From Pseudomonadota bacterium (lineage in GTDB: Bacteria; Myxococcota_A; UBA796; UBA9615): a DNA stretch of 64,000 nucleotides. Below, in pieces: positions 1 to 64,000 of this stretch (positions are counted from its first letter, which is position 1; the number at the start of each line of letters is the position of its first letter). Position numbers and translations under genes: made by a program. The notes beneath the pieces are model-generated. The model did not search any database. It had not been told where the DNA came from and saw nothing but the letters and a program-made list of their open reading frames with translations. The stretch lies in the NCBI GenBank assembly GCA_024229515.1, contig JAAESI010000275.1:131181-195180 (forward strand), read 5' to 3'.

Positions 1-225
1 CTCGACGACCTGCAGGCCAAACAGGCCCGTGGTCTGCTGCGCGAGGCGGTCGACGCCCTCCCCGAGCGTCAGCGCGAGGTGGCTCTGCTCCGTCTGTACG
101 AAGACCTGTCGTTCCCCGAGGTCGGCGCCGCATGCGGCATCTCGGCGAACAACGCGAAAGTGAACTTCCACCACGCGGTCAAGAAGATCCGAAGCTTCCT
201 GACCGCGCGAGGGGTGACCGCATGA
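1..225 (+). CDS. ECF-type RNA polymerase sigma factor, C-terminal fragment (gene begins upstream of window)
   Basis: Frame-1 translation ...LPERQREVALLRLYEDLSFPEVGAACGISANNAKVNFHHAVKKIRSFL is a sigma-70 region-4 HTH; stop TGA 223-225 overlaps next ATG (ATGA). Confidence 0.65.
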   Translation, partial: LDDLQAKQARGLLREAVDALPERQREVALLRLYEDLSFPEVGAACGISANNAKVNFHHAVKKIRSFLTARGVTA

Positions 226-716
226 ACGACGACCTCCATCCCACGATCGAACGGCTCGGCCGGGTCGACCTCATCGACACCGCGGCGTACGACGACGCCT
301 TCTTCGACGGCCTCGCCGACGCCGTCATGGGCCGCATCGAAGCCGGCTCCACCGAGTCCAAGGTCCTCGAACTTCCCCGGCGCCGCGCCCCCCGCTGGTT
401 CGCCGCCGCCGCCGCCCTCGCCGCCGTGCTGGTCGCCGGAGTGATGCTCAACCGAGCCCCCGTCGAGCCCGCACCCGCCCCCGCCATCGCTGACGCCGAC
501 CCGCTCACCACCTTGGGCGCCGAACTGGGCCGCGACCTCCTCGCCGAGGTGACCGCCGATCCCACCCCCGCCGAAGCGACCCTCGCCACGGCGCTGACCG
601 TCGAAGACCTGCTCGACGGCGCCGAAGACGACGACCTCTACGCCTCCTGGAGCCTGCACGACGAGCTGGACGACCTGTCCGCCGCCGAGCTCCAGTCGAT
701 CATCACCCGCCTGTGA
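222..716 (+). CDS. putative anti-sigma factor (single-pass membrane protein)
   Basis: ATG 222 overlaps sigma stop; one TM segment RWFAAAAALAAVLVAGVML, acidic periplasmic tail; position immediately after ECF sigma. Confidence 0.5.
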   Translation: MNDDLHPTIERLGRVDLIDTAAYDDAFFDGLADAVMGRIEAGSTESKVLELPRRRAPRWFAAAAALAAVLVAGVMLNRAPVEPAPAPAIADADPLTTLGAELGRDLLAEVTADPTPAEATLATALTVEDLLDGAEDDDLYASWSLHDELDDLSAAELQSIITRL

Positions 717-723
717 GGACCCC

Positions 724-1275
724 ATGAACCGCATCACCCTGTTTTTGACCGCCGCGCTCCTGGCCTGCGCCACGCCCGCGTTCGCCGAAAAACCCACCGA
801 CGAGGAGCACGAAGCGGCCATGCAGCGCGTCCGCATCGTGCGCGCCGCGGCGTTGACCGAGGCGTTGGAGCTGGACGAAGCGACGGCCGCGCGGCTGTTC
901 CCGTTCCTCCGCGAGCACGACAGCAAGATGGAGGACATCCACGCCCGCAAGAAGCAGGCGCGGCGGGCGCTGAAGCAGATGGTGAAGGACGGCTCCTTCC
1001 CCGAGAAGGAGATCGACGAGCTCCTGGCGACGATCGCCGAGGCCGACGTGGAGTTGGCGGAGGCGCGAGCGGATCAGCTCGAAGGACTCAAGCGCGTGCT
1101 CTCAGCGGAGCAGCGGGTCAAGTTCGTGATGGTGCAGCGCCGGCTCGACGAAGAGGTGCGACGCGTGATTCGCGAAGAGCGCGTGCGCCGGCGCGGTGGC
1201 GGGTCCGATGGGGAGCGGCGGGAGCGCCGGGAGCGGCGGGTCCGGCCCAGCGGACGGGACGCAGACTTCCGCTAG
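724..1275 (+). CDS. periplasmic Spy/CpxP-family (LTXXQ-motif) stress protein
   Basis: Signal peptide MNRITLFLTAALLACATPAFA, helical, LTEAL.. / LSAEQR motifs, Arg-rich tail; third gene of sigma/anti-sigma module. Confidence 0.55.
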   Translation: MNRITLFLTAALLACATPAFAEKPTDEEHEAAMQRVRIVRAAALTEALELDEATAARLFPFLREHDSKMEDIHARKKQARRALKQMVKDGSFPEKEIDELLATIAEADVELAEARADQLEGLKRVLSAEQRVKFVMVQRRLDEEVRRVIREERVRRRGGGSDGERRERRERRVRPSGRDADFR

Positions 1276-2015
1276 AGCAGCCAGGGGGAGTAGGCGTACG
1301 GGTTGAGGGTGAACTCGAGGGGGCCGACCTCGTCGAGTTCGATGTCGCACAGAGGGGCGCCGAAGCCGCCGGACAGATCGCCCGCGTTGTCCCCATCCTC
1401 GTCCTCGATCTCGACCTCGAAGTCGATGCGCCAGCCGTCGTTGTTGGCCTCCTCAAGGACGACGTCGCCGTCGTCGGCGCCGTACGAGGTGATCGAGTCC
1501 AGCCCGTCGTCGATGGCGTCGTCCCAGGCGCAGCCCTCGGCCCGCTCGGCGACCTCGAGGTAGGGCGAGTCCCCGCTGGGGAAGTACGACACGCGGAGGC
1601 CGACCTCGCCCTCACCGGCATCGAAGGTGCCGTCGCTGGGCTCGGTGATCTCGTCCGCGCTGAAGTCGAAGCCGTTGTTCACGGTCACCGACAGCAGGTG
1701 CGCGGAGCCGGACAGGACCGGGTCCCAGACATCCGCAAGCGCGGCCGTGTAGTCGTTGCAGGCGTCGTCGTCGGCGCCGTCGTTGAAGGCGGACGTGGCC
1801 GAATACGCGCCCGCGTACGCCGTCTGGAGCTTGCTGCAGATACCGCCCTGGTTGGCGAGCACGAAGAAGTGGAAGGTGTCGCCGGCGAGGTCGACCTTCA
1901 CGTAGGCGGCGGAGGTGCCGGGGCCGAAAGCGTCGACGTCGTCGCTGTCGACGGTGACGGAGCCGGCGCAGCCGACGGTGACGCTGAGGGCCAGAACAAG
2001 AAGCAGGGGGCGCAT
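1272..2015 (-). CDS. acidic secreted lipoprotein, unknown function
   Basis: Signal peptide + lipobox LALSVTVGCAGS, very Asp/Gly rich (calcium-binding-like), 247 aa. Confidence 0.5.
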   Translation of the reverse strand: MRPLLLVLALSVTVGCAGSVTVDSDDVDAFGPGTSAAYVKVDLAGDTFHFFVLANQGGICSKLQTAYAGAYSATSAFNDGADDDACNDYTAALADVWDPVLSGSAHLLSVTVNNGFDFSADEITEPSDGTFDAGEGEVGLRVSYFPSGDSPYLEVAERAEGCAWDDAIDDGLDSITSYGADDGDVVLEEANNDGWRIDFEVEIEDEDGDNAGDLSGGFGAPLCDIELDEVGPLEFTLNPYAYSPWLL

Positions 2016-2032
2016 GGGCGCGACCGTAACAC

Positions 2033-3559
2033 TCAGGGTCGAACGGCGGCTGTGCGCCTCCCGGGCAGCTGGAGGCGGAGCCAGACGGTGCCGCCGAGCA
2101 GGCGCGTGCGGCCCGACTGGAGCATCTCGGCGTGGGCCTCGTAGTGGTAGCCCCGCTCGGGGGCGGTGTAGACGACCTCGGTGCGGAGGATCGGGGTAGT
2201 GCCGCGCGGCAGATCATCGGCGCCGCCGACGGTGACCGCGACGCCGGGCCCGAGGTAGCGGCGGGCCAACTCCAGGCCTCCGTCGTTGGCGAGCGCCTGG
2301 CGGTCCAGCAGCGGGCGGAGGGTCGGAGACAGGTAGTGACCGGCGCAGGAGCGCAGGTCGACCGTCGCGATCACGCCCCGCTCGTCGGCGAGGTACTCGA
2401 TGCAGTGCCCGTCGGTGCTCCACCCCAGGCCGATGCCCCGCGGCTTGTCGCGCAATCCGCGGCCTTCGATCCAATAGGGGTGCCGGCCCGCGCGGTCCAA
2501 CGTCGAGAACGCGGTCTCCAGGGCCGTGCCGAGCTCGACCCCGAGCACCGCCACGGTAGTGGAGGAGTGGCTGCTGAGCACCGCCGCGGGGGCCGTCGCG
2601 AGGTCCTCGGGGTGCGGGACTGCGCCGCCGACCTCGAGCACGCGGCCGATGGCGGTGGGGGTGCCGGTGAGGGCCAGCGGGAGCGCCGAACCCCAGTCGG
2701 GCCCCGTCTTGACGAGGAAGCAGGGGCCGCGCTCGCACACCGGAAGGAACCAGTGGCCCGAGGCCGACGCCACCAGGGGCGCGTCCCGCGAAGGGGCGCG
2801 CTGATGGAGGTAGGGACCGGCGGTGTCCCGCACGACGCCGGAGGCGAGCAACTGCACGAACTCGCGGCGCGTGCCGGGAACCGCGAACTCGGCGATCACG
2901 GAGCCGTCCTGCTGCGGCCAGAGGTCTCGGATCGGCTGCACCACCTCGTGGGTGCGGTAGGGGAGCCGATCGGCGGCCCGACGCACGACGCGGGTGCGGT
3001 CCGCCGCGGGCTCCGCCCAGTACAGGTCGCCGTCGATGCCGAAGGCGGGGTGCCGCCGCGGCCGCTCCCCGACGAGGGCGAGCTCGGTCCGGTCCTTGAG
3101 GGTGAGCTGCAAGAGGTGTTCGGGCTGATCGCCGGCGGCGGCGCAGGCGGCCACCAGCAGGGTCGAGGCGGGATGGAACGCAGGCTCGCCGCAGCCCGGG
3201 GGAGAGGTCCAGACCTCGGTCGGCTCAGCCCCGCTGAGATCGAACAGGGCGATCCGCTTGCCGTCGCCGTCGTGGGCCGCCGCCAGCCAACGGCCGTCGG
3301 TGGAGGCCGCCACGGAGCGCACGGTCGCTTCCAGGGTCAGCAGCGGGCTGGCCTGGAGCCGGCCCCCGCCATCGTGGGCTCGTGTTGAGCGGAACCGCGT
3401 GACGGTGTGTCGGCCCCCTCGATCGGCGGCGACGAGCAGGTCGCCGGGGAGCACGGATGGGGCGGGGCTGTCGTAGGCGGGGCCGCCTACCGGGGGCAGA
3501 GCGGCGCAGCCCGCGAGGATCGCGGCACTGAGAACTGCCGCGAACGGGAGCCTGCCCAT
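2033..3559 (-). CDS. lipoprotein, unknown function (possible beta-propeller)
   Basis: Signal peptide with lipobox AAILAGCAAL; 508 aa; DGRWLAAAHDGDGKRIALFDL-type repeats. Confidence 0.5.
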   Translation of the reverse strand: MGRLPFAAVLSAAILAGCAALPPVGGPAYDSPAPSVLPGDLLVAADRGGRHTVTRFRSTRAHDGGGRLQASPLLTLEATVRSVAASTDGRWLAAAHDGDGKRIALFDLSGAEPTEVWTSPPGCGEPAFHPASTLLVAACAAAGDQPEHLLQLTLKDRTELALVGERPRRHPAFGIDGDLYWAEPAADRTRVVRRAADRLPYRTHEVVQPIRDLWPQQDGSVIAEFAVPGTRREFVQLLASGVVRDTAGPYLHQRAPSRDAPLVASASGHWFLPVCERGPCFLVKTGPDWGSALPLALTGTPTAIGRVLEVGGAVPHPEDLATAPAAVLSSHSSTTVAVLGVELGTALETAFSTLDRAGRHPYWIEGRGLRDKPRGIGLGWSTDGHCIEYLADERGVIATVDLRSCAGHYLSPTLRPLLDRQALANDGGLELARRYLGPGVAVTVGGADDLPRGTTPILRTEVVYTAPERGYHYEAHAEMLQSGRTRLLGGTVWLRLQLPGRRTAAVRP

Positions 3560-3621
3560 CTACGCAGTGTACCCCTCATAGCCAACCCGACCGCACGGAA
3601 TCCCCTTGTAGACTGACCGCG

Positions 3622-4794
3622 ATGGCTTCGGATAGACGAGGAGGACCGGGCGCAACAAGCCGCGCGGCCCGCAACGATCAGGCCCCCACGACCTCGTCGC
3701 AGGATGCGCGCGGAGTCGCGGAGGAGGTCGGGCTCGTCGGGGACACCCGGGGAGCCACCCGGGGCGCCGAGGCGGGGCAGCAGCGCTCCCCCCGCCAGGC
3801 TGAAGAGGCACGCGAAGGCGTGGACGCGGCCGCAGCGGCGGACTTCGCCAGCCAGCTCGCGGAGATGGCCGTGGCCGATCCATCCGACCCCTCACAGGCC
3901 GACAAATCGTCCGAACAGGAGGAGGGCTTCGAGGAGGACATCGAGGTCGAAGTGGAGGTCGACGGCGACGACCTCGACGAGGCGAGGCCCGCCCGCGCCA
4001 CGACGGTGCTCCCCGGCGACGAGGACGACCCCGACGACGCCAATCCGGTGGAGATTCCCCCCGAGGACGCACCCGCGGCGGCGCCCGTCGGCTCGCCGAT
4101 CCCCCGCATCCGCCCCCGGGCGCGAGCCGCCTGGCTCGGGATCGACGAGGCGCTGCAGGCGGGTACGGACGAGGCGATTCTCGTCGGACACCAGGGTCGG
4201 GTGGCGGTCGCGCGGATCGAAGAGCTGACCACCCGCGAGTGGCTGAACCTCGTCCGCGCCATGCGGGTCGCCCGGGAGCCGTTGGCGCAGGCGTTCGTAC
4301 TCAAGGCGCTGGGGGCTCACCGCGAGTCCTCCTGCCTGCCCGCGTTCGCCGCTCGCGTGATCGAGTTGGGTTCAACCGAAGCGGTCCGGCTCCAACACGC
4401 GCGGGGACCCGTTCCCGACGGCGATGCCGAGGCGCGCAACCTGCGGCTGCACTACGACCCGATCGAGGCGCTGGACCCCAAAAAGGTGATCCACGAGGCG
4501 GCGCCATCGGACCCCTGGCGCGTGCCCGCCTGGCTTCGCGGCATTCCGCGGGCCGCGATGGAGTTGGCCGTCGTGGCGGTCGACCAGGCCCTCACCGGAG
4601 ATCTCCGCGAGGGTGAGACCACCGATCAGGGAGCCACCGACGCCTTGACCGCGGCCCTCGCGCCGCACGGCAGGGCGCACCCGTCGCTGCAGCGCTGGAC
4701 GCTCAACCTCGCGGCGCGCGCCGAAAGCCACGGTGCCCTGGTTCGGATGCGGGACGTCCTGATGCGCGCGCGGGTCGATCGAACGCGGAGCTAG
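3622..4794 (+). CDS. hypothetical protein with acidic N-terminal region
   Basis: 390-aa ORF with high GC3 and non-repetitive C-terminal half; no recognisable motif. Confidence 0.4.
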   Translation: MASDRRGGPGATSRAARNDQAPTTSSQDARGVAEEVGLVGDTRGATRGAEAGQQRSPRQAEEAREGVDAAAAADFASQLAEMAVADPSDPSQADKSSEQEEGFEEDIEVEVEVDGDDLDEARPARATTVLPGDEDDPDDANPVEIPPEDAPAAAPVGSPIPRIRPRARAAWLGIDEALQAGTDEAILVGHQGRVAVARIEELTTREWLNLVRAMRVAREPLAQAFVLKALGAHRESSCLPAFAARVIELGSTEAVRLQHARGPVPDGDAEARNLRLHYDPIEALDPKKVIHEAAPSDPWRVPAWLRGIPRAAMELAVVAVDQALTGDLREGETTDQGATDALTAALAPHGRAHPSLQRWTLNLAARAESHGALVRMRDVLMRARVDRTRS

Positions 4795-5624
4795 AGCTTC
4801 GCCAACTCCGCGATGTGCTCCGGCGTCGTGCCGCAGCAGCCCCCCAGAATCGACGCGCCCGCGTCCTGCCAGCGCTTCGCCGCCTCCGCGTAGGGGATCG
4901 GCAGCGCCGGTCCGTCGTTGCGCCAGCCCTGCACCGGGTCCGGCTCCCCGACGTTGCCGTACGCGCCGAACTCGACCTCCAGGCTCGCGAGCCGGGGCAG
5001 CAGGTCGGTGATCGTGCCGACGGGGGAGCAGTTGACGAGGATCGCCTCGGCGCCCCGGCGGGCGGCCTCCTCCAGCGTCGCCACGACCGTGTCGGGCTCC
5101 AGCAGCGTGCCTTCGGGTCCGAGCGTCAGCGACAGCCACACCGGCTTGTCCGTCTCCAACGCCGCGTCCAGCGCCGCCAGCGCCTCGCCGGCGTGGGGGA
5201 ACGTCTCGCAGAGGATGAGATCGACCCCCGCGCGGGCGAGCTCACGCGCCAATCGACCGTGCTCCCGGCGGCAGGTCAGCAGGTCAGGGGTCAGGTCGGG
5301 CCGGTAACAATCCTCCAGGGGAGCGATGGATCCGGCGACGAGGTGGTCCTCCGGAACCGCGTCACGGGCGATCCGAACCGCCGCCCGGATCAGCTCCTGC
5401 CAGCGATCTCCGTAGCCGACCCGCTCGAGCGTGTAGGGGTCGGTGCGGAACGTATTGGCGGTATGAATCCGGGCCCCCGCGGCGGCGTAATCGGCGTGCA
5501 CCGAGGCCAAGGCAGCCGGCGCGTCGAGCATTGCGGAGGCCGACCACAGCGGCAGCGGCGTGGGCACGCCACGCCGCGCGAGCTCAGTTCCTACAGGACC
5601 GTCGAGCAGCAGCACGGGGGGCAT
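4791..5624 (-). CDS. mmuM: homocysteine S-methyltransferase
   Basis: MPPVLLLDGPVGTELARRG... N-terminus and C-terminal GGCCGTTPEHI zinc/Hcy-binding motif; 277 aa. Confidence 0.85.
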   Translation of the reverse strand: MPPVLLLDGPVGTELARRGVPTPLPLWSASAMLDAPAALASVHADYAAAGARIHTANTFRTDPYTLERVGYGDRWQELIRAAVRIARDAVPEDHLVAGSIAPLEDCYRPDLTPDLLTCRREHGRLARELARAGVDLILCETFPHAGEALAALDAALETDKPVWLSLTLGPEGTLLEPDTVVATLEEAARRGAEAILVNCSPVGTITDLLPRLASLEVEFGAYGNVGEPDPVQGWRNDGPALPIPYAEAAKRWQDAGASILGGCCGTTPEHIAELAKL

Positions 5625-5639
5625 TGTATTCTCGCGTCG

Positions 5640-6986
5640 GTGGCAGACCCGGTCGTCGTTCGTGTCGAGATCCCCGACGCCGAATTCGGCGGCGAATACG
5701 AGGTCGATCCCGACAAGCCGCTCGTCGACCTCGTGCGTCGCATCGCCGAAGAGGAGAACATCCCCCTCGTCACCCGGCAGGGCCGTCCCCTGGCGTGGGA
5801 GGCCGAGGGGCCCGACTGGCGCCCCGGCAAGACCGGGCGCACCGACCTGACGCGCACCCAAGCGCTGTCCAAGATCGTCAACCACATCGTGGAAGAGGGC
5901 GGCGGCGGATCCCCCCTGTTCATGATCTCGTTGGTCATCCCGGGAGCCGCCGACGCGATCCTGGCCGCCCGCGACGACGCCAAGCGGCAGGAGATCGAGG
6001 AGCGGCTCGCCGAACGACAGGCTGAACGACACGCCGAGCGGATCGCCCACGGCGAGCCTGAGCACACCGCCCCCCACATGGTCCCGTTCCAGCCGGATCT
6101 GGACGACGACGACGACCAGGACGACATCGTCACCGGCGAGATCAGCCTCGAAGAAGAGGAGACCGAGCTGGCGCCCCCGCCGCGCCGAACCCGGCAGCCC
6201 GATCAGCTCGAACCCCGCCCCGTCGAGTCCCGCATCCGCCGCGCCGGCACCGCCGCCGCCGTGGGGGTGGGCGCCGCCGCCGTGGCGGGAGGAGCGGCTG
6301 CCGGGGCGCGCAAGAAGAAGCGCAAGAAGAAGGCCCCGCCCCCGCCGACCGGCGGGCTGCCCCCGACCATCGCGGGGATCTCCACGCCGCTGTTCCTGGG
6401 CGGAGCCGCGGCGGCGACCGTGATGCTGATGGGGCTGATCGTGGTCGGCTTCGTGGCCACCCGGAAGCCCGAGCCGCCTCCGCCGGAGCCGACCCCCGAG
6501 GTCGTGCCCGAGGTCGTCGTGGACATCCCCATCGAGTCGACTCCGGAGCCGACCCCGCCGCCCGAGCGGGAGACGCCGCCGCCCCGGAAGTTCACGACCT
6601 TCTACAGCTCCAGCAACGTCGACCGGAACAGCTCCGGCGCCGTCGGTGCGCAGATCTCCTCGTACGCCAAGGGCGAGGTGAAGGTCGGGTACCGAGCCTC
6701 CGGCGCGCACACGGTGCGGCTCAAGGGGCGCTTCGACCTGTACGTGGGCGAGACCGCCTCCACCCTGGAGGGCGCCTCCAGCAAGACCTGCAAGGGCGCC
6801 CCGTCGGGCGGAGACACCAAGGTGTTCATCCACTGGGAGGGCGACCGGGTCACCGCCCGCGTCGGCAGCAGCCGCTGCGGCCCCGTCTCGGTCAAGGGCT
6901 CCGGCGGCTTCCCCGGCTGGAAGTTCGAGCCCGGCGCGGGCCAGACCCTCAGCAAGCTCTGGGCGTCGGCCCCCGACGAAGAATAG
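5640..6986 (+). CDS. hypothetical membrane protein (cytoplasmic N-domain, KKKRKKK + TM, Pro-rich linker, extracytoplasmic C-domain)
   Basis: High GC3 from GTG 5640; TM LFLGGAAAATVMLMGLIVVGFVAT; PEPT-rich linker; start uncertain (only 15 nt from divergent mmuM start). Confidence 0.5.
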   Translation: MADPVVVRVEIPDAEFGGEYEVDPDKPLVDLVRRIAEEENIPLVTRQGRPLAWEAEGPDWRPGKTGRTDLTRTQALSKIVNHIVEEGGGGSPLFMISLVIPGAADAILAARDDAKRQEIEERLAERQAERHAERIAHGEPEHTAPHMVPFQPDLDDDDDQDDIVTGEISLEEEETELAPPPRRTRQPDQLEPRPVESRIRRAGTAAAVGVGAAAVAGGAAAGARKKKRKKKAPPPPTGGLPPTIAGISTPLFLGGAAAATVMLMGLIVVGFVATRKPEPPPPEPTPEVVPEVVVDIPIESTPEPTPPPERETPPPRKFTTFYSSSNVDRNSSGAVGAQISSYAKGEVKVGYRASGAHTVRLKGRFDLYVGETASTLEGASSKTCKGAPSGGDTKVFIHWEGDRVTARVGSSRCGPVSVKGSGGFPGWKFEPGAGQTLSKLWASAPDEE

Positions 6987-6996
6987 AGTTTCGGGC

Positions 6997-9843
6997 GTGG
7001 CCCACGACCCGATCCCGCTGGGCCCCTTCGACCTGTACCGCCTGATCGGCAAGGGCGGGATGGGGCTGGTCTGGCAGGGCTCCCACCGCGCCTCGCGCCA
7101 GCCGGTCGCGATCAAGACACTGCGTCGGGAGAGCCGAGACGCCGAGTCGATCGCCCAGTTCGAGTCGGAGGTCCGCGCCGTCGCCGCCCTCGAGCACCCC
7201 GGGATCGTGCGGGTGTTCGACTACGGGATCATCGACGAGGCAGCCGAGGAGGCGTCGCAGGAGCGCCTCGCCGCGGGGTGTCCGTACCTCGCGATGGAGC
7301 TCTGCGAAGGAGGGACCGTCCGGCAGATGGTCGGCCACGCGACGTGGCCGGGGATCCGCGATCTGCTCTACGCCATCCTCGACACGCTCGCGCACACCCA
7401 CGCGCGCCGGGTCATCCACCGCGACCTCAAGCCCGGGAACATCCTCCTGCCGGGGCCGAAGCTGACCGACTTCGGCATCGCGCAGACCGTCGCCCGCGAC
7501 CGCACCGTCGCCGACGGGAGCCCCGACAACTTCTACGGTAGCCCCTCGTTCGTGGCCCCCGAACAGATCCAGGTGCGGCTCAACGAGATCGGCCCCTGGA
7601 CCGACCTGTACTCGCTCGGGTGCGTCGTCTGGAAGCTGACCACGGGCAAGACCCCGTACGTCGCCAAGTCCCCCATCGAGGTCCTCAAGGGGCACCTCAA
7701 GGGGAGCCTGCCCCCCTACCAGCCCGACATCGAGGTGCCAGTCGGCTTCGAGGACTGGCTGATCAAGTGCCTGCAGTCGCGACCAGGGGCGCGGTTCCAG
7801 CACGCCCACGAGGCTGCGCGGGCGCTGAAGGCGGTGGAGGAAGGGGCGGGCATCGACGTGCCGCGGCCCCCCACCCCCTCGGACTGGCGTTCCACCGAGC
7901 CGAAGCCGACCCCGCTGCGACTGGCCGGCGCGGGGCTGGGGCTGTTCGGGCTTCGACGCACCCCGCTGGTGGAGCGGTACCCCGAGCGGGATCGCCTGTG
8001 GGCGCAGCTGAAGATCGTCACCGGGCGGGGGGTCAGCCGCGCGCTGGTGCTCCGCGGCGGGGCGGGGGTGGGCAAGAGCACCCTGGCGGAGTGGCTCTGC
8101 GACCGGGTCGAGGAGATCGGGCTCGCCAAGACCGGCAAGGCGGTGCACTCGGCGACGCCGTCGCGCAACGACGGGGTCGCTCCGATGCTCGGACGCATGC
8201 TCCGCGCCGCAGGGCTCGCCAACCAGACCGTGCGATGGAACGCCGAGCAGCGGCTGCGGGCGCTCGGGCGCAACACGCCGCGGCTGTGGCACGCCCTCGC
8301 GGACTCGATCGCTCCCTCGCTGGGGCCCGGACTGGACGCCGACGAGGCGCAGGCGGCGGCGGCGGCGTACCTCAGCGCCGAGGCGGGGGAACAGCCGCTG
8401 GTGCTCTGGCTGGACGACGTGCAGTGGAGCGCACCCTCGCTGAAGCTGGTGGGCGACCTGCTGCAACGCAGCCGCGTGCAGCCGCGGCCGATCCTGATGC
8501 TCCTCACGGTCCGCGACGAAGCGGTGGTCGAAGGGAGCCCGGAGGCGGCCCTGCTGCATGCGCTGGAGAGCCTGCCGCCAACCACCACGAGCACGCTGGA
8601 GCCTCTGGACGGACCCGGCACGCAGAGCCTGATCGAGGATCTGCTCGGCCTCGATGAGGACCTCGCAGGCAAGGTCGCGGCACGCGCCGAAGGGAACCCC
8701 CTGTTCGCGACGCAGCTCGTCGCCGATTGGGTCGCCCGGGGGGTGCTCCAGCCGGACTACGAGCGAGGCGGGTTCGTGCTCCCGCCCGACACCGACGCTC
8801 CGATCCCCGACGGGGTGCACGCGCTGTGGAAGCAACGCGCGGACCGCGCCGCCGACGGCGATCCCCAGATCCGCGACGCGATGGAAGTCGGCTCGGCGTT
8901 GGGGAGCCACGTGGCCCGCGAAGAGTGGCTCCTGTGCTGCGATCGAGCGGGACTCGCGGTCCCCTTCGGGCTGACCGAGCGGCTCGCCCGCGACGGGCTG
9001 TTGCGGTTCGAGGGCGACGGCTGGAGGTTCACCCACGGCATGCTGCGCGAGAGCCTGGAGCGGGCCGCCCGCGAGGGGGGCCGGTGGTCGCGCTACAACT
9101 CCGCGATCGCCCGCCAGCTGGAGGCGAGCAGCCACCCCCAGACGCGTGCCCGCCGGGCCGCCGCCCTCGCCGAGACGGCCGATGTGCAGCAGGCCACGAC
9201 GGCCCTGCTGACCGCCGCCGAGGGAGCCCGCGACGAGGGACGCTTCGCCGACGCCGACGGATTCCTGACAAGGGCCGAGGCGATGGTGGAGGAGCGCGCC
9301 GACGTCGTGCCCCCGGTGCTCGCCTGCGCCACCGCCATTGCGCGCCTCGCGCTGTCCCGCCGGCAGGGGAGCCGCGAGGACCTCGAGCCGGTCCTGCAAG
9401 AGCGCCTCGAACAGGCGCGGGCCGAGGGTTGGCCGCTGCTGGCCGGTCGGGCGTTGCGGGAACTCGCGGCCCTGGCGTTGGCCCGTGGGGCCCCCGAGAT
9501 CGCACGGCGTCGCCTCGACGAGGCGATCCTGGAGGCCGAGGACGACGACGATCGGGCGGGGGTCGCGGAGGCCACCCGCTCACTCGCGGACGCGCTCCTG
9601 GCGCTGCGCCAGACGACCGTCGCGGAGGAGAGCTACCGCCGCGCCGCCGCGATGTTCGAGGCGCTCCCCGATCCGGTACGCCAGGCCGACTGCCTGCTTC
9701 AGTTCGCGGCCCTGCTGAAGGATCGCGGCGAGGACGGACGGGCGATGGCGGCCCGGCAGATCGCGGCGGACACGCTGCGCCGCGCCGCCGGAACGTGGCC
9801 GGGGGCTCAGGAGCGGCTGGACGCGCTCATGTCGGAGGCCTGA
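6997..9843 (+). CDS. Ser/Thr protein kinase fused to P-loop NTPase (AAA/STAND-like) and TPR-like helical C-terminal domain
   Basis: Kinase subdomains GKGGMGLVW, AIK, HRDLKPGNILL, DFG, APE; Walker A GGAGVGKSTL; 948 aa. Confidence 0.85.
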   Translation: MAHDPIPLGPFDLYRLIGKGGMGLVWQGSHRASRQPVAIKTLRRESRDAESIAQFESEVRAVAALEHPGIVRVFDYGIIDEAAEEASQERLAAGCPYLAMELCEGGTVRQMVGHATWPGIRDLLYAILDTLAHTHARRVIHRDLKPGNILLPGPKLTDFGIAQTVARDRTVADGSPDNFYGSPSFVAPEQIQVRLNEIGPWTDLYSLGCVVWKLTTGKTPYVAKSPIEVLKGHLKGSLPPYQPDIEVPVGFEDWLIKCLQSRPGARFQHAHEAARALKAVEEGAGIDVPRPPTPSDWRSTEPKPTPLRLAGAGLGLFGLRRTPLVERYPERDRLWAQLKIVTGRGVSRALVLRGGAGVGKSTLAEWLCDRVEEIGLAKTGKAVHSATPSRNDGVAPMLGRMLRAAGLANQTVRWNAEQRLRALGRNTPRLWHALADSIAPSLGPGLDADEAQAAAAAYLSAEAGEQPLVLWLDDVQWSAPSLKLVGDLLQRSRVQPRPILMLLTVRDEAVVEGSPEAALLHALESLPPTTTSTLEPLDGPGTQSLIEDLLGLDEDLAGKVAARAEGNPLFATQLVADWVARGVLQPDYERGGFVLPPDTDAPIPDGVHALWKQRADRAADGDPQIRDAMEVGSALGSHVAREEWLLCCDRAGLAVPFGLTERLARDGLLRFEGDGWRFTHGMLRESLERAAREGGRWSRYNSAIARQLEASSHPQTRARRAAALAETADVQQATTALLTAAEGARDEGRFADADGFLTRAEAMVEERADVVPPVLACATAIARLALSRRQGSREDLEPVLQERLEQARAEGWPLLAGRALRELAALALARGAPEIARRRLDEAILEAEDDDDRAGVAEATRSLADALLALRQTTVAEESYRRAAAMFEALPDPVRQADCLLQFAALLKDRGEDGRAMAARQIAADTLRRAAGTWPGAQERLDALMSEA

Positions 9844-10417
9844 TCCCGCGGCTGGCCACGGTGCGCTCGAACATCGTCCGCGCCAGCGCCTCCAGCGGCT
9901 CCGCGACCGCCGCTCCATCCACCGCCCGGAGCAGCCAACAGACCGCATCGAGGGTGGACATGCCGCCGGGGCGGGACTCGTCGCGCAGCGACCACCGCGC
10001 CATCGCCTCGGGAGGGAGCCCCACCCGGGGGAGGTCGCGAAGGGCGTCGACCCGCGCGATCTTGCGCGCCTGTGGCCAGGTCCCGTCCGGCACGACCAGG
10101 GTCACCGGCCCGTCGGTCGGCAGCGTCTCGGGGCCGACCGCGTCGTCCGATGGAAACAGCACCCACGCCGGCGCCGTGATCGTCGGCGGCGGGTCCAACG
10201 GACCGATGCGGGAGTGGAACGTCGCCACCTGCGCGTCCGCGATGCCCAGGGCCGCGAGCCGCCCCGTGTTGGTGGTCTTGTGGCCTTCGGAGCGGTGCTG
10301 CACGACCACCCAGTTCGCCCGGGAGGCGACCGACGGGATGTGATCGCAGATGCACCGCTCGGTGTGCATTCGGCAGCCGATGCAGCGGGTGGCGCGCTTG
10401 TTCCGGCGCCCCCCCAT
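9827..10417 (-). CDS. DTW-domain protein (tRNA-uridine aminocarboxypropyltransferase family)
   Basis: N-terminal CxxC..CxC cluster RCIGCRMHTERCICDH and DTW motif PDGTWPQARK; 3' end overlaps kinase stop by 17 nt. Confidence 0.75.
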   Translation of the reverse strand: MGGRRNKRATRCIGCRMHTERCICDHIPSVASRANWVVVQHRSEGHKTTNTGRLAALGIADAQVATFHSRIGPLDPPPTITAPAWVLFPSDDAVGPETLPTDGPVTLVVPDGTWPQARKIARVDALRDLPRVGLPPEAMARWSLRDESRPGGMSTLDAVCWLLRAVDGAAVAEPLEALARTMFERTVASRGIRPPT

Positions 10418-11874
10418 CAGAACTCGAAGAGCTCGGCCAGGAGGGCGACGCCGTAGCCGGTGCCGCGGTCCTCGGACTCCACCGGGCCGGCCATGTCGAC
10501 GTGCAGCCAGGCGCCGTCCCAATCGGCGTCGAGGTGCTCGGCGACGAACTGCCCCGCGCAGGAGGTCTGCGCGTTCATCCGGTCCTTCACCGAGTTCTTC
10601 AGGTCCGCGCACTCGCTCCGGAACTCCTTGCGGAACAGCTCCGGGCAGTACGGCAGGGCCCACGTCAGGTCGCCGCTGCGCCGGCCCGCGAGCACCGCGC
10701 GAGCTTCCAGGTCGGCGTTGTTGCAGACCAGCGCGGCGTGCCGCTTCCCGGTGGCGATCAGCTGCGCGCCCGTGAGGGTCGCCATGTCGACGATGACATC
10801 GGGGCTGAGGTGCTGGCTGGCGTACGCGACGCCGTCTCCAAGCACGAGCCGGCCCTCGGCGTCGGTGTTGTTCACCTCCACCGTCTTGCCGGAGTACATC
10901 GCGAGGATGTCGTCGGGGCGCGTGGCGTCGGGGCCGACCGAGTTCTCCGCGAGGCACAGCAGGCAGTGGAGGTTGTCCTTGAACCCGCCTCGGACCGCCG
11001 CGGCGAAGGCGCCGAGCATGCCGGCGGCGCCGCCCATGTCGATCTTCATGCCGGGCATGTGATCCTTGCCCTTGAGGCTCAGGCCGCCGGTGTCGTAGAC
11101 GATGCCTTTGCCCACCAGCGCGATCGTCTGCTCCGCCCCCGCGGGGGTGTGGGACAGGATCGCCAGCTTGGGCCCGTGGGTGGCCGCCTTGCCGACGCCC
11201 CAGAGGCCGCCGAAGCCGCCGTCGCGGATGGCGTCGCTGTCGATGATCTTGATGTCGGCGCCCACGTCCTTGGCGACCGCCTCCGCCTCGGCGGCGAACG
11301 CCGTGGTGTTCAGCACCGACGGCGGGGTGTCCACGAGCCGGCCGGCGAGGCGGGCTCCGTCGGAGACGCGCTGGACCCGGTCGAGGTCGATCTCGCCGAA
11401 CAGCGGGAGCAGCCCGATGGCCACGCTGCGCTCCTCGTCGTCGCTCCCCTTGCCGTTGAAGAGGGAGAAGGCGCGCGCGGCCGCGACCCCTCCCGCGAGC
11501 GCGTCGGCGGCATCCTCAAGGACCACCACGATGCCGACCCGCGTCGCCCCCACCGCGGCCTTGCGCACCAGCGACGTCAGCGCGTCGGGGCGCAGCGCGC
11601 AGTTGTGGTGGGAGGCGCTGTCGGGGAGCACGCAGGCGACGAGCTTGCTCGGCAGGTCGCGGTCGGTCCACGTGGTCGTCGACGCACCCGCGTCGCCGGG
11701 GGAGACACCATCGACCATGCGCTCCCAGGGGCCCAGATCGGAGACCGACGCGCCGCCGAAGGAAGCCTCCAGGACCTCCTTGGAACGCAGGGCGTCGGCG
11801 TGTCCGACGAGGATGAGGGTGTCGGCGCCAGAGGCGGCATCAACAGGGGTCGTGAGGCTCAGGGAGACGGGCAT
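10417..11874 (-). CDS. pepA: leucyl aminopeptidase (M17)
   Basis: NTDAEGRL signature, VGKGIVYDTGG, metal ligands; 485 aa. Confidence 0.9.
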   Translation of the reverse strand: MPVSLSLTTPVDAASGADTLILVGHADALRSKEVLEASFGGASVSDLGPWERMVDGVSPGDAGASTTTWTDRDLPSKLVACVLPDSASHHNCALRPDALTSLVRKAAVGATRVGIVVVLEDAADALAGGVAAARAFSLFNGKGSDDEERSVAIGLLPLFGEIDLDRVQRVSDGARLAGRLVDTPPSVLNTTAFAAEAEAVAKDVGADIKIIDSDAIRDGGFGGLWGVGKAATHGPKLAILSHTPAGAEQTIALVGKGIVYDTGGLSLKGKDHMPGMKIDMGGAAGMLGAFAAAVRGGFKDNLHCLLCLAENSVGPDATRPDDILAMYSGKTVEVNNTDAEGRLVLGDGVAYASQHLSPDVIVDMATLTGAQLIATGKRHAALVCNNADLEARAVLAGRRSGDLTWALPYCPELFRKEFRSECADLKNSVKDRMNAQTSCAGQFVAEHLDADWDGAWLHVDMAGPVESEDRGTGYGVALLAELFEF

Positions 11875-11905
11875 CGGCGACTCATAGAGCGCCGCCCTGC
11901 CCCGG

Positions 11906-12778
11906 TCAAGGACACAACTCCGGGTGGGCCTCCACGAAGGCGTCGATCAACTCGTCCGGGCGCACCGGAGCGGGCGCCGGCAGCAGCCCCAGATCCGCCG
12001 CGATCCGGCCGAGCACGTCTTCCCCTTGCGCCCCTTGCTCGCGAAGCTCCGTCAGCGCCGGGCTCCCCTTGGATTTGGCCAACCGGTCTCCATCGTCGTC
12101 GACCCGCAGGGGCACATGGGCGAACGTCGGGGGCTCGGCCCCGAGCCAGCGGTACAGCAGCAGCTGCCGGCCGGTCGAGTCCAGCAGGTCGGCTCCGCGG
12201 AGCACGTGGGTGATGCCCATGGCGATGTCGTCGGCGACGCACGCCAGTTGGTAGACGTGGTCGCCGTTCTTGGCCCGCACGATGAAGTCCGTGGGCCGCT
12301 CGGAGCACGGGCCGACGACCTGGTCCACCCACGCCACGAGGCTTCCGTCGGTCCGTGCGCGCACCGAATGGGGCCCCTCGGGACGGGCGGCGTCGTGCCG
12401 GCAGGTTCCGGGGTAGGCGATCTCCCCCCGATGGTCCGCCCCCACGCCCGCGGCTACGCGGATCTCCTTGCGGCTGCAGGTGCAGCCGTAGGTGCGGCCG
12501 CTCAGGGCTTCGAGCGCCTCCTCGTAGTGAGAGAACCGCTCGCTCTGGACGGCGTACTCGTCCCAGTCGAAGCCCAGCCACGCCAGGTCCTCGACGATGT
12601 TGGCGGTCGCTTCGGCGCGGCTCCGCCCGCGGTCGACGTCCTCGATGCGCAGCACCAACTCGCCCCCCGCGGACCTCACCTGGAGCCAGCACAGGAGCAT
12701 CGTCTGGGCGTGACCCAGGTGGAGAGATCCCGTGGGTGACGGCGCGAATCGCCCCCGAACCTTGCGCTGGCCCGTCAT
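11906..12778 (-). CDS. gluQ: glutamyl-Q tRNA(Asp) synthetase
   Basis: RFAPSPTGSLHLGH class-I HIGH motif, truncated GluRS catalytic domain only (290 aa). Confidence 0.85.
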   Translation of the reverse strand: MTGQRKVRGRFAPSPTGSLHLGHAQTMLLCWLQVRSAGGELVLRIEDVDRGRSRAEATANIVEDLAWLGFDWDEYAVQSERFSHYEEALEALSGRTYGCTCSRKEIRVAAGVGADHRGEIAYPGTCRHDAARPEGPHSVRARTDGSLVAWVDQVVGPCSERPTDFIVRAKNGDHVYQLACVADDIAMGITHVLRGADLLDSTGRQLLLYRWLGAEPPTFAHVPLRVDDDGDRLAKSKGSPALTELREQGAQGEDVLGRIAADLGLLPAPAPVRPDELIDAFVEAHPELCP

Positions 12779-12795
12779 GCCTTCAGGATATCCCC
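12779..12795. promoter_or_regulatory. 17-bp divergent intergenic spacer gluQ<->nadD containing palindrome GGATATCC
   Basis: Only 17 nt between divergent start codons; palindrome 12786-12793. Confidence 0.3.
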
Positions 12796-13377
12796 ATGGT
12801 GCGCATCGGCCTGCTCGGAGGATCGTTCAATCCTCCCCACCTCTGCCACGTCCGGCTGTCGGAGTACGTCCTCCAGTCGGGCGCCGTCGACGCCGTGTGG
12901 TGGCTCCCCGTGCACCGCCACGCCTTCGACAAGGACGCAAGCCTCGCTTCCTGGGACGACCGGCTGGCGATGGCGGAGGCCGCGGTCGCGGACCACCCGG
13001 ACCTGCACGTCGACCCCATCGAGTCGACCCTGGCGCCGCCCAGCTACACGGTCCACACCATCGCGGCGCTGCGCGAGCGTCACCCCGAACACACCTTCGT
13101 CTGGCTGGCGGGCGCGGACATCCTCCCCGAACTGCACCTGTGGCACCGCTGGTCGGAGCTGCGGGAGCTGCTCGAGTTCTTGATCGTGGGGCGGGGCGAT
13201 CGAGCCAGGGACGCGCCCGAGGGGGCCCGCATCGACGTGCGCGACTTCACGCTGCCGGACATCTCGTCGTCGCAAGTCCGCCGACGCCTCGCCGCCGGGG
13301 ACCGCGCCGCCGCCCGCGAACTCGTCCCCGCTGCCGTCGCCGACTGGCTGGACGCGCACCCCGACGTCTACGCGTGA
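12796..13377 (+). CDS. nadD: nicotinate-nucleotide adenylyltransferase
   Basis: MVRIGLLGGSFNPPHLCH (GxFxPxH) motif; 193 aa; RBS AGGA upstream. Confidence 0.85.
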   Translation: MVRIGLLGGSFNPPHLCHVRLSEYVLQSGAVDAVWWLPVHRHAFDKDASLASWDDRLAMAEAAVADHPDLHVDPIESTLAPPSYTVHTIAALRERHPEHTFVWLAGADILPELHLWHRWSELRELLEFLIVGRGDRARDAPEGARIDVRDFTLPDISSSQVRRRLAAGDRAAARELVPAAVADWLDAHPDVYA

Positions 13378-14339
13378 CCGACGACCGCCCCAAGCTCCAC
13401 CCGATCGTGGGCACCCCGCTGATCGTGCTCGTGGCGGTGGCGGCGGCGCTCGTAGCGACGGTCGTGCTGATCGCGATCGGCGCCGGAGCAGTGGCGGTCA
13501 CCGAGTCGGATCTGGATGCGCTCCAGTGGGCCCAGCGGAGGCCGCTGCTGGGGATCCTCGTCACCTGGCTGTTCGTCGTCCCCGCCCTGATCGTGTTCGG
13601 CCGCTGGCTGACCGCGCTGTCCCCGCGTGACATGGGCCTGCACCAGGCCGGCTCGTCCCGGCTGTTCATCGTGGGAGGCGTGCTCGGCGCCGCGACCCTG
13701 CTCGCCCCCGCCCTCCTCGGGCGCGCCGTCGGCTGGGTGGAGCCGACGACCTCGACCCTGAACCCCAGCGGCGCGGCGGCCCTGGGGGGTGTGCTGTTCG
13801 CCGTGCCCGCCCTCGCCGTCGCCGCCTTCGGGGAGGAGTTGGCGTTCCGCGGGGTGTTCCTGCCGTATTGGCAGCGGGCCGCAGGAGGTCCCGCCGCGCT
13901 GATCGTGACGGCGTTGCTGTTCGTGCTCCTGCACGGCCTCAACCCGAACGCCAGCGCCCTGGGCTGGGCCGGCATCTTCCTCGCGGGGATCTGGTTGGGG
14001 GTCGCTTTTCAGGTCACGCAGAGCCTGTGGTTCGCCACCGGGCTGCACCTGGGGTGGAACGTGGCGACCTCGCTGATCCTGGGCTTCCGGGTGTCCGGCT
14101 TCGAGCTGCCGTCGCTGCTGCGCTGGCAGACGGTGGACTCACCGTTGGCGGAGCGGCTGCTGGGAGGCAGCTTCGGTCCGGAGGAAGGCATCGCCTTCCA
14201 CTTGTCGCTGACGGTATCGCTGGTCGTCGTGCTGGTGCTGGGGACGTTCGTGGCGCCTACGGATCGCCCAGAAGGAGCGTCGCCGGCAGATCCTGCATCT
14301 CCGCCGTCCCGTCCCCTTCCCCCAGGTACGCCGCAATGA
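13374..14339 (+). CDS. CPBP-family intramembrane metalloprotease (CAAX protease-like)
   Basis: GTG overlaps nadD stop (GTGA); multi-TM; EELAFRG and LHGLNN motifs of Abi/CPBP family. Confidence 0.7.
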   Translation: MTDDRPKLHPIVGTPLIVLVAVAAALVATVVLIAIGAGAVAVTESDLDALQWAQRRPLLGILVTWLFVVPALIVFGRWLTALSPRDMGLHQAGSSRLFIVGGVLGAATLLAPALLGRAVGWVEPTTSTLNPSGAAALGGVLFAVPALAVAAFGEELAFRGVFLPYWQRAAGGPAALIVTALLFVLLHGLNPNASALGWAGIFLAGIWLGVAFQVTQSLWFATGLHLGWNVATSLILGFRVSGFELPSLLRWQTVDSPLAERLLGGSFGPEEGIAFHLSLTVSLVVVLVLGTFVAPTDRPEGASPADPASPPSRPLPPGTPQ

Positions 14340-14769
14340 ACGCGCGAGTGCCGGGGGCGACCTTGCTGTCGAGGTGGAGGTAGAGCTCCGTCCCCTCGTG
14401 GTCCCAGGTCAGGTCGACGGCTCGTATTTGAAGGTAGCCAAAACCGCCTGCGCCTTGAACGACGCCGAAGCGGACGCGCTGGGCCAACCACTCGGGGACT
14501 TTGTCTTGCAGTCCGGGGTCGGCGGGGATCACGTAGTTGCTGACGACGTGAACGGTGCGGCGGGTGTGAAGTTGGTAGGTGTCGATCGATTCGACGAAGT
14601 TGCGGACCGCGCGAACAGCGGCGCGGCGGCGAAGGGTGAAGTCGATCCCGCCTGGCTCCTCAACGGGGAGCGCGATCAACTTGGGAGTACTTCGCCGGCC
14701 GAAGAGCCGGGCGAAGAAACCAGGCCTGGCAGCCCGATTCAGATCGATGCGTCGCTTGCCGCTCGCCAT
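14257..14769 (-). CDS. hypothetical protein
   Basis: 170-aa ORF from ATG with AGGAG 13 nt upstream and TATTAT-like box; overlaps CPBP 3' end by 83 nt. Confidence 0.4.
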   Translation of the reverse strand: MASGKRRIDLNRAARPGFFARLFGRRSTPKLIALPVEEPGGIDFTLRRRAAVRAVRNFVESIDTYQLHTRRTVHVVSNYVIPADPGLQDKVPEWLAQRVRFGVVQGAGGFGYLQIRAVDLTWDHEGTELYLHLDSKVAPGTRAFIAAYLGEGDGTAEMQDLPATLLLGDP

Positions 14770-14852
14770 GGGGTCGATGGATCTCCTACTACTGATAATA
14801 GAGGCCAAGGGGTGTCGCTCCAAGGTGTGAGACGGCTGACCCCCGATCTTCT
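14770..14852 (-). promoter_or_regulatory. AT-richer promoter-like segment (TATTAT, AGGAG) upstream of hypothetical gene
   Basis: Minus-strand tattatcagtagtaggagatccatcgacccc ATG. Confidence 0.3.
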
Positions 14853-16802
14853 TCAATCGCGGCGGCGAACCAGGCCCAGGATCAGGAGCGCGAGTCCCCC
14901 CACGACGGGCGAGGCGCTGGCGGTCGAGGCGTTGCACGCACAGCCGAACGTGGTCGACCGGCTGGTCGCGGCGTCCGCGTCGGTGCCCTGCACGCCCTCG
15001 TCGTCGTCCCACCAGGCGTCGTCGGCGGAGTCGTCGTCGTCGCCGACGGAGTCCGAGTCATCGTCATCGGAGACGTCGTCGTCGTCGGTGGCGTCGTCGT
15101 CGTCGTCGTCGTCGGGACCGTCGTCGTCATCGTCGGTGGCGTCGTCGTCATCGGAGACGTCGTCGTCATCGGAGACGTCGTCGTCATCGCCCGGGGGCAG
15201 CGGGTCTTCGCCGTCGCAGTCCTGGTCGATGCCGTCACCGGGGATGTCGGTGGCGGCGGGGTTGATCGAGGCGTCCGCGTCGTCGCAGTCGGCCGGATCG
15301 TCGCAGGCGAGCCAGCCGTCACCGTCGCCGTCGATCAGGTCGGCGTTGATGCCGTCGCAGTCGCTGTCGGCGCCGTCGCAGATCTCCGGGGCGCCCGGGT
15401 AGATGAAGATGTCGCCGTCGTCGCAGTCGCCGTCGCAGGTGAGGAAGCCGTCGCCGTCCAGGTCGAAGCCTTCGTCGACCACGAGGTCGCAGTCGTTGTC
15501 CACGAAGTCGCAGATCTCGACCGCGCCGGGGAAGACGCCGGCGTCGCTGTCGTCGCAGTCGCCGTCGCACGCCTCGTAGCCGTCACCGTCGGCGTCGAAG
15601 CCCTCGTCGGCGTTGCCGTCGCAGTCGTTGTCGGCCGAGTCGCAGATCTCGGGGGCGCCGGGGTTGATGGCGGCGTTGGTGTCGTTGCAGTCGCCCGCGC
15701 AGGTGGTCCAGCCGTCGCCGTCGCCGTCGAAGCCCTCGTCGACGTTGCCGTCGCAGTCCTGGTCGATCCCGTCGCAGACCTCGGTCGCGCCGGGGGAGAT
15801 GCCGGCGTTGTTGTCCACGCAGTCGCCGCCGCAGGTGGTCCAGCCGTCGCCGTCGCCGTCGAAGCCTTCGTCGACGCTGCCGTCGCAGTCCTGGTCGAGG
15901 CCGTCGCACGCCTCGGAGGCGCCCGGGTTGATGCTGGCGTTGTTGTCCAGGCAGTCGCCCGCGCAGGTGGTCCAGCCGTCGCCGTCGTTGTCGTAGCCCT
16001 CGTCGATGCTGCCGTCGCAGTCGTTGTCGATCGAGTCACACGCCTCGGCCATGCCGGGGTTGATCGAGGGGTTGCCGTCGTCGCAGTCGGTGCTCGCGTC
16101 CCAGCCGTCGCCGTCGGCGTCCGTCACCGGGGGCGGCGGGTAGAAGCCGATGCCGTAGCCGTCGGTCAGGAGCGAGGAGCTGTTGCAGCTGGGGCTCAGG
16201 AGCGCGCCGCCGTAGATGCCGACCGAGGCGGAGGCGCCGTTGGTGTAGGTCGAGCTCCCCAGGTCGGTGTCCAGGTAGACGAACTCGATGTGGTCGTCGA
16301 CGTCGTGGAGCTGGACTTCGAGGGTCACGTCGCCGGTGCCGGCGAAGTTCTCGATGTAGTACCACTCGGCGATGAACACGAGGTTGCCGCCGGGGTCGGT
16401 GCCGGTGCCCGCGTAGACGCCCAGGGAGTTGGTCGCGCTGGGGTCGAGGTCGTCCCAGAAGGGGGCCGCGATGTCGTTGCCGTAGTTGCTCAGCGGGCAC
16501 TGGTTGATGAAGCTCAGCGTGCTGCCGCCGGTCCCGAACGTGATGGCGCCATTGGAGTGCACGCGCACGTCCGTGTAGGTGATCCCATAGAACTCGAACG
16601 AGAAGCCGAGCGCGACCACCTGACTGTCGTCATCGCCCAGACCGAGGGGGCTGCCGGGGGCGTAGTAGTAGGTGCCCGGGGGGCCGGATGGGTCGTTCGT
16701 GTCCGCCCAGGTGTAGCCCCAGGCGTCCGGTCCACCGTTGGCGGCCGCCGCCACGGAGGGGAGGGCGAGCATGAATGGGAGGATCCACCGCAACCGCGAC
16801 AA
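14853..16802 (-). CDS. secreted Cys-rich repeat protein (MopE-like putative metal-binding repeats) with poly-Asp tail and MYXO-CTERM-type sorting signal
   Basis: Signal peptide; 6 repeats DxDGDGWxxCxGDCxDxxxxINPGAxExCDGxDxDCDGxxDEG; DDDDVS/DDDDAT run; C-terminal GCACNASTASASPVVGGLALLILGLVRRRD. Confidence 0.75.
   Translation of the reverse strand: MSRLRWILPFMLALPSVAAAANGGPDAWGYTWADTNDPSGPPGTYYYAPGSPLGLGDDDSQVVALGFSFEFYGITYTDVRVHSNGAITFGTGGSTLSFINQCPLSNYGNDIAAPFWDDLDPSATNSLGVYAGTGTDPGGNLVFIAEWYYIENFAGTGDVTLEVQLHDVDDHIEFVYLDTDLGSSTYTNGASASVGIYGGALLSPSCNSSSLLTDGYGIGFYPPPPVTDADGDGWDASTDCDDGNPSINPGMAEACDSIDNDCDGSIDEGYDNDGDGWTTCAGDCLDNNASINPGASEACDGLDQDCDGSVDEGFDGDGDGWTTCGGDCVDNNAGISPGATEVCDGIDQDCDGNVDEGFDGDGDGWTTCAGDCNDTNAAINPGAPEICDSADNDCDGNADEGFDADGDGYEACDGDCDDSDAGVFPGAVEICDFVDNDCDLVVDEGFDLDGDGFLTCDGDCDDGDIFIYPGAPEICDGADSDCDGINADLIDGDGDGWLACDDPADCDDADASINPAATDIPGDGIDQDCDGEDPLPPGDDDDVSDDDDVSDDDDATDDDDDGPDDDDDDDATDDDDVSDDDDSDSVGDDDDSADDAWWDDDEGVQGTDADAATSRSTTFGCACNASTASASPVVGGLALLILGLVRRRD
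15000..15195 (-). repeat. imperfect tandem repeats encoding DDDDVS / DDDDAT acidic tail of MYXO-CTERM protein
   Basis: gtcgtcgtcatcggagac / gtcgtcgtcggtggc units on + strand. Confidence 0.7.
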
Positions 16803-16865
16803 CCTACCTTGAGATCGCGCTCACGCGCGGGTACAAACCGGGCCCCACCAACGGAGCCCCGCCTG

Positions 16866-18845
16866 ATGCTTCGCCTCGCGTACGAGCCCGCCCAGCTTTC
16901 CGCCAATCACCTCAGCACCCTGGACCGGCTCCGCGCCGAGGCCTGCACGGACATCCTCTCGATGACCACGCTGGCCGGTTGCGGCCACCCCGGTGGGTCG
17001 ATGTCGACGCTCGATGCGTTGCTCCTGATCTACGCCAACGCCAACGTCACGGCGGATGCTCCGATGGCCCCCACCCGGGACCGCGTGATCATCAGCCACG
17101 GCCACATCTCGCCCGGCACCTACTCGGCGCTGGCGCAGTTCGGCTTCTGCGATCGGGACCAGGCGGTGCGCGAGTTCCGCACGTTCGGATCCATCTTCGG
17201 CGGCCACATCGAGCAGGGCGTGCCCGGCGTCGAGTGGAACACCGGCAACCTCGGTCAGGGACTGTCCGCCGCGGTCGGCTCCGCCATCGGGGCCCGCCTC
17301 GCGGCCGCCGATCCGAGCAAGGACCTGCGCGAGCAGGACGGCTTCGCCTGGCGCACCTACTGCCTCATGGGCGACGGCGAGCAGCAGAAGGGCCAGATCA
17401 GCGAAGCCCGCCGCCTCGCGGTGAAGTACGGCTGCAACAACGTGCTCGCGTACGTGGACCTCAACGGCCTCCAGATCGGCGGCACCATCGACTCCGTGAT
17501 GCCCCAGCAGATCGTCGCGGGCTGGGCCAGCGACGGCTGGAACGTGCTCGAGGCCGACGGCCACGACTGGCAGGCGATGTACAGCGCGATGCGGGCGTTC
17601 CAGACCGGGGACGTCGCCGACCCGAGCAAGCCCACCGTGATCATCGCGACCACCGTGATGGGCAAGGGCGTCGGGTTCATGGAGAACCTGCACAAGTGGC
17701 ACGGCCAGACGCTGCCGATGGACGACTGCCGCAAGGCCATCGCGGAGCTGGGCGGCGAGGATCGCCTCGACCGGCTCGCGGCCGAGCGGGCGGCGATGCC
17801 CGAGCGCGGCTTCGACCACCCCTTCCCGCTGGTCCCCCCGCCAGAGCTGATCGTCGGCGCGCCGATCGTCTACCCCACGGACGCCAAGACCGACTGCCGG
17901 TCGGCCTACGGCAACGTGATGAAGGAGCTCGCCGGAGCCAACAACCAGGAGTCGATCAAGATCGCCGCCTTCAGCGCGGATCTGGAGGGCTCGGTGAAGC
18001 TCAACGGCTTCCACGCCGCGGCCCCCGCCGGCTTCATCGAGGGCGGCATCCAGGAGCACAACAGCGCCACCGCGTCGGGGCGGCTGAGCCGGGAAGGCTT
18101 CAGCGTCTTCTTCAGCACGTTCGGCATCTTCGGCGTGACCGAGGTCTTCAACCAGCAGCGGCTCAACGGGTTCAACAAGAGCAACCTCAAGCTCGTCTGC
18201 ACGCATTGCGGCACGGACGTCGGCGAGGACGGCCCGACCCACCAGGTGATCGACTACGCGGGCCTGCTCCGCTCGACCTTCGACTGGGAGATCGCGGTCC
18301 CCGGCGACCCCAACCAGTGCGACCGCATCATCCGGAACATCGCCGGCCGCCCCGGCAACCAGTTCGTCGGCATGGGCCGAAGCAAGCTCCACCCCATCGC
18401 GAAGGCAGACGGCAGCGGCCCCTTCTACGACGGCAGCGTCGGCTTCGAGCCGGGCCGCGCCGACGTGCTCCGTGAGGGTGACGCGGGCGCGATCCTGGCG
18501 GTCGGTCCGACGGTCGCGTTCGCCGTGAAGGCCCACGACCTCATCTTCGACAAGCTCGGCAAGCGGGTGCGCGTAGTCAACATGGCCAGCCTCGCCCCCT
18601 ACGACGGCGCCGCCATCGCCGCCGCCGCGGCCGCCGGCTACGTGCTCACGGCCGAGGACCACCACCCCGACACCGGCCTCGGCGGCCTCGTCGCGTTGCA
18701 CCTCGCGGACGAGGGGATCAGCACCCGGCTGGAGCGCGCGGGCGTGGACCAGTGGTCGATGAGCGGCCCCCCGCCGGCCATCTTCAAGGCCTACCGTCTG
18801 GACGCCGAGGGGCTCGCCGCGCGGGTGATTCGGGCGCTCACGTAA
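16866..18845 (+). CDS. tkt: transketolase
   Basis: GHPGGSMS, ISHGH, GDGEQQKG (TPP-binding), full-length 659 aa; GGAG RBS. Confidence 0.9.
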   Translation: MLRLAYEPAQLSANHLSTLDRLRAEACTDILSMTTLAGCGHPGGSMSTLDALLLIYANANVTADAPMAPTRDRVIISHGHISPGTYSALAQFGFCDRDQAVREFRTFGSIFGGHIEQGVPGVEWNTGNLGQGLSAAVGSAIGARLAAADPSKDLREQDGFAWRTYCLMGDGEQQKGQISEARRLAVKYGCNNVLAYVDLNGLQIGGTIDSVMPQQIVAGWASDGWNVLEADGHDWQAMYSAMRAFQTGDVADPSKPTVIIATTVMGKGVGFMENLHKWHGQTLPMDDCRKAIAELGGEDRLDRLAAERAAMPERGFDHPFPLVPPPELIVGAPIVYPTDAKTDCRSAYGNVMKELAGANNQESIKIAAFSADLEGSVKLNGFHAAAPAGFIEGGIQEHNSATASGRLSREGFSVFFSTFGIFGVTEVFNQQRLNGFNKSNLKLVCTHCGTDVGEDGPTHQVIDYAGLLRSTFDWEIAVPGDPNQCDRIIRNIAGRPGNQFVGMGRSKLHPIAKADGSGPFYDGSVGFEPGRADVLREGDAGAILAVGPTVAFAVKAHDLIFDKLGKRVRVVNMASLAPYDGAAIAAAAAAGYVLTAEDHHPDTGLGGLVALHLADEGISTRLERAGVDQWSMSGPPPAIFKAYRLDAEGLAARVIRALT

Positions 18846-18907
18846 CCGGGCGCCTCGCTCAGGGTCACTGCTACATTCCCCCCGCTCGCACGGAGCATCC
18901 GGAGATC

Positions 18908-19765
18908 ATGATGAAGAAGCTTCTGCTGCTGCTCGCCCTCGCCCTCGTCCTGCCGATGACGCTCCTGAGCGTCGGCTGCAGCCACATCGACGACGATGAC
19001 GCCACCGACGACGACGACGACGCCACCGACGACGACGACGCCACCGACGACGACGACGCCAACGATGATGACGACGCGGCGCCGACGCACAGCATCTCGG
19101 GCACGATCAGCCCGGCCGAGGAGGGGCTCACGGTCACCTGCTGCAGCGGCGACACCTGCATGTTCAGCCCCACGGATGGGGCCGGCGACTTCTCGTGCGT
19201 CGACGTTCCCGACGGAGCGTGGATCGTGCACAACATCGGCATCCCCGGCGCCGCGACGAACCCGAACGCTCCGCTGGAGTGGGCCTCCTTCTACGACATC
19301 GTCGTGGTCGACGGCGCCGACGTGGCCCTGGGCACGCTGACGATCCCCGAGATCACCGACCGCATCGAGGCGACCGCGGACAACGGCAGCCACACCTTCG
19401 ACAACGACGTCACCGTGACCTGGGACGCCGCCTTCGACCCGCCGCTGACCGCCATCGCGGTGGAGACCCTGTCGCTGGGCTGCGCCACACTCCCCGCCAG
19501 CCAGTACGCGGGTAGCCTCGCGGGGGAGGACATCGTCGCCGCCTACGTGTTCGCCCCGTTCGAGATGGGCATCGAGAGCGGCGAATTCCGCGTGAGCGCG
19601 CCGGCTGACGGCCTCACCGCCGCGGACGACGTGACGATCAAGTTCGCCCACTACGAGACGGACATCTACTCGGGCGAGTGGAGCGAGGCGACGGGCACCG
19701 CCGGGGACGGCACCGTCGACATCGCGATCGAGCTGCTCTCGGTCCTCTACGTCATCCGCAACTAG
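18908..19765 (+). CDS. lipoprotein with poly-Asp (DDDDAT)x4 linker
   Basis: GGAG RBS, MMKKLLLLLALALVLPMTLLSVGCS lipobox; tandem DDDDAT repeats. Confidence 0.6.
   Translation: MMKKLLLLLALALVLPMTLLSVGCSHIDDDDATDDDDDATDDDDATDDDDANDDDDAAPTHSISGTISPAEEGLTVTCCSGDTCMFSPTDGAGDFSCVDVPDGAWIVHNIGIPGAATNPNAPLEWASFYDIVVVDGADVALGTLTIPEITDRIEATADNGSHTFDNDVTVTWDAAFDPPLTAIAVETLSLGCATLPASQYAGSLAGEDIVAAYVFAPFEMGIESGEFRVSAPADGLTAADDVTIKFAHYETDIYSGEWSEATGTAGDGTVDIAIELLSVLYVIRN
18986..19078 (+). repeat. tandem 18-nt repeat (gacgccaccgacgacgac) x4 encoding DDDDAT
   Basis: Seen directly in sequence 18986-19078. Confidence 0.8.
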
Positions 19766-19768
19766 CGC

Positions 19769-20596
19769 CTATGGCTCCTCGCCGAGGAGCCGCACCGGCG
19801 TATCCATCCGCTGAACGAACCCCTCCAGGGCGGCGCGATCGCGCTCGTCCTCCGGACTCCCCGTGCCCGGCGCAGGGAGCCTCGCCATCAACTCCTCAGC
19901 CTGACGAAGCAGGGCCCGCCGGTCCGAGGAGTAGGTGCGGGCGCGGTCCAGGGCATCGTCGGCGGCTCCCACCGGATCGGCTGCGTGGAACTGGGCCTGC
20001 GCGAGGGCGGCGGCGGCGGCGGCGGCTTCTTCGGCCCGAATCGCGGCGAGCCGCTCCACTTCGACCGCGGCTGCTTCGGCCGCTTGTTCGGCTTCGGCCC
20101 ACGAGGCCCGGATCGCGGGCACGGCGCCGACCCCGGGCGGGTCCTCGCCCCAACGGGCGCGGTACCAGGCTTCGAACGACTGCTCCCGCACGCCGAGCGC
20201 ATCGAGGGCCTCCAGGTCGCCCTCGGGGAGGGCCGCCGCTTCGGCGCGGACCATGCCCACCCAGGTCTCGGACAGATCGCGCAGTTCGCCGCGCAGCGGA
20301 GGCTCGGGGGCGCTCTCGGACCAGGCGATCGCCGTCCACACGTCGACCGCCCCATCGGGCACCGCCGCCTCCCAGCCGCGGGGGGCGAAGCGGCCGCGCT
20401 CCAGCACCGCCGAGCCATCGTCGAGCCGCACGAGGCGGTACTTGCCGTGGTGCACGGCGGCGGCGATGAGCAGGCCGACGCAGACGAGCACCAGCGCGAT
20501 GGCGGCGGCCCGGGGGAGCCAGGCGATCAGCCCGTCCTCAGGCAGGAACGGATCGTCGCCGGGCGGGGGAGTCGGCGGCGTGGGGGTCTCAGCCAT
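19769..20596 (-). CDS. membrane-anchored Ala/Glu-rich hypothetical protein
   Basis: Pro-rich N-term, one TM (AAIALVLVCVGLLIAAAV), coiled-coil-like A/E-rich C-terminal region. Confidence 0.5.
   Translation of the reverse strand: MAETPTPPTPPPGDDPFLPEDGLIAWLPRAAAIALVLVCVGLLIAAAVHHGKYRLVRLDDGSAVLERGRFAPRGWEAAVPDGAVDVWTAIAWSESAPEPPLRGELRDLSETWVGMVRAEAAALPEGDLEALDALGVREQSFEAWYRARWGEDPPGVGAVPAIRASWAEAEQAAEAAAVEVERLAAIRAEEAAAAAAALAQAQFHAADPVGAADDALDRARTYSSDRRALLRQAEELMARLPAPGTGSPEDERDRAALEGFVQRMDTPVRLLGEEP
19772..19790. other. perfect hairpin GGCTCCTC-GCC-GAGGAGCC at convergent gene junction
   Basis: 8-bp stem, 3-nt loop, spans last codons of minus-strand gene; 3 nt from end of plus-strand gene; no T-tract. 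Confidence 0.3.
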
Positions 20597-20625
20597 CGAC
20601 CGAAGGATAGTAGACTCGCCCCCCC

Positions 20626-21543
20626 GTGGAGATCACCGACCCCGAAGGAGCGCTCAAGCTCGCTGGCGAGTTGTACGCCCAGGACGGCACGCCATGCGCG
20701 ACGTGCACGTGTTCGTACATGACGTTGAAGCAGGGAGCGGGCACGTCGTTGGGCTTCTCCTCGGGGGGCGGCTTGGCGCTGCGGGTCTGTCGGATCGGCC
20801 GCGAGCCGCTGACCGCGGACGACGGCACGCAAGAACTGTGGTGTGAGGACTACACCGGGTTCGCCTCGATCGTTCCCATCAGCGCCGACGATCTGACCCA
20901 ACTGCAGGCAGAAGCGAGCCGCGGCTTCCTCGCCGATCTGGCCCAGGGAGTCCGTCCCCTGCCCCGCACCGCCGACGACCTCCGCTGGTACGACCGCGGC
21001 TTCCGCGAAGGCTGGCTTCCGCCGCACCGCGTGGAGGTCGGGAGCAGCCTCGAAGGGGAGCGCATCCGGGGGCCGTGGGAGCAGTTCCAGGTCATCGGGG
21101 TGACCCCCGCGTTCGGCGACGGACACACCCCCGCCCTGGGCGACGTCATCCTCCAGGCCAAGGACCGCCGCAGCTACCTGCTGCAGCTGCGCCCCGACGC
21201 GGAGTTCGTCGAGGGCGTCACCCAACCGCACGCGTGGTGGGTCAGCCAGGTCAGCACCGGGGCCGCGCTGCCCCTGGAGTCACCGGTGGATGCGCGTCGA
21301 GGCGCCCGCATGTTGGTGGTCCGAGGGGGCGAGTCGGTCCTGAGTCCGCATGCCTGCCGCTACCTCGATCGCGACGAGGTCGACGGGGCGCTGGAGCAGA
21401 TCGCCGAAGAAGCGGTGCGGACCGCCCACGCGGCGATGAAGCGGGGCCAGGACCCGATCGCACGGGTGGTGCTGCGGCGCGGACTGCGCGCCCGACCCAC
21501 CCACACGGCGCTGGTGGCGCTGCGGGACCTGCTCGGTGACTGA
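20626..21543 (+). CDS. hypothetical protein
   Basis: 305-aa ORF, stop overlaps next gene start (GTGACTGA); start uncertain (only 29 nt from divergent gene). Confidence 0.45.
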   Translation: MEITDPEGALKLAGELYAQDGTPCATCTCSYMTLKQGAGTSLGFSSGGGLALRVCRIGREPLTADDGTQELWCEDYTGFASIVPISADDLTQLQAEASRGFLADLAQGVRPLPRTADDLRWYDRGFREGWLPPHRVEVGSSLEGERIRGPWEQFQVIGVTPAFGDGHTPALGDVILQAKDRRSYLLQLRPDAEFVEGVTQPHAWWVSQVSTGAALPLESPVDARRGARMLVVRGGESVLSPHACRYLDRDEVDGALEQIAEEAVRTAHAAMKRGQDPIARVVLRRGLRARPTHTALVALRDLLGD

Positions 21544-23500
21544 GGAGAAGCGCGGCCGGATCGTGGTCGGCGTGGTGGTCGCGATCTTCGCGTTGCACCG
21601 GCTCGCCGTGCTGCTGTCAGCCGGCGACTTCCTCTACCCGCTGGAGCCCTCGGAGGCGAAGAACTCGCAGATCGCGTGGGACCTGATGTCGGGCCGCTTC
21701 GGCAGCGACGGGTACGAGGCCGGCAACTACATCGCCAACAGCGGATCGATCCACCACGGCTCCTACAGCTCCATGGCGCTGAGCTACTGGGGCGTCAGTC
21801 GGTTCTTCGGGTACGGACTGCTGTCGATCCGGCTGGTCCCGTTCCTGTTCACCACCGCGGCGGTGCTGGTCTGGCTGGAGGTCCTCCGGCGGCACTTCGG
21901 GCTCGTCGCGGCGGTGGTCTCGGGCATCGCCCTGACGCTGGTGCCGACGCTGTTCTTCGCCTTCCAGCTGACGTTCCTGGGGTGCCACCCCGAGTCGGTG
22001 CTCCCGCTCGCGCTGACGATCGGCGTGTGGGCGACGTGGTGCAAAGCGGGCGGATCGGACGAGCGGCTGTCGGGCCTGCTGGGAGCGTGCATCGGCTACT
22101 CGATGATCTTCAGCTACCTGCTGTGGCCGTTCCTGGGGCTGATGGGCGCGCTGTCCCTCGTTCCTCCGGTGGTCAAGCCCGGGCTCAAGGCGCTGCGCGC
22201 GATGGGGATCGGCGGCCTGATCGGGCTCTGGCCGCTGTGGCTCATCTTGCTGTTCGGCGGGCCGGGGGCGCTGTTCGGCTCGGCGATCACGGAGCGGGAA
22301 GAGACGACGCTCACGAACATGGCGACCGGCGCGGGGCTGTCGATGGACCTGTGGGTCCAGACGATCTGGGAGAACCTGCCGGCTGCGTTCCACGACTTCT
22401 GGATGAACGAACGGGAAGCCGGAGGCCTGTGGGGCGGGATGAACTTCGAGCCGGTGGCGTACCGGATGCTCGCGTTCGGCCCGCTGCTGCTGCTGCCGTG
22501 GGCGGCAACGGAGAAGGACGCGACGAACCGTCGGCTGCTGCTGCTGATCGGGGGCGCGCCGACCATCGTCTACCTGTGGCTCTGCTTCGCCAGCCCGTGG
22601 AAGCCCCACGTGCCGGTTCGCTACTTCATCCCGTTCGCGCTGCTGGGCTTTTCGGCCCCCGCGGTGATGGTCGGGATCGGCGTGCGCGACGCCCGAACGG
22701 GCGAAGGCCTGCGCCGCGTGGCGGGGGTGCTGCTCGCCGTCGTCGCCGCCGGAACGCTGCTGTGGCAGGCGCCGCCCCGGCTGACCGAAGCGAACGCCGC
22801 GATCCGGCTGGACCGGGCCGGCGAGCTGCTGCGGCACCGGTACGTGACCTACTACAACCTGGGCTTCGGGACGATCTGGGCCGAACTGGTGGACGACGCC
22901 AACGACCTGATCGACGTGCGCACCGCGCAGGGCGATCCCAACGGCTCGGCTGGCTTCCAGGCGGGCATGTGGGGGAGCGGCCGCCGGTTGGCCCTCGGCG
23001 AAGGCGACTGGGAGTCCCCGCCGCTGGAGTGGGGCTCGATGCAGGCCGGGCTCAACGAGTGGTTCGAGCGGCAGCGCTACAAGGAACCGCAGGACCGGGA
23101 CGACCCCACCGCCTTCGCGGCAAACGTCGGCTGGGGCGCGGGCATCCGCGCGCGCTGGAACGCCGAGCTGATGGCGCAGGTGGTCGAGGAGGGGATGGAG
23201 CGGGCGCCGGAGGGGACCTGGGAGGACCTGTTCTCAGACTCGAACCTGCAGAACCCCGAGGTGCGGATCGACGGGTGGCCGCCCGGACTCCCGTGGGAAT
23301 CATTCTGGGAGGGGTACGGGTTCGGTTGGGGACGCGCCGTGCCGGACGTGCCCGCGAACGTGGACTCGCTGCCGGACGCGCTGCCTGAAGAATATCGCCC
23401 GGCCATCGTCCGAGGTATGGAAGCGGGGCGCGCCCTGGGAACCGTCCCGAAGGCCCCGCGCAAGTCGATCTTCCCGTCCGTGAGAGGTCCCGCGACATGA
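21536..23500 (+). CDS. polytopic membrane protein, GT-C-fold glycosyltransferase-like (ArnT/PMT family-like)
   Basis: >=10 TM helices; first loop EPSEAKNSQIAWDLM resembles DExRYAEIxREM motif of GT39/GT83; large C-terminal soluble domain. Confidence 0.5.
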   Translation: MTEEKRGRIVVGVVVAIFALHRLAVLLSAGDFLYPLEPSEAKNSQIAWDLMSGRFGSDGYEAGNYIANSGSIHHGSYSSMALSYWGVSRFFGYGLLSIRLVPFLFTTAAVLVWLEVLRRHFGLVAAVVSGIALTLVPTLFFAFQLTFLGCHPESVLPLALTIGVWATWCKAGGSDERLSGLLGACIGYSMIFSYLLWPFLGLMGALSLVPPVVKPGLKALRAMGIGGLIGLWPLWLILLFGGPGALFGSAITEREETTLTNMATGAGLSMDLWVQTIWENLPAAFHDFWMNEREAGGLWGGMNFEPVAYRMLAFGPLLLLPWAATEKDATNRRLLLLIGGAPTIVYLWLCFASPWKPHVPVRYFIPFALLGFSAPAVMVGIGVRDARTGEGLRRVAGVLLAVVAAGTLLWQAPPRLTEANAAIRLDRAGELLRHRYVTYYNLGFGTIWAELVDDANDLIDVRTAQGDPNGSAGFQAGMWGSGRRLALGEGDWESPPLEWGSMQAGLNEWFERQRYKEPQDRDDPTAFAANVGWGAGIRARWNAELMAQVVEEGMERAPEGTWEDLFSDSNLQNPEVRIDGWPPGLPWESFWEGYGFGWGRAVPDVPANVDSLPDALPEEYRPAIVRGMEAGRALGTVPKAPRKSIFPSVRGPAT

Positions 23501-24087
23501 GCCACATGCGAATCACGAAGGTGTACACGAAGGCTGGGGATGGGGGCGAGACCCGGCTCGTGGGGGGCCAGAAGGTGCGCAAGGACGACCTCCGGATCGA
23601 GGCCTACGGCACGGTCGACGAGCTGAACGCGATCGTCGGGATCGTGCGGGTGGAGATCGAGCGATCGAAGTCGCCCGCCAAGGAGGCCAACCAGCTGAAC
23701 GCGTGGCTGGAGCAGATCCAGAACGACCTGTTCAACCTGGGCAGCGATCTGGCGACCCGCACCGCGGACCGGTGGGACTCGATGCGGCTGATGGGCGCCG
23801 ACGACGTCATCCGCCTCGAGAATGAGATCGACGCGATGAACGAGGTGCTGGAGCCGCTGACGGAGTTCATCCTCCCCGGCAGCGGGCCGGTCTCGGCGTT
23901 CCTGCACCAGGCCCGGACGGTGTGCCGCCGCGGCGAACGCGACACCGTGCGGCTGACCGAAGCCGAGGACACCAACCCTCAGGCGGTGAAGTACCTGAAC
24001 CGGCTGAGCGACTGGCTGTTCGTGGCCGGGCGGTGGACCGCCAAGGCGATGGGCGAGCCCGAGTACCTCTGGGATCGCGACCGCTAG
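23497..24087 (+). CDS. ATP:cob(I)alamin adenosyltransferase, PduO/MMAB type
   Basis: MRITKVYTKAGDGGETRL... N-terminus typical of PduO-type corrinoid adenosyltransferase; ATG overlaps upstream stop (ATGA). Confidence 0.8.
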   Translation: MSHMRITKVYTKAGDGGETRLVGGQKVRKDDLRIEAYGTVDELNAIVGIVRVEIERSKSPAKEANQLNAWLEQIQNDLFNLGSDLATRTADRWDSMRLMGADDVIRLENEIDAMNEVLEPLTEFILPGSGPVSAFLHQARTVCRRGERDTVRLTEAEDTNPQAVKYLNRLSDWLFVAGRWTAKAMGEPEYLWDRDR

Positions 24088-24090
24088 GCC

Positions 24091-25098
24091 TCACTCGAGG
24101 GCCGCCGCAAAGTCGACGGTGCCCGCCCCCAGCCCTTCGGCGTCCACCGACGAAGCGGTCGCAAGGATGCGATCGACGACCTCGTCGGCAGACCAATTCG
24201 GGTGGTTCGCGCGCAGCCGCGCGGCCAACGCCGCGACCAGGGGCGCCGACGCCGAGGTGCCGTCGAACGAGCCGTAGCCGTCCTCCGGCAGGGTCGTGAA
24301 CACACACCGCCCGGGGGCGCTGATGCCGACCTCGGGACCGAAGCTGGTCCACGCGGGAGGGCTCCCGTCTTCGTCCACCGCCGCGACCGCGAGCACGCCA
24401 TCGATGCGGGCGGGCCACCGGACCACCTCGGCCCCGTCGTTGCCCGCCGACGCGACTACCACCACGCCGGCCGCCCGGGCCTCCGCGAGCGCGGCCTCGA
24501 CCTCGGCCATGACCGCCGCATCCACATCGTCGGGGAGCACCCCGTCGCTCAGGCTGATCACCTCCGCGCCCTCGGCGACGGCGTAGCGCACCGCCTCCGC
24601 GAGCACCGGCATGACGTTGTGGGCGGCGTCGAAGTCGCGCGCCCGCAGGAGCATCAGCGGGCAGTCCGGGCAGGCCCCCGCGACGCCGACCCCGTTGTCC
24701 GTGCGCGCCGCCAGGATCCCGGCCGCGGCGGTGCCGTGCCCCGCCAGCACCGGATCGAGGCCCTCGACCGCCTCGCGGGAGGCGTCCGCGTCCTGGTCCA
24801 GGAAGTCCCACCCGGCGAGGTCGTCCACGTACTCGTTGCCGTCGTCGTCCAGTCCGTTGGGGAGCTCGCCGGGGTTGACCCACAGCTGCCCTTCCAGGTC
24901 TTCGTGATCCAGCTGGAAGCCGTTGTCGATCACCGCGACCACGACGCCGGCGGCGCCCAGCTCCCCGGTCCACCCGACCGCGGGCAGATGCCACTGCCTC
25001 ACCGCCTCGGGATCGTCGGTCGAGGGCACGACATCGACCGGGCAGGGGTCACCACACCCGCCCGCTCCGAGCGCCACGAGGGCGGCTGCTCCGATCAT
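24091..25098 (-). CDS. subtilisin-like serine protease (S8), lipoprotein
   Basis: Catalytic D (VIDNG), H (AGHGTAAAG), S (DGTSASAPLVAAL); lipobox LGAGGCG; alternative upstream start 25182. Confidence 0.8.
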   Translation of the reverse strand: MIGAAALVALGAGGCGDPCPVDVVPSTDDPEAVRQWHLPAVGWTGELGAAGVVVAVIDNGFQLDHEDLEGQLWVNPGELPNGLDDDGNEYVDDLAGWDFLDQDADASREAVEGLDPVLAGHGTAAAGILAARTDNGVGVAGACPDCPLMLLRARDFDAAHNVMPVLAEAVRYAVAEGAEVISLSDGVLPDDVDAAVMAEVEAALAEARAAGVVVVASAGNDGAEVVRWPARIDGVLAVAAVDEDGSPPAWTSFGPEVGISAPGRCVFTTLPEDGYGSFDGTSASAPLVAALAARLRANHPNWSADEVVDRILATASSVDAEGLGAGTVDFAAALE

Positions 25099-25145
25099 CG
25101 CTTGTCGCACGGGTCCGATGATCCGCCTGAATGCCCTCAGCCAGC

Positions 25146-26537
25146 TCAGTCGTCGTCGTCCTTCTTCGGGGGCGTTCCCCACAGATCGGTCGAGGACGGA
25201 ACCACGATCTCCGGGTCGGCAGCCGGCTCCTCAGCCGGCGCGGTCTCGGTTCCCCAGACATCCGTCGCCGACGGGAGTACGAGCTCCTCCGGCGGGGCGG
25301 TCACCCCCCAGGGGTTGCTGTCGGCCGGCGCGATCGGCTCCGGCGGGGGCGCCGCCCCCCAGACGTTGGCCGCCGGCTCGATCGGTTCGGCCGCCGCGGG
25401 AGCCCCCCAGGGGTTGGACTGGGCGGGAGCAAGCGCGGGCGCCGGCGCGGGCGTCGCGCCGGTCCCCCAGGGGTCGGCCTCCACGGGGGTGAGCACCGCG
25501 ATCGGCTCCGAGGACGAGCCCCAGACGTTCGGGGCGTCCAGCAGAACCTGCTGATCGGTCGGCGGCGGCTGGGGCCCCCAGATGTCGCTGACCTGCTGCT
25601 GCTGCACCTGCGGATCCGCCTGGGCGATGATGCGGAACTCGATGCGTCGATTCTCCTCGGCGCCGGCCGCCGCGCGGCTCCCGCCGAAGCCGGACGCCTC
25701 CAGCCTCGCGGGCTCCACCCCGAGGTCGATCAGCGCCTTGGCGACCGTGCCCGCGCGTCCCTCCGACAGCTTCACGTTCTTGCGTTCGTCGCCGGAGCTG
25801 TCGGTGTGCCCCTCGACGCGGAGCTGGAGGATCTGCGGGTTCTGCAGGAGCAGGTCGGCGACCGCCTGCAGCGCATCCCCCGAGTCGGCGTCCAGACGGC
25901 TCGTCCGGGACATGAAGGTGATCGGCTGAAGGAGCACGATCTGGTGCTCGGCGATCACCGCGTGGAGCGCATCGGGGCAGCCGTCGACGTCGCGCAGCCA
26001 GTTGTACTCCTCGGCCTGGTCGGGGCAGAGGTCGAGCTCGTCGGCGATGTTGTCGCCGTCGTTGTCGGGATCGGGGCAGCCGTCCTCGTCTTCCCAGCCG
26101 TCCACCGTCTCGGCCGCGTTGGGGCAGGCGTCGTCGCCGTCGAGGATCCCGTCTTCGTCGTTGTCGGGATCCGCGCAGCCGTCGTCATCGAAGAAGCCGT
26201 CGTGGTCCTCGATCTCGCCGGGGCAGCGGTCGTCCGCGTTGTCCACGCCGTCGTAGTCGTGGTCCGGATCGGGGCAACCGTTCTCGTCCTCGAAGAAGTC
26301 GAAGTCCTCGCGCTCGTTGGGGCACTCGTCGTCGACGTCGAGGATCAGGTCGCCGTCGTTGTCGGCGTCGGGGCAGCCGTCCTCGTCCTCCCATCCGTCG
26401 AGGTCCTCGGCCTCCTTGGGGCAGGCGTCCAGCGATCGGGTGATGCCGTCCCCGTCGCGGTCGAACTTCACCTTCTCCTGCGCCGCGGCCGGAGCGGCCA
26501 GCAGCAGCGTCAGCGCGAACGCGGCAAGGAACCTCAT
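25146..26537 (-). CDS. OmpA-family protein with thrombospondin type-3 calcium-binding repeats and C-terminal WG-repeat tail
   Basis: Signal peptide MRFLAAFALTLLLAAPAAA; 7 repeats DxDxDGxxDxxDxCP; OmpA_C-like block (HTDSSGDERKNVKLSEGRA); 8 x [DN][PVL]WG in Pro/Ala tail. Confidence 0.8.
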   Translation of the reverse strand: MRFLAAFALTLLLAAPAAAQEKVKFDRDGDGITRSLDACPKEAEDLDGWEDEDGCPDADNDGDLILDVDDECPNEREDFDFFEDENGCPDPDHDYDGVDNADDRCPGEIEDHDGFFDDDGCADPDNDEDGILDGDDACPNAAETVDGWEDEDGCPDPDNDGDNIADELDLCPDQAEEYNWLRDVDGCPDALHAVIAEHQIVLLQPITFMSRTSRLDADSGDALQAVADLLLQNPQILQLRVEGHTDSSGDERKNVKLSEGRAGTVAKALIDLGVEPARLEASGFGGSRAAAGAEENRRIEFRIIAQADPQVQQQQVSDIWGPQPPPTDQQVLLDAPNVWGSSSEPIAVLTPVEADPWGTGATPAPAPALAPAQSNPWGAPAAAEPIEPAANVWGAAPPPEPIAPADSNPWGVTAPPEELVLPSATDVWGTETAPAEEPAADPEIVVPSSTDLWGTPPKKDDDD

Positions 26538-27247
26538 CGGGCGGTGACCACGGGGGCGGTCACGACGAACTCGAAGTCCTCGTGCGAGCAGTCGGTGTCG
26601 TTGTCGTCGCCGGTGGCGACGAAGCCGAAGGTGTACTCGCCCGCCTCCAACGCGCGGAACGACATGCGGTCGACGAGGTCGCCCTCGAAGGAGAGCGCGA
26701 TCGGTCCGGGGGTCTCCGACGGCGGGATCGTGCAGTCGGACAAGCCGTCGTCTTCCCCGACGCAGTAATCGGGCACGTCGCCATGCAACTCGATGGGGAA
26801 GCCCTGGAGGTCGTCCCAGTCGTACAGGGCGAGGCCGTCCGAGGTCTCGAACCGATCGACCATGTCGCCGTAGGAGGCGGCGAGCACGACCTCGTTGAAG
26901 TTCAGCATGAAGTGGTCGTCGTACTCCATCACCTGCTCGAAGCCCGGGTCGACCCCGTCGAACTCGAAGTCGAGGCCGCAGACGATCCCACCTTCGGGGA
27001 TCTCCAGCGACGCGACCTGCTCCGTGCGCGCCGCGACCACGCCCGAGATTGCCTCCCAGTTGCCGCCCACGCCCCACTCGCACCCGTAGGTGGCGGGGAA
27101 GAAGACGTCGAGTTCCAGAGACTCCGGCTCGTGCTCGTCGCACACGTCGCGCAGGGCCTGGACCGAATCGATCGACCCGAGGTCAGCGAGCCCGGTGCAG
27201 CCAGCGGCGAACGCCAAGACGGTGATCGAGAACATCCACGAACGCAT
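26534..27247 (-). CDS. acidic lipoprotein, unknown function
   Basis: MRSWMFSITVLAFAAGCTGL lipobox; stop overlaps downstream ATG (ATGA) of OmpA/TSP3 gene. Confidence 0.55.
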   Translation of the reverse strand: MRSWMFSITVLAFAAGCTGLADLGSIDSVQALRDVCDEHEPESLELDVFFPATYGCEWGVGGNWEAISGVVAARTEQVASLEIPEGGIVCGLDFEFDGVDPGFEQVMEYDDHFMLNFNEVVLAASYGDMVDRFETSDGLALYDWDDLQGFPIELHGDVPDYCVGEDDGLSDCTIPPSETPGPIALSFEGDLVDRMSFRALEAGEYTFGFVATGDDNDTDCSHEDFEFVVTAPVVTAR

Positions 27248-27308
27248 TTGCCAGCCCCTCTCGCCGCGAGTGTAGGGCGGGACCCCCCTTCGCGGAAGCG
27301 TCACGCAC

Positions 27309-28727
27309 TCAAATCCGGCGCAGTACGCCCAATCGGACCGCCTCCTCGAGGCAGGCCTCGTAAATGGCGTCGGTGTCCGCGCGCCGGTCCAGCAGCGACG
27401 GCTCGGGCAGCGCGTCGAACGCCGCTTCCAGCTCCGGCTGGCCCGTGAGCCCCTCGGGGATGGCGTCGCGAAGCCCGGTCAGGCACTCGTCCGCGTAGAT
27501 GACCTCGGGGTCGGCGTCGATCACCGGAAGCGTCGCCGGCGCCGCCGGCGTGTTCGTGAGCAAGCGCTCTTCGTCGAGCACATCGAGCAGGTTGTTCGCC
27601 GCGGCATCCCGAGCCGTGAGCGGCTCCAACTCGTGGAGGTACTCCAGCAGCGCCAGGCACGAGGTGTGGTCGTAGACGCTGTGGCTGACCGCCCCCTGCT
27701 TGACCCAGGGACCGGCGATCACCGTCGGCACCCGGAAGCCCAGCTGGTCGTGGCCCGACTCCGGACGATCGTCCTGCGCCAGCGGCGGCGGCACGTGGTC
27801 GAAGAAGCCGCCGTGCTCGTCGTACGTGATCACCAGCAGGCAGCGGTCCCAGTGGGGGCTGTTGGCCAGCGCCTCGTAGACCGACGCGATCAGCACCTGC
27901 CCGGCCATCGGATGGGCCGGCGGGTGATCGTCGTTGCGACCGAAGATCGGGTCGATGTACGTCACCGCGGGGAGCAGCCCCACCTCGGCGTTGTGGAAGA
28001 AGTCCTCCAGCGGGATGTACTCCTCGCGCGCCAGCGTGAGATCCCGCAGCAAGAACCCGAACGGCAGGTTTCCGAAGTAGTTGGCCCACCCCACGCCAGC
28101 CTCGTCGAGCCGCTCGAAGATGTGCGCGAAGTCCTCCTCGGGCTGCTCGTTCCCGAACCCTCCGCCGTTCTGACCCGCCAGGTAGTAGAAGCGGTTCGGC
28201 CACGTCTGGGCCATCAGCGAGCAGTACCACCGGTCGCAGACGACGCCCGCGTCGGCGATCGCGTAGGTCGCAGGCAGGCCGTCCCGCCCCCAGTAGCCCA
28301 TCGCCTGGTGCCCCGAGCTGGGATGACGCTGCTCGTTCTCGCGCACGAAGCCGTCGTTGGCGCCCTCGTTGAACTGGTCGTGGGAGCTCCCCCAGCTGTG
28401 CGGCGGATCGTCGATGCAGGCGCCGTCGGCGGGGTGCACGAGCACCGACTCGCCGGCCAGGTTCGGGTTGCTCATTTCCTCGGTGAGGCCGTCGACGTCG
28501 GTGTTCCCCTCCTCCAGCGACATCGCGCCGAGGAAGTGGTCGAAGGAGCGGTTCTCCATCATCAGGAACACGACCGTGTCGATCCGCTCGCGGAGCAGCT
28601 CGCGGGTCACTTCGGTGGGGAGCTCGTCCTCGCCCCCCGTCGGCTCGCAGCCCGGGAGCAACGGCGTCGCACCCGCGGCCACCAGGCCCTTGAGTGCGGT
28701 CCTACGGTTGATGCGGCGCTTCGTCAT
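27309..28727 (-). CDS. phosphoesterase-family phospholipase C / acid phosphatase (PlcC/AcpA family), Tat-exported lipoprotein
   Basis: Twin-arginine leader KRRINRRTALKGLVAAGATPLLPGC; MMENRSFDHFLG and YDEHGGFFDHV motifs of phosphoesterase family. Confidence 0.8.
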   Translation of the reverse strand: MTKRRINRRTALKGLVAAGATPLLPGCEPTGGEDELPTEVTRELLRERIDTVVFLMMENRSFDHFLGAMSLEEGNTDVDGLTEEMSNPNLAGESVLVHPADGACIDDPPHSWGSSHDQFNEGANDGFVRENEQRHPSSGHQAMGYWGRDGLPATYAIADAGVVCDRWYCSLMAQTWPNRFYYLAGQNGGGFGNEQPEEDFAHIFERLDEAGVGWANYFGNLPFGFLLRDLTLAREEYIPLEDFFHNAEVGLLPAVTYIDPIFGRNDDHPPAHPMAGQVLIASVYEALANSPHWDRCLLVITYDEHGGFFDHVPPPLAQDDRPESGHDQLGFRVPTVIAGPWVKQGAVSHSVYDHTSCLALLEYLHELEPLTARDAAANNLLDVLDEERLLTNTPAAPATLPVIDADPEVIYADECLTGLRDAIPEGLTGQPELEAAFDALPEPSLLDRRADTDAIYEACLEEAVRLGVLRRI

Positions 28728-28739
28728 GCAAGCCTCGAA

Positions 28740-29531
28740 CTAGAAGACGATGGTCAGTGACGCGGACACCCCGCCGCCACCGTCGCGGGACACTACCGGC
28801 GCCACGCTGCCCGAGACCCGGGCATAGAGGCGGTGCGGCGTCTGCGTCTCCGCGGTGTACTCGAGGTGGCCGATCAGGCCGAACAGCGCCAGCGCGCCGC
28901 CCGCGGCCGCGAACGACAGCGTCGTGAACATGTCCGAGTAGCTGTAGACGCCGCCCGGGTCGCCGTTGACGCCCAGGTTGTCTCGCGCCGCCCACACCAC
29001 GCCCGAGAGCACGGCGATCGCACCGACGAAGGCCGACCCGATCAGGCCCGTGTCACGCCGCAGCTGGAACAGGTTCGTCCGCCACGCGCGCATCATACGC
29101 AGCCTCCCCAGCCGGGTCGTCGGCGCGTGGTCGAGGTAGTGGTGCAGGTAGTGGTTCGAGCCCATCATCGCGGGCACGCCGGTCACCAGGACCGCCAACC
29201 CCGCGGGAACGCCCGCTCCGGCGATGAACGGCGCCTGCGTGCCCCCCTCGCTCGAGAGCAGGTTGACCGCCCCGGACAGCAGCGTGATGCCCATGATGAC
29301 GCCGCCGGCGGCGATGAGGATACCGCCCTCGCGACGCACCGAAAGCGCGTACCGGACCGCCGTGTCCTCGCGGTCCATGTCCCGGACGGCGTCGCGGAAC
29401 TCCTTGCCCATCATCTTGTCGAGCGCTTCTTTCGGCGTCGGCTCGGGCGCGGGCGCGGGCTCTTCAGCGGCCGCGGGGAGCGCCAGGAGCGTGCAGAGGA
29501 TGAGGGCGAGGAGCGCAGTCGGTCGTTTCAT
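28740..29531 (-). CDS. secreted/membrane hypothetical protein (Gly-rich hydrophobic segments, ends ...SLTIVF)
   Basis: Signal peptide MKRPTALLALILCTLLALPAAA; C-terminal Phe; first gene of minus-strand hydrolase operon. Confidence 0.5.
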   Translation of the reverse strand: MKRPTALLALILCTLLALPAAAEEPAPAPEPTPKEALDKMMGKEFRDAVRDMDREDTAVRYALSVRREGGILIAAGGVIMGITLLSGAVNLLSSEGGTQAPFIAGAGVPAGLAVLVTGVPAMMGSNHYLHHYLDHAPTTRLGRLRMMRAWRTNLFQLRRDTGLIGSAFVGAIAVLSGVVWAARDNLGVNGDPGGVYSYSDMFTTLSFAAAGGALALFGLIGHLEYTAETQTPHRLYARVSGSVAPVVSRDGGGGVSASLTIVF

Positions 29532-29610
29532 GGCGCCGTGGTCATAGCACGCGGCTTGCTGAACGCGGGGGCCGCCCTTATGCTCCCGCGGCCCAATCAA
29601 CGGAGTGTCC

Positions 29611-29904
29611 ATGCTCAGGCATGCCCAGTACGAAATCGTGAACAGTGTCGCTGGTGTTACCCACACCTGTGATCGCGTGTTCCGTCGCGGATCCACCTTC
29701 AAGTGGCAGAGCTACCACGTGGATCCGGGCATCGGCGCCCCGTACGTCTGGATGCTCGCCCGCTGCCACGGCTGCCAGCGCCTCTTCATCCAGCCCCCGC
29801 GTTACCCCAACGAGGAGTTCCGCGAGACGCTGCGCGAGGCGATCAACAAGTCCATCGCGAACAAGTTCATCTCGTTCAAGTGGCCCGAAGAGGCCGAAGC
29901 GTAG
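29611..29904 (+). CDS. small hypothetical protein with H-x-C ... C-H-x-C (possible zinc ribbon)
   Basis: CGGAG RBS 5 nt before ATG; locally lower GC and atypical codon usage (AAG/TTC/ATC-rich). Confidence 0.35.
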   Translation: MLRHAQYEIVNSVAGVTHTCDRVFRRGSTFKWQSYHVDPGIGAPYVWMLARCHGCQRLFIQPPRYPNEEFRETLREAINKSIANKFISFKWPEEAEA

Positions 29905-29928
29905 AGACCTTTCCGGTCGGCACGGTCG

Positions 29929-30660
29929 TTGCCTACGATGACCTTCGTGCCCCGCGTGCTCGCCCTAGCGCTCCTGAGCGCCCTGCTGCTTCCCACCCCC
30001 GCCCTCGCCGGCAAGCCCGATGACGTCTCGGACGTCGTGGAGTTCGATCCGCAGCAGTGGCGAACGGTGGCGGAGGGCCTGCCTGCCTTCCAGGAGTACC
30101 GACAGCGCCGGCTCGTGCTCACGATCCGCAACGGCGAGTTCATCGGCCCCGGGCACCTGGGCTACCGGCGCAGCTCCTTCCGCGAGGACAACGCTTCGTT
30201 CTTCTACATCGTGGTCGAGGGGGACGCGGACTACCGCCTCACCTACTCCGACCTCATCCGGCTCAGCGGAGACCCCGTCGTCGTCAACCGGTACGAGCGC
30301 TTCATCGCCGCCGCCCGGAAGGACCAGACCTCCGGCGCGGCCCTGTTCGGCGTGGGCGTCGGCTTCGCCCTCGCGTCCGTGATCGTGAGCTCCATCGCGT
30401 TCGAGGAGTGGAACAACACGTGGTCGCCGGCGGTGCTGCCCCCGCTGTACGGCGGCACCATCACGTTCATGCTCGTGGGCGGCGGGCTGGCCGCCCAGGG
30501 CAAGCACACGCAGCAGCAGTTGGCCGAGGACTATCGGCTGGAGCGCATCCTCGATCGGGACGAAGCGTGGGCCGCGATCCAGCGCCACAACGCAGCCCTC
30601 CGACGGGAGCTCGGCCTCCCCGATGACGAGCGCATGGACGCCCCCACCGCTCAGCGCTGA
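29929..30660 (+). CDS. hypothetical membrane protein
   Basis: Signal peptide VLALALLSALLLPTPALA plus two TM segments; 243 aa. Confidence 0.5.
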   Translation: MPTMTFVPRVLALALLSALLLPTPALAGKPDDVSDVVEFDPQQWRTVAEGLPAFQEYRQRRLVLTIRNGEFIGPGHLGYRRSSFREDNASFFYIVVEGDADYRLTYSDLIRLSGDPVVVNRYERFIAAARKDQTSGAALFGVGVGFALASVIVSSIAFEEWNNTWSPAVLPPLYGGTITFMLVGGGLAAQGKHTQQQLAEDYRLERILDRDEAWAAIQRHNAALRRELGLPDDERMDAPTAQR

Positions 30661-31175
30661 AGCAGCTCCTCCATCGCGCCTTCCCAGGCCTCGATGGACT
30701 GCCACCCGGCCCACTCCCGGAACACCTTGCCGTCCCGGTCCAGGACGATGCCGTAGGGGATGACCTCGGGGTACGTGCCCCCCAGACCCGCAACCGCCGC
30801 GAGCAGCTTGGGCTGGGGCGCGGCGGGCACGATGTAGGGGGTGAAGGTCGCGCCGGTGAGGCCGAGCATGTCCTCCAGCGCACCGATGTCCGTGTCGACC
30901 GAGACGATGACGAACTTGATGTCGTCGCCTTCCCACTGCTTCACCGTGCGGTTGAGCCCGGGGAGCGACGACTGGCACGCGGGGCATCAGCTGGCCCACA
31001 GGTACAGGACGGTGATCTTGCCCGCGGCGGTGCCCGCTTCGACCTGCTGAACGACGTGGTTGAGCGCCACGGGCTGCACCGGGGCGGAGCGGTGCAGGGA
31101 GCCTCGCGGGATCAGCGTGATGAGGCCCAGGACGCCGACGAGGCCGCCCAGCACCAACACCAGCGCTTTGCGCAT
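30651..31175 (-). pseudogene. TlpA/ResA-like thiol:disulfide oxidoreductase (thioredoxin fold) interrupted by in-frame TGA
   Basis: Continuous frame MRKALVLVLGGLVGVLGLITL...GKITVLYLWAS[TGA]CPACQSSLPGLNRTVKQWEGDDIKFVIVSVD...; TGA at 30987-30989 replaces Trp of WCxxC; two track ORFs (30987..31250, 30651..30944) are the halves. Confidence 0.6.
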
Positions 31176-31182
31176 CAGCCGC

Positions 31183-34100
31183 CTACGGGTCGCAGTCGAG
31201 GAAGATCGTGTACTCGCCCTCGTTGGCGTTCGCCTCCGTCGCCGTTGCATCGACCACGAAGTAGTACGTGTAGCCGGAGACCACCTCGACGGTGCCGCTG
31301 TTGAAAATCAGGGCGCCTTCGACGCACTGGTTGTTCACGCACTCGCCGTTGGTGCCGTCCAACACGACGATGTCGTGGTTCAGGTCCGCGGGGCTGGCGT
31401 CCACGAAGCCGACCTCGATCGACCCGGTGACCGTGGAGACCCACTCGTAGGCGACTTCCGGCGCGTGGTAGTTGCCCACGTTGCAGGGGTAGCCGTCCAT
31501 CGAGTCGGTCTGGCCGGGGCTCGGGCTGTCGTCGGTCCAGCTGTTGTCTCCGTCGAGGAAGTCGCCGCAGCTGATCTGGATGGCGCCGTCGGTGTCGCAG
31601 TAGGCGGCGCAACCGGGCGCGCCATTGCAGTCGTCGTCGTCGCAGTCGATGAGCTCGTCGTTGTCGTCGTCGACGCCGTTGCCGCAGTCCTCGGCGTCCT
31701 CGACCGGCTCGCAGTCGACGGCGATCTCGAAGTCGCCCTCGTCGCCCTGGTAGCCGTCCACGACGATCCAGTAGTCACCGCCCGGCTCGGTCTCGAACTC
31801 GGCCGACAGAGCGCCGAACTCGATGCAGCTCTCGCTGCTGCAGGGGATGCCCTGGTCGTCCAGGATGAAGACGTCGAGGTCGATGCCGCTGGCGTAGCTC
31901 AAGTCCACGGACACGTTGTTGGCCTGGTCCAGCGGAGCCTGGAAGTAGTAGGCGAACTCCGGCCCGGACTCGACCCAGCTGGTGCAGCTGTAGCTGTCGA
32001 CCTGGTCGGTGCTGTTGGGGCCACCGTTGTTGTAGCTGTCGACGCTGCCGCAGAAGAGCGACCAGGCCTCGGCGCAGATCTCGGTGCAGACGACCTTGTC
32101 CTCGCAGGCGGGGTCGTCGCAGTCGGTCAGGCCGTTGCCGTCGTCGTCGACCTCGTTGCCGCAGACCTCAGCCGTGCTCGGGCACTCGACCTCGATGTCG
32201 AAGCTGCCCTGCGCGCCCTCGTAGCCGTCGATGACGAAGTAGTACTGCTCGCCTCCGACCGCGTCGAAGTTGATGCAGCTGTTGCCGAAGTCGGAGCAGT
32301 TGTTCCCGTTGCAGCCGCCGTTCTCGTCGATGAGGAACATGTCCAGATCGGAGCTCAGGTTGCTGATGCAGACCGTGATGGACTCGTCGACCTCCGGCCG
32401 GAACACGTACGTGTACTCGGGTCCGGTCTCTTCCCAACCGACGCAGCTGTACTGGTCGATGTTGTTGGTGCTGCCGCCGCCCCAGTTGGTCCAGGCGTCG
32501 GTGTCGCCGCAGGACAGCTCCCAGGCGTCCTCGCAGACGCCGCCGACGCCGATGACGTCGCAGTCCTCGTCGCCTTCGCAGTCCACGTCGTCGCAGTCCG
32601 CGGCGCCGTCGCCGTCGTCGTCCACGAAGTTGTCGCAGACCTCGCCGCAGATCGGGTCGTCGCCGGAGCACTCCTGATCGTCGCAGTCCACGTCGCCGTC
32701 GCCGTCGTCGTCGATGTTGTTGTTGCAGTCCTCGACGAGGCAGGCGGAGTCGCTGATGCAGTCCGCGTCGGCGCAGTCCACGTCGCCGTCCCAGTCGTTG
32801 TCGATGGCGTCGTCGCAGTCCTCGATGCCGCAGAAGGAGGCGCAGTCCTCGTCGTCGCAGTCGACGTCACCGTCGCCGTCGTCGTCGGTGTTGTTGGTGC
32901 AGTCCTCCGCGCACGAGGGCAAGGAGGCGCAGTCGGTGTCGTTGCAGTCCACGGCGCCATCGCTGTCGTTGTCGAGGTCGTCGTCGCAGATCTCCGAGGC
33001 CGAGGTGCAGGCGGGGGTGCCGGTGCACTCGCTGTCGGCGCAGTCGATCTGGCCGTCATCGTCGTTGTCGATGTCGTCGTTGCAGATCTCGTCGATGCAG
33101 TCGGTGAACAGGTAGCAGCCGGTGTCGTCGCAGTCGGTGTCGAGGTCGCCGTCGTTGTCGATGCCGTCGTCGCAGATCTCGTCGTCGCATGACGGCCAGC
33201 CGAGGCAGTCGTCGTCGTCGCAGTCCAGGTCGCCGTCCAGGTCGTTGTCGATGCCGTCCCAGCACAGCTCCTCCTGGCAGTCGATCGAGTCGACGCACTC
33301 GGCGTCGTCGCAATCGGCGGCGAGGTCGCCGTCGTCGTCGGTGCCGTTCCAGCAGATCTCCGCGATGCAGTTACTGTCCGCGGTGCAGGTCGGGTCGGCG
33401 CAGTCGATGAGGCCGTCGCCGTTGTCGTCGATGTCGTTGGAGCAGTCCTCCTGCGAGTCGGCGCAGACGGGGTTGCCGACGCACTCCAGGTCGGCGCAGT
33501 CGGTCTGGCCGTCGGCGTCGTCGTCGAGGCCGTTGGAGCAGTTCTCCGGCATGCAGGTGGGGGCCACCGAGCACTCCACGTCGGCGCAGTCGATCTGGGC
33601 GTCGCCGTCGTCGTCGACGCCGTTGCTGCAGTCCTCGGGCGTGCACGCGGGGGTTCCGTCGCACTCGTCGTCGGCGCAGTCGATGAAGCCGTCGCCGTCG
33701 TCGTCGATCGTGTTTGTGCAGCCCTCGGGGATGCAGTCGCTGTCGGAGCTGCAGTCCGTGTCGCCGCAGTCCACCGCACCGTCGCCGTCGTTGTCGCTGC
33801 CGTCGGCGCAGTCCTCGCTGAGGATCCAGCAGAAGATGTCGAACAGGCAGGCGATGTCGTCGCAGTCGATGTCGCCGTTGGCGTTGTCGTCGAGGTTGTT
33901 GGCGCAGTCCTCGCCGCCGCTGCCGCCGCAGTCGGTGGACTCGGCGCAGTTGGCGTCCTCGCAGTCGATGGCGCCGTCGCCGTCGTTGTCGATGCCGTCG
34001 TTGCAAATCTCCGGCTCGGGGGCGCCGCACGCGGGGGTGTCGATGCACTGCGGGTCGTTGCAGTCGATCAGGCCGTTGCCGTTGTCGTCGATGCTGTTGG

Positions 34101-36270
34101 TGCAGATCTCGAAGCCCTCACCGCCGCAGGCCGGGTCGGGGCCGCAGTCGCCGATGTCGGCGCAGTCGATGAGCGCGTCGCCGTCGTCGTCCACGCCGTT
34201 GGTGCAATCGGTCTCGCTGCCGCCGGGGCCGCCGGGGTTGCAGGCGGGGTGGCCCGTGCAGTCGCTGTCGAAGCAGTCGACGTCGCCGTCGCCGTCGTTG
34301 TCGATGTTGTCGATGCAGTCCTCACCCGAGCAGGCCGGGAGGATGCTGCACTCGGTGTCGGAGCAGTCGATGAGGCCGTCGTCGTCGTCGTCGATGCCGT
34401 TGTCGCAGATCTCGCCGACGCAGGCGGCGTCCACCGCGCAGTCGGAGTCGGCGCAGTCGACCTGGCCGTCACCGTCGTTGTCGACGCCGTCGGTGCAGAC
34501 CTCGGGCACGCAGCCGGGGGTGCCGGCGCAGTCGCTGTCGTCGCAGTCGGTGGCGCCGTCGCCGTCGTTGTCGATGCCGTCGGTGCAGTCCTCCGGCGCG
34601 CCGCCGAGGTTGCACTCGATGTCGAGGTCGAAGGAGCCGACGTTGTTGTTCCAGCCGTCGACGACGACGTAGTAGGTCGTGCCGCCGACCACGGTCATGG
34701 TCACCGACTCGGGGTTGGTGCCGCCGGAGGTGGAGCTGTCGAGGCAGCCGTCGGGGCTGCAGCCGCCCGCGTCCTGGAGGCCGAAGAGGTCCAGGTCGGC
34801 GTCGAGGCCGTTGAGCGTGAACGTCACCTCACCGGAGCCGGTGGGGGTGAAGCTCCAGGCCAGCTCGTTGCCGTTCTCGTTGGACGGGGTGCACGAGTAG
34901 GTGCTGATGACGTCCGCCGCGCCGGGGTCGGTGTCGGTGTTGCCCGAGATGGTCCCGGAGTCGCAGGTGATGGTGCCGACGGGGTTGCAGGTCTGCACGC
35001 AGAAGGCGCTGGTGGCGCACTCGCTGTCGTCGCAGTCGATGGCGCCGTCGCCGTCGTCGTCGGTGCCGTTGCCGCAGTTCTCGACGTTGCAGTTGGGGTG
35101 GCTGAAGCACTCGGGGTCGGCGCAGTCGACGGCCGCGTCGCCGTCGTCGTCGATCAGGTTGTCGCAGATCTCGACGTCGCAGCCGGGGAGCACGAAGCAC
35201 TCGTCGTCGTCACAGTCGATGAGGCCGTCGCCGTCGTCGTCCAGGCCGTTGAAGCAGTCGTCCTCGGGGATGCAGTCGCTGTCGCCGAAGCAGTCGCTGT
35301 CGTCGCAGTCGGTGAGGCCGTCACCGTCGTTGTCGATGCCGTCGCGGCACTCTTCGTTGTTGCAGGTCGGGTAGCCGAAGCACTCGGAGTCATCGCAGTC
35401 GACGAGGCCGTTGCCGTTGTCGTCGATGCCGTTCTCGCAGTCCTCGCCGTCGCAGGAGGGCTCGCCCCAGCACTCGGTGTCGTCACAGTCGACGTAGCCG
35501 TCGCCGTCGTCGTCGAGGTTGTTGTCGCACTCCTCGTCGAGGCAGTACGGGTCGAGGGAGCAGTCGAGGTCGTCGCAGTCGATGTCGCCGTCGCCGTCGT
35601 CGTCGATGCCGTTGAAGCAGTTCTCGCCGTCGCCGCCGCCAGAGGGGCAGAGGAGCTCGAGGCTGAAGTTGTCCTGGCCGCCGGCGTAGCCGTCGACGAC
35701 GACGAGGTAGTCCTCGCCCGCGGACGCGGTGAAGTGCACGGTGGAGGCGCCGTAGGCGATGCAGTCGGTGCCTTCGCAGGTGCCGTCGTCCTCGAGTACG
35801 AAGACGTCGAGGTTGCCGTGACCGGCGACCGTCAGGACCGCGGTGACCTCCTCCGTCGTGGTCGGGCTGAAGCTGAAGGTGTACTCGGGACCGGACTCGT
35901 CCCACGTCGTGCAGGAGTCGTACGTGTCGACCGCGTCGGTGTGGCCCGCGCCGCCGTTGTTGGAGCTGAGGATGTCGCCGCAGGAGATCGACTCAGCCGC
36001 GGTGCACTCGTGCGCGCAGTTCGGGTTGAGCTCGCAGTCCTCGTCACCGCAGTCGGTGAGGCCGTCGCCGTCGTCGTCGATCCCGTTGGAGCAGTCCTCG
36101 TTGTCGTAGGTCTGCGTCGGGTTGTCGTCGTCGTCGTCGGGCAGGTTCAGGGAATCATCGTCATCAAGAACGGTGTTGTCCGTGATGCCGCAGTTGCAAC
36201 CTGCCAGGAGCAGGGGCAGCAGCAGCAGCAGGAACATCTTGGTACAGCCAGAAATCGAGGCAGCGCGCAT
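31183..36270 (-). CDS. giant secreted lipoprotein: arrays of 28-aa 4-Cys Asp-rich repeats alternating with five beta-sandwich (PPC-like) domains
   Basis: RBS GGAG, MRAASISGCTKMFLLLLLPLLLAGC; about 50 repeats C-x-[ND]-G-x-D-[DN]-[DN]-G-[DN]-G-x-x-D-C-x-D-x-x-C-x(4,5)-C; about 1.7 kaa, >200 Cys. Confidence 0.8.
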   Translation of the reverse strand: MRAASISGCTKMFLLLLLPLLLAGCNCGITDNTVLDDDDSLNLPDDDDDNPTQTYDNEDCSNGIDDDGDGLTDCGDEDCELNPNCAHECTAAESISCGDILSSNNGGAGHTDAVDTYDSCTTWDESGPEYTFSFSPTTTEEVTAVLTVAGHGNLDVFVLEDDGTCEGTDCIAYGASTVHFTASAGEDYLVVVDGYAGGQDNFSLELLCPSGGGDGENCFNGIDDDGDGDIDCDDLDCSLDPYCLDEECDNNLDDDGDGYVDCDDTECWGEPSCDGEDCENGIDDNGNGLVDCDDSECFGYPTCNNEECRDGIDNDGDGLTDCDDSDCFGDSDCIPEDDCFNGLDDDGDGLIDCDDDECFVLPGCDVEICDNLIDDDGDAAVDCADPECFSHPNCNVENCGNGTDDDGDGAIDCDDSECATSAFCVQTCNPVGTITCDSGTISGNTDTDPGAADVISTYSCTPSNENGNELAWSFTPTGSGEVTFTLNGLDADLDLFGLQDAGGCSPDGCLDSSTSGGTNPESVTMTVVGGTTYYVVVDGWNNNVGSFDLDIECNLGGAPEDCTDGIDNDGDGATDCDDSDCAGTPGCVPEVCTDGVDNDGDGQVDCADSDCAVDAACVGEICDNGIDDDDDGLIDCSDTECSILPACSGEDCIDNIDNDGDGDVDCFDSDCTGHPACNPGGPGGSETDCTNGVDDDGDALIDCADIGDCGPDPACGGEGFEICTNSIDDNGNGLIDCNDPQCIDTPACGAPEPEICNDGIDNDGDGAIDCEDANCAESTDCGGSGGEDCANNLDDNANGDIDCDDIACLFDIFCWILSEDCADGSDNDGDGAVDCGDTDCSSDSDCIPEGCTNTIDDDGDGFIDCADDECDGTPACTPEDCSNGVDDDGDAQIDCADVECSVAPTCMPENCSNGLDDDADGQTDCADLECVGNPVCADSQEDCSNDIDDNGDGLIDCADPTCTADSNCIAEICWNGTDDDGDLAADCDDAECVDSIDCQEELCWDGIDNDLDGDLDCDDDDCLGWPSCDDEICDDGIDNDGDLDTDCDDTGCYLFTDCIDEICNDDIDNDDDGQIDCADSECTGTPACTSASEICDDDLDNDSDGAVDCNDTDCASLPSCAEDCTNNTDDDGDGDVDCDDEDCASFCGIEDCDDAIDNDWDGDVDCADADCISDSACLVEDCNNNIDDDGDGDVDCDDQECSGDDPICGEVCDNFVDDDGDGAADCDDVDCEGDEDCDVIGVGGVCEDAWELSCGDTDAWTNWGGGSTNNIDQYSCVGWEETGPEYTYVFRPEVDESITVCISNLSSDLDMFLIDENGGCNGNNCSDFGNSCINFDAVGGEQYYFVIDGYEGAQGSFDIEVECPSTAEVCGNEVDDDGNGLTDCDDPACEDKVVCTEICAEAWSLFCGSVDSYNNGGPNSTDQVDSYSCTSWVESGPEFAYYFQAPLDQANNVSVDLSYASGIDLDVFILDDQGIPCSSESCIEFGALSAEFETEPGGDYWIVVDGYQGDEGDFEIAVDCEPVEDAEDCGNGVDDDNDELIDCDDDDCNGAPGCAAYCDTDGAIQISCGDFLDGDNSWTDDSPSPGQTDSMDGYPCNVGNYHAPEVAYEWVSTVTGSIEVGFVDASPADLNHDIVVLDGTNGECVNNQCVEGALIFNSGTVEVVSGYTYYFVVDATATEANANEGEYTIFLDCDP
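31250..36150 (-). repeat. intragenic tandem repeats (84-nt unit, about 50 copies in blocks) encoding the 28-aa 4-Cys Asp-rich module
   Basis: Recurrent gtcgcagtc...gccgtcgccgtcgtcgtcgat...gcagtc pattern on + strand; protein-level periodicity. Confidence 0.8.
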
Positions 36271-36289
36271 GTTCATCTCCGAACCAGTT

Positions 36290-36411
36290 CCCTCAGAGAG
36301 AGGGACAACAGACCGTGTCAAGAACGTGTCAAGAGGTCAAGTGCAGCGGCGTTCCATCACAACGATTCCACAGGTCGGCCACATAAGTATGATGCCCGCG
36401 CGCGTCGCGGC
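36290..36411. promoter_or_regulatory. divergent promoter region (giant repeat-protein gene <-> ftsE) with three tandem TTGAC[AC] hexamers / GTCAAG direct repeats
   Basis: + strand GTGTCAAGAACGTGTCAAGAGGTCAAG (36315-36341) = minus-strand TTGACC-TTGACA-TTGACA; locally lower GC; TAAGTAT box before ftsE. Confidence 0.4.
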
Positions 36412-37245
36412 ATGATCGAGTTCAAGAACGTCACCAAGCGGTACGGCCGATTCGGAACGGCCCTCGAAGGCATCGATCTGACGATCGATACGGGACAGTT
36501 CGTGTTCGTCACGGGCTCTTCGGGTGCCGGCAAATCGACCCTCCTGAAGCTTCTGTACGCCGCTGAGCAGCCTACGACTGGCGACGTGCTCATCGAAGGG
36601 CGATCGGTCGCCCGTTTGCATCCGCGATCGGTCCCCTACCTCAGGCGAAACCTGGGGGTGGTGTTTCAGGACTTCAAGCTGCTGCCCCAGCGGACGGTGA
36701 TCGAGAACGTCGCCCTGCCGCTGGAGGTCACCGGCACGCCCCGGGCGGAGATCGCCGCGCGGGTGACGGAAGTCATCAAACAGGTCGGACTCAAGGGGCG
36801 CGGAGATCGTCGGCCCGGCGAGCTCTCCGGAGGCGAGCAGCAGCGTGTTGCGATCGCCCGCGCGGTGGTCGGCAAGCCGAGCATCGTCATCGCCGACGAG
36901 CCGACGGGGAACCTGGACGCGGCCCTGACCCACGAGATCTTCGAACTGCTGGTGAAGCTGCACGAGCAGGACGGCACGACGGTGTTGGTGGCGACGCACG
37001 ACACGGTCGAGCTGGATCACTGGAACTTCCGTCGGATCGCTCTGCGGGACGGCCGGCTGGAGCCCGGCGGGACAGATTCCCTGCCCCTGCCGCCGCCGGC
37101 CGGGGCCGAGGTCATGAAGGCGGCTGCCGGTCCGGAGCCTGAGCCCGAGGACGAACCCGAGGACGAGGACGAGGACGAGGACGAGCCCGACACCGATCCC
37201 GACGCCGACCCCGGGGACGACGAGCCCGACGAGGCAGCCTCGTGA
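36412..37245 (+). CDS. ftsE: cell-division ABC transporter ATPase FtsE with acidic EPEPEDE... C-terminal extension
   Basis: MIEFKNVTKRYG, Walker A GSSGAGKST, signature LSGGEQQRVAIARA, Walker B IVIADEPTGNLD; about 55-aa D/E/P tail. Confidence 0.9.
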   Translation: MIEFKNVTKRYGRFGTALEGIDLTIDTGQFVFVTGSSGAGKSTLLKLLYAAEQPTTGDVLIEGRSVARLHPRSVPYLRRNLGVVFQDFKLLPQRTVIENVALPLEVTGTPRAEIAARVTEVIKQVGLKGRGDRRPGELSGGEQQRVAIARAVVGKPSIVIADEPTGNLDAALTHEIFELLVKLHEQDGTTVLVATHDTVELDHWNFRRIALRDGRLEPGGTDSLPLPPPAGAEVMKAAAGPEPEPEDEPEDEDEDEDEPDTDPDADPGDDEPDEAAS

Positions 37246-38135
37246 CGCCCTACGCCGTCCGCCGCGCCTTCAAGGGCATCGTCGAGCATCGCTTCCTCGC
37301 CGTGGCGACGATCGGCACCGTCGCCACCGTGCTCATCCTCGGCGGCGCGTTCCTGCTGGTCATCACCAACCTCTCGGGCCTGCTCGACCGCTGGGGCCAG
37401 GACGTGCAGGTCAGCTGCTACCTCCGCGAGGACGTCGGCGACGAGGCGCTGTTCGCCATCAAGGCGGAGATCGAGGCCATGCCGGAGGTCATCTCCGTCC
37501 GGTACGTCAGCCAGGACGAGGCGCTGGAGCGGTTCGGTGAAGCAGTCGACGGCATGGACCGCATCCTCGCCGACCTGGACAGCAACCCCCTCCCCGCCAG
37601 CCTGGAGGTCCGCCTCCGCCCCGAGCTCCAGCAGCCCGCCCGGGTCGCCGACGTCGCCTCGCGGCTGTCACGCCCCGAGTTCGAGGACATGGACTGGAGT
37701 CAGGAGTGGGTGGAGCGGTTCCACACCTTCTTGGGGCTGCTGCGGCTGAGCGCGCTGGTGCTCGGAACGCTGCTCCTGGCGGCGGCGATGTTCCTCGTCA
37801 ACACGACGATCCGCCTCGCGATCCACTCGCGCCGCGACGAGCTCGAGATCATCCAGCTCGTCGGCGGCACCCGGTGGTTCGCGCGGACCCCGTTCGTGGT
37901 CGAGGGGATGGCCCTGGGGGGACTCGGAGCGCTGGTCGCCCTCGCCGTTCTTCCCCTCCTCTACAAGTACGCGTTCGTGCAACTGCAAGCGTCCCTGGGG
38001 ATGCTCCTGAGCATGGGCACCGTCGAGTTCCTGCCGGTTCCCACGCTGCTGGGCTTGTTCGTCGCGGGGCTCGCCGTCGGCTTCGTCGGCGCCTTCACGT
38101 CCGTCATCCGCTCCAACGTCGGGACCGTGTCGTGA
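37242..38135 (+). CDS. ftsX: cell-division permease FtsX
   Basis: GTG overlaps ftsE stop (GTGA); 4 TM with large periplasmic loop, typical FtsX topology. Confidence 0.85.
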   Translation: MTPYAVRRAFKGIVEHRFLAVATIGTVATVLILGGAFLLVITNLSGLLDRWGQDVQVSCYLREDVGDEALFAIKAEIEAMPEVISVRYVSQDEALERFGEAVDGMDRILADLDSNPLPASLEVRLRPELQQPARVADVASRLSRPEFEDMDWSQEWVERFHTFLGLLRLSALVLGTLLLAAAMFLVNTTIRLAIHSRRDELEIIQLVGGTRWFARTPFVVEGMALGGLGALVALAVLPLLYKYAFVQLQASLGMLLSMGTVEFLPVPTLLGLFVAGLAVGFVGAFTSVIRSNVGTVS

Positions 38136-39169
38136 ACCGCGCCGTGGCCGTCGTGCTGCTGCTGCTGGCGGTGCCGGCGGGAGCGCAGACCCGCCAGGAT
38201 CGGTTGGACGCGCTGGACCGGCTCGAGGTCGAGCTGTTGCGCATCGACGAAGAGCTGCGGGCGGCGTCGATCCGCCTCCGCGAGCAGGATGGGCGCCTCC
38301 GCGAGCTGGAGGCCGACCTGGCGGAGGCCGAGGAGCGGCTGGAAGAGCGACGCGGACGGCTTGAGCTGCGGCTGCGGGCGATGTACCGCATGCGGCACCG
38401 GGGCTTCCTCCCCCTGCTGTTCGCGGCCGACAGCCCCCATGAGCTGCTTCGATCGGCCCGGTACCTGTGGTGGATCGTGCGCGCGGACCAAAGCGCGATC
38501 GACGACTGGCGGGCCCAGGAGGAGGCGGTTGACCAGCTGCGCGCGAGCGTGGAGGCGGAGCGGGAGTCGCTGCTGCAATGGGCGGGCGAGCAGAGCCTCC
38601 GGCGTGAGCAGGCGCTGGCGGAGCGGGGCGAGCACGAGGCGTCGGTGGGCCGCGTGCGCAGCTCGACCGACCGGCGGCGGATGAAGACCGTCATCGTGCC
38701 CGACGGCAACCCGAGCCCCACCGTCGACGTCTCCATCGACCTGCGCGGAGAAGAGCCGCCGCCCGAGTTGGCCTCCGAGGTCGTCGCCCCCCAGACGACG
38801 TTCGAGCGGAGCAAGGGCATGCTCCCCCTGCCCGCCGTCGGCACCCTCGAGCGGGCCTCCCGCGGCGTCGACATCGCCGTCATCGAGGGCAGCTCGATCC
38901 GCGCGGTCCACGGCGGCACGGTCTTCAAGGTCGTCGACATCGAGGGGTTCGGCCGCGTCTGCATCCTCGACCACGGCGACGGCTGGCACACGGTCTACGG
39001 CCTCGCGGAGGGCTTCGACGTGCGCTCGGGCGAGCACGTGGCGGGCGGCGACGTCATAGGACGGGCGGGCGCCAACGGCCTGCACTTCGAGGTCCGGCAG
39101 GGCCGCGACGCCGCCGATCCGTTCGAATGGCTCGCCATCCCCCCCGGAGTGAGGGTACGAGGGCGCTGA
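38132..39169 (+). CDS. envC: murein hydrolase activator EnvC-like (coiled-coil + LytM/M23 domain)
   Basis: GTG overlaps ftsX stop; signal peptide; long coiled coil; C-terminal M23 fold (HGDGWHTVYG...GLHFE). Confidence 0.8.
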   Translation: MNRAVAVVLLLLAVPAGAQTRQDRLDALDRLEVELLRIDEELRAASIRLREQDGRLRELEADLAEAEERLEERRGRLELRLRAMYRMRHRGFLPLLFAADSPHELLRSARYLWWIVRADQSAIDDWRAQEEAVDQLRASVEAERESLLQWAGEQSLRREQALAERGEHEASVGRVRSSTDRRRMKTVIVPDGNPSPTVDVSIDLRGEEPPPELASEVVAPQTTFERSKGMLPLPAVGTLERASRGVDIAVIEGSSIRAVHGGTVFKVVDIEGFGRVCILDHGDGWHTVYGLAEGFDVRSGEHVAGGDVIGRAGANGLHFEVRQGRDAADPFEWLAIPPGVRVRGR

Positions 39170-39909
39170 TGCTTTCGGTCGTCCTGCCCGCGCACAACGA
39201 AGCCGACAACCTCGCACCCATGCTGCGCGACGGGTTCGCGGCGCTGGATCCGTTGGCCGATCCCCTCGAGTTCGTCATCGTCGACGACGGCAGCACCGAC
39301 CGCACGTGGGCGGTGCTGGAGCAGTTGGCGCAGAGTGACGCCCGCGTGCGCCCCGTGCGTCACGAGCGGAACCGCGGCTACGGCGCTGCGTTGGCGACCG
39401 GCCTCGCCGCGGCCCGCCACGACCTCGTGCTGCTGTGCGACGCCGACCGGCAGTTCGACCTCGCCGACGCCCCCGCGATGCTGGAAGCGGCAGAGGACAG
39501 CGACGTGGTGGCGGGCTACCGCGCGCCCCGACGCGACCCCGGAGGCCGTCGGTTCATCGGCCAGACGTGGTCCCGCCTCGTCGGTGGCCTGTACGGCCTC
39601 GGCGTCCGGGACGTGAACTGCGCGCTCAAGCTGTTCCACCGTCGGGCCCTGGAGTCGGTGGAGATCCGCAGCCGCGGAGCCCTCGTCAGCGCCGAGATCC
39701 TCGCGCAGGTGCGCGGCGCCGGGCACCGCATCGCCGAAGTCCCCGTCCGCCACTACCCCCGCACCGCCGGGGCTCAGTCGGGCGCGCGGGCGGACGTCGT
39801 GCTCAAGGCGCTCCTGGAGCTGGTGCAGAACCACCGCCGGCTGCGTGCATGCGCGCGACCTCCACGGGGAACAGGATCGCGTAGCCGTCAGTCTTCGCCG
39901 CTTCGATGA
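39169..39909 (+). CDS. family-2 glycosyltransferase (dolichol/polyprenol-phosphate hexosyltransferase-like)
   Basis: ATG overlaps envC stop (TGATG); MLSVVLPAHNEADN, VIVDDGSTD, DAD motifs; 3' end overlaps convergent gene by 107 nt. Confidence 0.8.
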   Translation: MLSVVLPAHNEADNLAPMLRDGFAALDPLADPLEFVIVDDGSTDRTWAVLEQLAQSDARVRPVRHERNRGYGAALATGLAAARHDLVLLCDADRQFDLADAPAMLEAAEDSDVVAGYRAPRRDPGGRRFIGQTWSRLVGGLYGLGVRDVNCALKLFHRRALESVEIRSRGALVSAEILAQVRGAGHRIAEVPVRHYPRTAGAQSGARADVVLKALLELVQNHRRLRACARPPRGTGSRSRQSSPLR

Positions 39910-40849
39910 AGGTCTCGGCGGTGGCCGCGCCGTCGGCGGTCACGTCCACCGTGACGATTCCGTAGCCCCGACGGACCGCGAGGTTCCGCGTCAGCACCTC
40001 GCCCTCTTCCGTGCCGAGGTGTCCGGCGCGTCGCAGGTAGCGCACCCCCGCGGCCGCGGCGGCGGCTCGCAACACGGTGGGGTCGGCCGTTCGTCCGTCC
40101 ACGAGGGCGACGTCGCGAGCGGCGAAGGGAGCCAGCCAGGCCGCCGCATCGACGGACTCCGGGAGCCCGTGGGCCAACAGGGCGACCTGAGCGTCGGGGG
40201 CCGCAGCCAACTGCTCGGCCACGTCCTCGCCCTCGGTGAGCAGCAGGACGACCTCCTTGCTGTCCCACGCCGCCTGGCGCGAGGACGCCACCGCGTGCGA
40301 CGCGTACGGGCGGATCCCGACCGCCAGGGGCGACTTCCACCGCCCCAGGCTGCGGAGGCGGGAGTCATCGCGCTCCTCCAGCAGGAACACGAAGCCGAGC
40401 TCGGGGGGGTCGGAGCCGCTGACGACGGGACGCTCGGGGAGCCAGGGACGCACCTCGCGGGTCAGCAGCAGATCCTGGGCGCCGATCACGCGCAGGCGCC
40501 AGATCAGGTCGTCCACCTTGGTGACGTAGACCTCGCAGTCGCGCAGCCCCTCGTGGGCCCGCAGTGCTTCCTGCAGCGACCGGGCCGACGCTCCCCGAGG
40601 CAGCTCCAGCAGGTCGTCCCCGCCGTCTCCGGGGGCGCCTAGCGTCACCAGGGTGCGGTGCACGATCTCCGCCGCCATCTCCGGGCTGGGCAGGTCCAAC
40701 GCGGGTGCGGGCGTGGAGGCGGACGCCTCGGTGGTGCCGGGCACGGGAAAGAGGTGCTGCCAGGCCCACGGAGCCACGCGCACCACCGCCAGGGTCAGGG
40801 CCACGGCCCCGAGGATCCAGAGGATTGCTGTGGTGCGACCGCCGCTCAC
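39803..40849 (-). CDS. membrane-anchored hypothetical protein, possibly divergent polysaccharide deacetylase (YibQ-like)
   Basis: N-terminal TM ILWILGAVALTLAVV; position between envC and ctpA as yibQ in other proteobacteria; weak sequence support. Confidence 0.4.
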   Translation of the reverse strand: MSGGRTTAILWILGAVALTLAVVRVAPWAWQHLFPVPGTTEASASTPAPALDLPSPEMAAEIVHRTLVTLGAPGDGGDDLLELPRGASARSLQEALRAHEGLRDCEVYVTKVDDLIWRLRVIGAQDLLLTREVRPWLPERPVVSGSDPPELGFVFLLEERDDSRLRSLGRWKSPLAVGIRPYASHAVASSRQAAWDSKEVVLLLTEGEDVAEQLAAAPDAQVALLAHGLPESVDAAAWLAPFAARDVALVDGRTADPTVLRAAAAAAGVRYLRRAGHLGTEEGEVLTRNLAVRRGYGIVTVDVTADGAATAETFIEAAKTDGYAILFPVEVARMHAAGGGSAPAPGAP

Positions 40850-40858
40850 GCGGCGACT

Positions 40859-42136
40859 CTACTCGGCCGAGGGCTCTTCGGCTTCGGCCGGGAGGGCGGC
40901 GGTGGGCTCACCGAAGAAGGCCTCCGTGCGGACCGGATCGGCCAGCCATGCGACGGCGACGTGCATCTCCGGATCGGAGGAGACGGCCTCATCGACCACG
41001 ACCTCGTCCAGGAGGGCGGCGAGGTCCCCCTCGGGATCCTCGGCGCCGCGCTCGCCCAGGGCGATGTCCGGCGAGATGCCGGTGCCGTGGATGTGGTGGC
41101 CGGCGGGGGTGTAGTAGCGCGCCGTCGTCAGCTTCAGCGCGCTGCCGTCCGACAGGTCGAAGAACATCTGCACCGAGCCTTTGCCGTAGGTCTGGTAGCC
41201 GATGAGCTTGCCCCGGTCGTGATCCTTGAGGGCCCCCGCGACGATCTCTGCCGCCGAAGCCGATCCGGAGTCCACCAGCACCGCGATCGGCGTGACGGTG
41301 TCGGTTCCCGCGGGGTGGGCTTCGTCGCGCTGACGCAGGGTCCGCCGGTCGATGGTCGAGACGATGGTGCCCTGGTCGATCCACAGATCCGCGATGGCGA
41401 CCGCCTGGCTCAGGTAGCCGCCGGGGTTGCCCCGCATGTCGAGCACGATGCCGTCGAGGGAGTTGCCGTTGGCTTCCTCGAGCTCGGTCAGCGCCCGTCG
41501 AACTTCGTCGAAGGTGCGGCGCTGGAACCGCTCGACCTTGACCAGGCCGATGCCGCCGTCGATCAACGCCGAGTCGACCGAGCGGGTGCGCACGCGATCG
41601 CGCCGCACGGAGATGTCGAGGGGGACCTCGGTGCCGTCCCGCAGCACGGACAGGACCACGACGGTGCCGCGGTCGCCCCGGATGCGGGCCAACGCGCCTT
41701 CGGTGCCGATCTCGGTGACGGACGCGTCGTCGACGGCCACGATCTCGTCGCCGGCGAGGATTCCGGCTTCCGCGGCCGGTGAGCCTTCCAGCGGCACGAC
41801 CACGAACACCTGCTCCCCGCGGGTCTCGACCTCGATCCCAACGCCGAAGTACTCGCCCGAGGTCTGCTCTCGCATCTGCGCGTAGCGGTCGGGATCCAAG
41901 AAGACGGAGTGGTCGTCCAGGCCCTGCGTGAGCCCGCCGATGGCGTCGTACAGCAGGGTGTCGGGGTCCCGCTCGTCGACGTAGTGGGCGTCGATCTTCG
42001 AGAGCGCCTCAGCAAAGACGTGCAGCTTTTCGAAGGGGTACGCGCCCGCTGCGGCGGTCAGGGCCGCACCGGTGAGAATCCCGGCGGCGAAGGCGGCGAA
42101 CACAGACGACGAACGAAACCGCATCTCACGAAGCAT
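40859..42136 (-). CDS. ctpA: carboxyl-terminal processing protease (S41) with PDZ domain
   Basis: FGVGIE, PDZ (GSPAAEAGILAGDEIVAVD), S41 core DMRGNPGG, SASAAEIVAGAL, catalytic Lys region. Confidence 0.9.
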   Translation of the reverse strand: MLREMRFRSSSVFAAFAAGILTGAALTAAAGAYPFEKLHVFAEALSKIDAHYVDERDPDTLLYDAIGGLTQGLDDHSVFLDPDRYAQMREQTSGEYFGVGIEVETRGEQVFVVVPLEGSPAAEAGILAGDEIVAVDDASVTEIGTEGALARIRGDRGTVVVLSVLRDGTEVPLDISVRRDRVRTRSVDSALIDGGIGLVKVERFQRRTFDEVRRALTELEEANGNSLDGIVLDMRGNPGGYLSQAVAIADLWIDQGTIVSTIDRRTLRQRDEAHPAGTDTVTPIAVLVDSGSASAAEIVAGALKDHDRGKLIGYQTYGKGSVQMFFDLSDGSALKLTTARYYTPAGHHIHGTGISPDIALGERGAEDPEGDLAALLDEVVVDEAVSSDPEMHVAVAWLADPVRTEAFFGEPTAALPAEAEEPSAE

Positions 42137-42138
42137 AG

Positions 42139-42230
42139 GTCACCGGCCGACGTCGCGCATGGGCACTTCAGTGACCACCCGCCCACGCGGGTGCGGGTTG
42201 ACACCCCTCCCGCCAGCCTGCTGAAGTGCC
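42139..42230 (+). promoter_or_regulatory. nested dyad symmetry flanking a TTGACA box upstream of PilZ gene
   Basis: GGTCAC(42139)..GTGACC(42171); GGCACTTCAG(42162-42171)..CTGAAGTGCC(42221-42230); TTGACA 42198-42203. Confidence 0.35.
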
Positions 42231-42252
42231 ATCCAGAGGACGGGTCCACCCC

Positions 42253-42606
42253 ATGAGTGCCGAAAGTCGCGAACACAACCGCCGCCCCCTGCGGCTCCAG
42301 CTCAACTACCGCGACGCCACTGGCGGGAACTTCCTGTACCAGTACAGTCAGAACATCAGCAAAGGCGGGATCTTCATCGAGACCGACACGCCGATGCCGT
42401 CCGGCGCCAGCCTCGTGGTCCGCTTCGCGGTCCCCGACAGCGACGACTCGATCGAAGTCGAAGGCACGGTCGTCTGGGTGAACGAGTTCAAGGAGGGCGG
42501 GGACAACCCGAACCCCGGCATGGGCATCCAGTGGACGAACCTGGACGACGAAGCCCGCGGCACCATCGCGGCCGTGGTCAAGGCGATCGCGATCCTCCCC
42601 GACTGA
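42253..42606 (+). CDS. PilZ-domain protein (c-di-GMP receptor-like)
   Basis: RRPLRLQL (RxxxR) and D.S.GG-type NISKGGIFI motifs; 117 aa. Confidence 0.7.
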   Translation: MSAESREHNRRPLRLQLNYRDATGGNFLYQYSQNISKGGIFIETDTPMPSGASLVVRFAVPDSDDSIEVEGTVVWVNEFKEGGDNPNPGMGIQWTNLDDEARGTIAAVVKAIAILPD

Positions 42607-42615
42607 GCTGAGTCC

Positions 42616-44010
42616 CTAGACGGCCTCGCACACGAGGTCGTACCCCGCAGCCTGCACGACCTCCATCGGCACGATGTCGCCGAACTTCGCGCCCTTGGCC
42701 TCGGTCACGATCACGCAGCCGTCGATCTCGGGCGCCTGGGTCGCGGCGCGCCCCTTCCACAGCAGCTCGGGCTGCTCGGGGTGCGTGCCTTCGATGAGCA
42801 CGTCGATGACGTCGCCGACGCGCTGCTCGCTCTTGGCGGCGTGGATGCCCTGCTGCAGGGTCATCAACGCGTCGCGCCGCTCCTGCTTGATCGCCTCGTC
42901 CAGCTGATCGGGCAGATGCGCGGCGGGCGTCTCGTCCTGGGGGCTGAACGTGAACACCCCGACGTTGTCGAAGCGCTGCGCCTCCACGAAGTCGTACAGC
43001 TCCTGGAACTGAGCGTCGGTCTCGCCGGGGAAACCGACGATGAAGCCCGTGCGGATGGCGACCCCGTCGATGCGGCTCCGCAGCTTCTCCAGCAGCCGCT
43101 CCGTGCGGTCCTTGCTCACCCCCCGACGCATCGCCTTAAGGATGGGGTTGGAGATGTGCTGCAGCGGCATATCGAGGTAGGGCACGATGCTGTGGAGCTC
43201 GGCGATGGTGTCGATGAGGGCGTCGTTGAACTTCGCCGGGTAGCTGTACATCAGCCGCACCCAGTCGATGCCGTCGATGCCGTCGAAGGCGTGGAGCAGG
43301 TCGGGGAGCCGGTCCGAGCCGATGTCGCGGCCCCAGGAGTTGCTGTCCTGGCCGACGAGGTTGATCTCCTTGATCCCGGCCCCCGCGAGGGCGCGGACCT
43401 CATCCACGAGCACGGGCAGAGGGCGGCTCATGAGGTCGCCGCGGAGCTTGGGGATGATGCAGAAGGTGCAGCGCTGCGGGCAGCCTTCGAGGATCTTCAC
43501 GTAGGCCGACCACGCCGTCAGCGTGTTCACCCGCGCTTCGCCGCCCTGCACGTAGACGGGATCGCCGACGAGATCCGCGATCTGCGAGCCGGGGGCGACC
43601 ACGTCCAGGATGCGGTGGTAGTCGCCGGTGCCGACGAACGCGTCGACCTCCGGCAGTTCGGTCCGGAGCGCGTCGTGGTGGCGCTGGGCCATGCAGCCGG
43701 TGACGACGAGGCGCTCGGCCTTGCCCGACGTCTTGTACTCCGCCATCTCCAGCACCGTGTCGATCGACTCCTTGGTGGCGTCGTCGATGAACGTGCAGCT
43801 GTTGACGACGATGACGTCGGCGTCCCCGGGGTCGTCGCTCAGCTCCCAGCCGGCCTGGCCCATGCGGGCGAGCATGGCCTCACTGTCGGTGCGGTTCTTG
43901 GGGCAGCCGAGGCTGACGAAGTGGACCTTGCGGCCGTCCCCTTGCAGCTCCGACGGGATCGACGGAACGGCGGCGGAAGTGGGCTGAATGACGGGAAGAC
44001 GGCCGGGCAC
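42616..44010 (-). CDS. rimO: ribosomal protein S12 methylthiotransferase (radical SAM, MiaB family)
   Basis: N-terminal MTTase Cys triad region, radical SAM CPQRCTFCIIP, TRAM C-terminus. Confidence 0.9.
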   Translation of the reverse strand: MPGRLPVIQPTSAAVPSIPSELQGDGRKVHFVSLGCPKNRTDSEAMLARMGQAGWELSDDPGDADVIVVNSCTFIDDATKESIDTVLEMAEYKTSGKAERLVVTGCMAQRHHDALRTELPEVDAFVGTGDYHRILDVVAPGSQIADLVGDPVYVQGGEARVNTLTAWSAYVKILEGCPQRCTFCIIPKLRGDLMSRPLPVLVDEVRALAGAGIKEINLVGQDSNSWGRDIGSDRLPDLLHAFDGIDGIDWVRLMYSYPAKFNDALIDTIAELHSIVPYLDMPLQHISNPILKAMRRGVSKDRTERLLEKLRSRIDGVAIRTGFIVGFPGETDAQFQELYDFVEAQRFDNVGVFTFSPQDETPAAHLPDQLDEAIKQERRDALMTLQQGIHAAKSEQRVGDVIDVLIEGTHPEQPELLWKGRAATQAPEIDGCVIVTEAKGAKFGDIVPMEVVQAAGYDLVCEAV

Positions 44011-44042
44011 GGAGCGTCAACTACGTGGGCATCCCAGCGGCG

Positions 44043-44658
44043 TCAACCACCTTCGATGGTGCGGTAGCCCGGAAGCTCGGCGTAGACGAAGGTCTCGAGG
44101 GCGAGCTCAGCGCCGGTGCGAACGTTGGACAGGACGACCTCGGTCTGGTCGCCGAACGGGGTCGTCACGGTCAGACCGGCGACGAGCCCGGTCTTGGCAT
44201 CGAAGCGCACGGCGATCGTCCCCAGGGTGTCGTTGGGGTCCTTGGGAGCGAGGTTCAGGCCTCCGCCCTCGGTGGCGGCGACGGTGTAGTGCGTCTCCAC
44301 GTCCTGCAGCCCGGTGAGGAACCCGAAGTACCGGGCCAGGGCCCCGGTCATGCCCCGGTAGACCGTGCAGGTCTTCTCCCGGCTGTCGACGATCCAGAGC
44401 GTGTCGCCATCGCTGAGGTAGTCCTGCCCGCCGGTGAACTTCCAGGCGAGCTTGCCGGGCTTGGCCAGCGCGATGGTCCCCTTCTGGACCAGGGGCTCCA
44501 TGTAGGACATCCCGGTGGAGGTCTGGACGAAGTCCCCCTGCAGCGTGGTCACGTCCTTGTAGGCGGCGGCGACGGCGGCGAGGCGCTCCTGCACCGGATC
44601 GGCGGGCTCGCCCGCGGACGCGACCGCCGGCAGCAGAAGAGCCGCCAGCAGCAGGGAT

Positions 44659-44669
<11 letters not shown>
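44043..44669 (-). CDS. lolA: outer-membrane lipoprotein carrier protein LolA-like
   Basis: Signal peptide MTIRSLLLAALLLPAVASA, 208 aa, FVQ / LWIVD pattern; start overlaps ftsK stop, as ftsK-lolA in many proteobacteria. Confidence 0.7.
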
Positions 44670-47622
<2,953 letters not shown>

Positions 47623-47623
47623 G

Positions 47624-49309
47624 TCAAACCTCGACGTTTTCTACCATACGCCAGATCCGCACCCGGCATTCGACCTTCGTCCCCGTGCGTCGCTTGAGCA
47701 CCTGGCGCAGCGCGATGCGGCCTTCTTCGACGATCTCGGCCTCCGACGCGGTGGTCAGCCGGCCACTCAGAGCGGCCTGCAGAGCGACCCCGACTTCTCG
47801 CTCCATCGCCGCCTGCTCGGCCGCCACGAACACCCCCTGGGTGACGACGTGGGGCGTCCCCGCGAGCCCTGCGGACCACGGGAGGATGGCGGTAGCGCCG
47901 CCCGTACGGGCGAGCTTGCGGCGCGCACGGAGGGAGACGTCGGACGCCTTCCAGCGCATCGGACCGGCGACGAACACCGCCTCGGGCTTGTGGATCGGAT
48001 CGACCACGTCGACCTCCCCTGACTCGGGCCGGAGGGTCAGGGTCTGCCCCGACTCGGCCTGCAGGACCTGGTCCGACGTCAACCCCGCGGTCTTCAGCAG
48101 ATCGCGGTGCCGCCACAGGTGCCACTGCTGGCCGTGGACGGGGAGCACGTAGCGAGGGCCCACCGTCTGCACCCACTGGGCGAGCTCGTCGCGCGCGCCA
48201 TGCCCCGAGGTGTGGAGCTTGGGACCGCCCCCCCACGGGGGCTGCACGTCGACGCCGAGCCGGATGAGTCTGTCGGCCACCAGACCGACGGCGCGTTCGT
48301 TGCCGGGGATCACCCGCGCGCTCCAGCCGACCCAGTCGCCGGGGCCGAGGGTCACGTTCGGGTCTTCGGAGCGGGCGATGCGGGCCAGCGGCGCGCGCCA
48401 CTCCCCCTGCGTGCCCGTGACGACCAACACTCCTTCGCTCCTCGGTCCCGCCATCACAACATCGACGTTGGTGACGTCCTCGTTCTTCAACGGCACGAGC
48501 CCGAGGTCGACCGCCTCCTTGAACGTGGACTGCATGCTGCGGCCGTAGATCCCGACCCGTCGGCCGACCTTCCTGGCCGCGTGCACGCACGCCACGATCC
48601 GCTCGACGTGGGAGCCAAAGCTGGTGATCACGGCGAGCCCCGAGACCCGCTCCAGGGCTTCGGCGAGGTTGTCGACGACGTCCCGCTCGGGGAGCGTGCG
48701 CCCCGGGCTCCCGGCCCCCGTCGAGTCCACCAGGGCGAGGTCGACGCCCCGCTCCCGGAGCGCGGCCAGTCCCGCCAGATCGGTGGGCTCCCCCATCAGG
48801 GGGTCGTCCTGGATGCGGAAGTCGCCCGAGTGCACCACCGTGCCGTGGGGGGACTCCACCGACACCGACGAGCAGCTGGGCAGCGAATGGGTCACGCGAT
48901 GCCAGATCAGCGTCGCCTCCCCGATGGGCACCGACTCTCCCTGAACCACGCCGCGCAGCATCGCCTGCGACAGCTGCCGCTCCCGAAGCTGGCGCCGCAG
49001 CAAGGCCAGGGTGAACGCGGTTCCGTAGACGGAGAGCTCGGGCAGCGCCTGCATGAGATCCGCTACGGATCCGATGTGGTCGAGGTGCCCGTGGGTGAGG
49101 ATCAAGGCGCGAAGGCGGCCCTCGTTCCAGCGTCGGGAGGCGGCGTCGAACGGCGGACAGATCCGGTCGATGCCGGGATCGTCGGGCCCGGGGAAGAGGG
49201 CCCCGCAGTCGAACAGGAAGGAGTCGGGGCCCAGGTCGAGGGCGAGGTGGTGATGGCCCATCTCGCCGACGCCCCCGATGGGCTCGACGATGATCGAGCG
49301 ATCACCCAT
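47624..49309 (-). CDS. rnj: ribonuclease J (metallo-beta-lactamase/beta-CASP)
   Basis: HGHLDHIG motif, beta-CASP region; upstream in-frame ATG at 49381 also possible. Confidence 0.85.
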   Translation of the reverse strand: MGDRSIIVEPIGGVGEMGHHHLALDLGPDSFLFDCGALFPGPDDPGIDRICPPFDAASRRWNEGRLRALILTHGHLDHIGSVADLMQALPELSVYGTAFTLALLRRQLRERQLSQAMLRGVVQGESVPIGEATLIWHRVTHSLPSCSSVSVESPHGTVVHSGDFRIQDDPLMGEPTDLAGLAALRERGVDLALVDSTGAGSPGRTLPERDVVDNLAEALERVSGLAVITSFGSHVERIVACVHAARKVGRRVGIYGRSMQSTFKEAVDLGLVPLKNEDVTNVDVVMAGPRSEGVLVVTGTQGEWRAPLARIARSEDPNVTLGPGDWVGWSARVIPGNERAVGLVADRLIRLGVDVQPPWGGGPKLHTSGHGARDELAQWVQTVGPRYVLPVHGQQWHLWRHRDLLKTAGLTSDQVLQAESGQTLTLRPESGEVDVVDPIHKPEAVFVAGPMRWKASDVSLRARRKLARTGGATAILPWSAGLAGTPHVVTQGVFVAAEQAAMEREVGVALQAALSGRLTTASEAEIVEEGRIALRQVLKRRTGTKVECRVRIWRMVENVEV

Positions 49310-50330
49310 CCGCACCCAGCGCAATCGGGGCGCCGTCCTGCGCCATGGACTTCTGCCCCGCGCAGAGGATGCGAACCACATCCAGGCCCTGCTGACCGGG
49401 GGTGTCCGGCTCCCGGTGCTCCCGCACGCAGTCGACGAAGTGCTGGCACTCGATCGCCAGCGGCTCGCTCATCTTCAGGCTGGGGATCCAGATGTCGCCC
49501 TGCCGCAGTGCGATGAGGTCGGCGTAGGAGTCGTAGTCGACCTGCCGGTCCGCGCCCTTGTCGTAAATCCGGATCTTCTCCGTGGGCACCGTGTCGTCGA
49601 ACGTGACCATCTTGCGGCTGCCCACCAGGGTCATGTTCCGGATCTTGTGGGGGTCCAGCCAGGAGGTGTGGATCTCGGCCGTCTGGCCACCCGCGAACTG
49701 CAGGTTGGCGAAGACGACGTCCTCGTTTCCCGGCCGGATGTAGCTGTTGCCGCGCGCGCTCACGTTCCGGGGGGCGGCGCCGAGCAGGTACAGGATGATC
49801 GAGACGTCATGGGGAGCCAGGGACCACCACGCGCTCTCGTCCTTGCGCACGATGCCGAGGTTCAGGCGCTGGCAGTACAGGTAGTAGATGTCGCCGATCT
49901 CGCCGGCCGTGATCTGCCCCTTAATCCACCGGATTCCGGGGTGGTAGATCATCAGGTGGCCGACCATCAGGATGCGATCGCGCTCCTTGGCCAGTCGGAC
50001 CAGCTCCTCCGCGTGGGCCTCCTCGAGGGCCAGCGGCTTCTCCACGTAGACGTGCTTGTCGGCCAGCAGCGCCGCCTTGGCGAGCTTGTGGTGCGACGCA
50101 GCCTCGGTGCACACCGCGATCGCGCCGATACTCTGGTCGTCTAGGAGCTTGGCGTAGTCGTCCGTGATCGTAGCATCGGGAGCAAAAGCAGCCGCCCGCG
50201 CGCGGTTGCGCTCGTGCAGATCGGCGACCGCGACGAGGCGGGCGCCCTTGCGGTTGGCGAAGTTGCGTACGAGGTTCTTGCCCCAGTAGCCGGCGCCTAC
50301 GACGCCCAGTCCGAGATCCTGATCAGCCAC
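49302..50330 (-). CDS. Gfo/Idh/MocA-family NAD-dependent UDP-sugar dehydrogenase (WbpB-like)
   Basis: GVVGAGYWGKNLV Rossmann motif, EKPLA, 342 aa; directly follows hexapeptide acetyltransferase. Confidence 0.85.
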   Translation of the reverse strand: MADQDLGLGVVGAGYWGKNLVRNFANRKGARLVAVADLHERNRARAAAFAPDATITDDYAKLLDDQSIGAIAVCTEAASHHKLAKAALLADKHVYVEKPLALEEAHAEELVRLAKERDRILMVGHLMIYHPGIRWIKGQITAGEIGDIYYLYCQRLNLGIVRKDESAWWSLAPHDVSIILYLLGAAPRNVSARGNSYIRPGNEDVVFANLQFAGGQTAEIHTSWLDPHKIRNMTLVGSRKMVTFDDTVPTEKIRIYDKGADRQVDYDSYADLIALRQGDIWIPSLKMSEPLAIECQHFVDCVREHREPDTPGQQGLDVVRILCAGQKSMAQDGAPIALGADG

Positions 50331-50901
50331 GGCTCACCGCTCCATCTTTCAACACGTAGCCCTCCCCGGTCCCGGGGCAGACGGCGGTGCCGTCGTCTCC
50401 GAAGTGGAGCCGTTCCCCGCTGGCGGAGACCCACCCCAGGTGCTTGGCCGGCACGCCCACGACGAGGGCGTAGGCGGGGACGTCCTTGGTCACGACGGTG
50501 CCTGCACCGACCATGCTGTAGTCGCCCAGGTTGTTGCCGCAGACGATCGTCGCGTTGGCCCCGACCGTCGCCCCGACGCCGACCCGGGTGGGCCGGAACT
50601 CGTCCTTGCGCTCCACGTGGGCGCGCGGGTTCAACACGTTCGTGAACACGCAACTGGGCCCCAGGAACGCGTCGTTGCAGACGGTCACGCCCTTGTAGAT
50701 CGAGACGTTGTTCTGGACCTTGACCCCGTTCCCGATGGTCACGTCCCGGTCGACGTTGATGTTCTGACCGAAGATACAGCGCTCACCGATCACGGTTCCG
50801 CTCTGCACGTGGTTGAAGAACCAGATCTTGGTTCCCGCGCCGATCTCGACACCATCGTCGATGTAGCTGCTGGGATGAACGAAGAAGGATCCGCCGGTCA
50901 T
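50323..50901 (-). CDS. left-handed beta-helix (hexapeptide) N-acetyltransferase (WbpD-like)
   Basis: Tandem hexapeptide repeats (IGERCIFGQNINV.., VGAGTVVTKDV), 192 aa from MTGGSFFVHP. Confidence 0.8.
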   Translation of the reverse strand: MTGGSFFVHPSSYIDDGVEIGAGTKIWFFNHVQSGTVIGERCIFGQNINVDRDVTIGNGVKVQNNVSIYKGVTVCNDAFLGPSCVFTNVLNPRAHVERKDEFRPTRVGVGATVGANATIVCGNNLGDYSMVGAGTVVTKDVPAYALVVGVPAKHLGWVSASGERLHFGDDGTAVCPGTGEGYVLKDGAVSRG

Positions 50902-50912
50902 GGCGGCGAAGA

Positions 50913-52151
50913 CTACCGGAATCCGAGCGAGACGCCGAGATTCACGCGGTTGTCGATGTACTCGCCCACATTGCTGCTGGACGGATTCACTGCGCTGAAC
51001 TGGTAGCCAGCGAGGATGTGGAACCACTGCGCGACCATCACCTCGATGTTCGCCGCGCCCAGGAACTGGTGCTCCGTACGCGGGATGCCGGGGTCCGAAC
51101 CATCCGCGTCACCCTCGATGTCGCGGTAGGTGTAGACGAAGCGGGCGCCGATGCCGAGGCGGTCGGCGATCGTGCCCTTGTACTTGAAGTACGCCTGCGT
51201 ATCGGTGATGTGATACGCGTAGTAGTGGAAGCTGAAGTCGCGGTTGAAACCGAGCGCGAGGCGCTGGCTGATGACCGGACGGAGCGCGATCTCCGCGGTG
51301 CCGATGAGCCCCTCGAGGCCGGTCAGGTTCTGAGCCTGAAGCGCCTGCCCCAGGTAGACGTTGCCGTACCCGATCATGCCCATCATGGAGAGCTTGCGGG
51401 TCACGTCGCCCTTGAGGCCGGCCTTGGCCCGCCAGTGGGTGTTCTCCACCGCGGCGTCGTGATTGGCGGCGGCCGAAGGACCGACGAAGATGTGACCCAC
51501 GTCGGCGTCCACCAGGAGGTGGCTCCGGGGGAAGAACTTCCAGTCGAGCGACATGCCGCCGCCGACGTCGTGGGTCTGCCCGAGGATCTGCGCGTTCGGA
51601 TCGAAGACCGGGTAGTAGGACCGCACGTACTCCCAGTGACCGTCGATGCCGATCTGGAAGGCTTGCGTGGGGCGAAGGCGGAACTCGATCGGAACCGCCA
51701 CACTCAGGTCGTAGCTGAGGTCGCTGCCCTCTTCGACGCCGACGTCAGCGCCGCGACGGCCCCGACGGTTGGCGAACTCGGGCGAGGTCCAGAATCCGAA
51801 CTTGCCCTGCCGGTTCGCATCGATGGTCGTACCGAGGCCGAAGCTGGCGAGGTCGCGCAGCGCCGAGTGGTCGATGCCGGCAACGTTGAAGTACGTGAAG
51901 AACCGGTAGTAGGCGTTCAACTCCCAGCGGAAGTTGTCGCCCGGGTACACGAACGCGAACTTCGGGAGGATCGTCAGACCGAGGTCGGCGTCGGGAGAGC
52001 GCTGCTCGCGGTAGACGTTCGAGTCGTAGACCGCCTCGATCTTGATGCTGGGCTTGGCGACCAGCGGGCCAAGCGGAAGCCCGTCGTCGGCGGCGAGGCC
52101 AGACGCGGGAACCAGCAACGTGAGGGCTACCGCCGCGACCGCGGCGCGCAT
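50913..52151 (-). CDS. putative outer-membrane beta-barrel protein
   Basis: Signal peptide MRAAVAAVALTLLVPASGLA; alternating aromatic/hydrophobic strands, Y/F/W-rich; ends ...LGVSLGFR. Confidence 0.45.
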   Translation of the reverse strand: MRAAVAAVALTLLVPASGLAADDGLPLGPLVAKPSIKIEAVYDSNVYREQRSPDADLGLTILPKFAFVYPGDNFRWELNAYYRFFTYFNVAGIDHSALRDLASFGLGTTIDANRQGKFGFWTSPEFANRRGRRGADVGVEEGSDLSYDLSVAVPIEFRLRPTQAFQIGIDGHWEYVRSYYPVFDPNAQILGQTHDVGGGMSLDWKFFPRSHLLVDADVGHIFVGPSAAANHDAAVENTHWRAKAGLKGDVTRKLSMMGMIGYGNVYLGQALQAQNLTGLEGLIGTAEIALRPVISQRLALGFNRDFSFHYYAYHITDTQAYFKYKGTIADRLGIGARFVYTYRDIEGDADGSDPGIPRTEHQFLGAANIEVMVAQWFHILAGYQFSAVNPSSSNVGEYIDNRVNLGVSLGFR

Positions 52152-52290
52152 TCGCGCATGCTTGAAATGGACCTTGTTCAGCCCCACCAGTTCGTATCTC
52201 CGCCTCAAACTCAGCTGCCTCGCCGTCGGGTGTGCGCCCCGGCAGGGCTCCTTGTGCCTCAATGCTGCCTACGAATCAACCCTGGGGCCC

Positions 52291-52836
52291 CTAGTCGACC
52301 GGCGACGAATCGGGGGGTCGCGTGGACCCACCGTCGGCTCCGCCGAACTCCGTATCCGCGCTGTCCGAACCCTCGAATCGAACAACTACTCGAGTCTGTC
52401 CGGGGAACGACGTCCCCACCTGGCCGATGCAGGCCTCGGCCTCAGCCGTGACCGCCTGGCCCTGCTCCCGCGCGATGTACGCCTTGCGGAAGTTGTGCTC
52501 CTGAAGATCCGCGTTCTCGCGGGCGACCGCCTCGGCGAGCCCGTGCTCGGCGTCCTGAGCGACCTTGTGCAGGCCCTTGAGCAGGCCAAGCTTCTCGTTC
52601 AGGCAGTTCAGGAGAATGACGTCGTTGGTGGATGCAGCGGTCTCGATCAGACCGAGCACCAGCTTCATGGACGCGTCCAGCTCATCGACCGTGGCGGAGG
52701 CGAAATCGTCTTTTTGCTTGGCGGTGAGGTCGGATCCCATGATCTCATCGCTGGTCGGTTCTTCCGCGGCGAGCGCGGGAACCGCCAGAGCAAGCGCGGC
52801 CACAAGGGCCAAGCTGCTGAGCCAAATTCGGGGCAT
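52291..52836 (-). CDS. secreted hypothetical protein
   Basis: Signal peptide MPRIWLSSLALVAALALAVPALA; 180 aa, helical. Confidence 0.45.
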   Translation of the reverse strand: MPRIWLSSLALVAALALAVPALAAEEPTSDEIMGSDLTAKQKDDFASATVDELDASMKLVLGLIETAASTNDVILLNCLNEKLGLLKGLHKVAQDAEHGLAEAVARENADLQEHNFRKAYIAREQGQAVTAEAEACIGQVGTSFPGQTRVVVRFEGSDSADTEFGGADGGSTRPPDSSPVD

Positions 52837-52939
52837 GTAGGCGCTACCTCGACTCATGTGGACCTCTCCTGCAGCGGACCGGAGCCACAGTGACTGAGTA
52901 TGGGTTCGCTTAACCCACCTGTCAAACCAGCCTTATCGG

Positions 52940-54361
52940 CTACTGCTTCGCGAGGATGAATGGATAACCAGCGACTTCCATGTCGTCCTCGGGAGGAGGA
53001 ACGAACCGAATGCGTGCGACCACCTTCTTGATGCAGTCCGCGAGCGCCGCGTTCCCGGTCGTGTTGGCAGCGATCTGAACGCCTCCGACGTTGCCGGAGG
53101 TGTCGATGTCGAAGGACACCGTGACCTTGCCTCCAAGGTCGGGGTTGCCCTTGAGTTCCTTCTCGTAGCACTGCTTCACCCGCCCGGTGTAGCGCTTCAT
53201 CGTGCGCGCTACGGACGTGGTGTCTTCGGGACTGCTGGAGACGATGTCCGCCGACCCGGTGCTGACGTTGCCCTTGATCTCGACCTGCTTGGCCTCGACG
53301 GAACCGCCGGGACCGCCGCCGGCGCCGCCGAGCTCACCGGAGCTGGCCGCCTCGTCACCGCCGCCACCGCCTCGCAGACCGGCCTGGTCCGCGTCGCGAC
53401 GGGCCACGGCTACGCCGGAGGAGTTCGCGAGCGCAGAGCCCACGTCGTCACTCAATGAGCCTGCGTCGGACAAGAGATCGGCGACCGCGGATCCGGACTC
53501 GGTGTCACCGGCCGTACCGATGATCGCGAGCAGACCCTTGCTGCTGACCTCTTCCTCGAGACGCTCAGCCCGATCTTCGGCGGACTCGACCGGCTCTTCA
53601 GCCTGCTCGCCCGCATCCTCGGCCGCAGGAGCCTCCGTCGGAGCCTCTTCAGGCTCGTCGTTGGCGGCCACGTCCTCGCCTTCGCCTTCCTCGTCCGAGG
53701 GCAGCTCGGTGGGCGGCGGCGGATCGGTCGGAAGCATCAGCTTCACGAATCGATCGGGGAAGTCCTCCAGGCGCAGCTTCTTGGGCGGCGGCTGGCTCTC
53801 GATCCAGATGACACCGGCGGTGTGGAGCAGCGCCGACAGGAGGAGGATCGCGAGGAAGACCCAGTCGACGTCTTCCCAGCGCCAACCGCGGAAGTCGCTG
53901 TTGCGACGGCGCAGGGGCTGCGGGGGAGGAGCGACGAACTGGAACAGGACCGTGTAGTCGCCGACGTAGACCTTGCCGCGGTTGCGCTCGGTCAACGCGA
54001 GGGCATAGAAGCTGCCCTTCTTCTTGGCGCGGCCCTTCTTGCCCAGGGTCGCGAGGGTCTCGATCTTGTCACCGACCGAGACCTTGCCGTGCATCTTCGT
54101 CGTGAACTGGAGCGCGTAGCGCCCGCCGCGCGGGGAGAAGATCTCGAATCGTTTGGCAGGGGCCGTGTCGGCAGGCACCACCACCGTGCACTTGGGGTGG
54201 TCCCCCACGGTCACGGCCGTGCTGGCTGGAATCAGCCGCTCTTCGATGATTCGGCCGTTGTGGATCACGCCGATCCGGAGAATCTTGCTCTCCGGCGCAC
54301 GCTTACGGTTCGGAGCCTTCGCCCCTCCCGTTTTTCCCGCCCTAGCTGGCTGAGCCGCCAT
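52940..54361 (-). CDS. TonB C-terminal-domain protein with large cytoplasmic N-domain, TM and Pro/acidic linker (GltG/GltJ-like)
   Basis: C-terminus GKVTVSFDIDTSGNVGGVQIAANTTGNAALADCIKKVVARIRFVPP fits TonB_C fold; TM WVFLAILLLSALLHTAGVIWI; PPPKKLRLEDF Pro-rich; last gene of operon. Confidence 0.65.
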   Translation of the reverse strand: MAAQPARAGKTGGAKAPNRKRAPESKILRIGVIHNGRIIEERLIPASTAVTVGDHPKCTVVVPADTAPAKRFEIFSPRGGRYALQFTTKMHGKVSVGDKIETLATLGKKGRAKKKGSFYALALTERNRGKVYVGDYTVLFQFVAPPPQPLRRRNSDFRGWRWEDVDWVFLAILLLSALLHTAGVIWIESQPPPKKLRLEDFPDRFVKLMLPTDPPPPTELPSDEEGEGEDVAANDEPEEAPTEAPAAEDAGEQAEEPVESAEDRAERLEEEVSSKGLLAIIGTAGDTESGSAVADLLSDAGSLSDDVGSALANSSGVAVARRDADQAGLRGGGGGDEAASSGELGGAGGGPGGSVEAKQVEIKGNVSTGSADIVSSSPEDTTSVARTMKRYTGRVKQCYEKELKGNPDLGGKVTVSFDIDTSGNVGGVQIAANTTGNAALADCIKKVVARIRFVPPPEDDMEVAGYPFILAKQ

Positions 54362-54417
54362 TCCGCCCTCTCGCCCCTAGCGGGGCATCGCATTGCGCAG
54401 AGTCAGTCTGCCGGGAA

Positions 54418-54436
54418 GGTCGACGTGCTGTCGACC
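54418..54436 (-). other. stem-loop GGTCGAC-n5-GTCGACC between exbD and TonB-like gene
   Basis: Perfect 7-bp inverted repeat immediately after exbD stop; weak U-tract; possible attenuator. Confidence 0.3.
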
Positions 54437-54444
54437 CTCGGGGG

Positions 54445-54927
54445 CTACTCGCCGCCCTTGTAGACGACGAACTTGAACTCGGCGAACTGCGCCTGGCCGG
54501 CCGTGTACATCACCTCACGCACGAGGCTGAACGGGATGTTCCGGTCGCACTGCAGGAGGATCCGTCCCGAGAAGGAGATGGTTTGACGGGACTCGGCAAT
54601 CGCCTTCGCCTCGTCGGCCTTCTCCTTGAGGATATCAAACAGGGGGGAGATCAGCGTCCCCCGCTTGTACTCGTCACCGACCATGCCGGCGCTGACGTCG
54701 ACCACCTGAACACCATCCACGAGGATGCCGCTCTGCGAGATGACGGCGTTGACCGCAACCTCGGGCGACTTGCTCGAGCTGGAGACGGGCAGTCGCAGGT
54801 CGTCCGACGGTGCGATCTGGATGTCTTCGGTGGAGTACGACTTGAGGAGGAACACCAAGATGATGGTCATGATGTCCATCAAGCTGGTGATTTCGAGCTT
54901 GGCCTCGTCGACCTTCCTGCGCGGCAT
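54445..54927 (-). CDS. ExbD/TolR-family biopolymer transport protein (AglQ/AglS-like)
   Basis: LEITSLMDIMTIILVFLL TM with conserved Asp, 160 aa. Confidence 0.8.
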   Translation of the reverse strand: MPRRKVDEAKLEITSLMDIMTIILVFLLKSYSTEDIQIAPSDDLRLPVSSSSKSPEVAVNAVISQSGILVDGVQVVDVSAGMVGDEYKRGTLISPLFDILKEKADEAKAIAESRQTISFSGRILLQCDRNIPFSLVREVMYTAGQAQFAEFKFVVYKGGE

Positions 54928-54939
54928 CTCGTTCTCCCT

Positions 54940-55650
54940 CTACTTCACGCCGCCCGCGACGACGACATAGGGGAAGAGGGCCGAACGCTCGGTCTCTCCG
55001 TCCTTGGCGTAGTCACGGGTGGCATCCATGACCCCTACGATCGTGTGGTACTTCACGTCGGGGTTGGGCGCGATGATGACGTTGCAGACCTCCGGCGGGG
55101 CCCAGCCTTCGGGGCGGGGATCCGGGGGATCGCAGGGCTCGTCGTAGTCAGGGTTGCCGTCACCGTCCGCGTCGACCTCCTTGAGCTGAACCATCAACTC
55201 GTGGAGCGCGCGGGCGTCGTGGCAAGGCGTCACCTGGTTGGGGACGCAGGCCGGGTCGCCCCGGCAGATCGTCTCACCGCAGTACTGAGTGTCCTGCGTG
55301 AGCGTGATCGTGGTGCACTTGTCGTCTTCGCTGACGCCGCCGGGACCGCCGGAGGCGGCACCCTTCTCGCAGCCGAGGACCGCAGCCGAACCGGCCACGG
55401 TGTAGCCCTCGTCCGTCACACCGACCGTCAGGTTCAGGGGAGGAGTCTCGTCCTCGTCCTTTTCCTGAGAGGGGTTCGGCTGACCGATGGCAGGCAGCGA
55501 CGAGTCGATCACCGCGAGGGTGACGAACTGGATGGACACCAACAGGAACGGGATGAGCAGAGTCATCAAGTTCATGAAGGGGAGCAGATTGAGTTCCGGT
55601 GGCTCGGTACTCTGAACGCGCCTTCGATCAGACGGCTTGTGGTCGCTCAT
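54940..55650 (-). CDS. ExbD/TolR-family paralog carrying a Cys-rich periplasmic insertion
   Basis: ELNLLPFMNLMTLLIPFLLVS ExbD-type TM; periplasmic part has 8 Cys (CEKG..C..YCGETICRGDPACVPNQVTPC..PCDPP..EVC) absent from canonical ExbD. Confidence 0.7.
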   Translation of the reverse strand: MSDHKPSDRRRVQSTEPPELNLLPFMNLMTLLIPFLLVSIQFVTLAVIDSSLPAIGQPNPSQEKDEDETPPLNLTVGVTDEGYTVAGSAAVLGCEKGAASGGPGGVSEDDKCTTITLTQDTQYCGETICRGDPACVPNQVTPCHDARALHELMVQLKEVDADGDGNPDYDEPCDPPDPRPEGWAPPEVCNVIIAPNPDVKYHTIVGVMDATRDYAKDGETERSALFPYVVVAGGVK

Positions 55651-55736
55651 GTGGCCTCGCTGGGGCGGAAAGACGGACGCCGACGGTCATTGGACAGTCA
55701 GCGTCCGGGCAGGTTCCCAAAAAACGAAGGCTTGGG

Positions 55737-56393
55737 CTAACCCTCGCCACCGTCCTCCTTGAGCGTTCCGCGCTGGCGGGCCGTCAGGAGGTTGATGAGC
55801 TTGACGCTGTACTGGTCAATCTCGTCGATCAGCTTCACCGTACGGTTCGTGATGATCGAGTGGGCAATCATGGTCGGAATGGCCACGACGAGCCCGAAAG
55901 CGGTCGTGTACATGGCGACGGAAATACCCTGGGCCAGCATCTGCTGCTTCTCTTCCGGCGCAGCCGTAGCAACCGCCTTAAAGGCGATGACCAGACCGGA
56001 AATCGTGCCGAGAAGGCCCGTCAGCGTCGCGACGTTTGCCCACATTCCCAGATACGGAGTCCGCTTCTGGAGCATGGGAATCGTCTCAAGCGTGGCCTCG
56101 TCCACGGCGTTCTGGATTTCCAGAGCGCTGCGGTTGGCGCGGGTAAGCCCGGCCTTGAGGACGCGCGTCAGCGCAGAGTTGCTCTCGGCGTTGCAGAGCT
56201 TGATGGCGCGGTCGATGTTGTTGGCCATCACCAGCTTCTGGATCTGGGCCATAAAAGCCGCGCCGTTGATGTTGTAGCGGAAGAGGATCATGTAGCCGCG
56301 CTCGATCACGGTCGCCATTGCGATGACCGAGATCACGAGGATCACGTACATGAACTCGCCGCCCTCCCGGAAGAAGTCCAGCACGAACATCAT
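55737..56393 (-). CDS. MotA/TolQ/ExbB-family proton channel (AglR-like)
   Basis: 3-TM topology, GLLGTISGLVIAF...AQGISVAMYTTAFGLVVAIP; AGGAGG RBS 8 nt upstream of ATGATG. Confidence 0.85.
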   Translation of the reverse strand: MMFVLDFFREGGEFMYVILVISVIAMATVIERGYMILFRYNINGAAFMAQIQKLVMANNIDRAIKLCNAESNSALTRVLKAGLTRANRSALEIQNAVDEATLETIPMLQKRTPYLGMWANVATLTGLLGTISGLVIAFKAVATAAPEEKQQMLAQGISVAMYTTAFGLVVAIPTMIAHSIITNRTVKLIDEIDQYSVKLINLLTARQRGTLKEDGGEG

Positions 56394-56523
56394 TGGTCAA
56401 ATACCTCCTGGCGGAATCGAAACGCGATTCGGGTCTGTCGGGGGTCGAAAATCCCCCCCTTGGGGGCGACGACCGGTGGGTTTTACAGGGAAATCCCTTT
56501 GGGGGGAAGAGTGGACGAGATCT

Positions 56524-56772
56524 TTAGAAGGGCTTCTTGTCCACGGACTTTACGATCTTCGGAATGAAGCTCTCTTTGAGCTGGAGGGTCTCGAGATCCT
56601 CCTGCTCCTGACGGGTGATGATGTAGCCCACTTCAGGCTTGTGGACGTAGCCTTCTACCACCGAACCTTCGGTGTCTTCGCCGAAGACTACCTTCTTGCG
56701 CTGGGCATCCGCATCTGCGGCCCACAAGGTGGCGCTAGCGGCCACGAGAAGGGTCAAAAGAATCCGGGTCAT
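56524..56772 (-). CDS. small secreted protein (GltF-like position)
   Basis: Signal peptide MTRILLTLLVAASATLWAADA; 82 aa; ATG overlaps upstream stop (ATGA). Confidence 0.5.
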   Translation of the reverse strand: MTRILLTLLVAASATLWAADADAQRKKVVFGEDTEGSVVEGYVHKPEVGYIITRQEQEDLETLQLKESFIPKIVKSVDKKPF

Positions 56773-58100
56773 GGCGCGGCTCCTTCTTCAGCGGGCGGGG
56801 CCTCCTCGACAGGAGCAGGCTCTTCGGCGGGCGGGGGTTCTTCGGCGGGGGGAGGCGCAGACTCGCGTGCTTCACGCTGCTTCTTGCGATCTTCCTTCCG
56901 CTTCAACTTTTCCATCTCCGCGATGTACTCGCGGATCGGATCTTCTTCGCCGACGACGAATCCCTGACCTTCACGAACGGCGATGTACTCGTTGTACGTG
57001 TCGATCGACCGAGCGTAGTCCTTGAGGAAGTCGCCCTGGAGGATCCCCAGGTTGCGAAGCGCTTCGTCGCGCAGCTCGCTGTCGGGATCCGCGGCGATCT
57101 CTTCGTAGATCTGCTCCGCTTCCTCCAGCTTGCCGATCCCCCGGAGGGCGACGGCGTAGCTCAACTGAATGACCTGGTTGCCGCTGTTGGAGCCGTAGGC
57201 GGGCTCCAGCAGGTCGTAGGCACCCTGGTAGTCGAGGTTCCGGAGGCGGAGGTGGGCGAGGTTGACCCGCGCCCCGATCTCGTTGGAATCCAGCGCCAGC
57301 GCCGCCTCGAACGAAGCGGTCGCCTGGAACTCCTTGCCCATGCGCCAGTACACGAGGCCGAGGTTGGTCTCGAGCATGGCGGCGGTGTCGCCTCCGGGCA
57401 AGCTCTTGGCCTTCTGGAAGACGAACCGGGCGGTCTCGAACCGGCCCAACTCCATGTACGCCAGCCCCAGCGTGTTGAACGCATCGATGCTGTTGGAGTT
57501 GATCCGGAGGATGTTCTGGGCCGCTCGGACGGCGTCGTCGGCGCGCCCCTTCTTGAGGAGGATGCGGGCCTGTCCGGCGAGCAGCCGGTCCTCCTTGGGC
57601 GCACGCCCGAGCCCCTGCGCGTAGAGCAACTCCGCGTCGTTGAGGCGCCCTTCGCGCTCGTAGGCGATGCCGAGCGCCACCCGGGCTTCGACCTGCTCGG
57701 GATCCGTGGACATGATCGACTCAAATTGCTCGATCGCGCCCTCACGGTCGTTGGCCTGGAGGTAGGCCATGCCGAGGTTGAAGCGAGCCTCTGGGAAGTC
57801 CGGCTTCAGCGCGAGCGCGTCCTGGAGCTTCTTGGCGACGCTGAGCATCCACATGGTGGAGCCAGGGGCGAGGCCGCGGCTCTCGCCGACGGCCTGCTCG
57901 AACAGCTCCATGGCCTTCTCGTCGGACGTCTTCTCCCAGATGGGATTGCCCTCGGCATCGAACTGCGGGTTGCCGTAGGCGTCGACCGCCTGGAGGCGTC
58001 CGTCGTCGGCGACGAGCCGCTCGGGCGGAGCCTCCTCGGTCTCCTGCGCAGCGGCGGGGACGGCGAGGGCCAGCGACAGAATCAGCGCGAGCTTCTTCAC
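56769..58100 (-). CDS. secreted TPR-repeat protein, about 440 aa (GltE/AglT-like)
   Basis: Signal peptide MKKLALILSLALAVPAAA; >=8 TPR units; C-terminal (PPAEE)n tail; overlaps neighbours by 4 nt. Confidence 0.75.
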   Translation of the reverse strand: MKKLALILSLALAVPAAAQETEEAPPERLVADDGRLQAVDAYGNPQFDAEGNPIWEKTSDEKAMELFEQAVGESRGLAPGSTMWMLSVAKKLQDALALKPDFPEARFNLGMAYLQANDREGAIEQFESIMSTDPEQVEARVALGIAYEREGRLNDAELLYAQGLGRAPKEDRLLAGQARILLKKGRADDAVRAAQNILRINSNSIDAFNTLGLAYMELGRFETARFVFQKAKSLPGGDTAAMLETNLGLVYWRMGKEFQATASFEAALALDSNEIGARVNLAHLRLRNLDYQGAYDLLEPAYGSNSGNQVIQLSYAVALRGIGKLEEAEQIYEEIAADPDSELRDEALRNLGILQGDFLKDYARSIDTYNEYIAVREGQGFVVGEEDPIREYIAEMEKLKRKEDRKKQREARESAPPPAEEPPPAEEPAPVEEAPPAEEGAAP

Positions 58101-61100
58101 GACCCGTCCTCCACGGACTCGATGATGGGCGGAAGCGTGGCGGAGTCGGCGGGGATGACCGTCGTCTCTTCAGGCTTCGGCACCGGGTAGGCGTTCGGAT
58201 CGATCTTCGAAAGCTCCTCGAGCGCCTTGCCGACCCACTCGGTGTAGCGCTTCTTCTCCTTGGCGAAAGTCACTACGGCCGTGAACAGCGTGTTTGCCGT
58301 GTCCTCGAACGGTTGGGCCTTCTGGAGCAGCACGTCGGAGTACAGGAAGAAGCGATCCACCTCGTCCATGTCTTCGCTGTCACCGTCGAACGGGTTCGGC
58401 GCCTTCAGCCAGGTGAGCTGGTGGTTTCGGAAGCTCTGGGCCTTGTAGTACAGGGCCGCCGTCTGCCACTCGAAGTCGGGGTAGTTGACCACGAAGTCGT
58501 CCATCATCTGGGCGATCCGGGTGTTCTCCGCGATCTTGCGGTCGACGACCTCCTGCAGCACGTCCGCGTCCGTGGAGTTCGGAATCGTGATCTCCGCGTA
58601 GGCCTCGTACTCGACGATGAGCGGCTGGAAGGCCAGCTCGGCGACGATCTTCAGGCCGATGGATCCACCGTTCTTGGTCAGCTCCGGCCGCATCGCCTCG
58701 TAGGAGACGGTGATCTCCTCCAGCATGCGGTCGGCGTCGCGGTTCTTGCCCGCGTCCCGGGCGAACCCGGCCAGCTTGAACTTGGTCTCGACCCAGCGAT
58801 CTGCGTCGGTGTCGCCGTAGTTGGTCATCCACTTCTCGTAGATGTCCTTGGCCTCTCGAGTGTCCCCTTCGGCTTCCCACAGCTCCGCGGCGCGGAAGAG
58901 CAGCAACGGCGACTCCTCCTTCTCCGGGTAGGTGTCGTGGTACTGCTCGTAGGCGCGGGCCGCGTCGGCGAAACGCTCCAGGCCGATGGCGAGGAAGCCG
59001 GAGTTGTACAAAGCGTTCGGCACGTCGTCGTGCGTCGGATGGAACTCCATCAGGTCCTTGTAGTACCCGACGGCCTTCTCCAACTCGAAGAGCTGCTCGA
59101 AGTTCTGCGCCATCTTCCAGAAGGTGTTCGGCGCCTGCTCGCTGTGCGGGAACCGGTCCAGCAGGACCTCGTAGTAGCGCGTGCTGTCCGCCGCCCGACC
59201 GACTTTGCTGTAGGCCAACGCGATGTTGTAGACGATGTCGTCGATCTGCTGGGGGTCCTCGTCGGTGCCGTCGGCACCGTAGAGGTCGTAGTACTCCAGG
59301 AACGACAGCAGGGCGCACTCGAAGCGGCCCAGCCCGTAGTGAATCTCGCCGTCCTTGAACAACGACTGCTTGGCCAACGTGCTGAACAGCGCGTTGCGCT
59401 CCTCGCGCAGGACCTCGTCCTGGCCGAGGTCGAGCATCGCGAACCGCTCCGTGTACTCACGCATGCGGGACAGATCGCCGGTGAGGCGGTAGCTGTCGAC
59501 GACATGGCCGGCCGCGAACGACGCGTAGTCGGTCGAGGGGTGGTCCTCGATGAGCTCCATGAAGGTCAGGCGACCGCGGCCCAGGTGGTTCTTGTAGTAG
59601 TAGATCTGGCCGATGTCGTAGAGGAGGACGGCGAGGCCCTCGTACTCCGGCACCTCACGCTCGACCCAGCGGACGGCGCGGATGTAGTTCTGCTCCAGCT
59701 CGGTGATCGGCACCGTGCTGTACTCGACCTTCTGGCCGAGGGGCGGGTTGATGGTCGCCAGCGCCTCCGGCGTCTTGTCGATGTCCCCGCCGACCTGCTT
59801 CCACAGGTAGTTGTACGAGAACATGATCCCGAGGATGGCGTCCTTGCGGTACTTGTCCTCGGGGAAGCCGAAGAGGCTCGCGTACTGCTTGATCGCCTCC
59901 GCCCAGCCCGTCGTCCACTCGCCGTTTTCCATCTGGAACTTGAGCTCGCCGACCCAGAAGTAGCAGTCCGCGAGGTAGTAGTTCAGCTCGTACGCGTTCT
60001 CGGCGAACGGGTACTGCTCCAGGTACTCAAGGTACTTGTTGGCAGCGAGCAGGTAGTCGTTCGGGTCGCCCGAGGCCTGCGCCTTGGAGTGGTACGCGTA
60101 GGCGACCCACTGCAGGGACTCGAGGATGTACTTGGTCGCCGTGGCGGTGGCGTCCTTGTTGTTCTTGTTCGCCTCGAACCAGTCGCCCTTGAGGCCGTAG
60201 CGGTTCGTCAGCTCGATGCGGGCGCGCGCGGCCGAGTCCGGGTCCGGGATCACCAGGTTCTGGTACAGCACCACGATGCTGTTCTGGAACTCGGGGCCGT
60301 CCGGGTGCAGCGGCTGGAGCTCCTGGAGCTTGTAGTAGGCGGCGATCGCCTCTTCGAACCGGGCCTGGTCCTTGAGGATCGTGGCCAGCTCCACCAGCAC
60401 GGTGTAGGCCCACGGCTCGTCGCGCCGCCCCGTCAGCCTGCTCAGGGCGAAGTCGATCGGCGACATGTCGGCCTCGATGGCCTGGTCGGAGAAGGAGATC
60501 GCGAGGTACCGGATCGCCTCCGGCTTGAGGTCCGCCTCGCGGCCGGTCCGGGCTTCCTTGCGCTCGGCCCACTCCAGCAAGGTCATGAACCGATCGACCG
60601 CGACGTCAAGGTCATCGACCTTGTAGTAGGCCCACGCCAGCTTGTAGAGGGCGAGCTCGTACAGGCGCGCCTGCACGTTGTCGTCGAGGTCGACGCCGCC
60701 GCCGTCCTCGAACTCCTCGACCACCGTGCGGTAGTAGTAGAGCGCGCGGTCCAGCTGGTTCTCTTCGAAGTAGATGTCGCCGAGCCGGAAGAAGGCCTGG
60801 GCCCGGTAGGGGCTGCTCTCCACGTTCTCGAGCAACGCGAGGTAGGTCTCCTCGGCCCGTTCGGAGTCCAGGTGGCGGCTCGTCTCGTCGCTGTAGCAGT
60901 AGCCCAGCATGTAGTAAACGGCGCCGATCTCGTCATAGTCGGGGAACTTGCGGATCAGCTTCTTGTAGAGCGCGATCGACTTGCGGAGGTCCTTCTGCGG
61001 AGGCTCCGGGAGGAAGTCGAGCTTGCCCTCGTCGAAGAGCATCTCCATCTCGTCGTAGCGCTCGTTGGCGAGGAGGTAGTCCTCGTCCGACTTCTCGAAG

Positions 61101-61666
61101 TACAGCTCCGCGAGCCGGAACATCCGTCGGCCCGTGTAGGGGGAATCAGGGTGATCCTTGATGAAGCGCTCGTGGGCCTCGATGGCAGCTTCGCGGAGCT
61201 GGCGCTCCTCGATGTCGGCCCGGCCGATCAGCTGGTCGTAGCCGTCACGCAGCTCGACGAGCTCCTCGGAGTACTTGCGGCGGATGATCCGGTTCACCTC
61301 ACCGGCGAACTCGAGAGCACGGTCCTCGTAGCGGGAGACCGCGTCGCGCCACGCCTGCAGCTCGGCCTCGTCGACCTCGCCGTTGCCGTCGGTGTCGCCG
61401 GGGATGGCCTCGGGGTCGTCGCCCTCTTCACCGGAGCCGGACTGGTTCGAGGCCTCGCGGCCCGCGCCGACCGAGCCGAAGGCATCGGTGACGACGGTGG
61501 GCAAGCTCTGCTCGTCGAACAGGTTGTCCTCGGTGGTGGTTTCTTCGGGGCCCTCGTCCGGCTTGCAGACGAACTCTTCCTGAGCGCGCTCGAAGTCGCT
61601 CGCGGCCAGGGCGGGACTGGCGATCAGCAGGGACCCGACGGCCCAGCCAACGATGCGGAGGTTCAT
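58097..61666 (-). CDS. giant secreted TPR-repeat protein, 1189 aa (GltD/AgmU-like)
   Basis: Signal peptide MNLRIVGWAVGSLLIASPALA; TPR-like helical repeats throughout; stop/start overlaps on both sides. Confidence 0.75.
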   Translation of the reverse strand: MNLRIVGWAVGSLLIASPALAASDFERAQEEFVCKPDEGPEETTTEDNLFDEQSLPTVVTDAFGSVGAGREASNQSGSGEEGDDPEAIPGDTDGNGEVDEAELQAWRDAVSRYEDRALEFAGEVNRIIRRKYSEELVELRDGYDQLIGRADIEERQLREAAIEAHERFIKDHPDSPYTGRRMFRLAELYFEKSDEDYLLANERYDEMEMLFDEGKLDFLPEPPQKDLRKSIALYKKLIRKFPDYDEIGAVYYMLGYCYSDETSRHLDSERAEETYLALLENVESSPYRAQAFFRLGDIYFEENQLDRALYYYRTVVEEFEDGGGVDLDDNVQARLYELALYKLAWAYYKVDDLDVAVDRFMTLLEWAERKEARTGREADLKPEAIRYLAISFSDQAIEADMSPIDFALSRLTGRRDEPWAYTVLVELATILKDQARFEEAIAAYYKLQELQPLHPDGPEFQNSIVVLYQNLVIPDPDSAARARIELTNRYGLKGDWFEANKNNKDATATATKYILESLQWVAYAYHSKAQASGDPNDYLLAANKYLEYLEQYPFAENAYELNYYLADCYFWVGELKFQMENGEWTTGWAEAIKQYASLFGFPEDKYRKDAILGIMFSYNYLWKQVGGDIDKTPEALATINPPLGQKVEYSTVPITELEQNYIRAVRWVEREVPEYEGLAVLLYDIGQIYYYKNHLGRGRLTFMELIEDHPSTDYASFAAGHVVDSYRLTGDLSRMREYTERFAMLDLGQDEVLREERNALFSTLAKQSLFKDGEIHYGLGRFECALLSFLEYYDLYGADGTDEDPQQIDDIVYNIALAYSKVGRAADSTRYYEVLLDRFPHSEQAPNTFWKMAQNFEQLFELEKAVGYYKDLMEFHPTHDDVPNALYNSGFLAIGLERFADAARAYEQYHDTYPEKEESPLLLFRAAELWEAEGDTREAKDIYEKWMTNYGDTDADRWVETKFKLAGFARDAGKNRDADRMLEEITVSYEAMRPELTKNGGSIGLKIVAELAFQPLIVEYEAYAEITIPNSTDADVLQEVVDRKIAENTRIAQMMDDFVVNYPDFEWQTAALYYKAQSFRNHQLTWLKAPNPFDGDSEDMDEVDRFFLYSDVLLQKAQPFEDTANTLFTAVVTFAKEKKRYTEWVGKALEELSKIDPNAYPVPKPEETTVIPADSATLPPIIESVEDGS

Positions 61667-64000
61667 CAGTAGTCCCCCAGCACGGCGCGGAACGCCTCTT
61701 CGAGGGCCCGCATGCGCCGGACCTTGTCGCGGGTCAGATCCTCGCGGTTCTGACTCGTCGTCTCCTTGCGGTACCAGTAGACGTCGGCGACGCCCATGTC
61801 GGCGCGGACGAGCATGTCTTCGAAGAAGCCGGCCACGTTCATGAACGCGCGTTCGCCGATGCGTCCGCTGACGCCTTCGTTGGAAGTCGCGATGGTCACA
61901 CCCTCACGGTCGAGTTCGCCGACCACGCGGCGCTGGAACTTGACCTCGTCCTTGATGTCGTCGACCTCGGCCGCTTCGGCCCGGTCCATCAGCTCCCGAG
62001 CCGAGCTGGAGAGCCGATCGAGGTCCAGGAGCCGCGAACGGGAAGCGTCGAGGCGGCGGAAGAAGTCACCCCCGCCAGAGGCGGAGCGGCGAATGGTCGC
62101 AAGGCGGCTTTCCGTGCGCGCGAGGCGGGCGCGGGCGTCTCCTCGGTCGTCCGACTCGGCTTCCGTGTCGGCGCCCAGCCGTCCGGTCAGCACGCGCGGC
62201 TCGAGGGACTTCTTCATCTCCCGAAGCTGGGCCTGCATGGCCTGAAGCCCGGTTCGCTCGCCCTCGATGACGCGACGCGCTTCGAGCTCCTGGTCCCGGG
62301 TGCGCTCGCCGCGGTTGCGGGCGTCGACGAGGTACTCCTCGACCGCGATGAGTCGGCCCTGGAGGTCCTTGATGGCCAACTCCAGGTGGTAGATGCGGGT
62401 CTCGACCGCCTGCGCCTGGAGGTTGAAGACCTCCCGCTTCTGGAGGGCGAGCTGACGCTCGGCGGAGACGGACGTGGCGGCGCCGGTGGCGGCGGCGATC
62501 TCAGCCCGAAGGTCCCGGATGTCACCGCGCGAGGAGGCGGGCAGGTTGGCTTCGAGCCAGGCCACCTCGGTCTCGATCAGGCGGGACCGGAGCAGCAGGC
62601 CCGCGGCCTCGGCCGAGGTGAGCTGCTGTCGGTGCAGGCGGTACGTCTGGATGAGTCCGCCCGAGGCGTCCTGGTAGAGCGCCTCTTCGAGAAGATCGAG
62701 GACGTCGGTGGCGTCCTCGATGGCGGCTTGCTGCCGGTAGAGGTCGCCCGAGACGGTCACGGCGTGGGCCACGCGCTCATCGGCGGCGGCCTGCAGGCGC
62801 GCCTCCTCGGGAACCGTCAGGTCGGCCTCCGCGACGAAGTTCGTGTCGACCAACTGGTTGAAGTAGATCATCGGGTCGACGCCCGAGGCGACGATCTGGT
62901 CGACGATGACCTTCAGCTCCCGGAAGTGGTCGCCGGCGAGCTCGTACCGGGCGATCGCGGCGTCGAACTGCTCCATGCGCACGCGGACGTGGCCGGACAG
63001 CAGACGAAGCGTGGGCTCGCGGCGGTCGTCGGGGAACGCGAGGTTGAAGATCTCGATGGCGCGGATCGCCTCTTCGTACTTGCGGGTCCGCTCGAAGCTG
63101 CTCGCGTTCGGGTCCGCGTCGCTACCGATCTGGGAGGCGGCCTCGACGTTCGCCCAGATCATCTCGTACAGGGCGTCCGCGTAGTAGTCGCTGTCGGCCT
63201 GCACCTGGGTGTACTCGGAGATCGCCTCCGGCACGCTTCCGGCCTCGTAGTAGAGGCGCCCGATGGCGATGTGGCAGAGGTCGGCGACCCGCTTGTGATC
63301 GTCCGTGGAGCGCGGAAGCGTGAGGGCCTCGCGGAAGACGACGACGGCCTGCTCGTAGCGCTGACGGGTGAAGTCCTGCTGCCCTTCGCTGATCGCGGCC
63401 TGTCCCTCGGCGACGAGGATGACGCCGCTGAAGTACCGGGCCTGCGGGGTGTACGTGGAGCCACGGGGGAAGGCCGCAAAGATCGCCTGGGCGTCCCGGA
63501 GCTTGCCCTGCCGGTAGAGGCTCTTGCCCATCTCGTAGCGGATGCGCAGCGAGGTCGGGCTGTCGTCCATCGAGCTGCGGACGAAGCGGTTGTAGTACTC
63601 GTTGAACTTGTCGTGGTCGCCGGTGCGGCCGAACAGCTCGATGAGCTTGAGCAGGCTGTCCCCGTAGAAAGGATGCGTGGCGCCCTGATCGACGATCGTC
63701 TGGAAGCGATCCGTGGCCGGGCTCAGGTTGCCGTCCTGGAAGAGGCACTCGGCGAGGTACCACTGGCCTTCGTTGCGCCGCGGATCGCCGCGCAGGTCGT
63801 CGTTCTCCAGCAGCGACCAGAAGATCAGCGCGCAGCGCTCGTAGTCATCGACGAGGTACGCGTACTTCGCCTCGCTGAAGCGCTCGCTGATGATCCGGGG
63901 ACTGCGGGTCAGCGACCCGGTGGAGACATCGGCGCGCAGGGACGAGATGCGGCGCTCGAGTCCGAGCACCTCCGTCTCGACCAGCGCGAGGTCCGTTTCG
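61666..64000 (-). CDS. TPR + coiled-coil protein, 5'-partial (continues beyond window end)
   Basis: Frame open to window edge; N-half TPR-like, C-half long coiled coil; stop overlaps next gene start. Confidence 0.65.
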   Translation of the reverse strand, partial: ETDLALVETEVLGLERRISSLRADVSTGSLTRSPRIISERFSEAKYAYLVDDYERCALIFWSLLENDDLRGDPRRNEGQWYLAECLFQDGNLSPATDRFQTIVDQGATHPFYGDSLLKLIELFGRTGDHDKFNEYYNRFVRSSMDDSPTSLRIRYEMGKSLYRQGKLRDAQAIFAAFPRGSTYTPQARYFSGVILVAEGQAAISEGQQDFTRQRYEQAVVVFREALTLPRSTDDHKRVADLCHIAIGRLYYEAGSVPEAISEYTQVQADSDYYADALYEMIWANVEAASQIGSDADPNASSFERTRKYEEAIRAIEIFNLAFPDDRREPTLRLLSGHVRVRMEQFDAAIARYELAGDHFRELKVIVDQIVASGVDPMIYFNQLVDTNFVAEADLTVPEEARLQAAADERVAHAVTVSGDLYRQQAAIEDATDVLDLLEEALYQDASGGLIQTYRLHRQQLTSAEAAGLLLRSRLIETEVAWLEANLPASSRGDIRDLRAEIAAATGAATSVSAERQLALQKREVFNLQAQAVETRIYHLELAIKDLQGRLIAVEEYLVDARNRGERTRDQELEARRVIEGERTGLQAMQAQLREMKKSLEPRVLTGRLGADTEAESDDRGDARARLARTESRLATIRRSASGGGDFFRRLDASRSRLLDLDRLSSSARELMDRAEAAEVDDIKDEVKFQRRVVGELDREGVTIATSNEGVSGRIGERAFMNVAGFFEDMLVRADMGVADVYWYRKETTSQNREDLTRDKVRRMRALEEAFRAVLGDY

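Follow-up and report, generated by a model that had tools for sequence, protein, structure and literature searches.

What does an in-frame TGA signify when it stands inside the active-site motif of a thioredoxin-fold protein? Such a codon is the typical pattern sought in hunts for selenoproteins, and it occurs in the 64-kb stretch of DNA analyzed here (the window), which belongs to an uncultured marine Myxococcota-like bacterium with a GC content of ~70%. A tlpA/resA-like thioredoxin-fold gene on the minus strand (30651..31175), recognized from its translation, Pfam matches, the alignment of orthologues, and cluster names, comprises 174 codons and a terminal TGA, and is interrupted at codon 63, where TGA (30987..30989, minus strand) takes the place of the TGG encoding the tryptophan of WCxxC. 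The preliminary description of the locus had pointed to this substitution and to the single G-to-A change that separates it from an intact gene, and both statements are borne out: the translated frame reads ...GKITVLYLWAS-TGA-CPACQSSLPGLNRTVKQWEGDDIKF..., the column at 30989..30987 is invariably Trp (ASWCxxC) in the orthologues, and apart from the change of TGG to TGA the frame is intact. We consider it probable that the TGA is an ordinary, recent nonsense mutation that has become fixed in the species, leaving the tlpA-like gene as a young nonsense pseudogene.

The stop divides the reading frame into 62 and 111 codons, and no uninterrupted ORF containing W-C-x-x-C is left. The CxxC redox motif, CPAC (C64–C67; 30975..30986, minus strand), lies downstream of the stop and is therefore missing from the 62-residue product. 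This product does include an N-terminal hydrophobic signal-anchor (MRKALVLVLGGLVGVLGLITLIPR; 31104..31175, minus strand), read from the sequence, in which residues 4–23 form a hydrophobic stretch of ~20 residues that the orthologues, by inspection, have in common; the anchor implies that the protein would face the periplasm. Translation most likely begins at the ATG at 31175, 8 nt past the TAG of the upstream gene, and not at the ATG at 31250, to which the gene had initially been extended and which lies inside that upstream gene. Rescue by a translational restart was considered and rejected: the first in-frame start after the TGA is a GTG at codon 78, past the CxxC, and the 97-residue C-terminal ORF that gene finders call from it (30651..30944, minus strand) has neither the CxxC nor a membrane anchor. 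An ATG overlapping the stop (TGATG) opens a frame of non-coding-like character. In the NCBI annotation of the metagenome-assembled genome (MAG), the halves appear as two hypothetical proteins, one of 62 aa (GY898_28515) and one of 97 aa (GY898_28510), and both are colinear, in a single frame, with full-length orthologues (E = 2.5e-61). That the stop falls on a Trp position is unsurprising for a nonsense mutation, because a single transition can create a stop in this gene in 21 ways, 12 of which involve its six Trp codons.

With W at codon 63, the translation exceeds the Pfam cut-offs for Thioredoxin_8 (42.8 bits, cut-off 27), AhpC-TSA (42.5, cut-off 26), and Redoxin (36.3, cut-off 26.6), so that its predicted product is placed among the TlpA/ResA-like thioredoxin-fold oxidoreductases at the superfamily level. 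The codon-63 column matches WASWCGPC and WGTWCKPC of the solved DsbE and ResA structures (3gl3 and 4nmu). The thioredoxin fold, the N-terminal anchor, and the register of W-C-x-x-C are shared with the membrane-anchored periplasmic oxidoreductases TlpA, ResA, DsbE (CcmG), and StoA, whereas the gene differs from these in its interruption at the Trp and in scoring far below every named NCBIfam cut-off (TlpA NF047696, 35.2 versus 230 bits; ResA NF002854, 27.2 versus 170; DsbE TIGR00385, 24.7 versus 123; StoA NF041202, 32.8 versus 210). The clade to which it belongs is small and rare, with six protein clusters in 5.8 billion; a scan of GTDB found an orthologue in only three representative genomes, the window's own species not being among them. 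Genes for cytochrome maturation or copper chaperones were not found in the annotated parts of the window.

Directly upstream lies a gene for a giant, 1712-residue acidic double-disulfide-repeat lipoprotein (31183..36321, minus strand) with a PPC domain, a lipobox (LLAGC), and 28 NF033662 repeats (E = 6e-179). It contains 362 Asp and 163 Cys, fewer than the >200 Cys first ascribed to it. The likeness to acidic double-disulfide repeat proteins (NF033662) is thus a property of this neighbor, to which the tlpA-like gene is tied by adjacency only. On the other side, a convergent 243-aa gene with no assigned function (29929..30660, plus strand) overlaps the 3' end of the tlpA-like gene by 10 bp, and a conserved gene of 97–99 aa (29605..29904, plus strand) served as the anchor for synteny. 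The comparison of orthologues that had been proposed gave a uniform result: all seven distinct intact orthologous lineages carry TGG at codon 63 and none shares the TGA, and we infer that TGG is the ancestral state. These seven orthologues are located elsewhere in their genomes and not beside the giant gene. The closest syntenic relative is a sister lineage, L024, whose contig was found in two samples and whose giant gene is 89% identical at its C-terminus. Its tlpA-like gene has kept the TGG, but an in-frame deletion of 180 bp, equivalent to codons 65–124 (30804..30983 on the minus strand of the window; protein P0006), has removed the catalytic core including the second Cys; the breakpoints show an AGCTG microhomology. 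In four further relatives, syntenic but more distant, the giant gene and the anchor gene are both present, but the interval between them contains neither a tlpA-like gene nor a remnant of one. That the sister lineage has lost its copy through a lesion of another kind makes the tlpA-like gene appear dispensable within the small clade. The suggestion that it encodes the redox partner of the Cys-rich neighbor is not supported, as it rests solely on adjacency, the intact orthologues lying elsewhere and four relatives possessing the giant gene with no tlpA-like gene next to it.

Several other explanations of the TGA have to be weighed. One base separates the gene from an intact state and the contig containing the window was assembled from a metagenome, circumstances under which a sequencing or assembly error concealing a true TGG might be suspected. 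The probability of such an error is nevertheless negligible, since an identical TGA occurs in nine assemblies of the same species, obtained from several samples and through varied pipelines (NCBI, ENA, and Logan), despite distinct SNPs in or near the gene; at least five haplotypes are represented, and it is their differences at C329A, C74T, T133G (V45G), and I19V that make the assemblies independent. A full-length TGG allele of the window's species was found neither in the database of 5.8 billion protein clusters nor in a JGI metagenome scan. Reassignment of TGA to Trp, genome-wide or partial, through code 4 or a UGA-reading tRNA-Trp variant, would explain why the TGA sits exactly at a conserved Trp, and UGA-decoding tRNA-Trp variants with 4-bp anticodon stems have recently been reported across bacteria (PMC13092985). 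However, among the window's stop-to-stop segments that are coding-like and span 100 codons or more, a list that includes antisense frames, 26 of 59 (~44%) end in TGA, and the tlpA-like gene itself terminates at a TGA where the orthologues end, which together refute a full reassignment. Trp is encoded by TGG at the gene's five other Trp positions, and no other pair of coding-like ORFs split by TGA was found in the window; we therefore regard a change in the genetic code, even a partial one, as very improbable. The same holds for the view that the gene encodes a selenoprotein, with selenocysteine (Sec) beside the CxxC in a U-C-x-x-C site, which the preliminary description had likewise thought unlikely. 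Deltaproteobacteria-like lineages are often users of Sec, thioredoxin-fold and ResA-like selenoproteins exist, and a hairpin can be drawn that begins 18 nt 3' of the UGA. Against this stands the fact that Trp, not Cys, is found opposite the TGA in all homologues, those with solved structures included, while in nearly all selenoproteins Sec pairs with Cys in the homologues (PMC13188914). The WAxxUGC family (NF041054) and the UxxC thioredoxin-fold selenoproteins resemble the present case in having an in-frame TGA within the active-site motif, and NF041054 also in its ResA-like fold, but there the TGA is conserved, accompanied by a SECIS, and located at the first Cys, one residue further to the right, whereas here it occupies the preceding Trp in one species with no SECIS signal; the match to NF041054 is accordingly weak (19.7 bits, cut-off 300). 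The SECIS-like hairpin, proposed earlier as a check, turned out to be ordinary: the fold after the UGA has −24.2 kcal/mol compared with a mean of −23.5 after TGG codons (z = −1.2 versus shuffles), a fold at least as good follows 44% of the window's 207 TGG codons, and the TGG orthologues fold equally well. Rfam gave no matches at the locus or in the whole window, and no orthologue has a TGA. Neither tRNA-Sec nor selA, selB, or selD was detected in the 64 kb (ARAGORN; Pfam on ~45 window ORFs), a result that says nothing about the remainder of the genome.

Recoding in the form of read-through deserves a closer comparison with the nonsense mutation. According to this explanation, the stop is leaky and tolerated or selected, near-cognate Trp-tRNA-Trp restores the ancestral Trp, and selection preserves the frame, the gene being a hypomorph or down-tuned. 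Among stop codons UGA leaks most, with read-through of 1e-2 to 1e-3 (PMC4989110), and Trp-tRNA-Trp competes with RF2 in reading it (PMC10570021). The downstream frame is perfectly intact, with no second stop or frameshift, and of the 48 columns invariant in the family, 43 are conserved in the window's copy, as many as in the intact P0001. The pooled dN/dS between this copy and that of L024 is 0.46, i.e. below 1 (p = 0.008), and the first seven assemblies differ at the DNA level by two SNPs, both of them synonymous. A dN/dS below 1 would, however, be expected of a recent lesion in any case, and the full set of population variants consists of two synonymous and two nonsynonymous changes (pN/pS ~0.36, with n = 4 being too few to show neutrality), one of which, V45G, is non-conservative at a V/L column. 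In addition, the stop is conserved in none of the orthologues, the sister lineage, which has TGG, deleted the catalytic core outright, which argues for dispensability, and the structure downstream of the stop is not exceptional. The base after the TGA is T (+4U), a context that lowers stop read-through (PMC5289835). Of the read-through option raised at the outset, a low level of leak may thus be retained, while nothing suggests a programmed event, the stop being unique to one species, placed in a +4U context, and lacking a stimulatory structure. The situation resembles that of the classical leaky UGA mutants of Salmonella and E. coli, in which wild-type tRNA-Trp suppresses the stop at a low level, in that TGG has changed to TGA and read-through would insert the original residue; those are laboratory mutants, in contrast to the TGA of the window, which is fixed in a wild population and has a poor +4U context. 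On balance, we judge a tolerated or selected leaky stop to be unlikely. A stronger version, in which the UGA is maintained because Trp-tRNA-Trp, possibly a UGA-reading variant, decodes it often enough to be useful and so yields the wild-type WCxxC enzyme again, with the stop as a built-in attenuator, is distinctly improbable; if it were true, the oxidoreductase would be made at a very low dose compared with the giant disulfide-repeat protein co-transcribed with it. The variant of this idea in which Sec is inserted beside the CxxC is even less likely.

We therefore return to the nonsense mutation, the option from the preliminary description that the comparative data favor and that is strengthened by the loss of 60 codons which arose independently in the sister lineage. 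The premature stop contrasts with intact orthologues and is reproduced in independent data. In the model we propose, a single G-to-A transition would have converted the TGG of the active-site Trp to TGA in a gene for a membrane-anchored TlpA/ResA-like oxidoreductase, and the mutation would then have become fixed in the window's species. Translation would normally stop at codon 63 and yield a 62-residue anchor fragment, and since this fragment lacks the CxxC, the gene would be a young pseudogene. Residual activity, if any, would stem from Trp-tRNA-Trp, which ordinarily misreads UGA at a low level. Because such near-cognate reading restores the wild-type residue, a weak hypomorph is conceivable, and the gene would be that at most. 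The signs of dispensability, namely the deletion in L024 and the absence of the gene from the four syntenic relatives, stand beside a lack of further decay, the dN/dS of 0.46, and the pN/pS from four variants. A mild excess of lineage-specific substitutions (25 versus 12, p = 0.03) was obtained with one outgroup, the other outgroups giving no significant result. The lesion at codon 63 is evidently young. Two observations belong beside this reading: the gene shows no decay apart from the stop, which is a point against a pseudogene, and a dN/dS below 1 is equally expected from a gene that is still useful.

These results correct the public annotation of the MAG, in which GY898_28515 and GY898_28510 would together make up a single TlpA-like pseudogene, one half each. 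As the locus displays the pattern typically pursued in selenoprotein hunts, it is mostly valuable as a clean negative, and the combination of pairing with Trp, a missing SECIS signal, and orthologues with TGG provides a recipe for dismissing candidates of this kind. There is also a small evolutionary point. Both lineages that have a tlpA-like gene behind the giant gene have inactivated it, each in a different way, and the giant acidic disulfide-repeat protein therefore does not appear to depend on the tlpA-like gene next to it.

The minus-strand frame of the tlpA-like gene runs from an ATG at 31175 to a TGA at 30653..30651 and reads MRKALVLVLGGLVGVLGLITLIPRGS...GKITVLYLWAS*CPACQSSLPGLNRTVKQWEGDD...EELLQR*, the internal stop being a TGA at 30989..30987 (codon 63). 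With Trp at codon 63, three Pfam models (Thioredoxin_8, AhpC-TSA, and Redoxin) score the protein above their curated cut-offs, and an alignment with the solved DsbE and ResA structures puts the stop at the Trp of WASWCGPC and WGTWCKPC. The preliminary description of an in-frame TGA at the Trp of WCxxC is therefore correct. Its gene start at 31250 has to be moved, since that 87-codon ORF begins inside the upstream giant gene (31183..36321, minus strand); the orthologues indicate ATG 31175, 8 nt past the TAG of the giant gene. The position of the stop is no remarkable coincidence, because a stop can arise in this gene through 21 single transitions, 12 of them in its six Trp codons. In the public MAG, the gene is annotated as two hypothetical proteins, GY898_28515 and GY898_28510, one for each half.

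Among 5.8 billion protein clusters searched, the tlpA-like protein has only six relatives; five of them span the site, each with ASWC(P/D/N)xC in the protein alignment. DNA sequences show TGG at this codon in loci L014, L015, L011, and L008, in three GTDB representative genomes (L017-L019), and in a JGI metagenome contig (L020). The TGG orthologues represent seven distinct lineages with 43-60% amino-acid identity to the window's protein. The comparison originally proposed as a check yielded TGG throughout. The TGA of the window is a single G-to-A transition from this ancestral codon.

The closest relative over the C-terminal half, P0006, is yet only 109 aa long. It is encoded by L024 (JGI 3300032524, Ga0335111_1311120, 1658-1999), a sister lineage seen in two samples, which has the gene order of the window (giant repeat gene, tlpA-like gene, and convergent ~244-aa, 97-aa, and ~285-aa genes) and whose giant gene is 89% identical to the window's over the C-terminal 542 aa. 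The active site of its tlpA-like gene keeps AGT TGG TGC, and directly after that Cys 180 bp (60 codons) are missing in frame, equivalent to window codons 65-124 (30804..30983), which removes the second Cys of the CxxC and the fold core. The breakpoints have an AGCTG microhomology in common, as expected for a slippage deletion. The stop in the window and the deletion in L024 are thus two different, independent, inactivating lesions of the same gene in the two closest lineages.

Apart from the stop, the window's gene has no frameshift and no second stop, and of 48 columns that do not vary across the other orthologues it keeps 43, as does intact P0001 (43/48), with P0004 similar (43/47). In the segments retained by both lineages, dN/dS between the window and L024 is 0.57 in the N-terminal part and 0.32 in the C-terminal part (pooled 0.46, significantly below 1, p = 0.008), with values of 0.08 to 0.40 for flanking genes and a dS of 0.3-0.76. 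The undecayed frame and the dN/dS below 1 point to purifying selection on the gene for the greater part of the period since the split of the two lineages, and to lesions that are both recent relative to that split. Population variants (2 synonymous and 2 nonsynonymous, pN/pS ~0.36) are too few to separate constraint from drift. In a relative-rate test, unique changes numbered 25 vs 12 with one outgroup (p = 0.03), and the other outgroups gave no significant difference; acceleration of the window's gene is at most mild.

The gene had also been presumed to be the redox partner of the Cys-rich protein encoded upstream, an idea that synteny undercuts. The giant protein is a 1712-aa lipoprotein with 28 acidic double-disulfide repeats (NF033662, E = 6e-179), one PPC domain, 362 Asp, 6 Lys+Arg, and 163 Cys rather than the more than 200 first counted. 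The 8-nt spacing suggests that the two genes may be co-transcribed in the window. A synteny survey anchored on the 97-aa neighbour (29605..29904, plus strand) covered four more distant relatives (anchor identities 82%, 77%, 74%, and 71%). The anchor and giant genes are present in all four, and the three loci with retrieved DNA show 55-61% identity to the window over the C-terminus of the giant gene. Between these two genes, no tlpA-like gene is called in any of the four (for the 82% locus, P0137, from the gene table only), and tblastn detected no remnant in the three with DNA (E > 0.6), where the gaps span only 190-240 bp. Orthologues of the giant protein get by with no TlpA-like gene beside their own. 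Intact tlpA-like orthologues reside in neighbourhoods unrelated to the window's: P0005 near ABM/glyoxalase-domain and sulfotransferase genes, with bactofilin, ParB, and ParA a few genes further, P0004 next to hydrolase genes, P0002 next to dnaJ, and P0001 after an unrelated gene. Taken together, these loci indicate that the giant gene followed by a tlpA-like gene is an arrangement confined to the window's species and L024, in both of which the tlpA-like gene is broken.

The anchor protein (97-99 aa, no Pfam match, three Cys: C22, C54, and C57) is strongly conserved (91% identity and dN/dS 0.08 vs L024; 23 orthologous clusters), and the window and all the relatives' loci examined have its gene near the giant repeat gene. 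The convergent gene (29929..30660, plus strand, 243 aa), which overlaps the 3' end of the tlpA-like gene by 10 bp, evolves fast, with 63% identity to L024 and 30% to locus L025, and is absent from L026. Content downstream of the giant-gene orthologues (55-89% identity) varies, and the region is evolutionarily plastic. Elsewhere, the window (~70% GC) carries FtsEX, FtsK, LolA, RNase J, RimO, and an ExbBD/TonB cluster, as well as genes for a Ser/Thr kinase, subtilase and S41 peptidases, and a phosphoesterase; RimO is 100% identical to a protein of a MAG labelled 'Proteobacteria bacterium' and shares ~72% identity with proteins from MAGs that bear the names Myxococcota or Deltaproteobacteria. A second Cys-rich secreted-type protein (14853..16820, minus strand, 655 aa, 30 Cys) has seven MopE 'putative metal-binding' repeats, and the opposite strand holds a long frame free of stops, with a transketolase encoded in its 3' part. 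No reading frame passes a GC3-based coding filter in 12826-14800, 38132-39800, or 52268-52940. The representative MAGs of L017-L019 (CAZBKF01, CAZEKB01, and CAZUHI01) are titled 'uncultured Rickettsiales bacterium', a label that looks doubtful because their loci have 70% GC and the L018 protein is that of P0005, whose neighbourhood is Myxococcota-like (bactofilin, ParAB, Ser/Thr kinase).

Sequencing error, initially offered as one possibility, is ruled out by the recurrence of the TGA. P0003, the 97-aa C-terminal fragment called by gene finders, is identical on contigs of GCA_024449815.1, GCA_002896315.2, four ENA assemblies (different BioSamples), and one Logan assembly, all with TGA. The 62-aa N-terminal fragment has two more single-residue variants in other NCBI assemblies, I19V (seen at the protein level) and V45G (GCA_024449685.1), with the same length and end residue, and the V45G contig (L023) has TGA at the DNA level. 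These assemblies are ~0.05-0.1% divergent from the window and therefore represent one species-level population; neither the protein database nor the JGI metagenome collection holds a full-length TGG allele of this species. With several independent assemblies and at least five haplotypes carrying TGA, the stop is real and fixed in the window's species. By the accepted criteria, selenocysteine pairs with Cys in homologues and has a SECIS hairpin directly downstream of the UGA (PMC13188914), whereas here the TGA pairs with Trp. The NCBIfam ResA-like selenoprotein family NF041054 (WAxxUGC) differs in that Sec takes the place of the first Cys, the residue just after the window's stop, and scores the protein at 19.7 bits vs a cut-off of 300. 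A hairpin, which the preliminary description had suggested looking for, is possible 18 nt past the UGA, but shuffled sequence does as well (z = -1.2). The 66 nt that begin with the TGA fold at -24.2 kcal/mol vs a mean of -23.5 kcal/mol for sequence from 207 ordinary TGG codons in the window's genes, 44% of which fold equally well or better; for the orthologues with TGG, the values are -18 to -28 kcal/mol. Rfam has no match at the locus or across the window, and the window contains no tRNA-Sec or sel genes, although a 64-kb stretch is a poor guide to the genome as a whole. The Trp pairing, ordinary fold, TGG orthologues, and low family score argue strongly against selenocysteine, in keeping with the initial judgement. 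Reading of TGA as Trp through a changed code is also very improbable: TGA ends 26 of 59 coding-like stop-to-stop segments of >=100 codons (TAG 32/59; antisense frames are still included), no other coding-like ORF pair in the window is split by TGA, and the other five Trp codons of the gene are TGG. The gene itself terminates at a TGA, where its orthologues end. We give each of these three explanations a negligible probability.

If translation ends at codon 63, the product would be a membrane-anchor fragment of 62 residues that lacks the CxxC. The first in-frame restart, a GTG at codon 78, lies beyond the CxxC and lacks the anchor, so re-initiation cannot rescue function. The main rival is a leaky hypomorph, tolerated or selected. 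UGA is the leakiest bacterial stop codon (1e-2 to 1e-3; PMC4989110) and is decoded by Trp-tRNA-Trp, which competes with RF2 (PMC10570021), so that, judging from this literature, a small share of ribosomes would restore the exact ancestral protein. However, the base after the TGA is U, a +4 context that PMC5289835 associates with reduced read-through. We regard such a hypomorph as unlikely, and a UGA maintained as a self-correcting leaky stop as very improbable. The recent nonsense mutation that the preliminary description listed is supported by the ancestral TGG, the TGA in independent assemblies, and the otherwise undecayed frame, and the tlpA-like gene is probably a young nonsense pseudogene. 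Real but ordinary, the feature is a nonsense pseudogene of recent origin, found in a natural population and belonging to a rare TlpA-like clade.

Follow-up and report, generated by a model that had tools for sequence, protein, structure and literature searches.

A giant predicted lipoprotein built of 32 acidic double-disulfide repeats that resemble the teneurin C-rich domain

Introduction

Among solved structures, the one type that both a profile and a model of the repeats discussed here match is the C-rich domain of the teneurins, for which the consensus ExxCx(D/N)xxDx(D/E)xDxxxDCxxx(D/E)C... has been given (Tucker 2012, PMC3278476). At 1.5 Å this domain holds three Ca2+, two of which, at sites I and II, are coordinated in the manner of thrombospondin (TSP) type-3 (T3) repeats (Meijer et al. 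2022, PMC9058538), and in the entry 7PLP the ligands are E835, D840, D843, N844, D845, D847, D851, D854 and D856 (PMC9058538). The module has been attributed to a diatom gene (Tucker et al., PMC3278476). Bacteria have teneurin-like proteins (TLP), which are frequent in Myxococcota and whose defining parts are FN-plug, NHL and YD shell (PMC13018210).

In the signature domain of thrombospondin TSP-1 (1UX6), tandem Asp-rich, disulfide-linked repeats are wrapped around Ca2+ and form an extended 'wire'. Giant RTX adhesins of the type of Marinomonas MpIBP have Ca2+-rigidified extender regions that consist of BIg domains. Among catalogued sequence families, the NCBIfam model NF033662 ('acidic double-disulfide repeat') covers a repeat that is carried by 8,243 representative proteins, 793 of them at E <= 1e-30; the model names the repeat only, with no function, structure or paper attached, and a literature search under the family name or accession returned no paper.

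Here a gene is described whose product is a new member of this known, uncharacterised family. It lies in a window of 64,000 nucleotides (the whole stretch of DNA that was analysed), and it is real, stable and conserved. An earlier note on the same DNA had singled the gene out; its observation is partly confirmed and its interpretation is partly supported, as detailed below.

The gene and its N-terminus

The gene is a single open reading frame on the minus strand (31183-36270, with the stop codon at 31183-31185), just as the earlier note had placed it and as the translation and the orthologues bear out, and it encodes a giant protein of 1,695 amino acids plus stop. The ATG at 36270 is favoured as the start over an alternative ATG at 36276, since a GGAG lies 6 nt 5′ of the former and the closest orthologue (L004, see below) has no ATG corresponding to the latter. 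GC3 of the gene is 0.96, and the predicted mass of the product is ~174 kDa. Its composition is extreme: Asp alone accounts for 362 residues (21%), and the mature protein has 472 Asp plus Glu against 3 Lys plus Arg, with a pI near 4. The Cys residues, which had been put at more than 200, number 163. Without the one in the signal peptide, the one that is lipidated and a further conserved one, an even 160 are left, which speaks for an extracytoplasmic protein.

The N-terminus (36196-36270, minus strand) reads as a signal peptide with a lipobox, LLAG before the lipidated Cys, after which a C-x-C-G-I-T-D sequence is conserved. More specifically, the peptide is MFLLLLLPLLLAG followed by C, where a hydrophobic h-region leads into a match to the lipobox pattern [LVI][ASTVI][GAS]C. 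The Pfam model LPAM_1 matches weakly (E = 0.36, 11.8 bits against a threshold of 20 bits), the lipobox and the CxCGIT motif are kept across the orthologues, and a lipobox-like N-terminus is present in 90 of 120 family members. The translation thus agrees with the lipobox that had been claimed, and the assignment of the protein as a bacterial lipoprotein, a predicted substrate of SPase II, holds. The lipid anchor is separated from the first repeat by a poly-Asp, low-complexity tether (36103-36195, minus strand; ITDNTVLDDDDSLNLPDDDDDNPTQTYD). No sorting signal was found at the C-terminus, which is formed by domain B5. The best reading is a putative location in the envelope or at the surface, for which the inner membrane, the periplasmic face of the outer membrane and the cell surface are all candidates.

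The repeat array

There are 32 repeats, arranged in blocks of 1, 7, 22, 1 and 1 around five PPC-like domains (B1 to B5), all on the minus strand. Repeat 1 (36016-36102) was recognised by regular expression, alignment A1 and NF033662 as an acidic double-disulfide module like the teneurin C-rich domain. Seven tandem modules follow as repeats 2-8 (34999-35628; regular expression and alignment, with a TRF period of 90 nt at 73% matches), and 22 more, repeats 9-30, form a long stalk (32560-34596; TRF period 90 nt at 68-77% matches, and an AF2 model). The last two, located by regular expression and alignment, are single modules, repeat 31 between B3 and B4 (32086-32172) and repeat 32 between B4 and B5 (31609-31695). 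The period is 30 amino acids or 90 nt, of which the module itself occupies ~26 residues. About 50 repeats of 28 amino acids had been reported, figures that neither the regular expression and alignment nor the 31 stretches found by NCBIfam reproduce.

In alignment A1 of the 32 units, C4, C18, C23 and C29 are invariant, which gives four Cys per acidic unit of ~30 residues, and the consensus is xExCx[ND]GxD[DN]DGDGxxDCxDx[DE]Cx5C. The richness in Asp that the earlier note described is confirmed. Its four-Cys motif, exactly as it was written, fits only 9 of the repeats. Scanned with NF033662, the giant protein scores 579.9 bits (E = 3.9e-179, curated cut-off 41 bits). By this match, and by the four Cys per ~30 very acidic residues that both have in common, the repeat is assigned to a catalogued family, within which the combination of a lipobox and 1-7-22-1-1 blocks around five PPC-like domains marks one sub-family among the 8,243 carriers.

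Likeness to the teneurin C-rich domain

A profile of the 32 repeats finds the C-rich domain of teneurin-4 (7PLP) at E = 7.8e-7 and matches all the teneurins that the PDB contains; the alignment spans 27 of 29 positions and keeps the four Cys in register. The next matches after teneurin are EF-hand loops, and scans with single repeats also reach EF-hand models. Together with the T3-like coordination described for the teneurin domain (PMC9058538), this order of matches sustains the earlier suggestion of a calcium loop like those of EF-hands and TSP3. TSP_3 itself (PF02412) matches no single repeat, even at E <= 10; the Cys spacing of TSP type-3 repeats differs, and the two do not belong to the same sequence family.

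An AF2 model of five consecutive repeats (18-22; pLDDT 82, pTM 0.46) gave six matches in the PDB at E <= 10, of which ranks 1-5 are all teneurin C-rich domains. Owing to the very small size of the domain, the E-values of these matches are weak (0.16-0.67). Superposition of the modelled repeats gave an rmsd of 1.2 Å over 30 columns with 7PLP_A and of 0.7 Å over 27 with 7PLP_B. The repeats are accordingly modelled with the same fold as the teneurin C-rich domain, an extracellular domain with which they share four Cys and eight Ca2+ ligand positions in register.

At the nine positions equivalent to the Ca2+ ligands of 7PLP, 23 of the 32 repeats have acidic residues or Asn throughout, and the others have them at 6-8 of the nine; judged by these residues, the modules are probably calcium-binding. 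Differences are also apparent. Teneurins have one copy of the domain with six Cys and the disulfides 1-3, 2-5 and 4-6, whereas the giant protein has 32 tandem copies with four Cys each, the equivalents of teneurin Cys 1, 2, 3 and 5; Cys 4 and 6 are absent. By analogy with 7PLP, the pairing within each module would be C1-C3 and C2-C4. The repeat agrees with the teneurin consensus given above except that its conserved Glu stands at -2 from Cys1 and not at -3 as in the teneurins, and since the third teneurin disulfide is missing as well, the third Ca2+ site of the repeats may differ from that of teneurin. Outside the repeats the likeness ends: the giant protein has no teneurin TTR, FN-plug, NHL or YD shell, and Pfam detects PPC only.

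The beta-sandwich domains

Five beta-sandwich domains of ~130 amino acids each, all on the minus strand, interrupt and terminate the array; the earlier note had their number right, and its description of them as PPC-like agrees with the evidence for B2, B3 and B4. When the domains were scanned singly against PF04151 (threshold 25.9 bits), B2 (34597-34998) scored above it at 32.1 bits and B3 (32173-32559, 8 Cys) just below it at 23.8 bits, whereas B1 (35629-36015, 6 Cys), B4 (31696-32085) and B5 (31186-31608), each scanned alone, had no significant Pfam match, being too divergent for the PPC model. B2 also matches the PPC domain of a metalloprotease (PDB 2LUW, E = 0.014). B1 is tied to B3 and B4 by a shared motif, SCGD...SCTxWxExGPEY...DLDVF...VDGYxG, and the divergent C-terminal domain B5, with 6 Cys, was delimited in the translation.

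For an AF2 model of the B3-B4 pair, the top Foldseek match is the tandem of collagen-binding domains of ColG (5IKU, s3a-s3b; E = 2.9e-11), and against the collagenase PPC domain 5SV5 the model gives a TM-score of 0.73 and an rmsd of 2.8 Å. B3 and B4 are thus predicted to have the PPC/CBD jelly-roll fold. B4 is the most conserved domain among the orthologues, with a mean column identity of 75% (alignment A3). Compared with the known PPC and collagen-binding proteins, the giant protein has no protease domain, and its B domains have three to four extra disulfides each. We know of no single ligand that is common to PPC domains.

A proposed role, and cation storage as an alternative

Observed here were the architecture, the homology of the repeats and B domains, a stable array and ligand positions that are conserved. 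On this footing the protein may be a lipid-anchored extracytoplasmic protein in which a polyanionic, Ca2+-stiffened stalk of 32 modules carries five domains like those of the PPC and collagen-binding proteins, a reading to which we give about an even chance. Judging from its lipobox, the protein would be exported by Sec and then lipidated at Cys25, and ~80 disulfides would be made in the periplasm. In each module the two disulfides would staple the chain (C1-C3 and C2-C4), and the D-x-D-x-D-G-x-x-D loop and flanking acidic residues would serve as Ca2+ ligands. If teneurin and TSP3 are a guide, up to ~90 Ca2+ could be loaded in Ca2+-rich seawater, so that the chain is neutralised, stiffened and drawn out into an extended rod, much as the TSP-1 signature domain forms its wire. 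The rod would then present a membrane-distal head, B3-B5, with B1 and B2 along the stalk, and bind a polymer, a cell or the surface of a particle. The shape of the rod is a proposal only, because the inter-module confidence of the AF2 model (the pTM given above) is moderate.

The principle proposed here, many small tandem Ca2+-stiffened modules that hold ligand-binding domains off a marine cell, is that of the giant RTX adhesins. Their extenders are, however, of an unrelated fold and they are anchored by an outer-membrane plug, whereas the giant protein has neither RTX repeats nor a T1SS signal and would be held by an N-terminal lipid anchor.

The excess of 472 acidic over 3 basic residues and the pI near 4 would also suit a high-capacity sink or buffer for divalent cations (Ca2+, or Mg2+/Sr2+) or a mineral nucleator (a carbonate or phosphate template), with no mechanical stalk involved; up to three ligand sets in each of 32 repeats point the same way, and so do the marine labels on some source MAGs, which like the charge also count for the stalk. 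Calsequestrin-like proteins and the Asp-rich proteins of biomineralisation have been drawn on for comparison here. Low-affinity buffers, however, are usually disordered and poorly conserved, whereas each repeat here is individually conserved between orthologues and stapled by disulfides, and a protein that did nothing but buffer would not need the five conserved, interleaved PPC-like domains. Moreover, Ca2+ is not limiting in seawater. Cation storage is therefore improbable, if still the best placed of the alternatives to the Ca2+-stiffened stalk.

The neighbourhood of the gene

A second alternative is that the giant protein works with the products of its neighbours, either a thioredoxin that handles its disulfides or, as an envelope factor, the septal hydrolase system FtsEX-EnvC encoded divergently. 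The first idea stems from a TlpA/ResA-like thioredoxin-fold reading frame (30651-31175, minus strand) that begins 7 nt past the stop codon of the giant gene. Fold and adjacency are as the earlier note had them, but the frame is interrupted by an in-frame TGA at 30987-30989 (WAS-stop-CPAC), which takes the place of the Trp codon in WCxxC; with this stop read as Trp, it matches Thioredoxin_8, AhpC-TSA and Redoxin in Pfam and TlpA/ResA/DsbE in NCBIfam. By tblastn, all 12 related loci, L001-L012, are without a homologue of it, the closest (L004) included. Because of this absence and the premature TGA, a dedicated disulfide-handling partner, as had been suggested, is not supported, and the thioredoxin frame falls outside the conserved unit.

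A selenocysteine at the TGA was considered and rejected as unsupported: the codon stands at a Trp and not at a Cys position, no SECIS was found (Rfam, E <= 1) and the hairpin, with a z-score of -1.6, is not significant. The NCBIfam selenoprotein family WAxxUGC matches the frame weakly (19.7 against 300 bits), and a Sec-containing thioredoxin missed by gene callers at the orthologous loci is likewise rejected by the tblastn search of all 12.

On the other side, an ftsE-ftsX-M23 (EnvC-like) operon (36412-39169, plus strand; identified with Pfam) is divergent from the giant gene across a short shared intergenic region, and the arrangement is the same in L001-L003 and, by tblastn, in L004-L006 and L010-L012, which makes it a conserved neighbour in the orthologue clade. 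This adjacency belongs, however, to a block of ~16 kb that is collinear as a whole (FtsK-LolA-radical SAM gene-S41 peptidase-hypothetical-M23-FtsX-FtsE), and it is lost at the distant homologues P0011 and P0025, which lie elsewhere, so that a functional link to FtsEX-EnvC was downgraded. Beyond this general collinearity, the loci L001-L003, P0011 and P0025 have no conserved gene for secretion or for a partner beside the giant gene. Partnership with either neighbour is thus quite unlikely, less so only than the two explanations that follow.

Upstream of the gene lies a tripartite element, TTGACC-N2-TTGACA-N5-TTGACA (36316-36340, minus strand), which occurs once, upstream of the orthologue, in each of the 9 related loci whose sequence extends over the region; the window as a whole contains TTGACA only 4 times. 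A promoter region with triple TTGACA had been described: three boxes are indeed present and conserved, but the first reads TTGACC, no TATAAT-like -10 is paired with the TTGACA boxes and a sigma-70 promoter scan gave no promoter around them. The element may act as a -35 box or as the site of a regulator.

Comparison with MopE

A third alternative holds that the giant protein acquires copper (or another metal) as MopE does. The repeats share with MopE and PF11617 (Cu-binding_MopE) an acidic DxDGDG loop and a build of Cys-rich repeats of ~30-45 amino acids that are abundant in Myxococcota lipoproteins; PF11617 matches 2 of the 32 single repeats weakly (best E = 0.007), some of the more distant relatives have PF11617 or go by the name 'MopE-related', and the core of the teneurin C-rich domain has been aligned with the MopE motif (Tucker et al., PMC3278476). 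PF11617 is nevertheless a distinct family, even if some relatives combine both types of repeat, and on the whole giant protein it finds nothing at E <= 1 (gathering threshold 27 bits).

The window itself offers a direct comparison, a MYXO-CTERM protein (14853-16802) said in the earlier note to have similar repeats. It carries a genuine PF11617 array, a different repeat: its repeat profile reaches MopE (2VOV) at E = 4.8e-8, whereas that of the giant protein does not match 2VOV, and hhalign aligns the two types with a probability of 26% and over an 11-residue DxDGDG loop only. What survives of the resemblance to MopE is therefore a shallow one in this loop, without membership of the family. The copper ligands of MopE are said, in work attributed to Helland in 2008, to be two His and a Trp-derived kynurenine. 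Among 1,697 residues of the giant protein only 8 are His and 18 are Trp, none of them at a conserved position of the repeat. A MopE-like role is, all in all, very improbable.

Stability of the array and its orthologues

The public gene index has no entry identical to the giant protein. Its closest relative, on a contig of a different MAG (CAYFOA010000055, locus L004), shows 85% identity, and the alignment of ~1,697 columns needs only 5 gap positions. Across about ten orthologues the repeats correspond one to one, each being 63-86% identical to its positional counterpart and about 52-53% to its neighbours, so that there is no concerted evolution. P0002, P0004 and P0006, which are 59-68% identical, also have thirty-two copies. 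Some of the orthologue MAGs bear marine labels, for example that of a Tara Red Sea MAG. Within the gene, the DNA copies of the repeat are only 68-78% alike (TRF) and only three 30-mers recur, and for these reasons the tract is not prone to collapse in assembly.

The hazard of recombination and assembly collapse that had been raised is at odds with these comparisons, which show that the array did not arise in assembly. That the tract is artefactual, or recombines so fast that its copy number is meaningless, is essentially refuted by them, in spite of a 90-nt tandem periodicity in a genome of 70% GC and of whole-repeat indels in P0001 (which lacks repeats 28-29 and has repeats 27 and 30 as fragments) and in P0007, P0009 and P0010 (where repeats 14-15 are missing and little is left of 13).

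Implications for the family

For the giant gene itself, the outcome is mostly a clean annotation. The NF033662 repeat is common and mostly lipoprotein-like among the best-matching relatives that were examined, and no paper was found that assigns it a function. The link to the Ca2+-loaded C-rich domain of teneurin supplies a concrete, testable hypothesis for the whole family, namely that each bead has two disulfides and binds three Ca2+.

A more far-reaching reading is tentative, and we consider it possible but rather unlikely to be right: the NF033662 arrays of Myxococcota-type lipoproteins may be the prokaryotic home of the Ca2+-binding C-rich module of the teneurins and, at the same time, a class of extender for surface lipoproteins, stiffened by Ca2+ and stapled by disulfides, that had not been recognised before. 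In some relatives single repeats stand beside weak, sub-threshold matches to CarboxypepD_reg (transthyretin-like). If the arrays are indeed that home, animals and choanoflagellates would have inherited one bacterial bead together with a bacterial TTR and YD-shell toxin scaffold, and the diatom source of the teneurin C-rich module (Tucker et al.) would be displaced.

Gene, start site and architecture

The giant gene is a single minus-strand open reading frame that runs from 36321 to the stop codon at 31183-31185, and its GC3 (0.96) is the top value in the window. There are two candidate ATG codons, at 36276 and 36270, and the second is the probable start, giving a protein of 1,695 aa, because a GGAG lies 6 nt ahead of it and the closest orthologue lacks the ATG at 36276; the coordinate 36270 proposed in an earlier note on this DNA is therefore the likelier one. 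The translated N-terminus (minus strand) consists of a lipoprotein signal, MFLLLLLPLLLAG, directly followed by the lipidated Cys, then C-x-C-G-I-T-D and a poly-Asp tether, and both the lipobox and the CxCGIT motif are also present in orthologues. The second Cys of this motif (36190-36198, minus strand), which is kept as C-x(1,2)-C-G-I-T-D in all orthologues, is the sole unpaired Cys of the mature protein once the disulfides of the repeats and domains are counted, and could take part in an intermolecular disulfide or in metal binding near the membrane.

The order of the protein is signal peptide, tether, R1, B1, R2-8, B2, R9-30, B3, R31, B4, R32 and B5, where R denotes an acidic double-disulfide repeat and B a beta-sandwich domain. 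With a regular expression tuned to this sequence, 32 repeats are detected, each with a 26-residue core and a linker of about 4 residues, hence a period of 30 aa; Tandem Repeats Finder reports a period of 90 nt in the gene, and the NCBIfam stretch count is 31. The figures in the earlier note were higher or shorter: about 50 repeats of 28 aa, with a motif that, taken literally, fits only 9 repeats, and more than 200 Cys, where we count 163 (9.6%). Of these, 128 lie in repeats and 32 in the five B domains (six in each, eight in B3), the remaining three being the signal-peptide Cys, the lipidated Cys and a further conserved one. Asp accounts for 362 residues (21%), and the mature protein (1,671 aa, 174 kDa) has 472 Asp and Glu versus 3 Lys and Arg.

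Ahead of the gene, at 36316-36340 (minus strand), stand the boxes TTGACC-N2-TTGACA-N5-TTGACA. The three boxes noticed earlier are thus confirmed, and they are conserved across loci. All nine related loci that cover the region (among them L001 at 9910, L002 at 9890, L003 at 9854, L004 at 3753, L006 at 3942, L011 at 3917, L012 at 2286) carry one copy, and one only, of gCCC-TTGACC-N1-3-TT(G)ACA-N5-yTTGACA ahead of the orthologue, while the intergenic sequence around it diverges between loci. In the 64-kb window, TTGACA has just four occurrences. The boxes are a genuine conserved cis-element, which could be a -35 box supplemented by sites upstream of it, or a direct repeat recognised by a regulator; no TATAAT-like -10 accompanies them, and the triple box may bind a regulator, its spacings being 8 and 11 bp.

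The repeat as a teneurin C-rich-like module

Pfam gives no match within the repeats; against NCBIfam NF033662, ‘acidic double-disulfide repeat-containing protein’, the giant protein reaches 579.9 bits. A profile HMM was built from the alignment of all 32 repeats (consensus xExCxNGIDDDGDGxxDCDDxxCxxxPxC), and PDB searches with this HMM and, by phmmer, with the whole protein agree. The best match is the human teneurin-4 C-rich domain (7PLP, E = 7.8e-7), and next come all structures of teneurin-2, -3 and -4 and of fly Ten-m, the alignments covering 27 of the 29 profile positions with the four Cys in register; matches ranking below the teneurins are EF-hand loops only. An AlphaFold2 model of repeats 18-22 (11-orthologue alignment, pLDDT 82) has just six hits in the PDB at E ≤ 10, the first five of which are teneurin C-rich domains (rmsd 1.2 Å over 30 columns for 7PLP_A; 0.7 Å over 27 columns with 44% identity for 7PLP_B), and the sixth a marginal one to the protease 3VV3 (deseasin MCP-01, 19 columns). 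So small a domain yields weak Foldseek E-values, but sequence comparison and predicted fold agree.

The 7PLP structure, solved at 1.5 Å by Meijer et al. 2022 (PMC9058538), holds three Ca2+ by E835, D840, D843, N844, D845, D847, D851, D854, D856 and backbone carbonyls; sites I and II are thrombospondin type-3-like, site III resembles the LDL-receptor A module, and the disulfides are 1-3, 2-5 and 4-6 (PMC9058538). In the bacterial repeat, the HMM alignment shows counterparts of Cys 1, 2, 3 and 5, which implies C1-C3 and C2-C4 pairing, the ‘double disulfide’, whereas the third disulfide is missing and the Glu before Cys1 stands at -2 rather than -3. The nine Ca2+-ligand positions are all acidic or Asn in 23 of 32 repeats, and six to eight of them are in the others. 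The EF-hand/TSP3-like calcium loop that had been noticed earlier is therefore a well-supported prediction, since the repeat is homologous to a solved Ca2+-bound structure.

Beta-sandwich domains

The previous reading of the intervening domains as PPC-like holds. B2 is above the Pfam PPC threshold (32.1 bits) and B3 just short of it (23.8 bits), with B1, B4 and B5 too divergent for the model. An AlphaFold2 model of R29-R30-B3-R31-B4-R32 (pLDDT 74.5, the sandwiches about 80) has as its top PDB match the tandem collagen-binding domains of ColG (5IKU, E = 2.9e-11), and superposes on the collagenase PPC domain 5SV5 with a TM of 0.73 and an rmsd of 2.8 Å.

Proposed function and alternatives

We propose that the protein would be exported by Sec and lipidated at the lipobox Cys, that about 80 disulfides would then form, and that up to ~90 Ca2+ could be loaded in Ca2+-rich seawater; by analogy with teneurins and TSP3, this would partly neutralise a net charge of roughly -470 and stiffen the chain of beads, so that the 22-bead block may act as a stalk holding out the B3-B4-B5 cluster for binding. 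The nearest functional analogy is with Ca2+-rigidified extenders in marine RTX adhesins, the fold of which is unrelated. The same charge and predicted cation load could alternatively belong to a cation buffer or mineral nucleator, which we consider unlikely.

A function coupled to the neighbouring genes is less probable still. A TlpA/ResA-like thioredoxin-fold ORF (31175-30651, minus strand) does begin 7 nt past the giant gene stop, as the earlier note had seen, but its suggested role as a dedicated disulfide partner finds no support: tblastn detects no homologue in the related loci L001-L012, the closest orthologue's included, and it is interrupted in frame by a TGA (30987-30989; W-A-S-*-C-P-A-C) where TlpA/ResA/DsbE proteins have the Trp codon of their canonical WCxxC motif. 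An Rfam search gives no SECIS element, and the hairpin downstream lacks significance (z = -1.6). The TGA probably marks a nonsense mutation or a pseudogene, or else an error in the base call; the ORF is a lineage-specific and apparently disrupted insertion, not a conserved partner. On the other side, ftsE-ftsX-M23 (EnvC-like) lies upstream and divergent from the giant gene in the window and in the orthologous loci covering that side. We treat this adjacency as clade-level collinearity, because it is part of a longer run of collinear genes (FtsK, LolA, a radical SAM gene, S41 peptidase, a hypothetical gene, M23, FtsX, FtsE) and is missing beside P0011 and P0025, homologues that are more distantly related.

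Two hypothetical genes, 29929-30660 (plus strand) and 28740-29531 (minus strand), encode membrane or secreted proteins that match no family. Homologues of these lie close to the giant gene in L001, L002, L008 and L012, and the two may be conserved neighbours. Further away, at about 50000-64000, GC falls to 63-66%, and large TPR-rich/coiled-coil proteins (58097-61903, 61666-63999 and 56769-58169, minus strand), a TonB-like C-terminal protein (52940-54376) and a possible outer-membrane beta-barrel (50913-52268) may form an envelope-spanning or motility-type cluster.

Copper binding in the manner of MopE, which follows from the resemblance to MopE-like repeats once suspected, is very improbable. 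The giant protein has no match to PF11617 (Cu-binding_MopE) at E ≤ 1. Repeats of that type occur in the MYXO-CTERM-type protein (14853-16802, minus strand; seven repeats, 210 bits), which was thought to carry similar repeats and does not match NF033662; their profile retrieves MopE itself from the PDB (2VOV, E = 4.8e-8) and no teneurins, and hhalign between the two repeat alignments gives a probability of 26%, confined to the 11-residue DxDGDG loop. The two are separate families with a common calcium-loop-like motif. Moreover, neither His nor Trp is conserved at any position of the giant-protein repeat. This speaks against a copper site of the MopE type, the ligands of which are those reportedly described by Helland in 2008. 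Other features of the MYXO-CTERM-type protein are a long poly-Asp tail, a MYXO-CTERM match that is weak (16.8 versus the 20-bit cut-off) and a first ~230 aa with no family match.

That the array is an assembly artefact, given the hazard of collapse and recombination raised for such a tract, has a negligible probability: neighbouring DNA copies are 68-78% alike with only three recurring 30-mers in the gene, and the orthologue on MAG contig CAYFOA010000055 (L004) aligns at 85% identity with just 5 gap positions. About ten full-length orthologues from public metagenomes and MAGs (47-82% identity, 1,609-1,708 aa) include three with exactly 32 repeats (P0002, P0004, P0006), the others varying by clean whole-repeat indels. 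Repeats are 63-86% identical to their positional counterparts in orthologues, versus 52% to repeats of the same protein and 53% to neighbours. The array is real and stable, and this positional orthology, together with the low within-protein identity, the diverged DNA copies and the orthologues, indicates that it is old and not homogenised, with positions individually constrained.

The wider family

A five-repeat profile searched against 1.84 billion proteins yields 8,243 representative matches at E ≤ 1e-3, 3,463 at E ≤ 1e-10 and 793 at E ≤ 1e-30. Among the best 120, 90 have a lipobox-like start, the median is 16 repeats per protein, and between the arrays lie domains of ~130-165 aa that match PPC, CarboxypepD_reg-like, lamin-tail and further models. 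Marine MAGs are indicated by source labels such as ‘uncultured Rickettsiales’, ‘Deltaproteobacteria bacterium UBA6601’ and ‘RS363 TaraRedSea’. In the window itself, the MYXO-CTERM-type gene with its MopE repeats would suit an organism of Myxococcota-like affinity. The relatives bear no functional names, only ‘hypothetical’ or ‘MopE-related’; with a curated NCBI repeat model and orthologues in public databases, the giant protein belongs to a known, uncharacterised kind.

In three shorter family lipoproteins (P0073, P0056, P0086) the terminal single repeats are ~165 aa apart, and one inter-repeat gap in each has a sub-threshold match to CarboxypepD_reg (transthyretin-like; 25-29 bits, cut-off 32.3), a layout that recalls the C-rich-TTR pair of teneurins. 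P0014, P0051 and others score in Pfam as Dicty_CTDC (Dictyostelium Cys-rich repeat, 28-aa spacing), a hint of overlap between the bacterial repeat and several Cys/Asp-rich repeat families of eukaryotes.

Bacterial teneurin-like proteins were found in >20% of surveyed Myxococcota in a 2026 paper, in which the C-rich module is undiscussed (PMC13018210). Our literature search returned no publication on the occurrence of this module as large tandem arrays in bacterial lipoproteins by the thousand, nor on such arrays flanking the weak, sub-threshold CarboxypepD_reg matches sometimes observed, and it is these tandem C-rich-module arrays in bacterial lipoproteins that constitute the most interesting lead from the finding.

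Follow-up and report, generated by a model that had tools for sequence, protein, structure and literature searches.

A G4-type Glt-like operon with embedded motor genes and a downstream Wzp-type porin in a Myxococcota bacterium

Introduction

The question raised by the locus described here is whether a compact set of motor and envelope genes, in an uncultured and probably marine Myxococcota bacterium, encodes a gliding machine or a relative with another task. The locus lies in a 64,000-nucleotide stretch of DNA (the window), and a sequence-only reading had equated its gene content and order with the Myxococcus gliding core. The 'Group B' core of that machinery consists of GltC, D, E and G with AglR, Q and S, GltF is a 'Group A' gene confined to Myxococcales and Bdellovibrionales, and disruption of the G4 paralog (MXAN_1919-1923) leaves gliding intact (Luciano et al. 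2011, PMC3169522). MXAN_1919-1923 adjoin mglA (MXAN_1925), and insertional disruption of MXAN_1922, described as polar, reportedly affected neither gliding nor soft-agar motility. Here, we report that the window very probably holds a G4-type Glt-like cluster, a little-studied copy that is dispensable for Myxococcus gliding and usually found beside a polysaccharide-export pore. 'Gliding core' is right as a family label but probably wrong as a function, because the cluster is the counterpart of M. xanthus G4.

Results

Eight co-directional ORFs had been described between 52940 and 64000, and all were present there, tightly packed. The operon is longer than first stated: its first gene, conserved and coding for 258 aa, lies beyond the window edge, and at its 3' end the operon extends into genes for a 188-aa protein and a beta-barrel (50913-52857). 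In the order of transcription the features are:

61666..64000, minus strand: GltC-like periplasmic TPR and long coiled-coil protein, 5' end cut by the window edge (NCBIfam GltC)
58097..61666, minus strand: GltD-like secreted TPR scaffold, 1189 aa (TPR Pfam matches)
56769..58100, minus strand: GltE-like secreted TPR protein, 443 aa (NCBIfam GltE 105.7 bits, E 2.7e-30, cut-off 225)
56524..56772, minus strand: GltF(CglF)-like secreted protein, 82 aa (NCBIfam CglF 19.8 bits, E 6e-4)
55737..56393, minus strand: AglR-like MotA/TolQ/ExbB channel subunit, 218 aa, 3 TM (Pfam MotA_ExbB 88.5 bits; AGGAGG RBS)
54940..55650, minus strand: ExbD/TolR paralog 1, 236 aa (Pfam ExbD 38.5 bits)
54445..54927, minus strand: ExbD/TolR paralog 2, 160 aa (Pfam ExbD 41.4 bits)
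52940..54361, minus strand: GltG-like transducer, 473 aa (NCBIfam GltG 138 bits, profile positions 206-646 only)
52291..52857, minus strand: conserved secreted, mostly helical protein, 188 aa, two invariant Cys (alignment, synteny)
50913..52187, minus strand: WzpB-family 18-stranded outer-membrane beta-barrel, 424 aa, GTG start at 52187 (AF2, HMM)
50323-50901, minus strand: hexapeptide acyltransferase, possibly an associated sugar-nucleotide gene (Pfam Hexapep)
49302-50330, minus strand: GFO/IDH/MocA oxidoreductase, possibly an associated sugar-nucleotide gene (Pfam GFO_IDH_MocA)

The C and D genes share 1 nt, and the D/E and E/F pairs overlap by 4 nt each, as first described. The accompanying limit of 90 nt on the gaps fails in one place, because 130 nt separate the F and MotA genes; the remaining gaps are 86 nt (MotA to ExbD1), 12 nt (ExbD1 to ExbD2), 83 nt (ExbD2 to the GltG-like gene) and 82 nt (onward to the 188-aa gene). 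The strong ribosome-binding site noted for the MotA gene was located as AGGAGG 8 nt upstream of the ATG at 56393. A longer ORF for the barrel begins with TTG at 52262.

All seven Group B genes and GltF are thus gathered in a single cluster. The NCBIfam gliding models gave homolog-level matches to the expected genes (GltG 138 bits, GltE 106, GltC 51, GltF/CglF 20), every Glt score being below its equivalog cut-off, and this bears out the description of the locus as an envelope motor operon of Agl-Glt type that includes the 'ancestral core'. The 5'-partial gene, which had been left unnamed, is a GltC homolog (51 bits, E 7e-14, under the cut-off of 450) of 824 aa when followed into the source contig (ORF L001:7527-10001), and it holds the same position in 60+ related loci. 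The position of the GltF-like gene is likewise conserved; CglF is GltF, and the G4 counterpart in locus L053 reached 25.7 bits with the CglF model. HMM matches back every gene assignment except GltD. That label was given by orthology to MXAN_1922 and Hoch_6495, catalogued as GltD homologs (Luciano et al. 2011, PMC3169522), and not by direct comparison with GltD itself; D proteins encoded in mglA-linked G4 loci were 27-30% identical to the 1189-aa protein over about 1080 aa. By hydropathy, the 1189-, 188- and 424-aa proteins each begin with a signal-like segment; for the 443- and 82-aa proteins, a signal peptide was recognised only by eye in the translations.

The Pfam profiles agreed with the initial naming of the channel subunit, the two ExbD proteins and, by matches to many TPR families, the TPR proteins. 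Hydropathy showed three TM segments in the MotA-like protein and one in each ExbD. Paralog 1 does carry the Cys-rich insertion ascribed to it, a periplasmic insert with 8 Cys between residues 94 and 189, and in 29/32 loci its PFMNLMT motif shows Asn where a membrane Asp is canonical. Paralog 2 retains the Asp, within LMDIMT, in 31/31 loci.

The GltG-like protein has the architecture that had been proposed for it, with a cytoplasmic domain (about residues 28-150), a TM helix (169-187), a Pro/acidic linker and a TonB-C-like domain with two invariant Cys. This last domain matched the NCBIfam AgmX/PglI C-terminal model (82 bits, cut-off 40) and TonB C-terminal model TIGR01352 (32.3 bits, cut-off 27.1), and scored slightly under the cut-off with Pfam TonB_C (22.1 bits), which was detected in 31 of the 40 orthologs. 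None of these 40 matched an FHA domain.

Comparison with related loci points to G4. The best-matching Myxococcaceae loci lie directly downstream of mglA, which precedes the cluster on the same strand in 21-22 loci (Myxococcaceae, Archangium, Anaeromyxobacteraceae and others); their C (802-811 aa), F (79-82 aa) and G (443-447 aa) proteins match MXAN_1923, 1920 and 1919. M. xanthus G4 and Haliangium ochraceum Hoch_6494-6498 (PMC3169522) have the same order C-D-E-F-G and near-identical lengths, 823/1202/422/120/490 aa in Haliangium against 824/1189/443/82/473 aa here, and all of them have a short GltG-like protein (about 445-490 aa) devoid of an N-terminal FHA domain. The Myxococcaceae G4 loci likewise have the same 258-aa-type and 188-aa-type genes at the flanks and the same barrel downstream. 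Unlike in M. xanthus and Haliangium, where candidate motors lie elsewhere (MXAN_3003-3005, or M2, and Hoch_3390-3392), the motor genes of the window are embedded between F and G, and its clade has neither an upstream mglA nor a downstream Wza-type OPX gene. The cluster is not the gliding machine G1/G2/M1.

The 11-gene order u258-C-D-E-F-(R-Q-S)-G-d188-barrel was found again in dozens of Myxococcota genomes. In the synteny comparison the same order occurred in most of 80 independent genomes, so that the arrangement is not due to chance; the motor genes were embedded in 31 loci and absent from the cluster in 28. It is a true operon for a proton-driven, envelope-spanning machine, and synteny also supports the early guess that the two genes just downstream (50913-52857) are further components. 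The 258-aa protein is secreted and family-specific, with a helix plus beta-sandwich. The 188-aa gene follows the GltG-like gene in 46 loci; its unnamed family had no match in Pfam, NCBIfam or PDB, and neither flanking family matched a Glt model.

The predicted barrel has 18 strands in the AF2 model (pLDDT 88.8). An HMM built from barrels directly preceding class-3 OPX genes scored it at 168 bits (E 4.6e-51), although identity to the myxococcal barrels is about 19-24% only. Homologs carry PF10082/PF13505. Foldseek did not single out PgaA; the 18-strand porins that it retrieved were generic, with TM about 0.45. A class-3 OPX gene (Poly_export + SLBB) follows the barrel in 28 related loci. WzpB and WzaB (MXAN_1916 and MXAN_1915) are described in the literature as a class-3 OPX polysaccharide export pair, and the window barrel is a Wzp-type polysaccharide porin homolog of the same 18-stranded family, not a GltA/B/H-type barrel.

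Discussion

We consider it rather likely that the locus encodes a G4-type trans-envelope machine of the Agl-Glt/Nfs family, with the motor genes still in the operon, that may be engaged in energised polysaccharide handling. From the observed gene content, homology, G4 orthology and synteny with the porin we infer a mechanism, every protein contact and the substrate included, on the basis of the homologous AglRQS/TolQR/ExbBD systems and the Agl-Glt structural model. In that AlphaFold-based model, GltG sits on AglR5 with its TM helix and membrane-proximal FHA-like domain and reaches GltD with its TonB-like domain. The inner-membrane proton channel would consist of five AglR-like subunits that surround a heterodimer of both ExbD paralogs acting as the axle; only one of these paralogs keeps the protonatable Asp. 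Proton flow would turn or cycle this unit. The TM helix and membrane-proximal cytoplasmic domain of the GltG-like protein may bind the channel, while its linker and TonB-C-like domain would carry work across the periplasm and dock on a scaffold of the GltD-, GltE-, GltC- and GltF-like proteins. This scaffold, accompanied by the secreted 258-aa and 188-aa proteins, would terminate at the Wzp-type porin.

Relative to Agl-Glt of M. xanthus (G1, G2 and M1), the window has a homologous AglR/Q/S-type motor, GltG-type transducer and GltC/D/E/F-type periplasmic proteins, all in one operon. It differs in its sub-equivalog scores, in lacking the N-terminal FHA domain of GltG, in the Asn of ExbD paralog 1 (a review gives Asp for both AglQ and AglS), and in having no GltA/B/H/K/I/J or CglB near the cluster. 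The seven-gene 'core complex' of Gammaproteobacteria and Geobacter likewise combines GltC, D, E and G with AglR, Q and S in a single putative operon, with one extra gene reported in the gammaproteobacterial core (Luciano et al. 2011); the window adds the GltF-like gene and three more conserved genes.

Gliding on surfaces by a functional equivalent of Agl-Glt is an unlikely role. The whole core and the GltF-like gene are there, Bdellovibrio has been argued to glide by expanded core clusters without GltH/I/J/K (Luciano et al. 2011), and the Bdellovibrionales loci L057 and L066 share the gene order. However, the match is to the paralog whose MXAN_1922 mutant glides normally, the 23.6-kb locus shows no GltA/B/H-type barrel, GltK, GltI or GltJ, the flanking families fit no Glt model, and the Glt scores are far under the equivalog cut-offs. 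A divergent Tol-Pal-like system, serving outer-membrane integrity or constriction at division, is improbable. TolQ is the best NCBIfam match of the channel, but with 64.7 bits against a cut-off of 221, and the 113.6 bits of the 1189-aa protein on the YbgF/CpoB model (cut-off 90.1) are summed over three separate TPR stretches. FtsK, FtsX, an M23 peptidase and an S41 protease are among the neighbours, yet the division genes are more than 3 kb off and related loci do not share their synteny; in M. xanthus a bona fide Tol-Pal locus exists separately from G4. An uptake system built on ExbB-ExbD and an unusual TonB is suggested by the TIGR01352 score and the ExbB/ExbD family matches and is highly implausible, given ExbB equivalog scores far below their cut-offs, a 165-aa cytoplasmic domain in the GltG-like protein and four co-transcribed TPR or secreted proteins that match Glt models. 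That the locus is no canonical Tol-Pal or TonB locus had been recognised from the outset, and among about 46 window ORFs Pfam detected no TolA, TolB, Pal, OmpA-type or TonB-dependent receptor domain.

There is a smaller but appreciable chance that machine and porin are mere neighbours, and that the G4-type machine serves another process such as MglA-controlled cell polarity. The adjoining mglA of many loci, the absence of the barrel in 7/55 loci (Bdellovibrio-type included) and the description of wzaB as 'orphan-like' in polysaccharide papers, without mention of Glt or G4, fit such a separation. The barrel is nevertheless kept in 48/55 loci, from lineages so divergent that GltD-like identity falls to 27%, with or without an embedded motor or mglA, which is more than expected of unrelated neighbours.

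Energised export, gating or surface handling of polysaccharide is the role that we tentatively favour over gliding, by analogy with the Agl-Nfs spore-coat machine, in which a Glt-like apparatus joins Wzx/Wzy-pathway polysaccharide and a Wza/Wzp pair to handle the Exo/MASC spore-coat glycan. Against a polysaccharide role, no Wza-type OPX gene was found in the window or its closest relatives, so that the barrel, unlike WzpB, lacks an adjoining one. BPS-pathway mutants have swarm phenotypes and the MXAN_1922 insertion reportedly leaves motility normal, which makes it less likely that G4 is essential for BPS export in M. xanthus; in Sandaracinus wzaB is contiguous with BPS cluster genes, and the G4 pairing is thus not universal. 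The Agl-Nfs machine also differs in that nfsA-H includes A/B/H barrels and borrows AglRQS, and in the lengths of NfsC (512 aa) and NfsD (1219 aa). The acyltransferase and oxidoreductase genes (49302..50901), which we take to resemble WbpD and WbpB, are syntenic in the closest relatives only (L003, L006-L009, L012 and L013).

Gene content of the operon

Eight ORFs on the minus strand at 52940-64000 were confirmed by ORF calls and by a codon bias typical of real genes (GC3 0.79-0.94), in surroundings of 63-75% GC. The junctions of the first four genes are 1-nt and 4-nt overlaps, and the later genes are separated by gaps of 130, 86, 12 and 83 nt. The maximum spacing of 90 nt proposed in the sequence-only reading thus holds for the other junctions and fails at the 130-nt gap preceding the MotA-like gene, whose strong AGGAGG ribosome-binding site, noted in that reading, was found 8 nt 5' of its ATG.

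52940-64000, minus strand: GltC-like gene (5'-partial), GltD-like (1189 aa), GltE-like (443 aa), GltF-like (82 aa), MotA/TolQ/ExbB channel (218 aa), two ExbD/TolR paralogs (236 and 160 aa), GltG-like (473 aa)
52291-52857: 188-aa accessory gene
50913-52187: gene for a 424-aa outer membrane barrel

The 130-nt spacer (56394-56523) carries a CCCCC-AA-GGGGG hairpin followed by GATTTTCG; the terminator scan made no call there, and the hairpin might act in attenuation or mark a site of processing. Promoter and terminator scans over 15 kb gave matches at chance level. The sole sigma-70-like match (52897-52925, minus strand, TTGACA-17-CATACT, 10/12), in a scan for which chance predicts one, falls in the gap that separates the 188-aa gene from the GltG-like gene.

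Homology to the Glt core complex

Many TPR families were recognised by Pfam in the three large proteins, and by hydropathy the 1189-, 188- and 424-aa proteins begin with segments resembling signal peptides. The matches to NCBIfam models are listed below. Since the full-length Glt scores lie far under the equivalog cut-offs, these proteins are taken as homologs and not as the gliding proteins themselves. The GltD-like assignment is by orthology to proteins of the MXAN_1922/Hoch_6495 type.

Matches of operon proteins to NCBIfam models (protein; model; score; cut-off)
473 aa; GltG, NF033760; 138 bits, E 3e-40; 650
473 aa; AgmX/PglI C-terminal domain, NF033768; 82 bits, E 2.6e-23; 40
443 aa; GltE; 105.7 bits, E 2.7e-30; 225
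5'-partial gene; GltC; 51 bits, E 7e-14; 450
82 aa; CglF (= GltF); 19.8 bits, E 6e-4; 90

The ancestral "core complex" was defined as GltC, D, E and G together with AglR, Q and S (Luciano et al. 2011, PMC3169522), and in non-deltaproteobacteria and Geobacter the same study found it clustered in one region, its function being given as unknown. Here, all seven core genes and a GltF-like gene are contained in one operon. The proposal of an Agl-Glt-type operon is supported and refined. Within the 23.6-kb locus and the scanned window ORFs, searched without seed sequences for GltA, B, H, K or I, no gene could be assigned to gltA, B, H, K, I, J or cglB.

The 473-aa GltG-like protein has a 165-aa cytoplasmic N-domain, a single TM segment at residues 169-187 (hydropathy) and a C-terminal region scoring 22.1 bits against Pfam TonB_C, just below the cut-off; TonB_C was recognised by Pfam in 31 of 40 orthologs, and two Cys of this C-terminal domain are invariant. 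Searches of PDB by sequence and profile returned a weak TonB match and nothing more. Alignment to the GltG model begins only at profile position 206, which indicates that the N-terminal FHA domain is absent and the membrane-proximal domain kept; no FHA match was obtained with Pfam in any of the 40 orthologs. Cambillau and Mignot describe the membrane-proximal domain of GltG as FHA-like, and in their model it binds AglR jointly with the TM helix.

The motor and its predicted asymmetric axle

The channel protein matches PF01618 (MotA_ExbB) with 88.5 bits (cut-off 22.9) and is followed by two adjacent ExbD/TolR paralogs matching PF02472 with 41.4 and 38.5 bits (cut-off 25.4); hydropathy predicts three TM segments in the channel and one in each ExbD. 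The sequence-only reading had discounted a Tol-Pal or TonB locus. Among named NCBIfam models the channel fits TolQ best, but its 64.7 bits stay far below the equivalog cut-off of 221, and no TolA, TolB or Pal domain was found by Pfam in the scanned window ORFs, in agreement with the view that this is not a canonical Tol-Pal locus. A TonB uptake locus is argued against by the low scores of the ExbB models (28-40 bits against NCBIfam cut-offs of 135-206), by the 165-aa cytoplasmic domain and by the absence of a TonB-dependent receptor from the scanned window ORFs.

The membrane Asp is present in the 160-aa paralog in 31 of 31 loci. In the 236-aa paralog the corresponding position, set by eye in register with D25 of E. 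coli ExbD, is occupied by Asn at 29 of 32 loci (PFMNLMT vs TPFIDVM in E. coli ExbD), and Asp is kept only by the three Bdellovibrio-type loci. Whereas a mid-membrane Asp is stated for both AglQ and AglS (review PMC9389320), only the 160-aa paralog carries it here, the 236-aa paralog having Asn. Judged from these alignments, the predicted proton-binding Asp is lost from one of the two axle proteins.

The stretch from residue 94 to residue 189 of the 236-aa ExbD also contains eight Cys. The Cys count in the insert of this Asn-type protein (54940-55650) drops with distance, from 8-10 in the closest relatives (L001-L004, L010 and L072 in the set of related loci) through 4-5 in L006-L009, L012 and L013 to 0-2 in distant loci.

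Extent of the operon and conserved synteny

The 1189-aa protein is also encoded on a 118-kb NCBI contig, JAANSY012113621.1 (GCA_024449815.1; locus L001), which matches 15.9 kb of the window at 99.975% identity, with 4 mismatches. At least two of these alter residues of the 188-aa protein (GLAEAVARE vs GLADAVALE; window 52291-52857 vs L001:18810-19376). On this contig the GltC-like gene is complete, encoding 824 aa, and is preceded with a 35-nt overlap by a gene for a 258-aa secreted protein (L001:6785-7561).

A GltD-like alignment was searched against one genome per species, and the best 80 loci were then compared by tblastn with 15 locus proteins. The order 258-aa gene, GltC, D, E and F-like genes, (MotA, ExbD, ExbD), GltG-like gene, 188-aa gene and barrel is kept far past the close relatives, the motor being located between the GltF- and GltG-like genes in 31 of 59 classifiable loci and absent from that position in 28. 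By this conserved synteny the predicted operon is bigger than the eight genes of the original finding, and the suggestion that the two genes downstream are further components gains support.

The 188-aa and 258-aa families have no Pfam match in any of 38 and 36 members, and no NCBIfam match; PDB searches by sequence and profile with both families and the barrel family returned nothing meaningful. The 258-aa protein consists of a helix and a soluble sandwich, and the 188-aa protein, as read from its sequence, is mostly helical. Their identification as GltA/B and GltH was considered and rejected, neither being a membrane barrel. Homologs of the 258-aa protein are named "dihydrolipoamide acetyltransferase" in NCBI MAG records; no lipoyl or acyltransferase domain was detected, and the name probably derives from an Ala/Pro/Glu-rich linker. 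Upstream of the operon, L001:5861-6598 encodes a 245-aa putative lipoprotein that is rich in Cys towards its N-terminus and has an extended tract of DDDDSAG/DDDDAT repeats; it is conserved in the closest relatives only.

A counterpart of the M. xanthus G4 cluster

The loci of Myxococcaceae, Archangium, Anaeromyxobacteraceae and Hyalangium encode GltC-like proteins of 802-811 aa, GltF-like proteins of 79-82 aa and short GltG-like proteins of 443-447 aa, and their NCBIfam scores are sub-threshold to the same degree as those of the window. The G4 proteins MXAN_1919-1923 have 447, 91, 490, 1111 and 809 aa and Hoch_6494-6498 of Haliangium 823, 1202, 422, 120 and 490 aa (Luciano et al. 2011, Table S3, PMC3169522). 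In the order C/D/E/F/G, the lengths are 824/1189/443/82/473 here, 823/1202/422/120/490 in Haliangium and 809/1111/490/91/447 in M. xanthus. In contrast, GltG of the gliding cluster G1 has 640 aa and an FHA domain, and the lengths in the myxococcal relatives fit G4 and not G1, nfs or G5. MXAN_1922 is named as the gltD homolog in the main text of the same paper. In the text version of Table S3 the "homolog to" entries of MXAN_1919-1923 are evidently out of step with the protein lengths and the main text, and MXAN_2541 also has GltA homologs entered under it.

In M. xanthus, mglA and mglB are MXAN_1925 and MXAN_1926. A tblastn search with an MglA sequence found a 195-aa gene, 85-97% identical to that query, in 21 loci, where it is co-directional with the 258-aa-type gene and sits a few bases 5' of it; two more matches were cut off at contig ends. 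Among the best 80, all loci of Myxococcaceae and Archangium whose upstream sequence was long enough combined mglA just upstream with G4-like lengths. An assignment of the Myxococcaceae loci to the spore coat cluster nfs was rejected on protein lengths and mglA linkage. The window and L001-L035 gave no tblastn match to MglA. In L036, from a MAG labelled Pseudomonadota, mglA directly upstream and an embedded motor occur together, and in L057 (Bdellovibrionales) a Bdellovibrio-type cluster lacking the barrel has mglA 4.5 kb upstream.

Lengths, gene order and mglA-linked best matches all identify the window cluster as the counterpart of G4, and we consider it very probable that the locus is a G4-type Glt-like cluster.

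A Wzp-type barrel at the end of the operon

An AlphaFold2 model of the 424-aa barrel, built with 38 homologs, has 18 strands (pLDDT 88.8, pTM 0.80). MOMP and Occ porins were the top Foldseek matches in PDB at a TM-score of about 0.45, as generic 18-strand porins, and PgaA was outside the top 50. In Myxococcaceae and Archangium the barrel is directly followed by a gene for a class-3 OPX protein of about 200 aa (Poly_export and SLBB). An HMM built from 17 barrels directly preceding a class-3 OPX gene matches the window barrel, and no other part of the window, at 168 bits (E 4.6e-51). The M. xanthus genes are MXAN_1915 for WzaB and MXAN_1916 for WzpB, an 18-stranded porin, and 23 bp lie between them; this numbering places wzaB/wzpB two or three genes past MXAN_1919.

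Among 55 loci with at least 3.5 kb past the GltG-like gene, 48 have the barrel and 28 the OPX gene as well, which is present also in some loci with an embedded motor. No Wza-like or class-3 OPX match was found in the window or its close relatives, the 28 OPX loci being more distant; the window's own clade has a hexapeptide acyltransferase and a GFO/IDH/MocA oxidoreductase after the barrel instead. These two presumably resemble sugar-nucleotide enzymes of the WbpD/WbpB type.

Proposed function

By homology, an AglR-like pentamer around a heterodimer of the two ExbD paralogs would turn proton flow into movement. The GltG-like protein would couple to the channel and, via its linker and TonB-like domain, reach a scaffold of GltD-, E-, C- and F-like proteins, which together with the two accessory proteins would end at the Wzp-type porin. 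The precedent of Agl-Nfs, a Glt-like apparatus acting on a Wza/Wzp-exported glycan, leads us to favour, tentatively and by analogy, the energised export or handling of a surface polysaccharide, a function that may apply here at somewhat less than even chances. It is weakened by the missing OPX gene, by the insertion in MXAN_1922, described as polar, that left motility unaffected, and by Sandaracinus, in which wzaB is contiguous with BPS cluster genes. The separate M2 motor (MXAN_3003-3005) is dispensable for both gliding and sporulation.

A more specific and rather unlikely version is that G4-type machines are the proton-motive-force energisers of class-3 OPX/Wzp polysaccharide secretion, the TonB-like transducer and TPR scaffold opening or driving the Wzp porin, which would be worked on much as TonB works on its receptors. 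Such a machine could be under the polarity GTPase MglA in Myxococcaceae, Archangium and Anaeromyxobacteraceae, where mglA is directly upstream, and the Asn/Asp asymmetry of the axle would characterise motors of this class. If true, it would provide a function for G4/M2, given as unknown in 2011 (Luciano et al., PMC3169522), and a power source for a widespread export route. Our literature search found no later work on G4/M2 function, MXAN_1919-1924 or MXAN_3004 being mentioned by Luciano 2011 and Wartel 2013 only.

The annotation itself is ordinary, the 2011 catalogue having already covered Agl-Glt-like clusters, the G4 type included. What the locus offers is a comparison: in this lineage one operon unites motor, transducer, scaffold, two unnamed accessory proteins and a Wzp-type porin, components that are scattered in the model organism. 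Three points were not found in the literature searched: that the "orphan-like" wzpB/wzaB form the tail of the M. xanthus G4 cluster, a pairing conserved across Myxococcota; that mglA heads the G4-type cluster in many lineages; and that one axle protein is without the proton-binding Asp. Together, they allow a testable hypothesis for G4/M2 machines. The term "orphan-like" was applied to mxan_1915 for its distance of 1.016 Mb from the BPS cluster (Islam 2020); G4, Glt and MglA are unmentioned there and in the 2026 WzaB paper.

Genomic context

The nearest GltD-like proteins belong to uncultured MAGs that carry the label Myxococcota or Deltaproteobacteria (including a Tara Red Sea bin), some third-party bins being labelled Rickettsiales, and the host is probably an uncultured marine member of the Myxococcota. 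The window is ordinary chromosome. No Rfam families or tRNAs were found in it, and it also encodes FtsK, RNase J-like and MiaB/RimO-like proteins, an S41 protease, FtsX, an M23 peptidase, a Ser/Thr kinase and M17 and S8 peptidases. Three further regions are recorded here.

14853-16802, minus strand: 649-aa protein with seven MopE-type putative metal-binding motifs (Pfam Cu-binding_MopE, 210 bits)
31183-36321, minus strand: 1712-aa ORF with GC3 0.96 and a weak PPC pre-peptidase domain match, otherwise unannotated
37242-47622: division/envelope run of FtsX, M23 peptidase, S41 C-terminal protease, PilZ protein, MiaB/RimO-like enzyme and FtsK

In the last of these the longest M23 peptidase ORF overlaps FtsX, and its true start is probably later.
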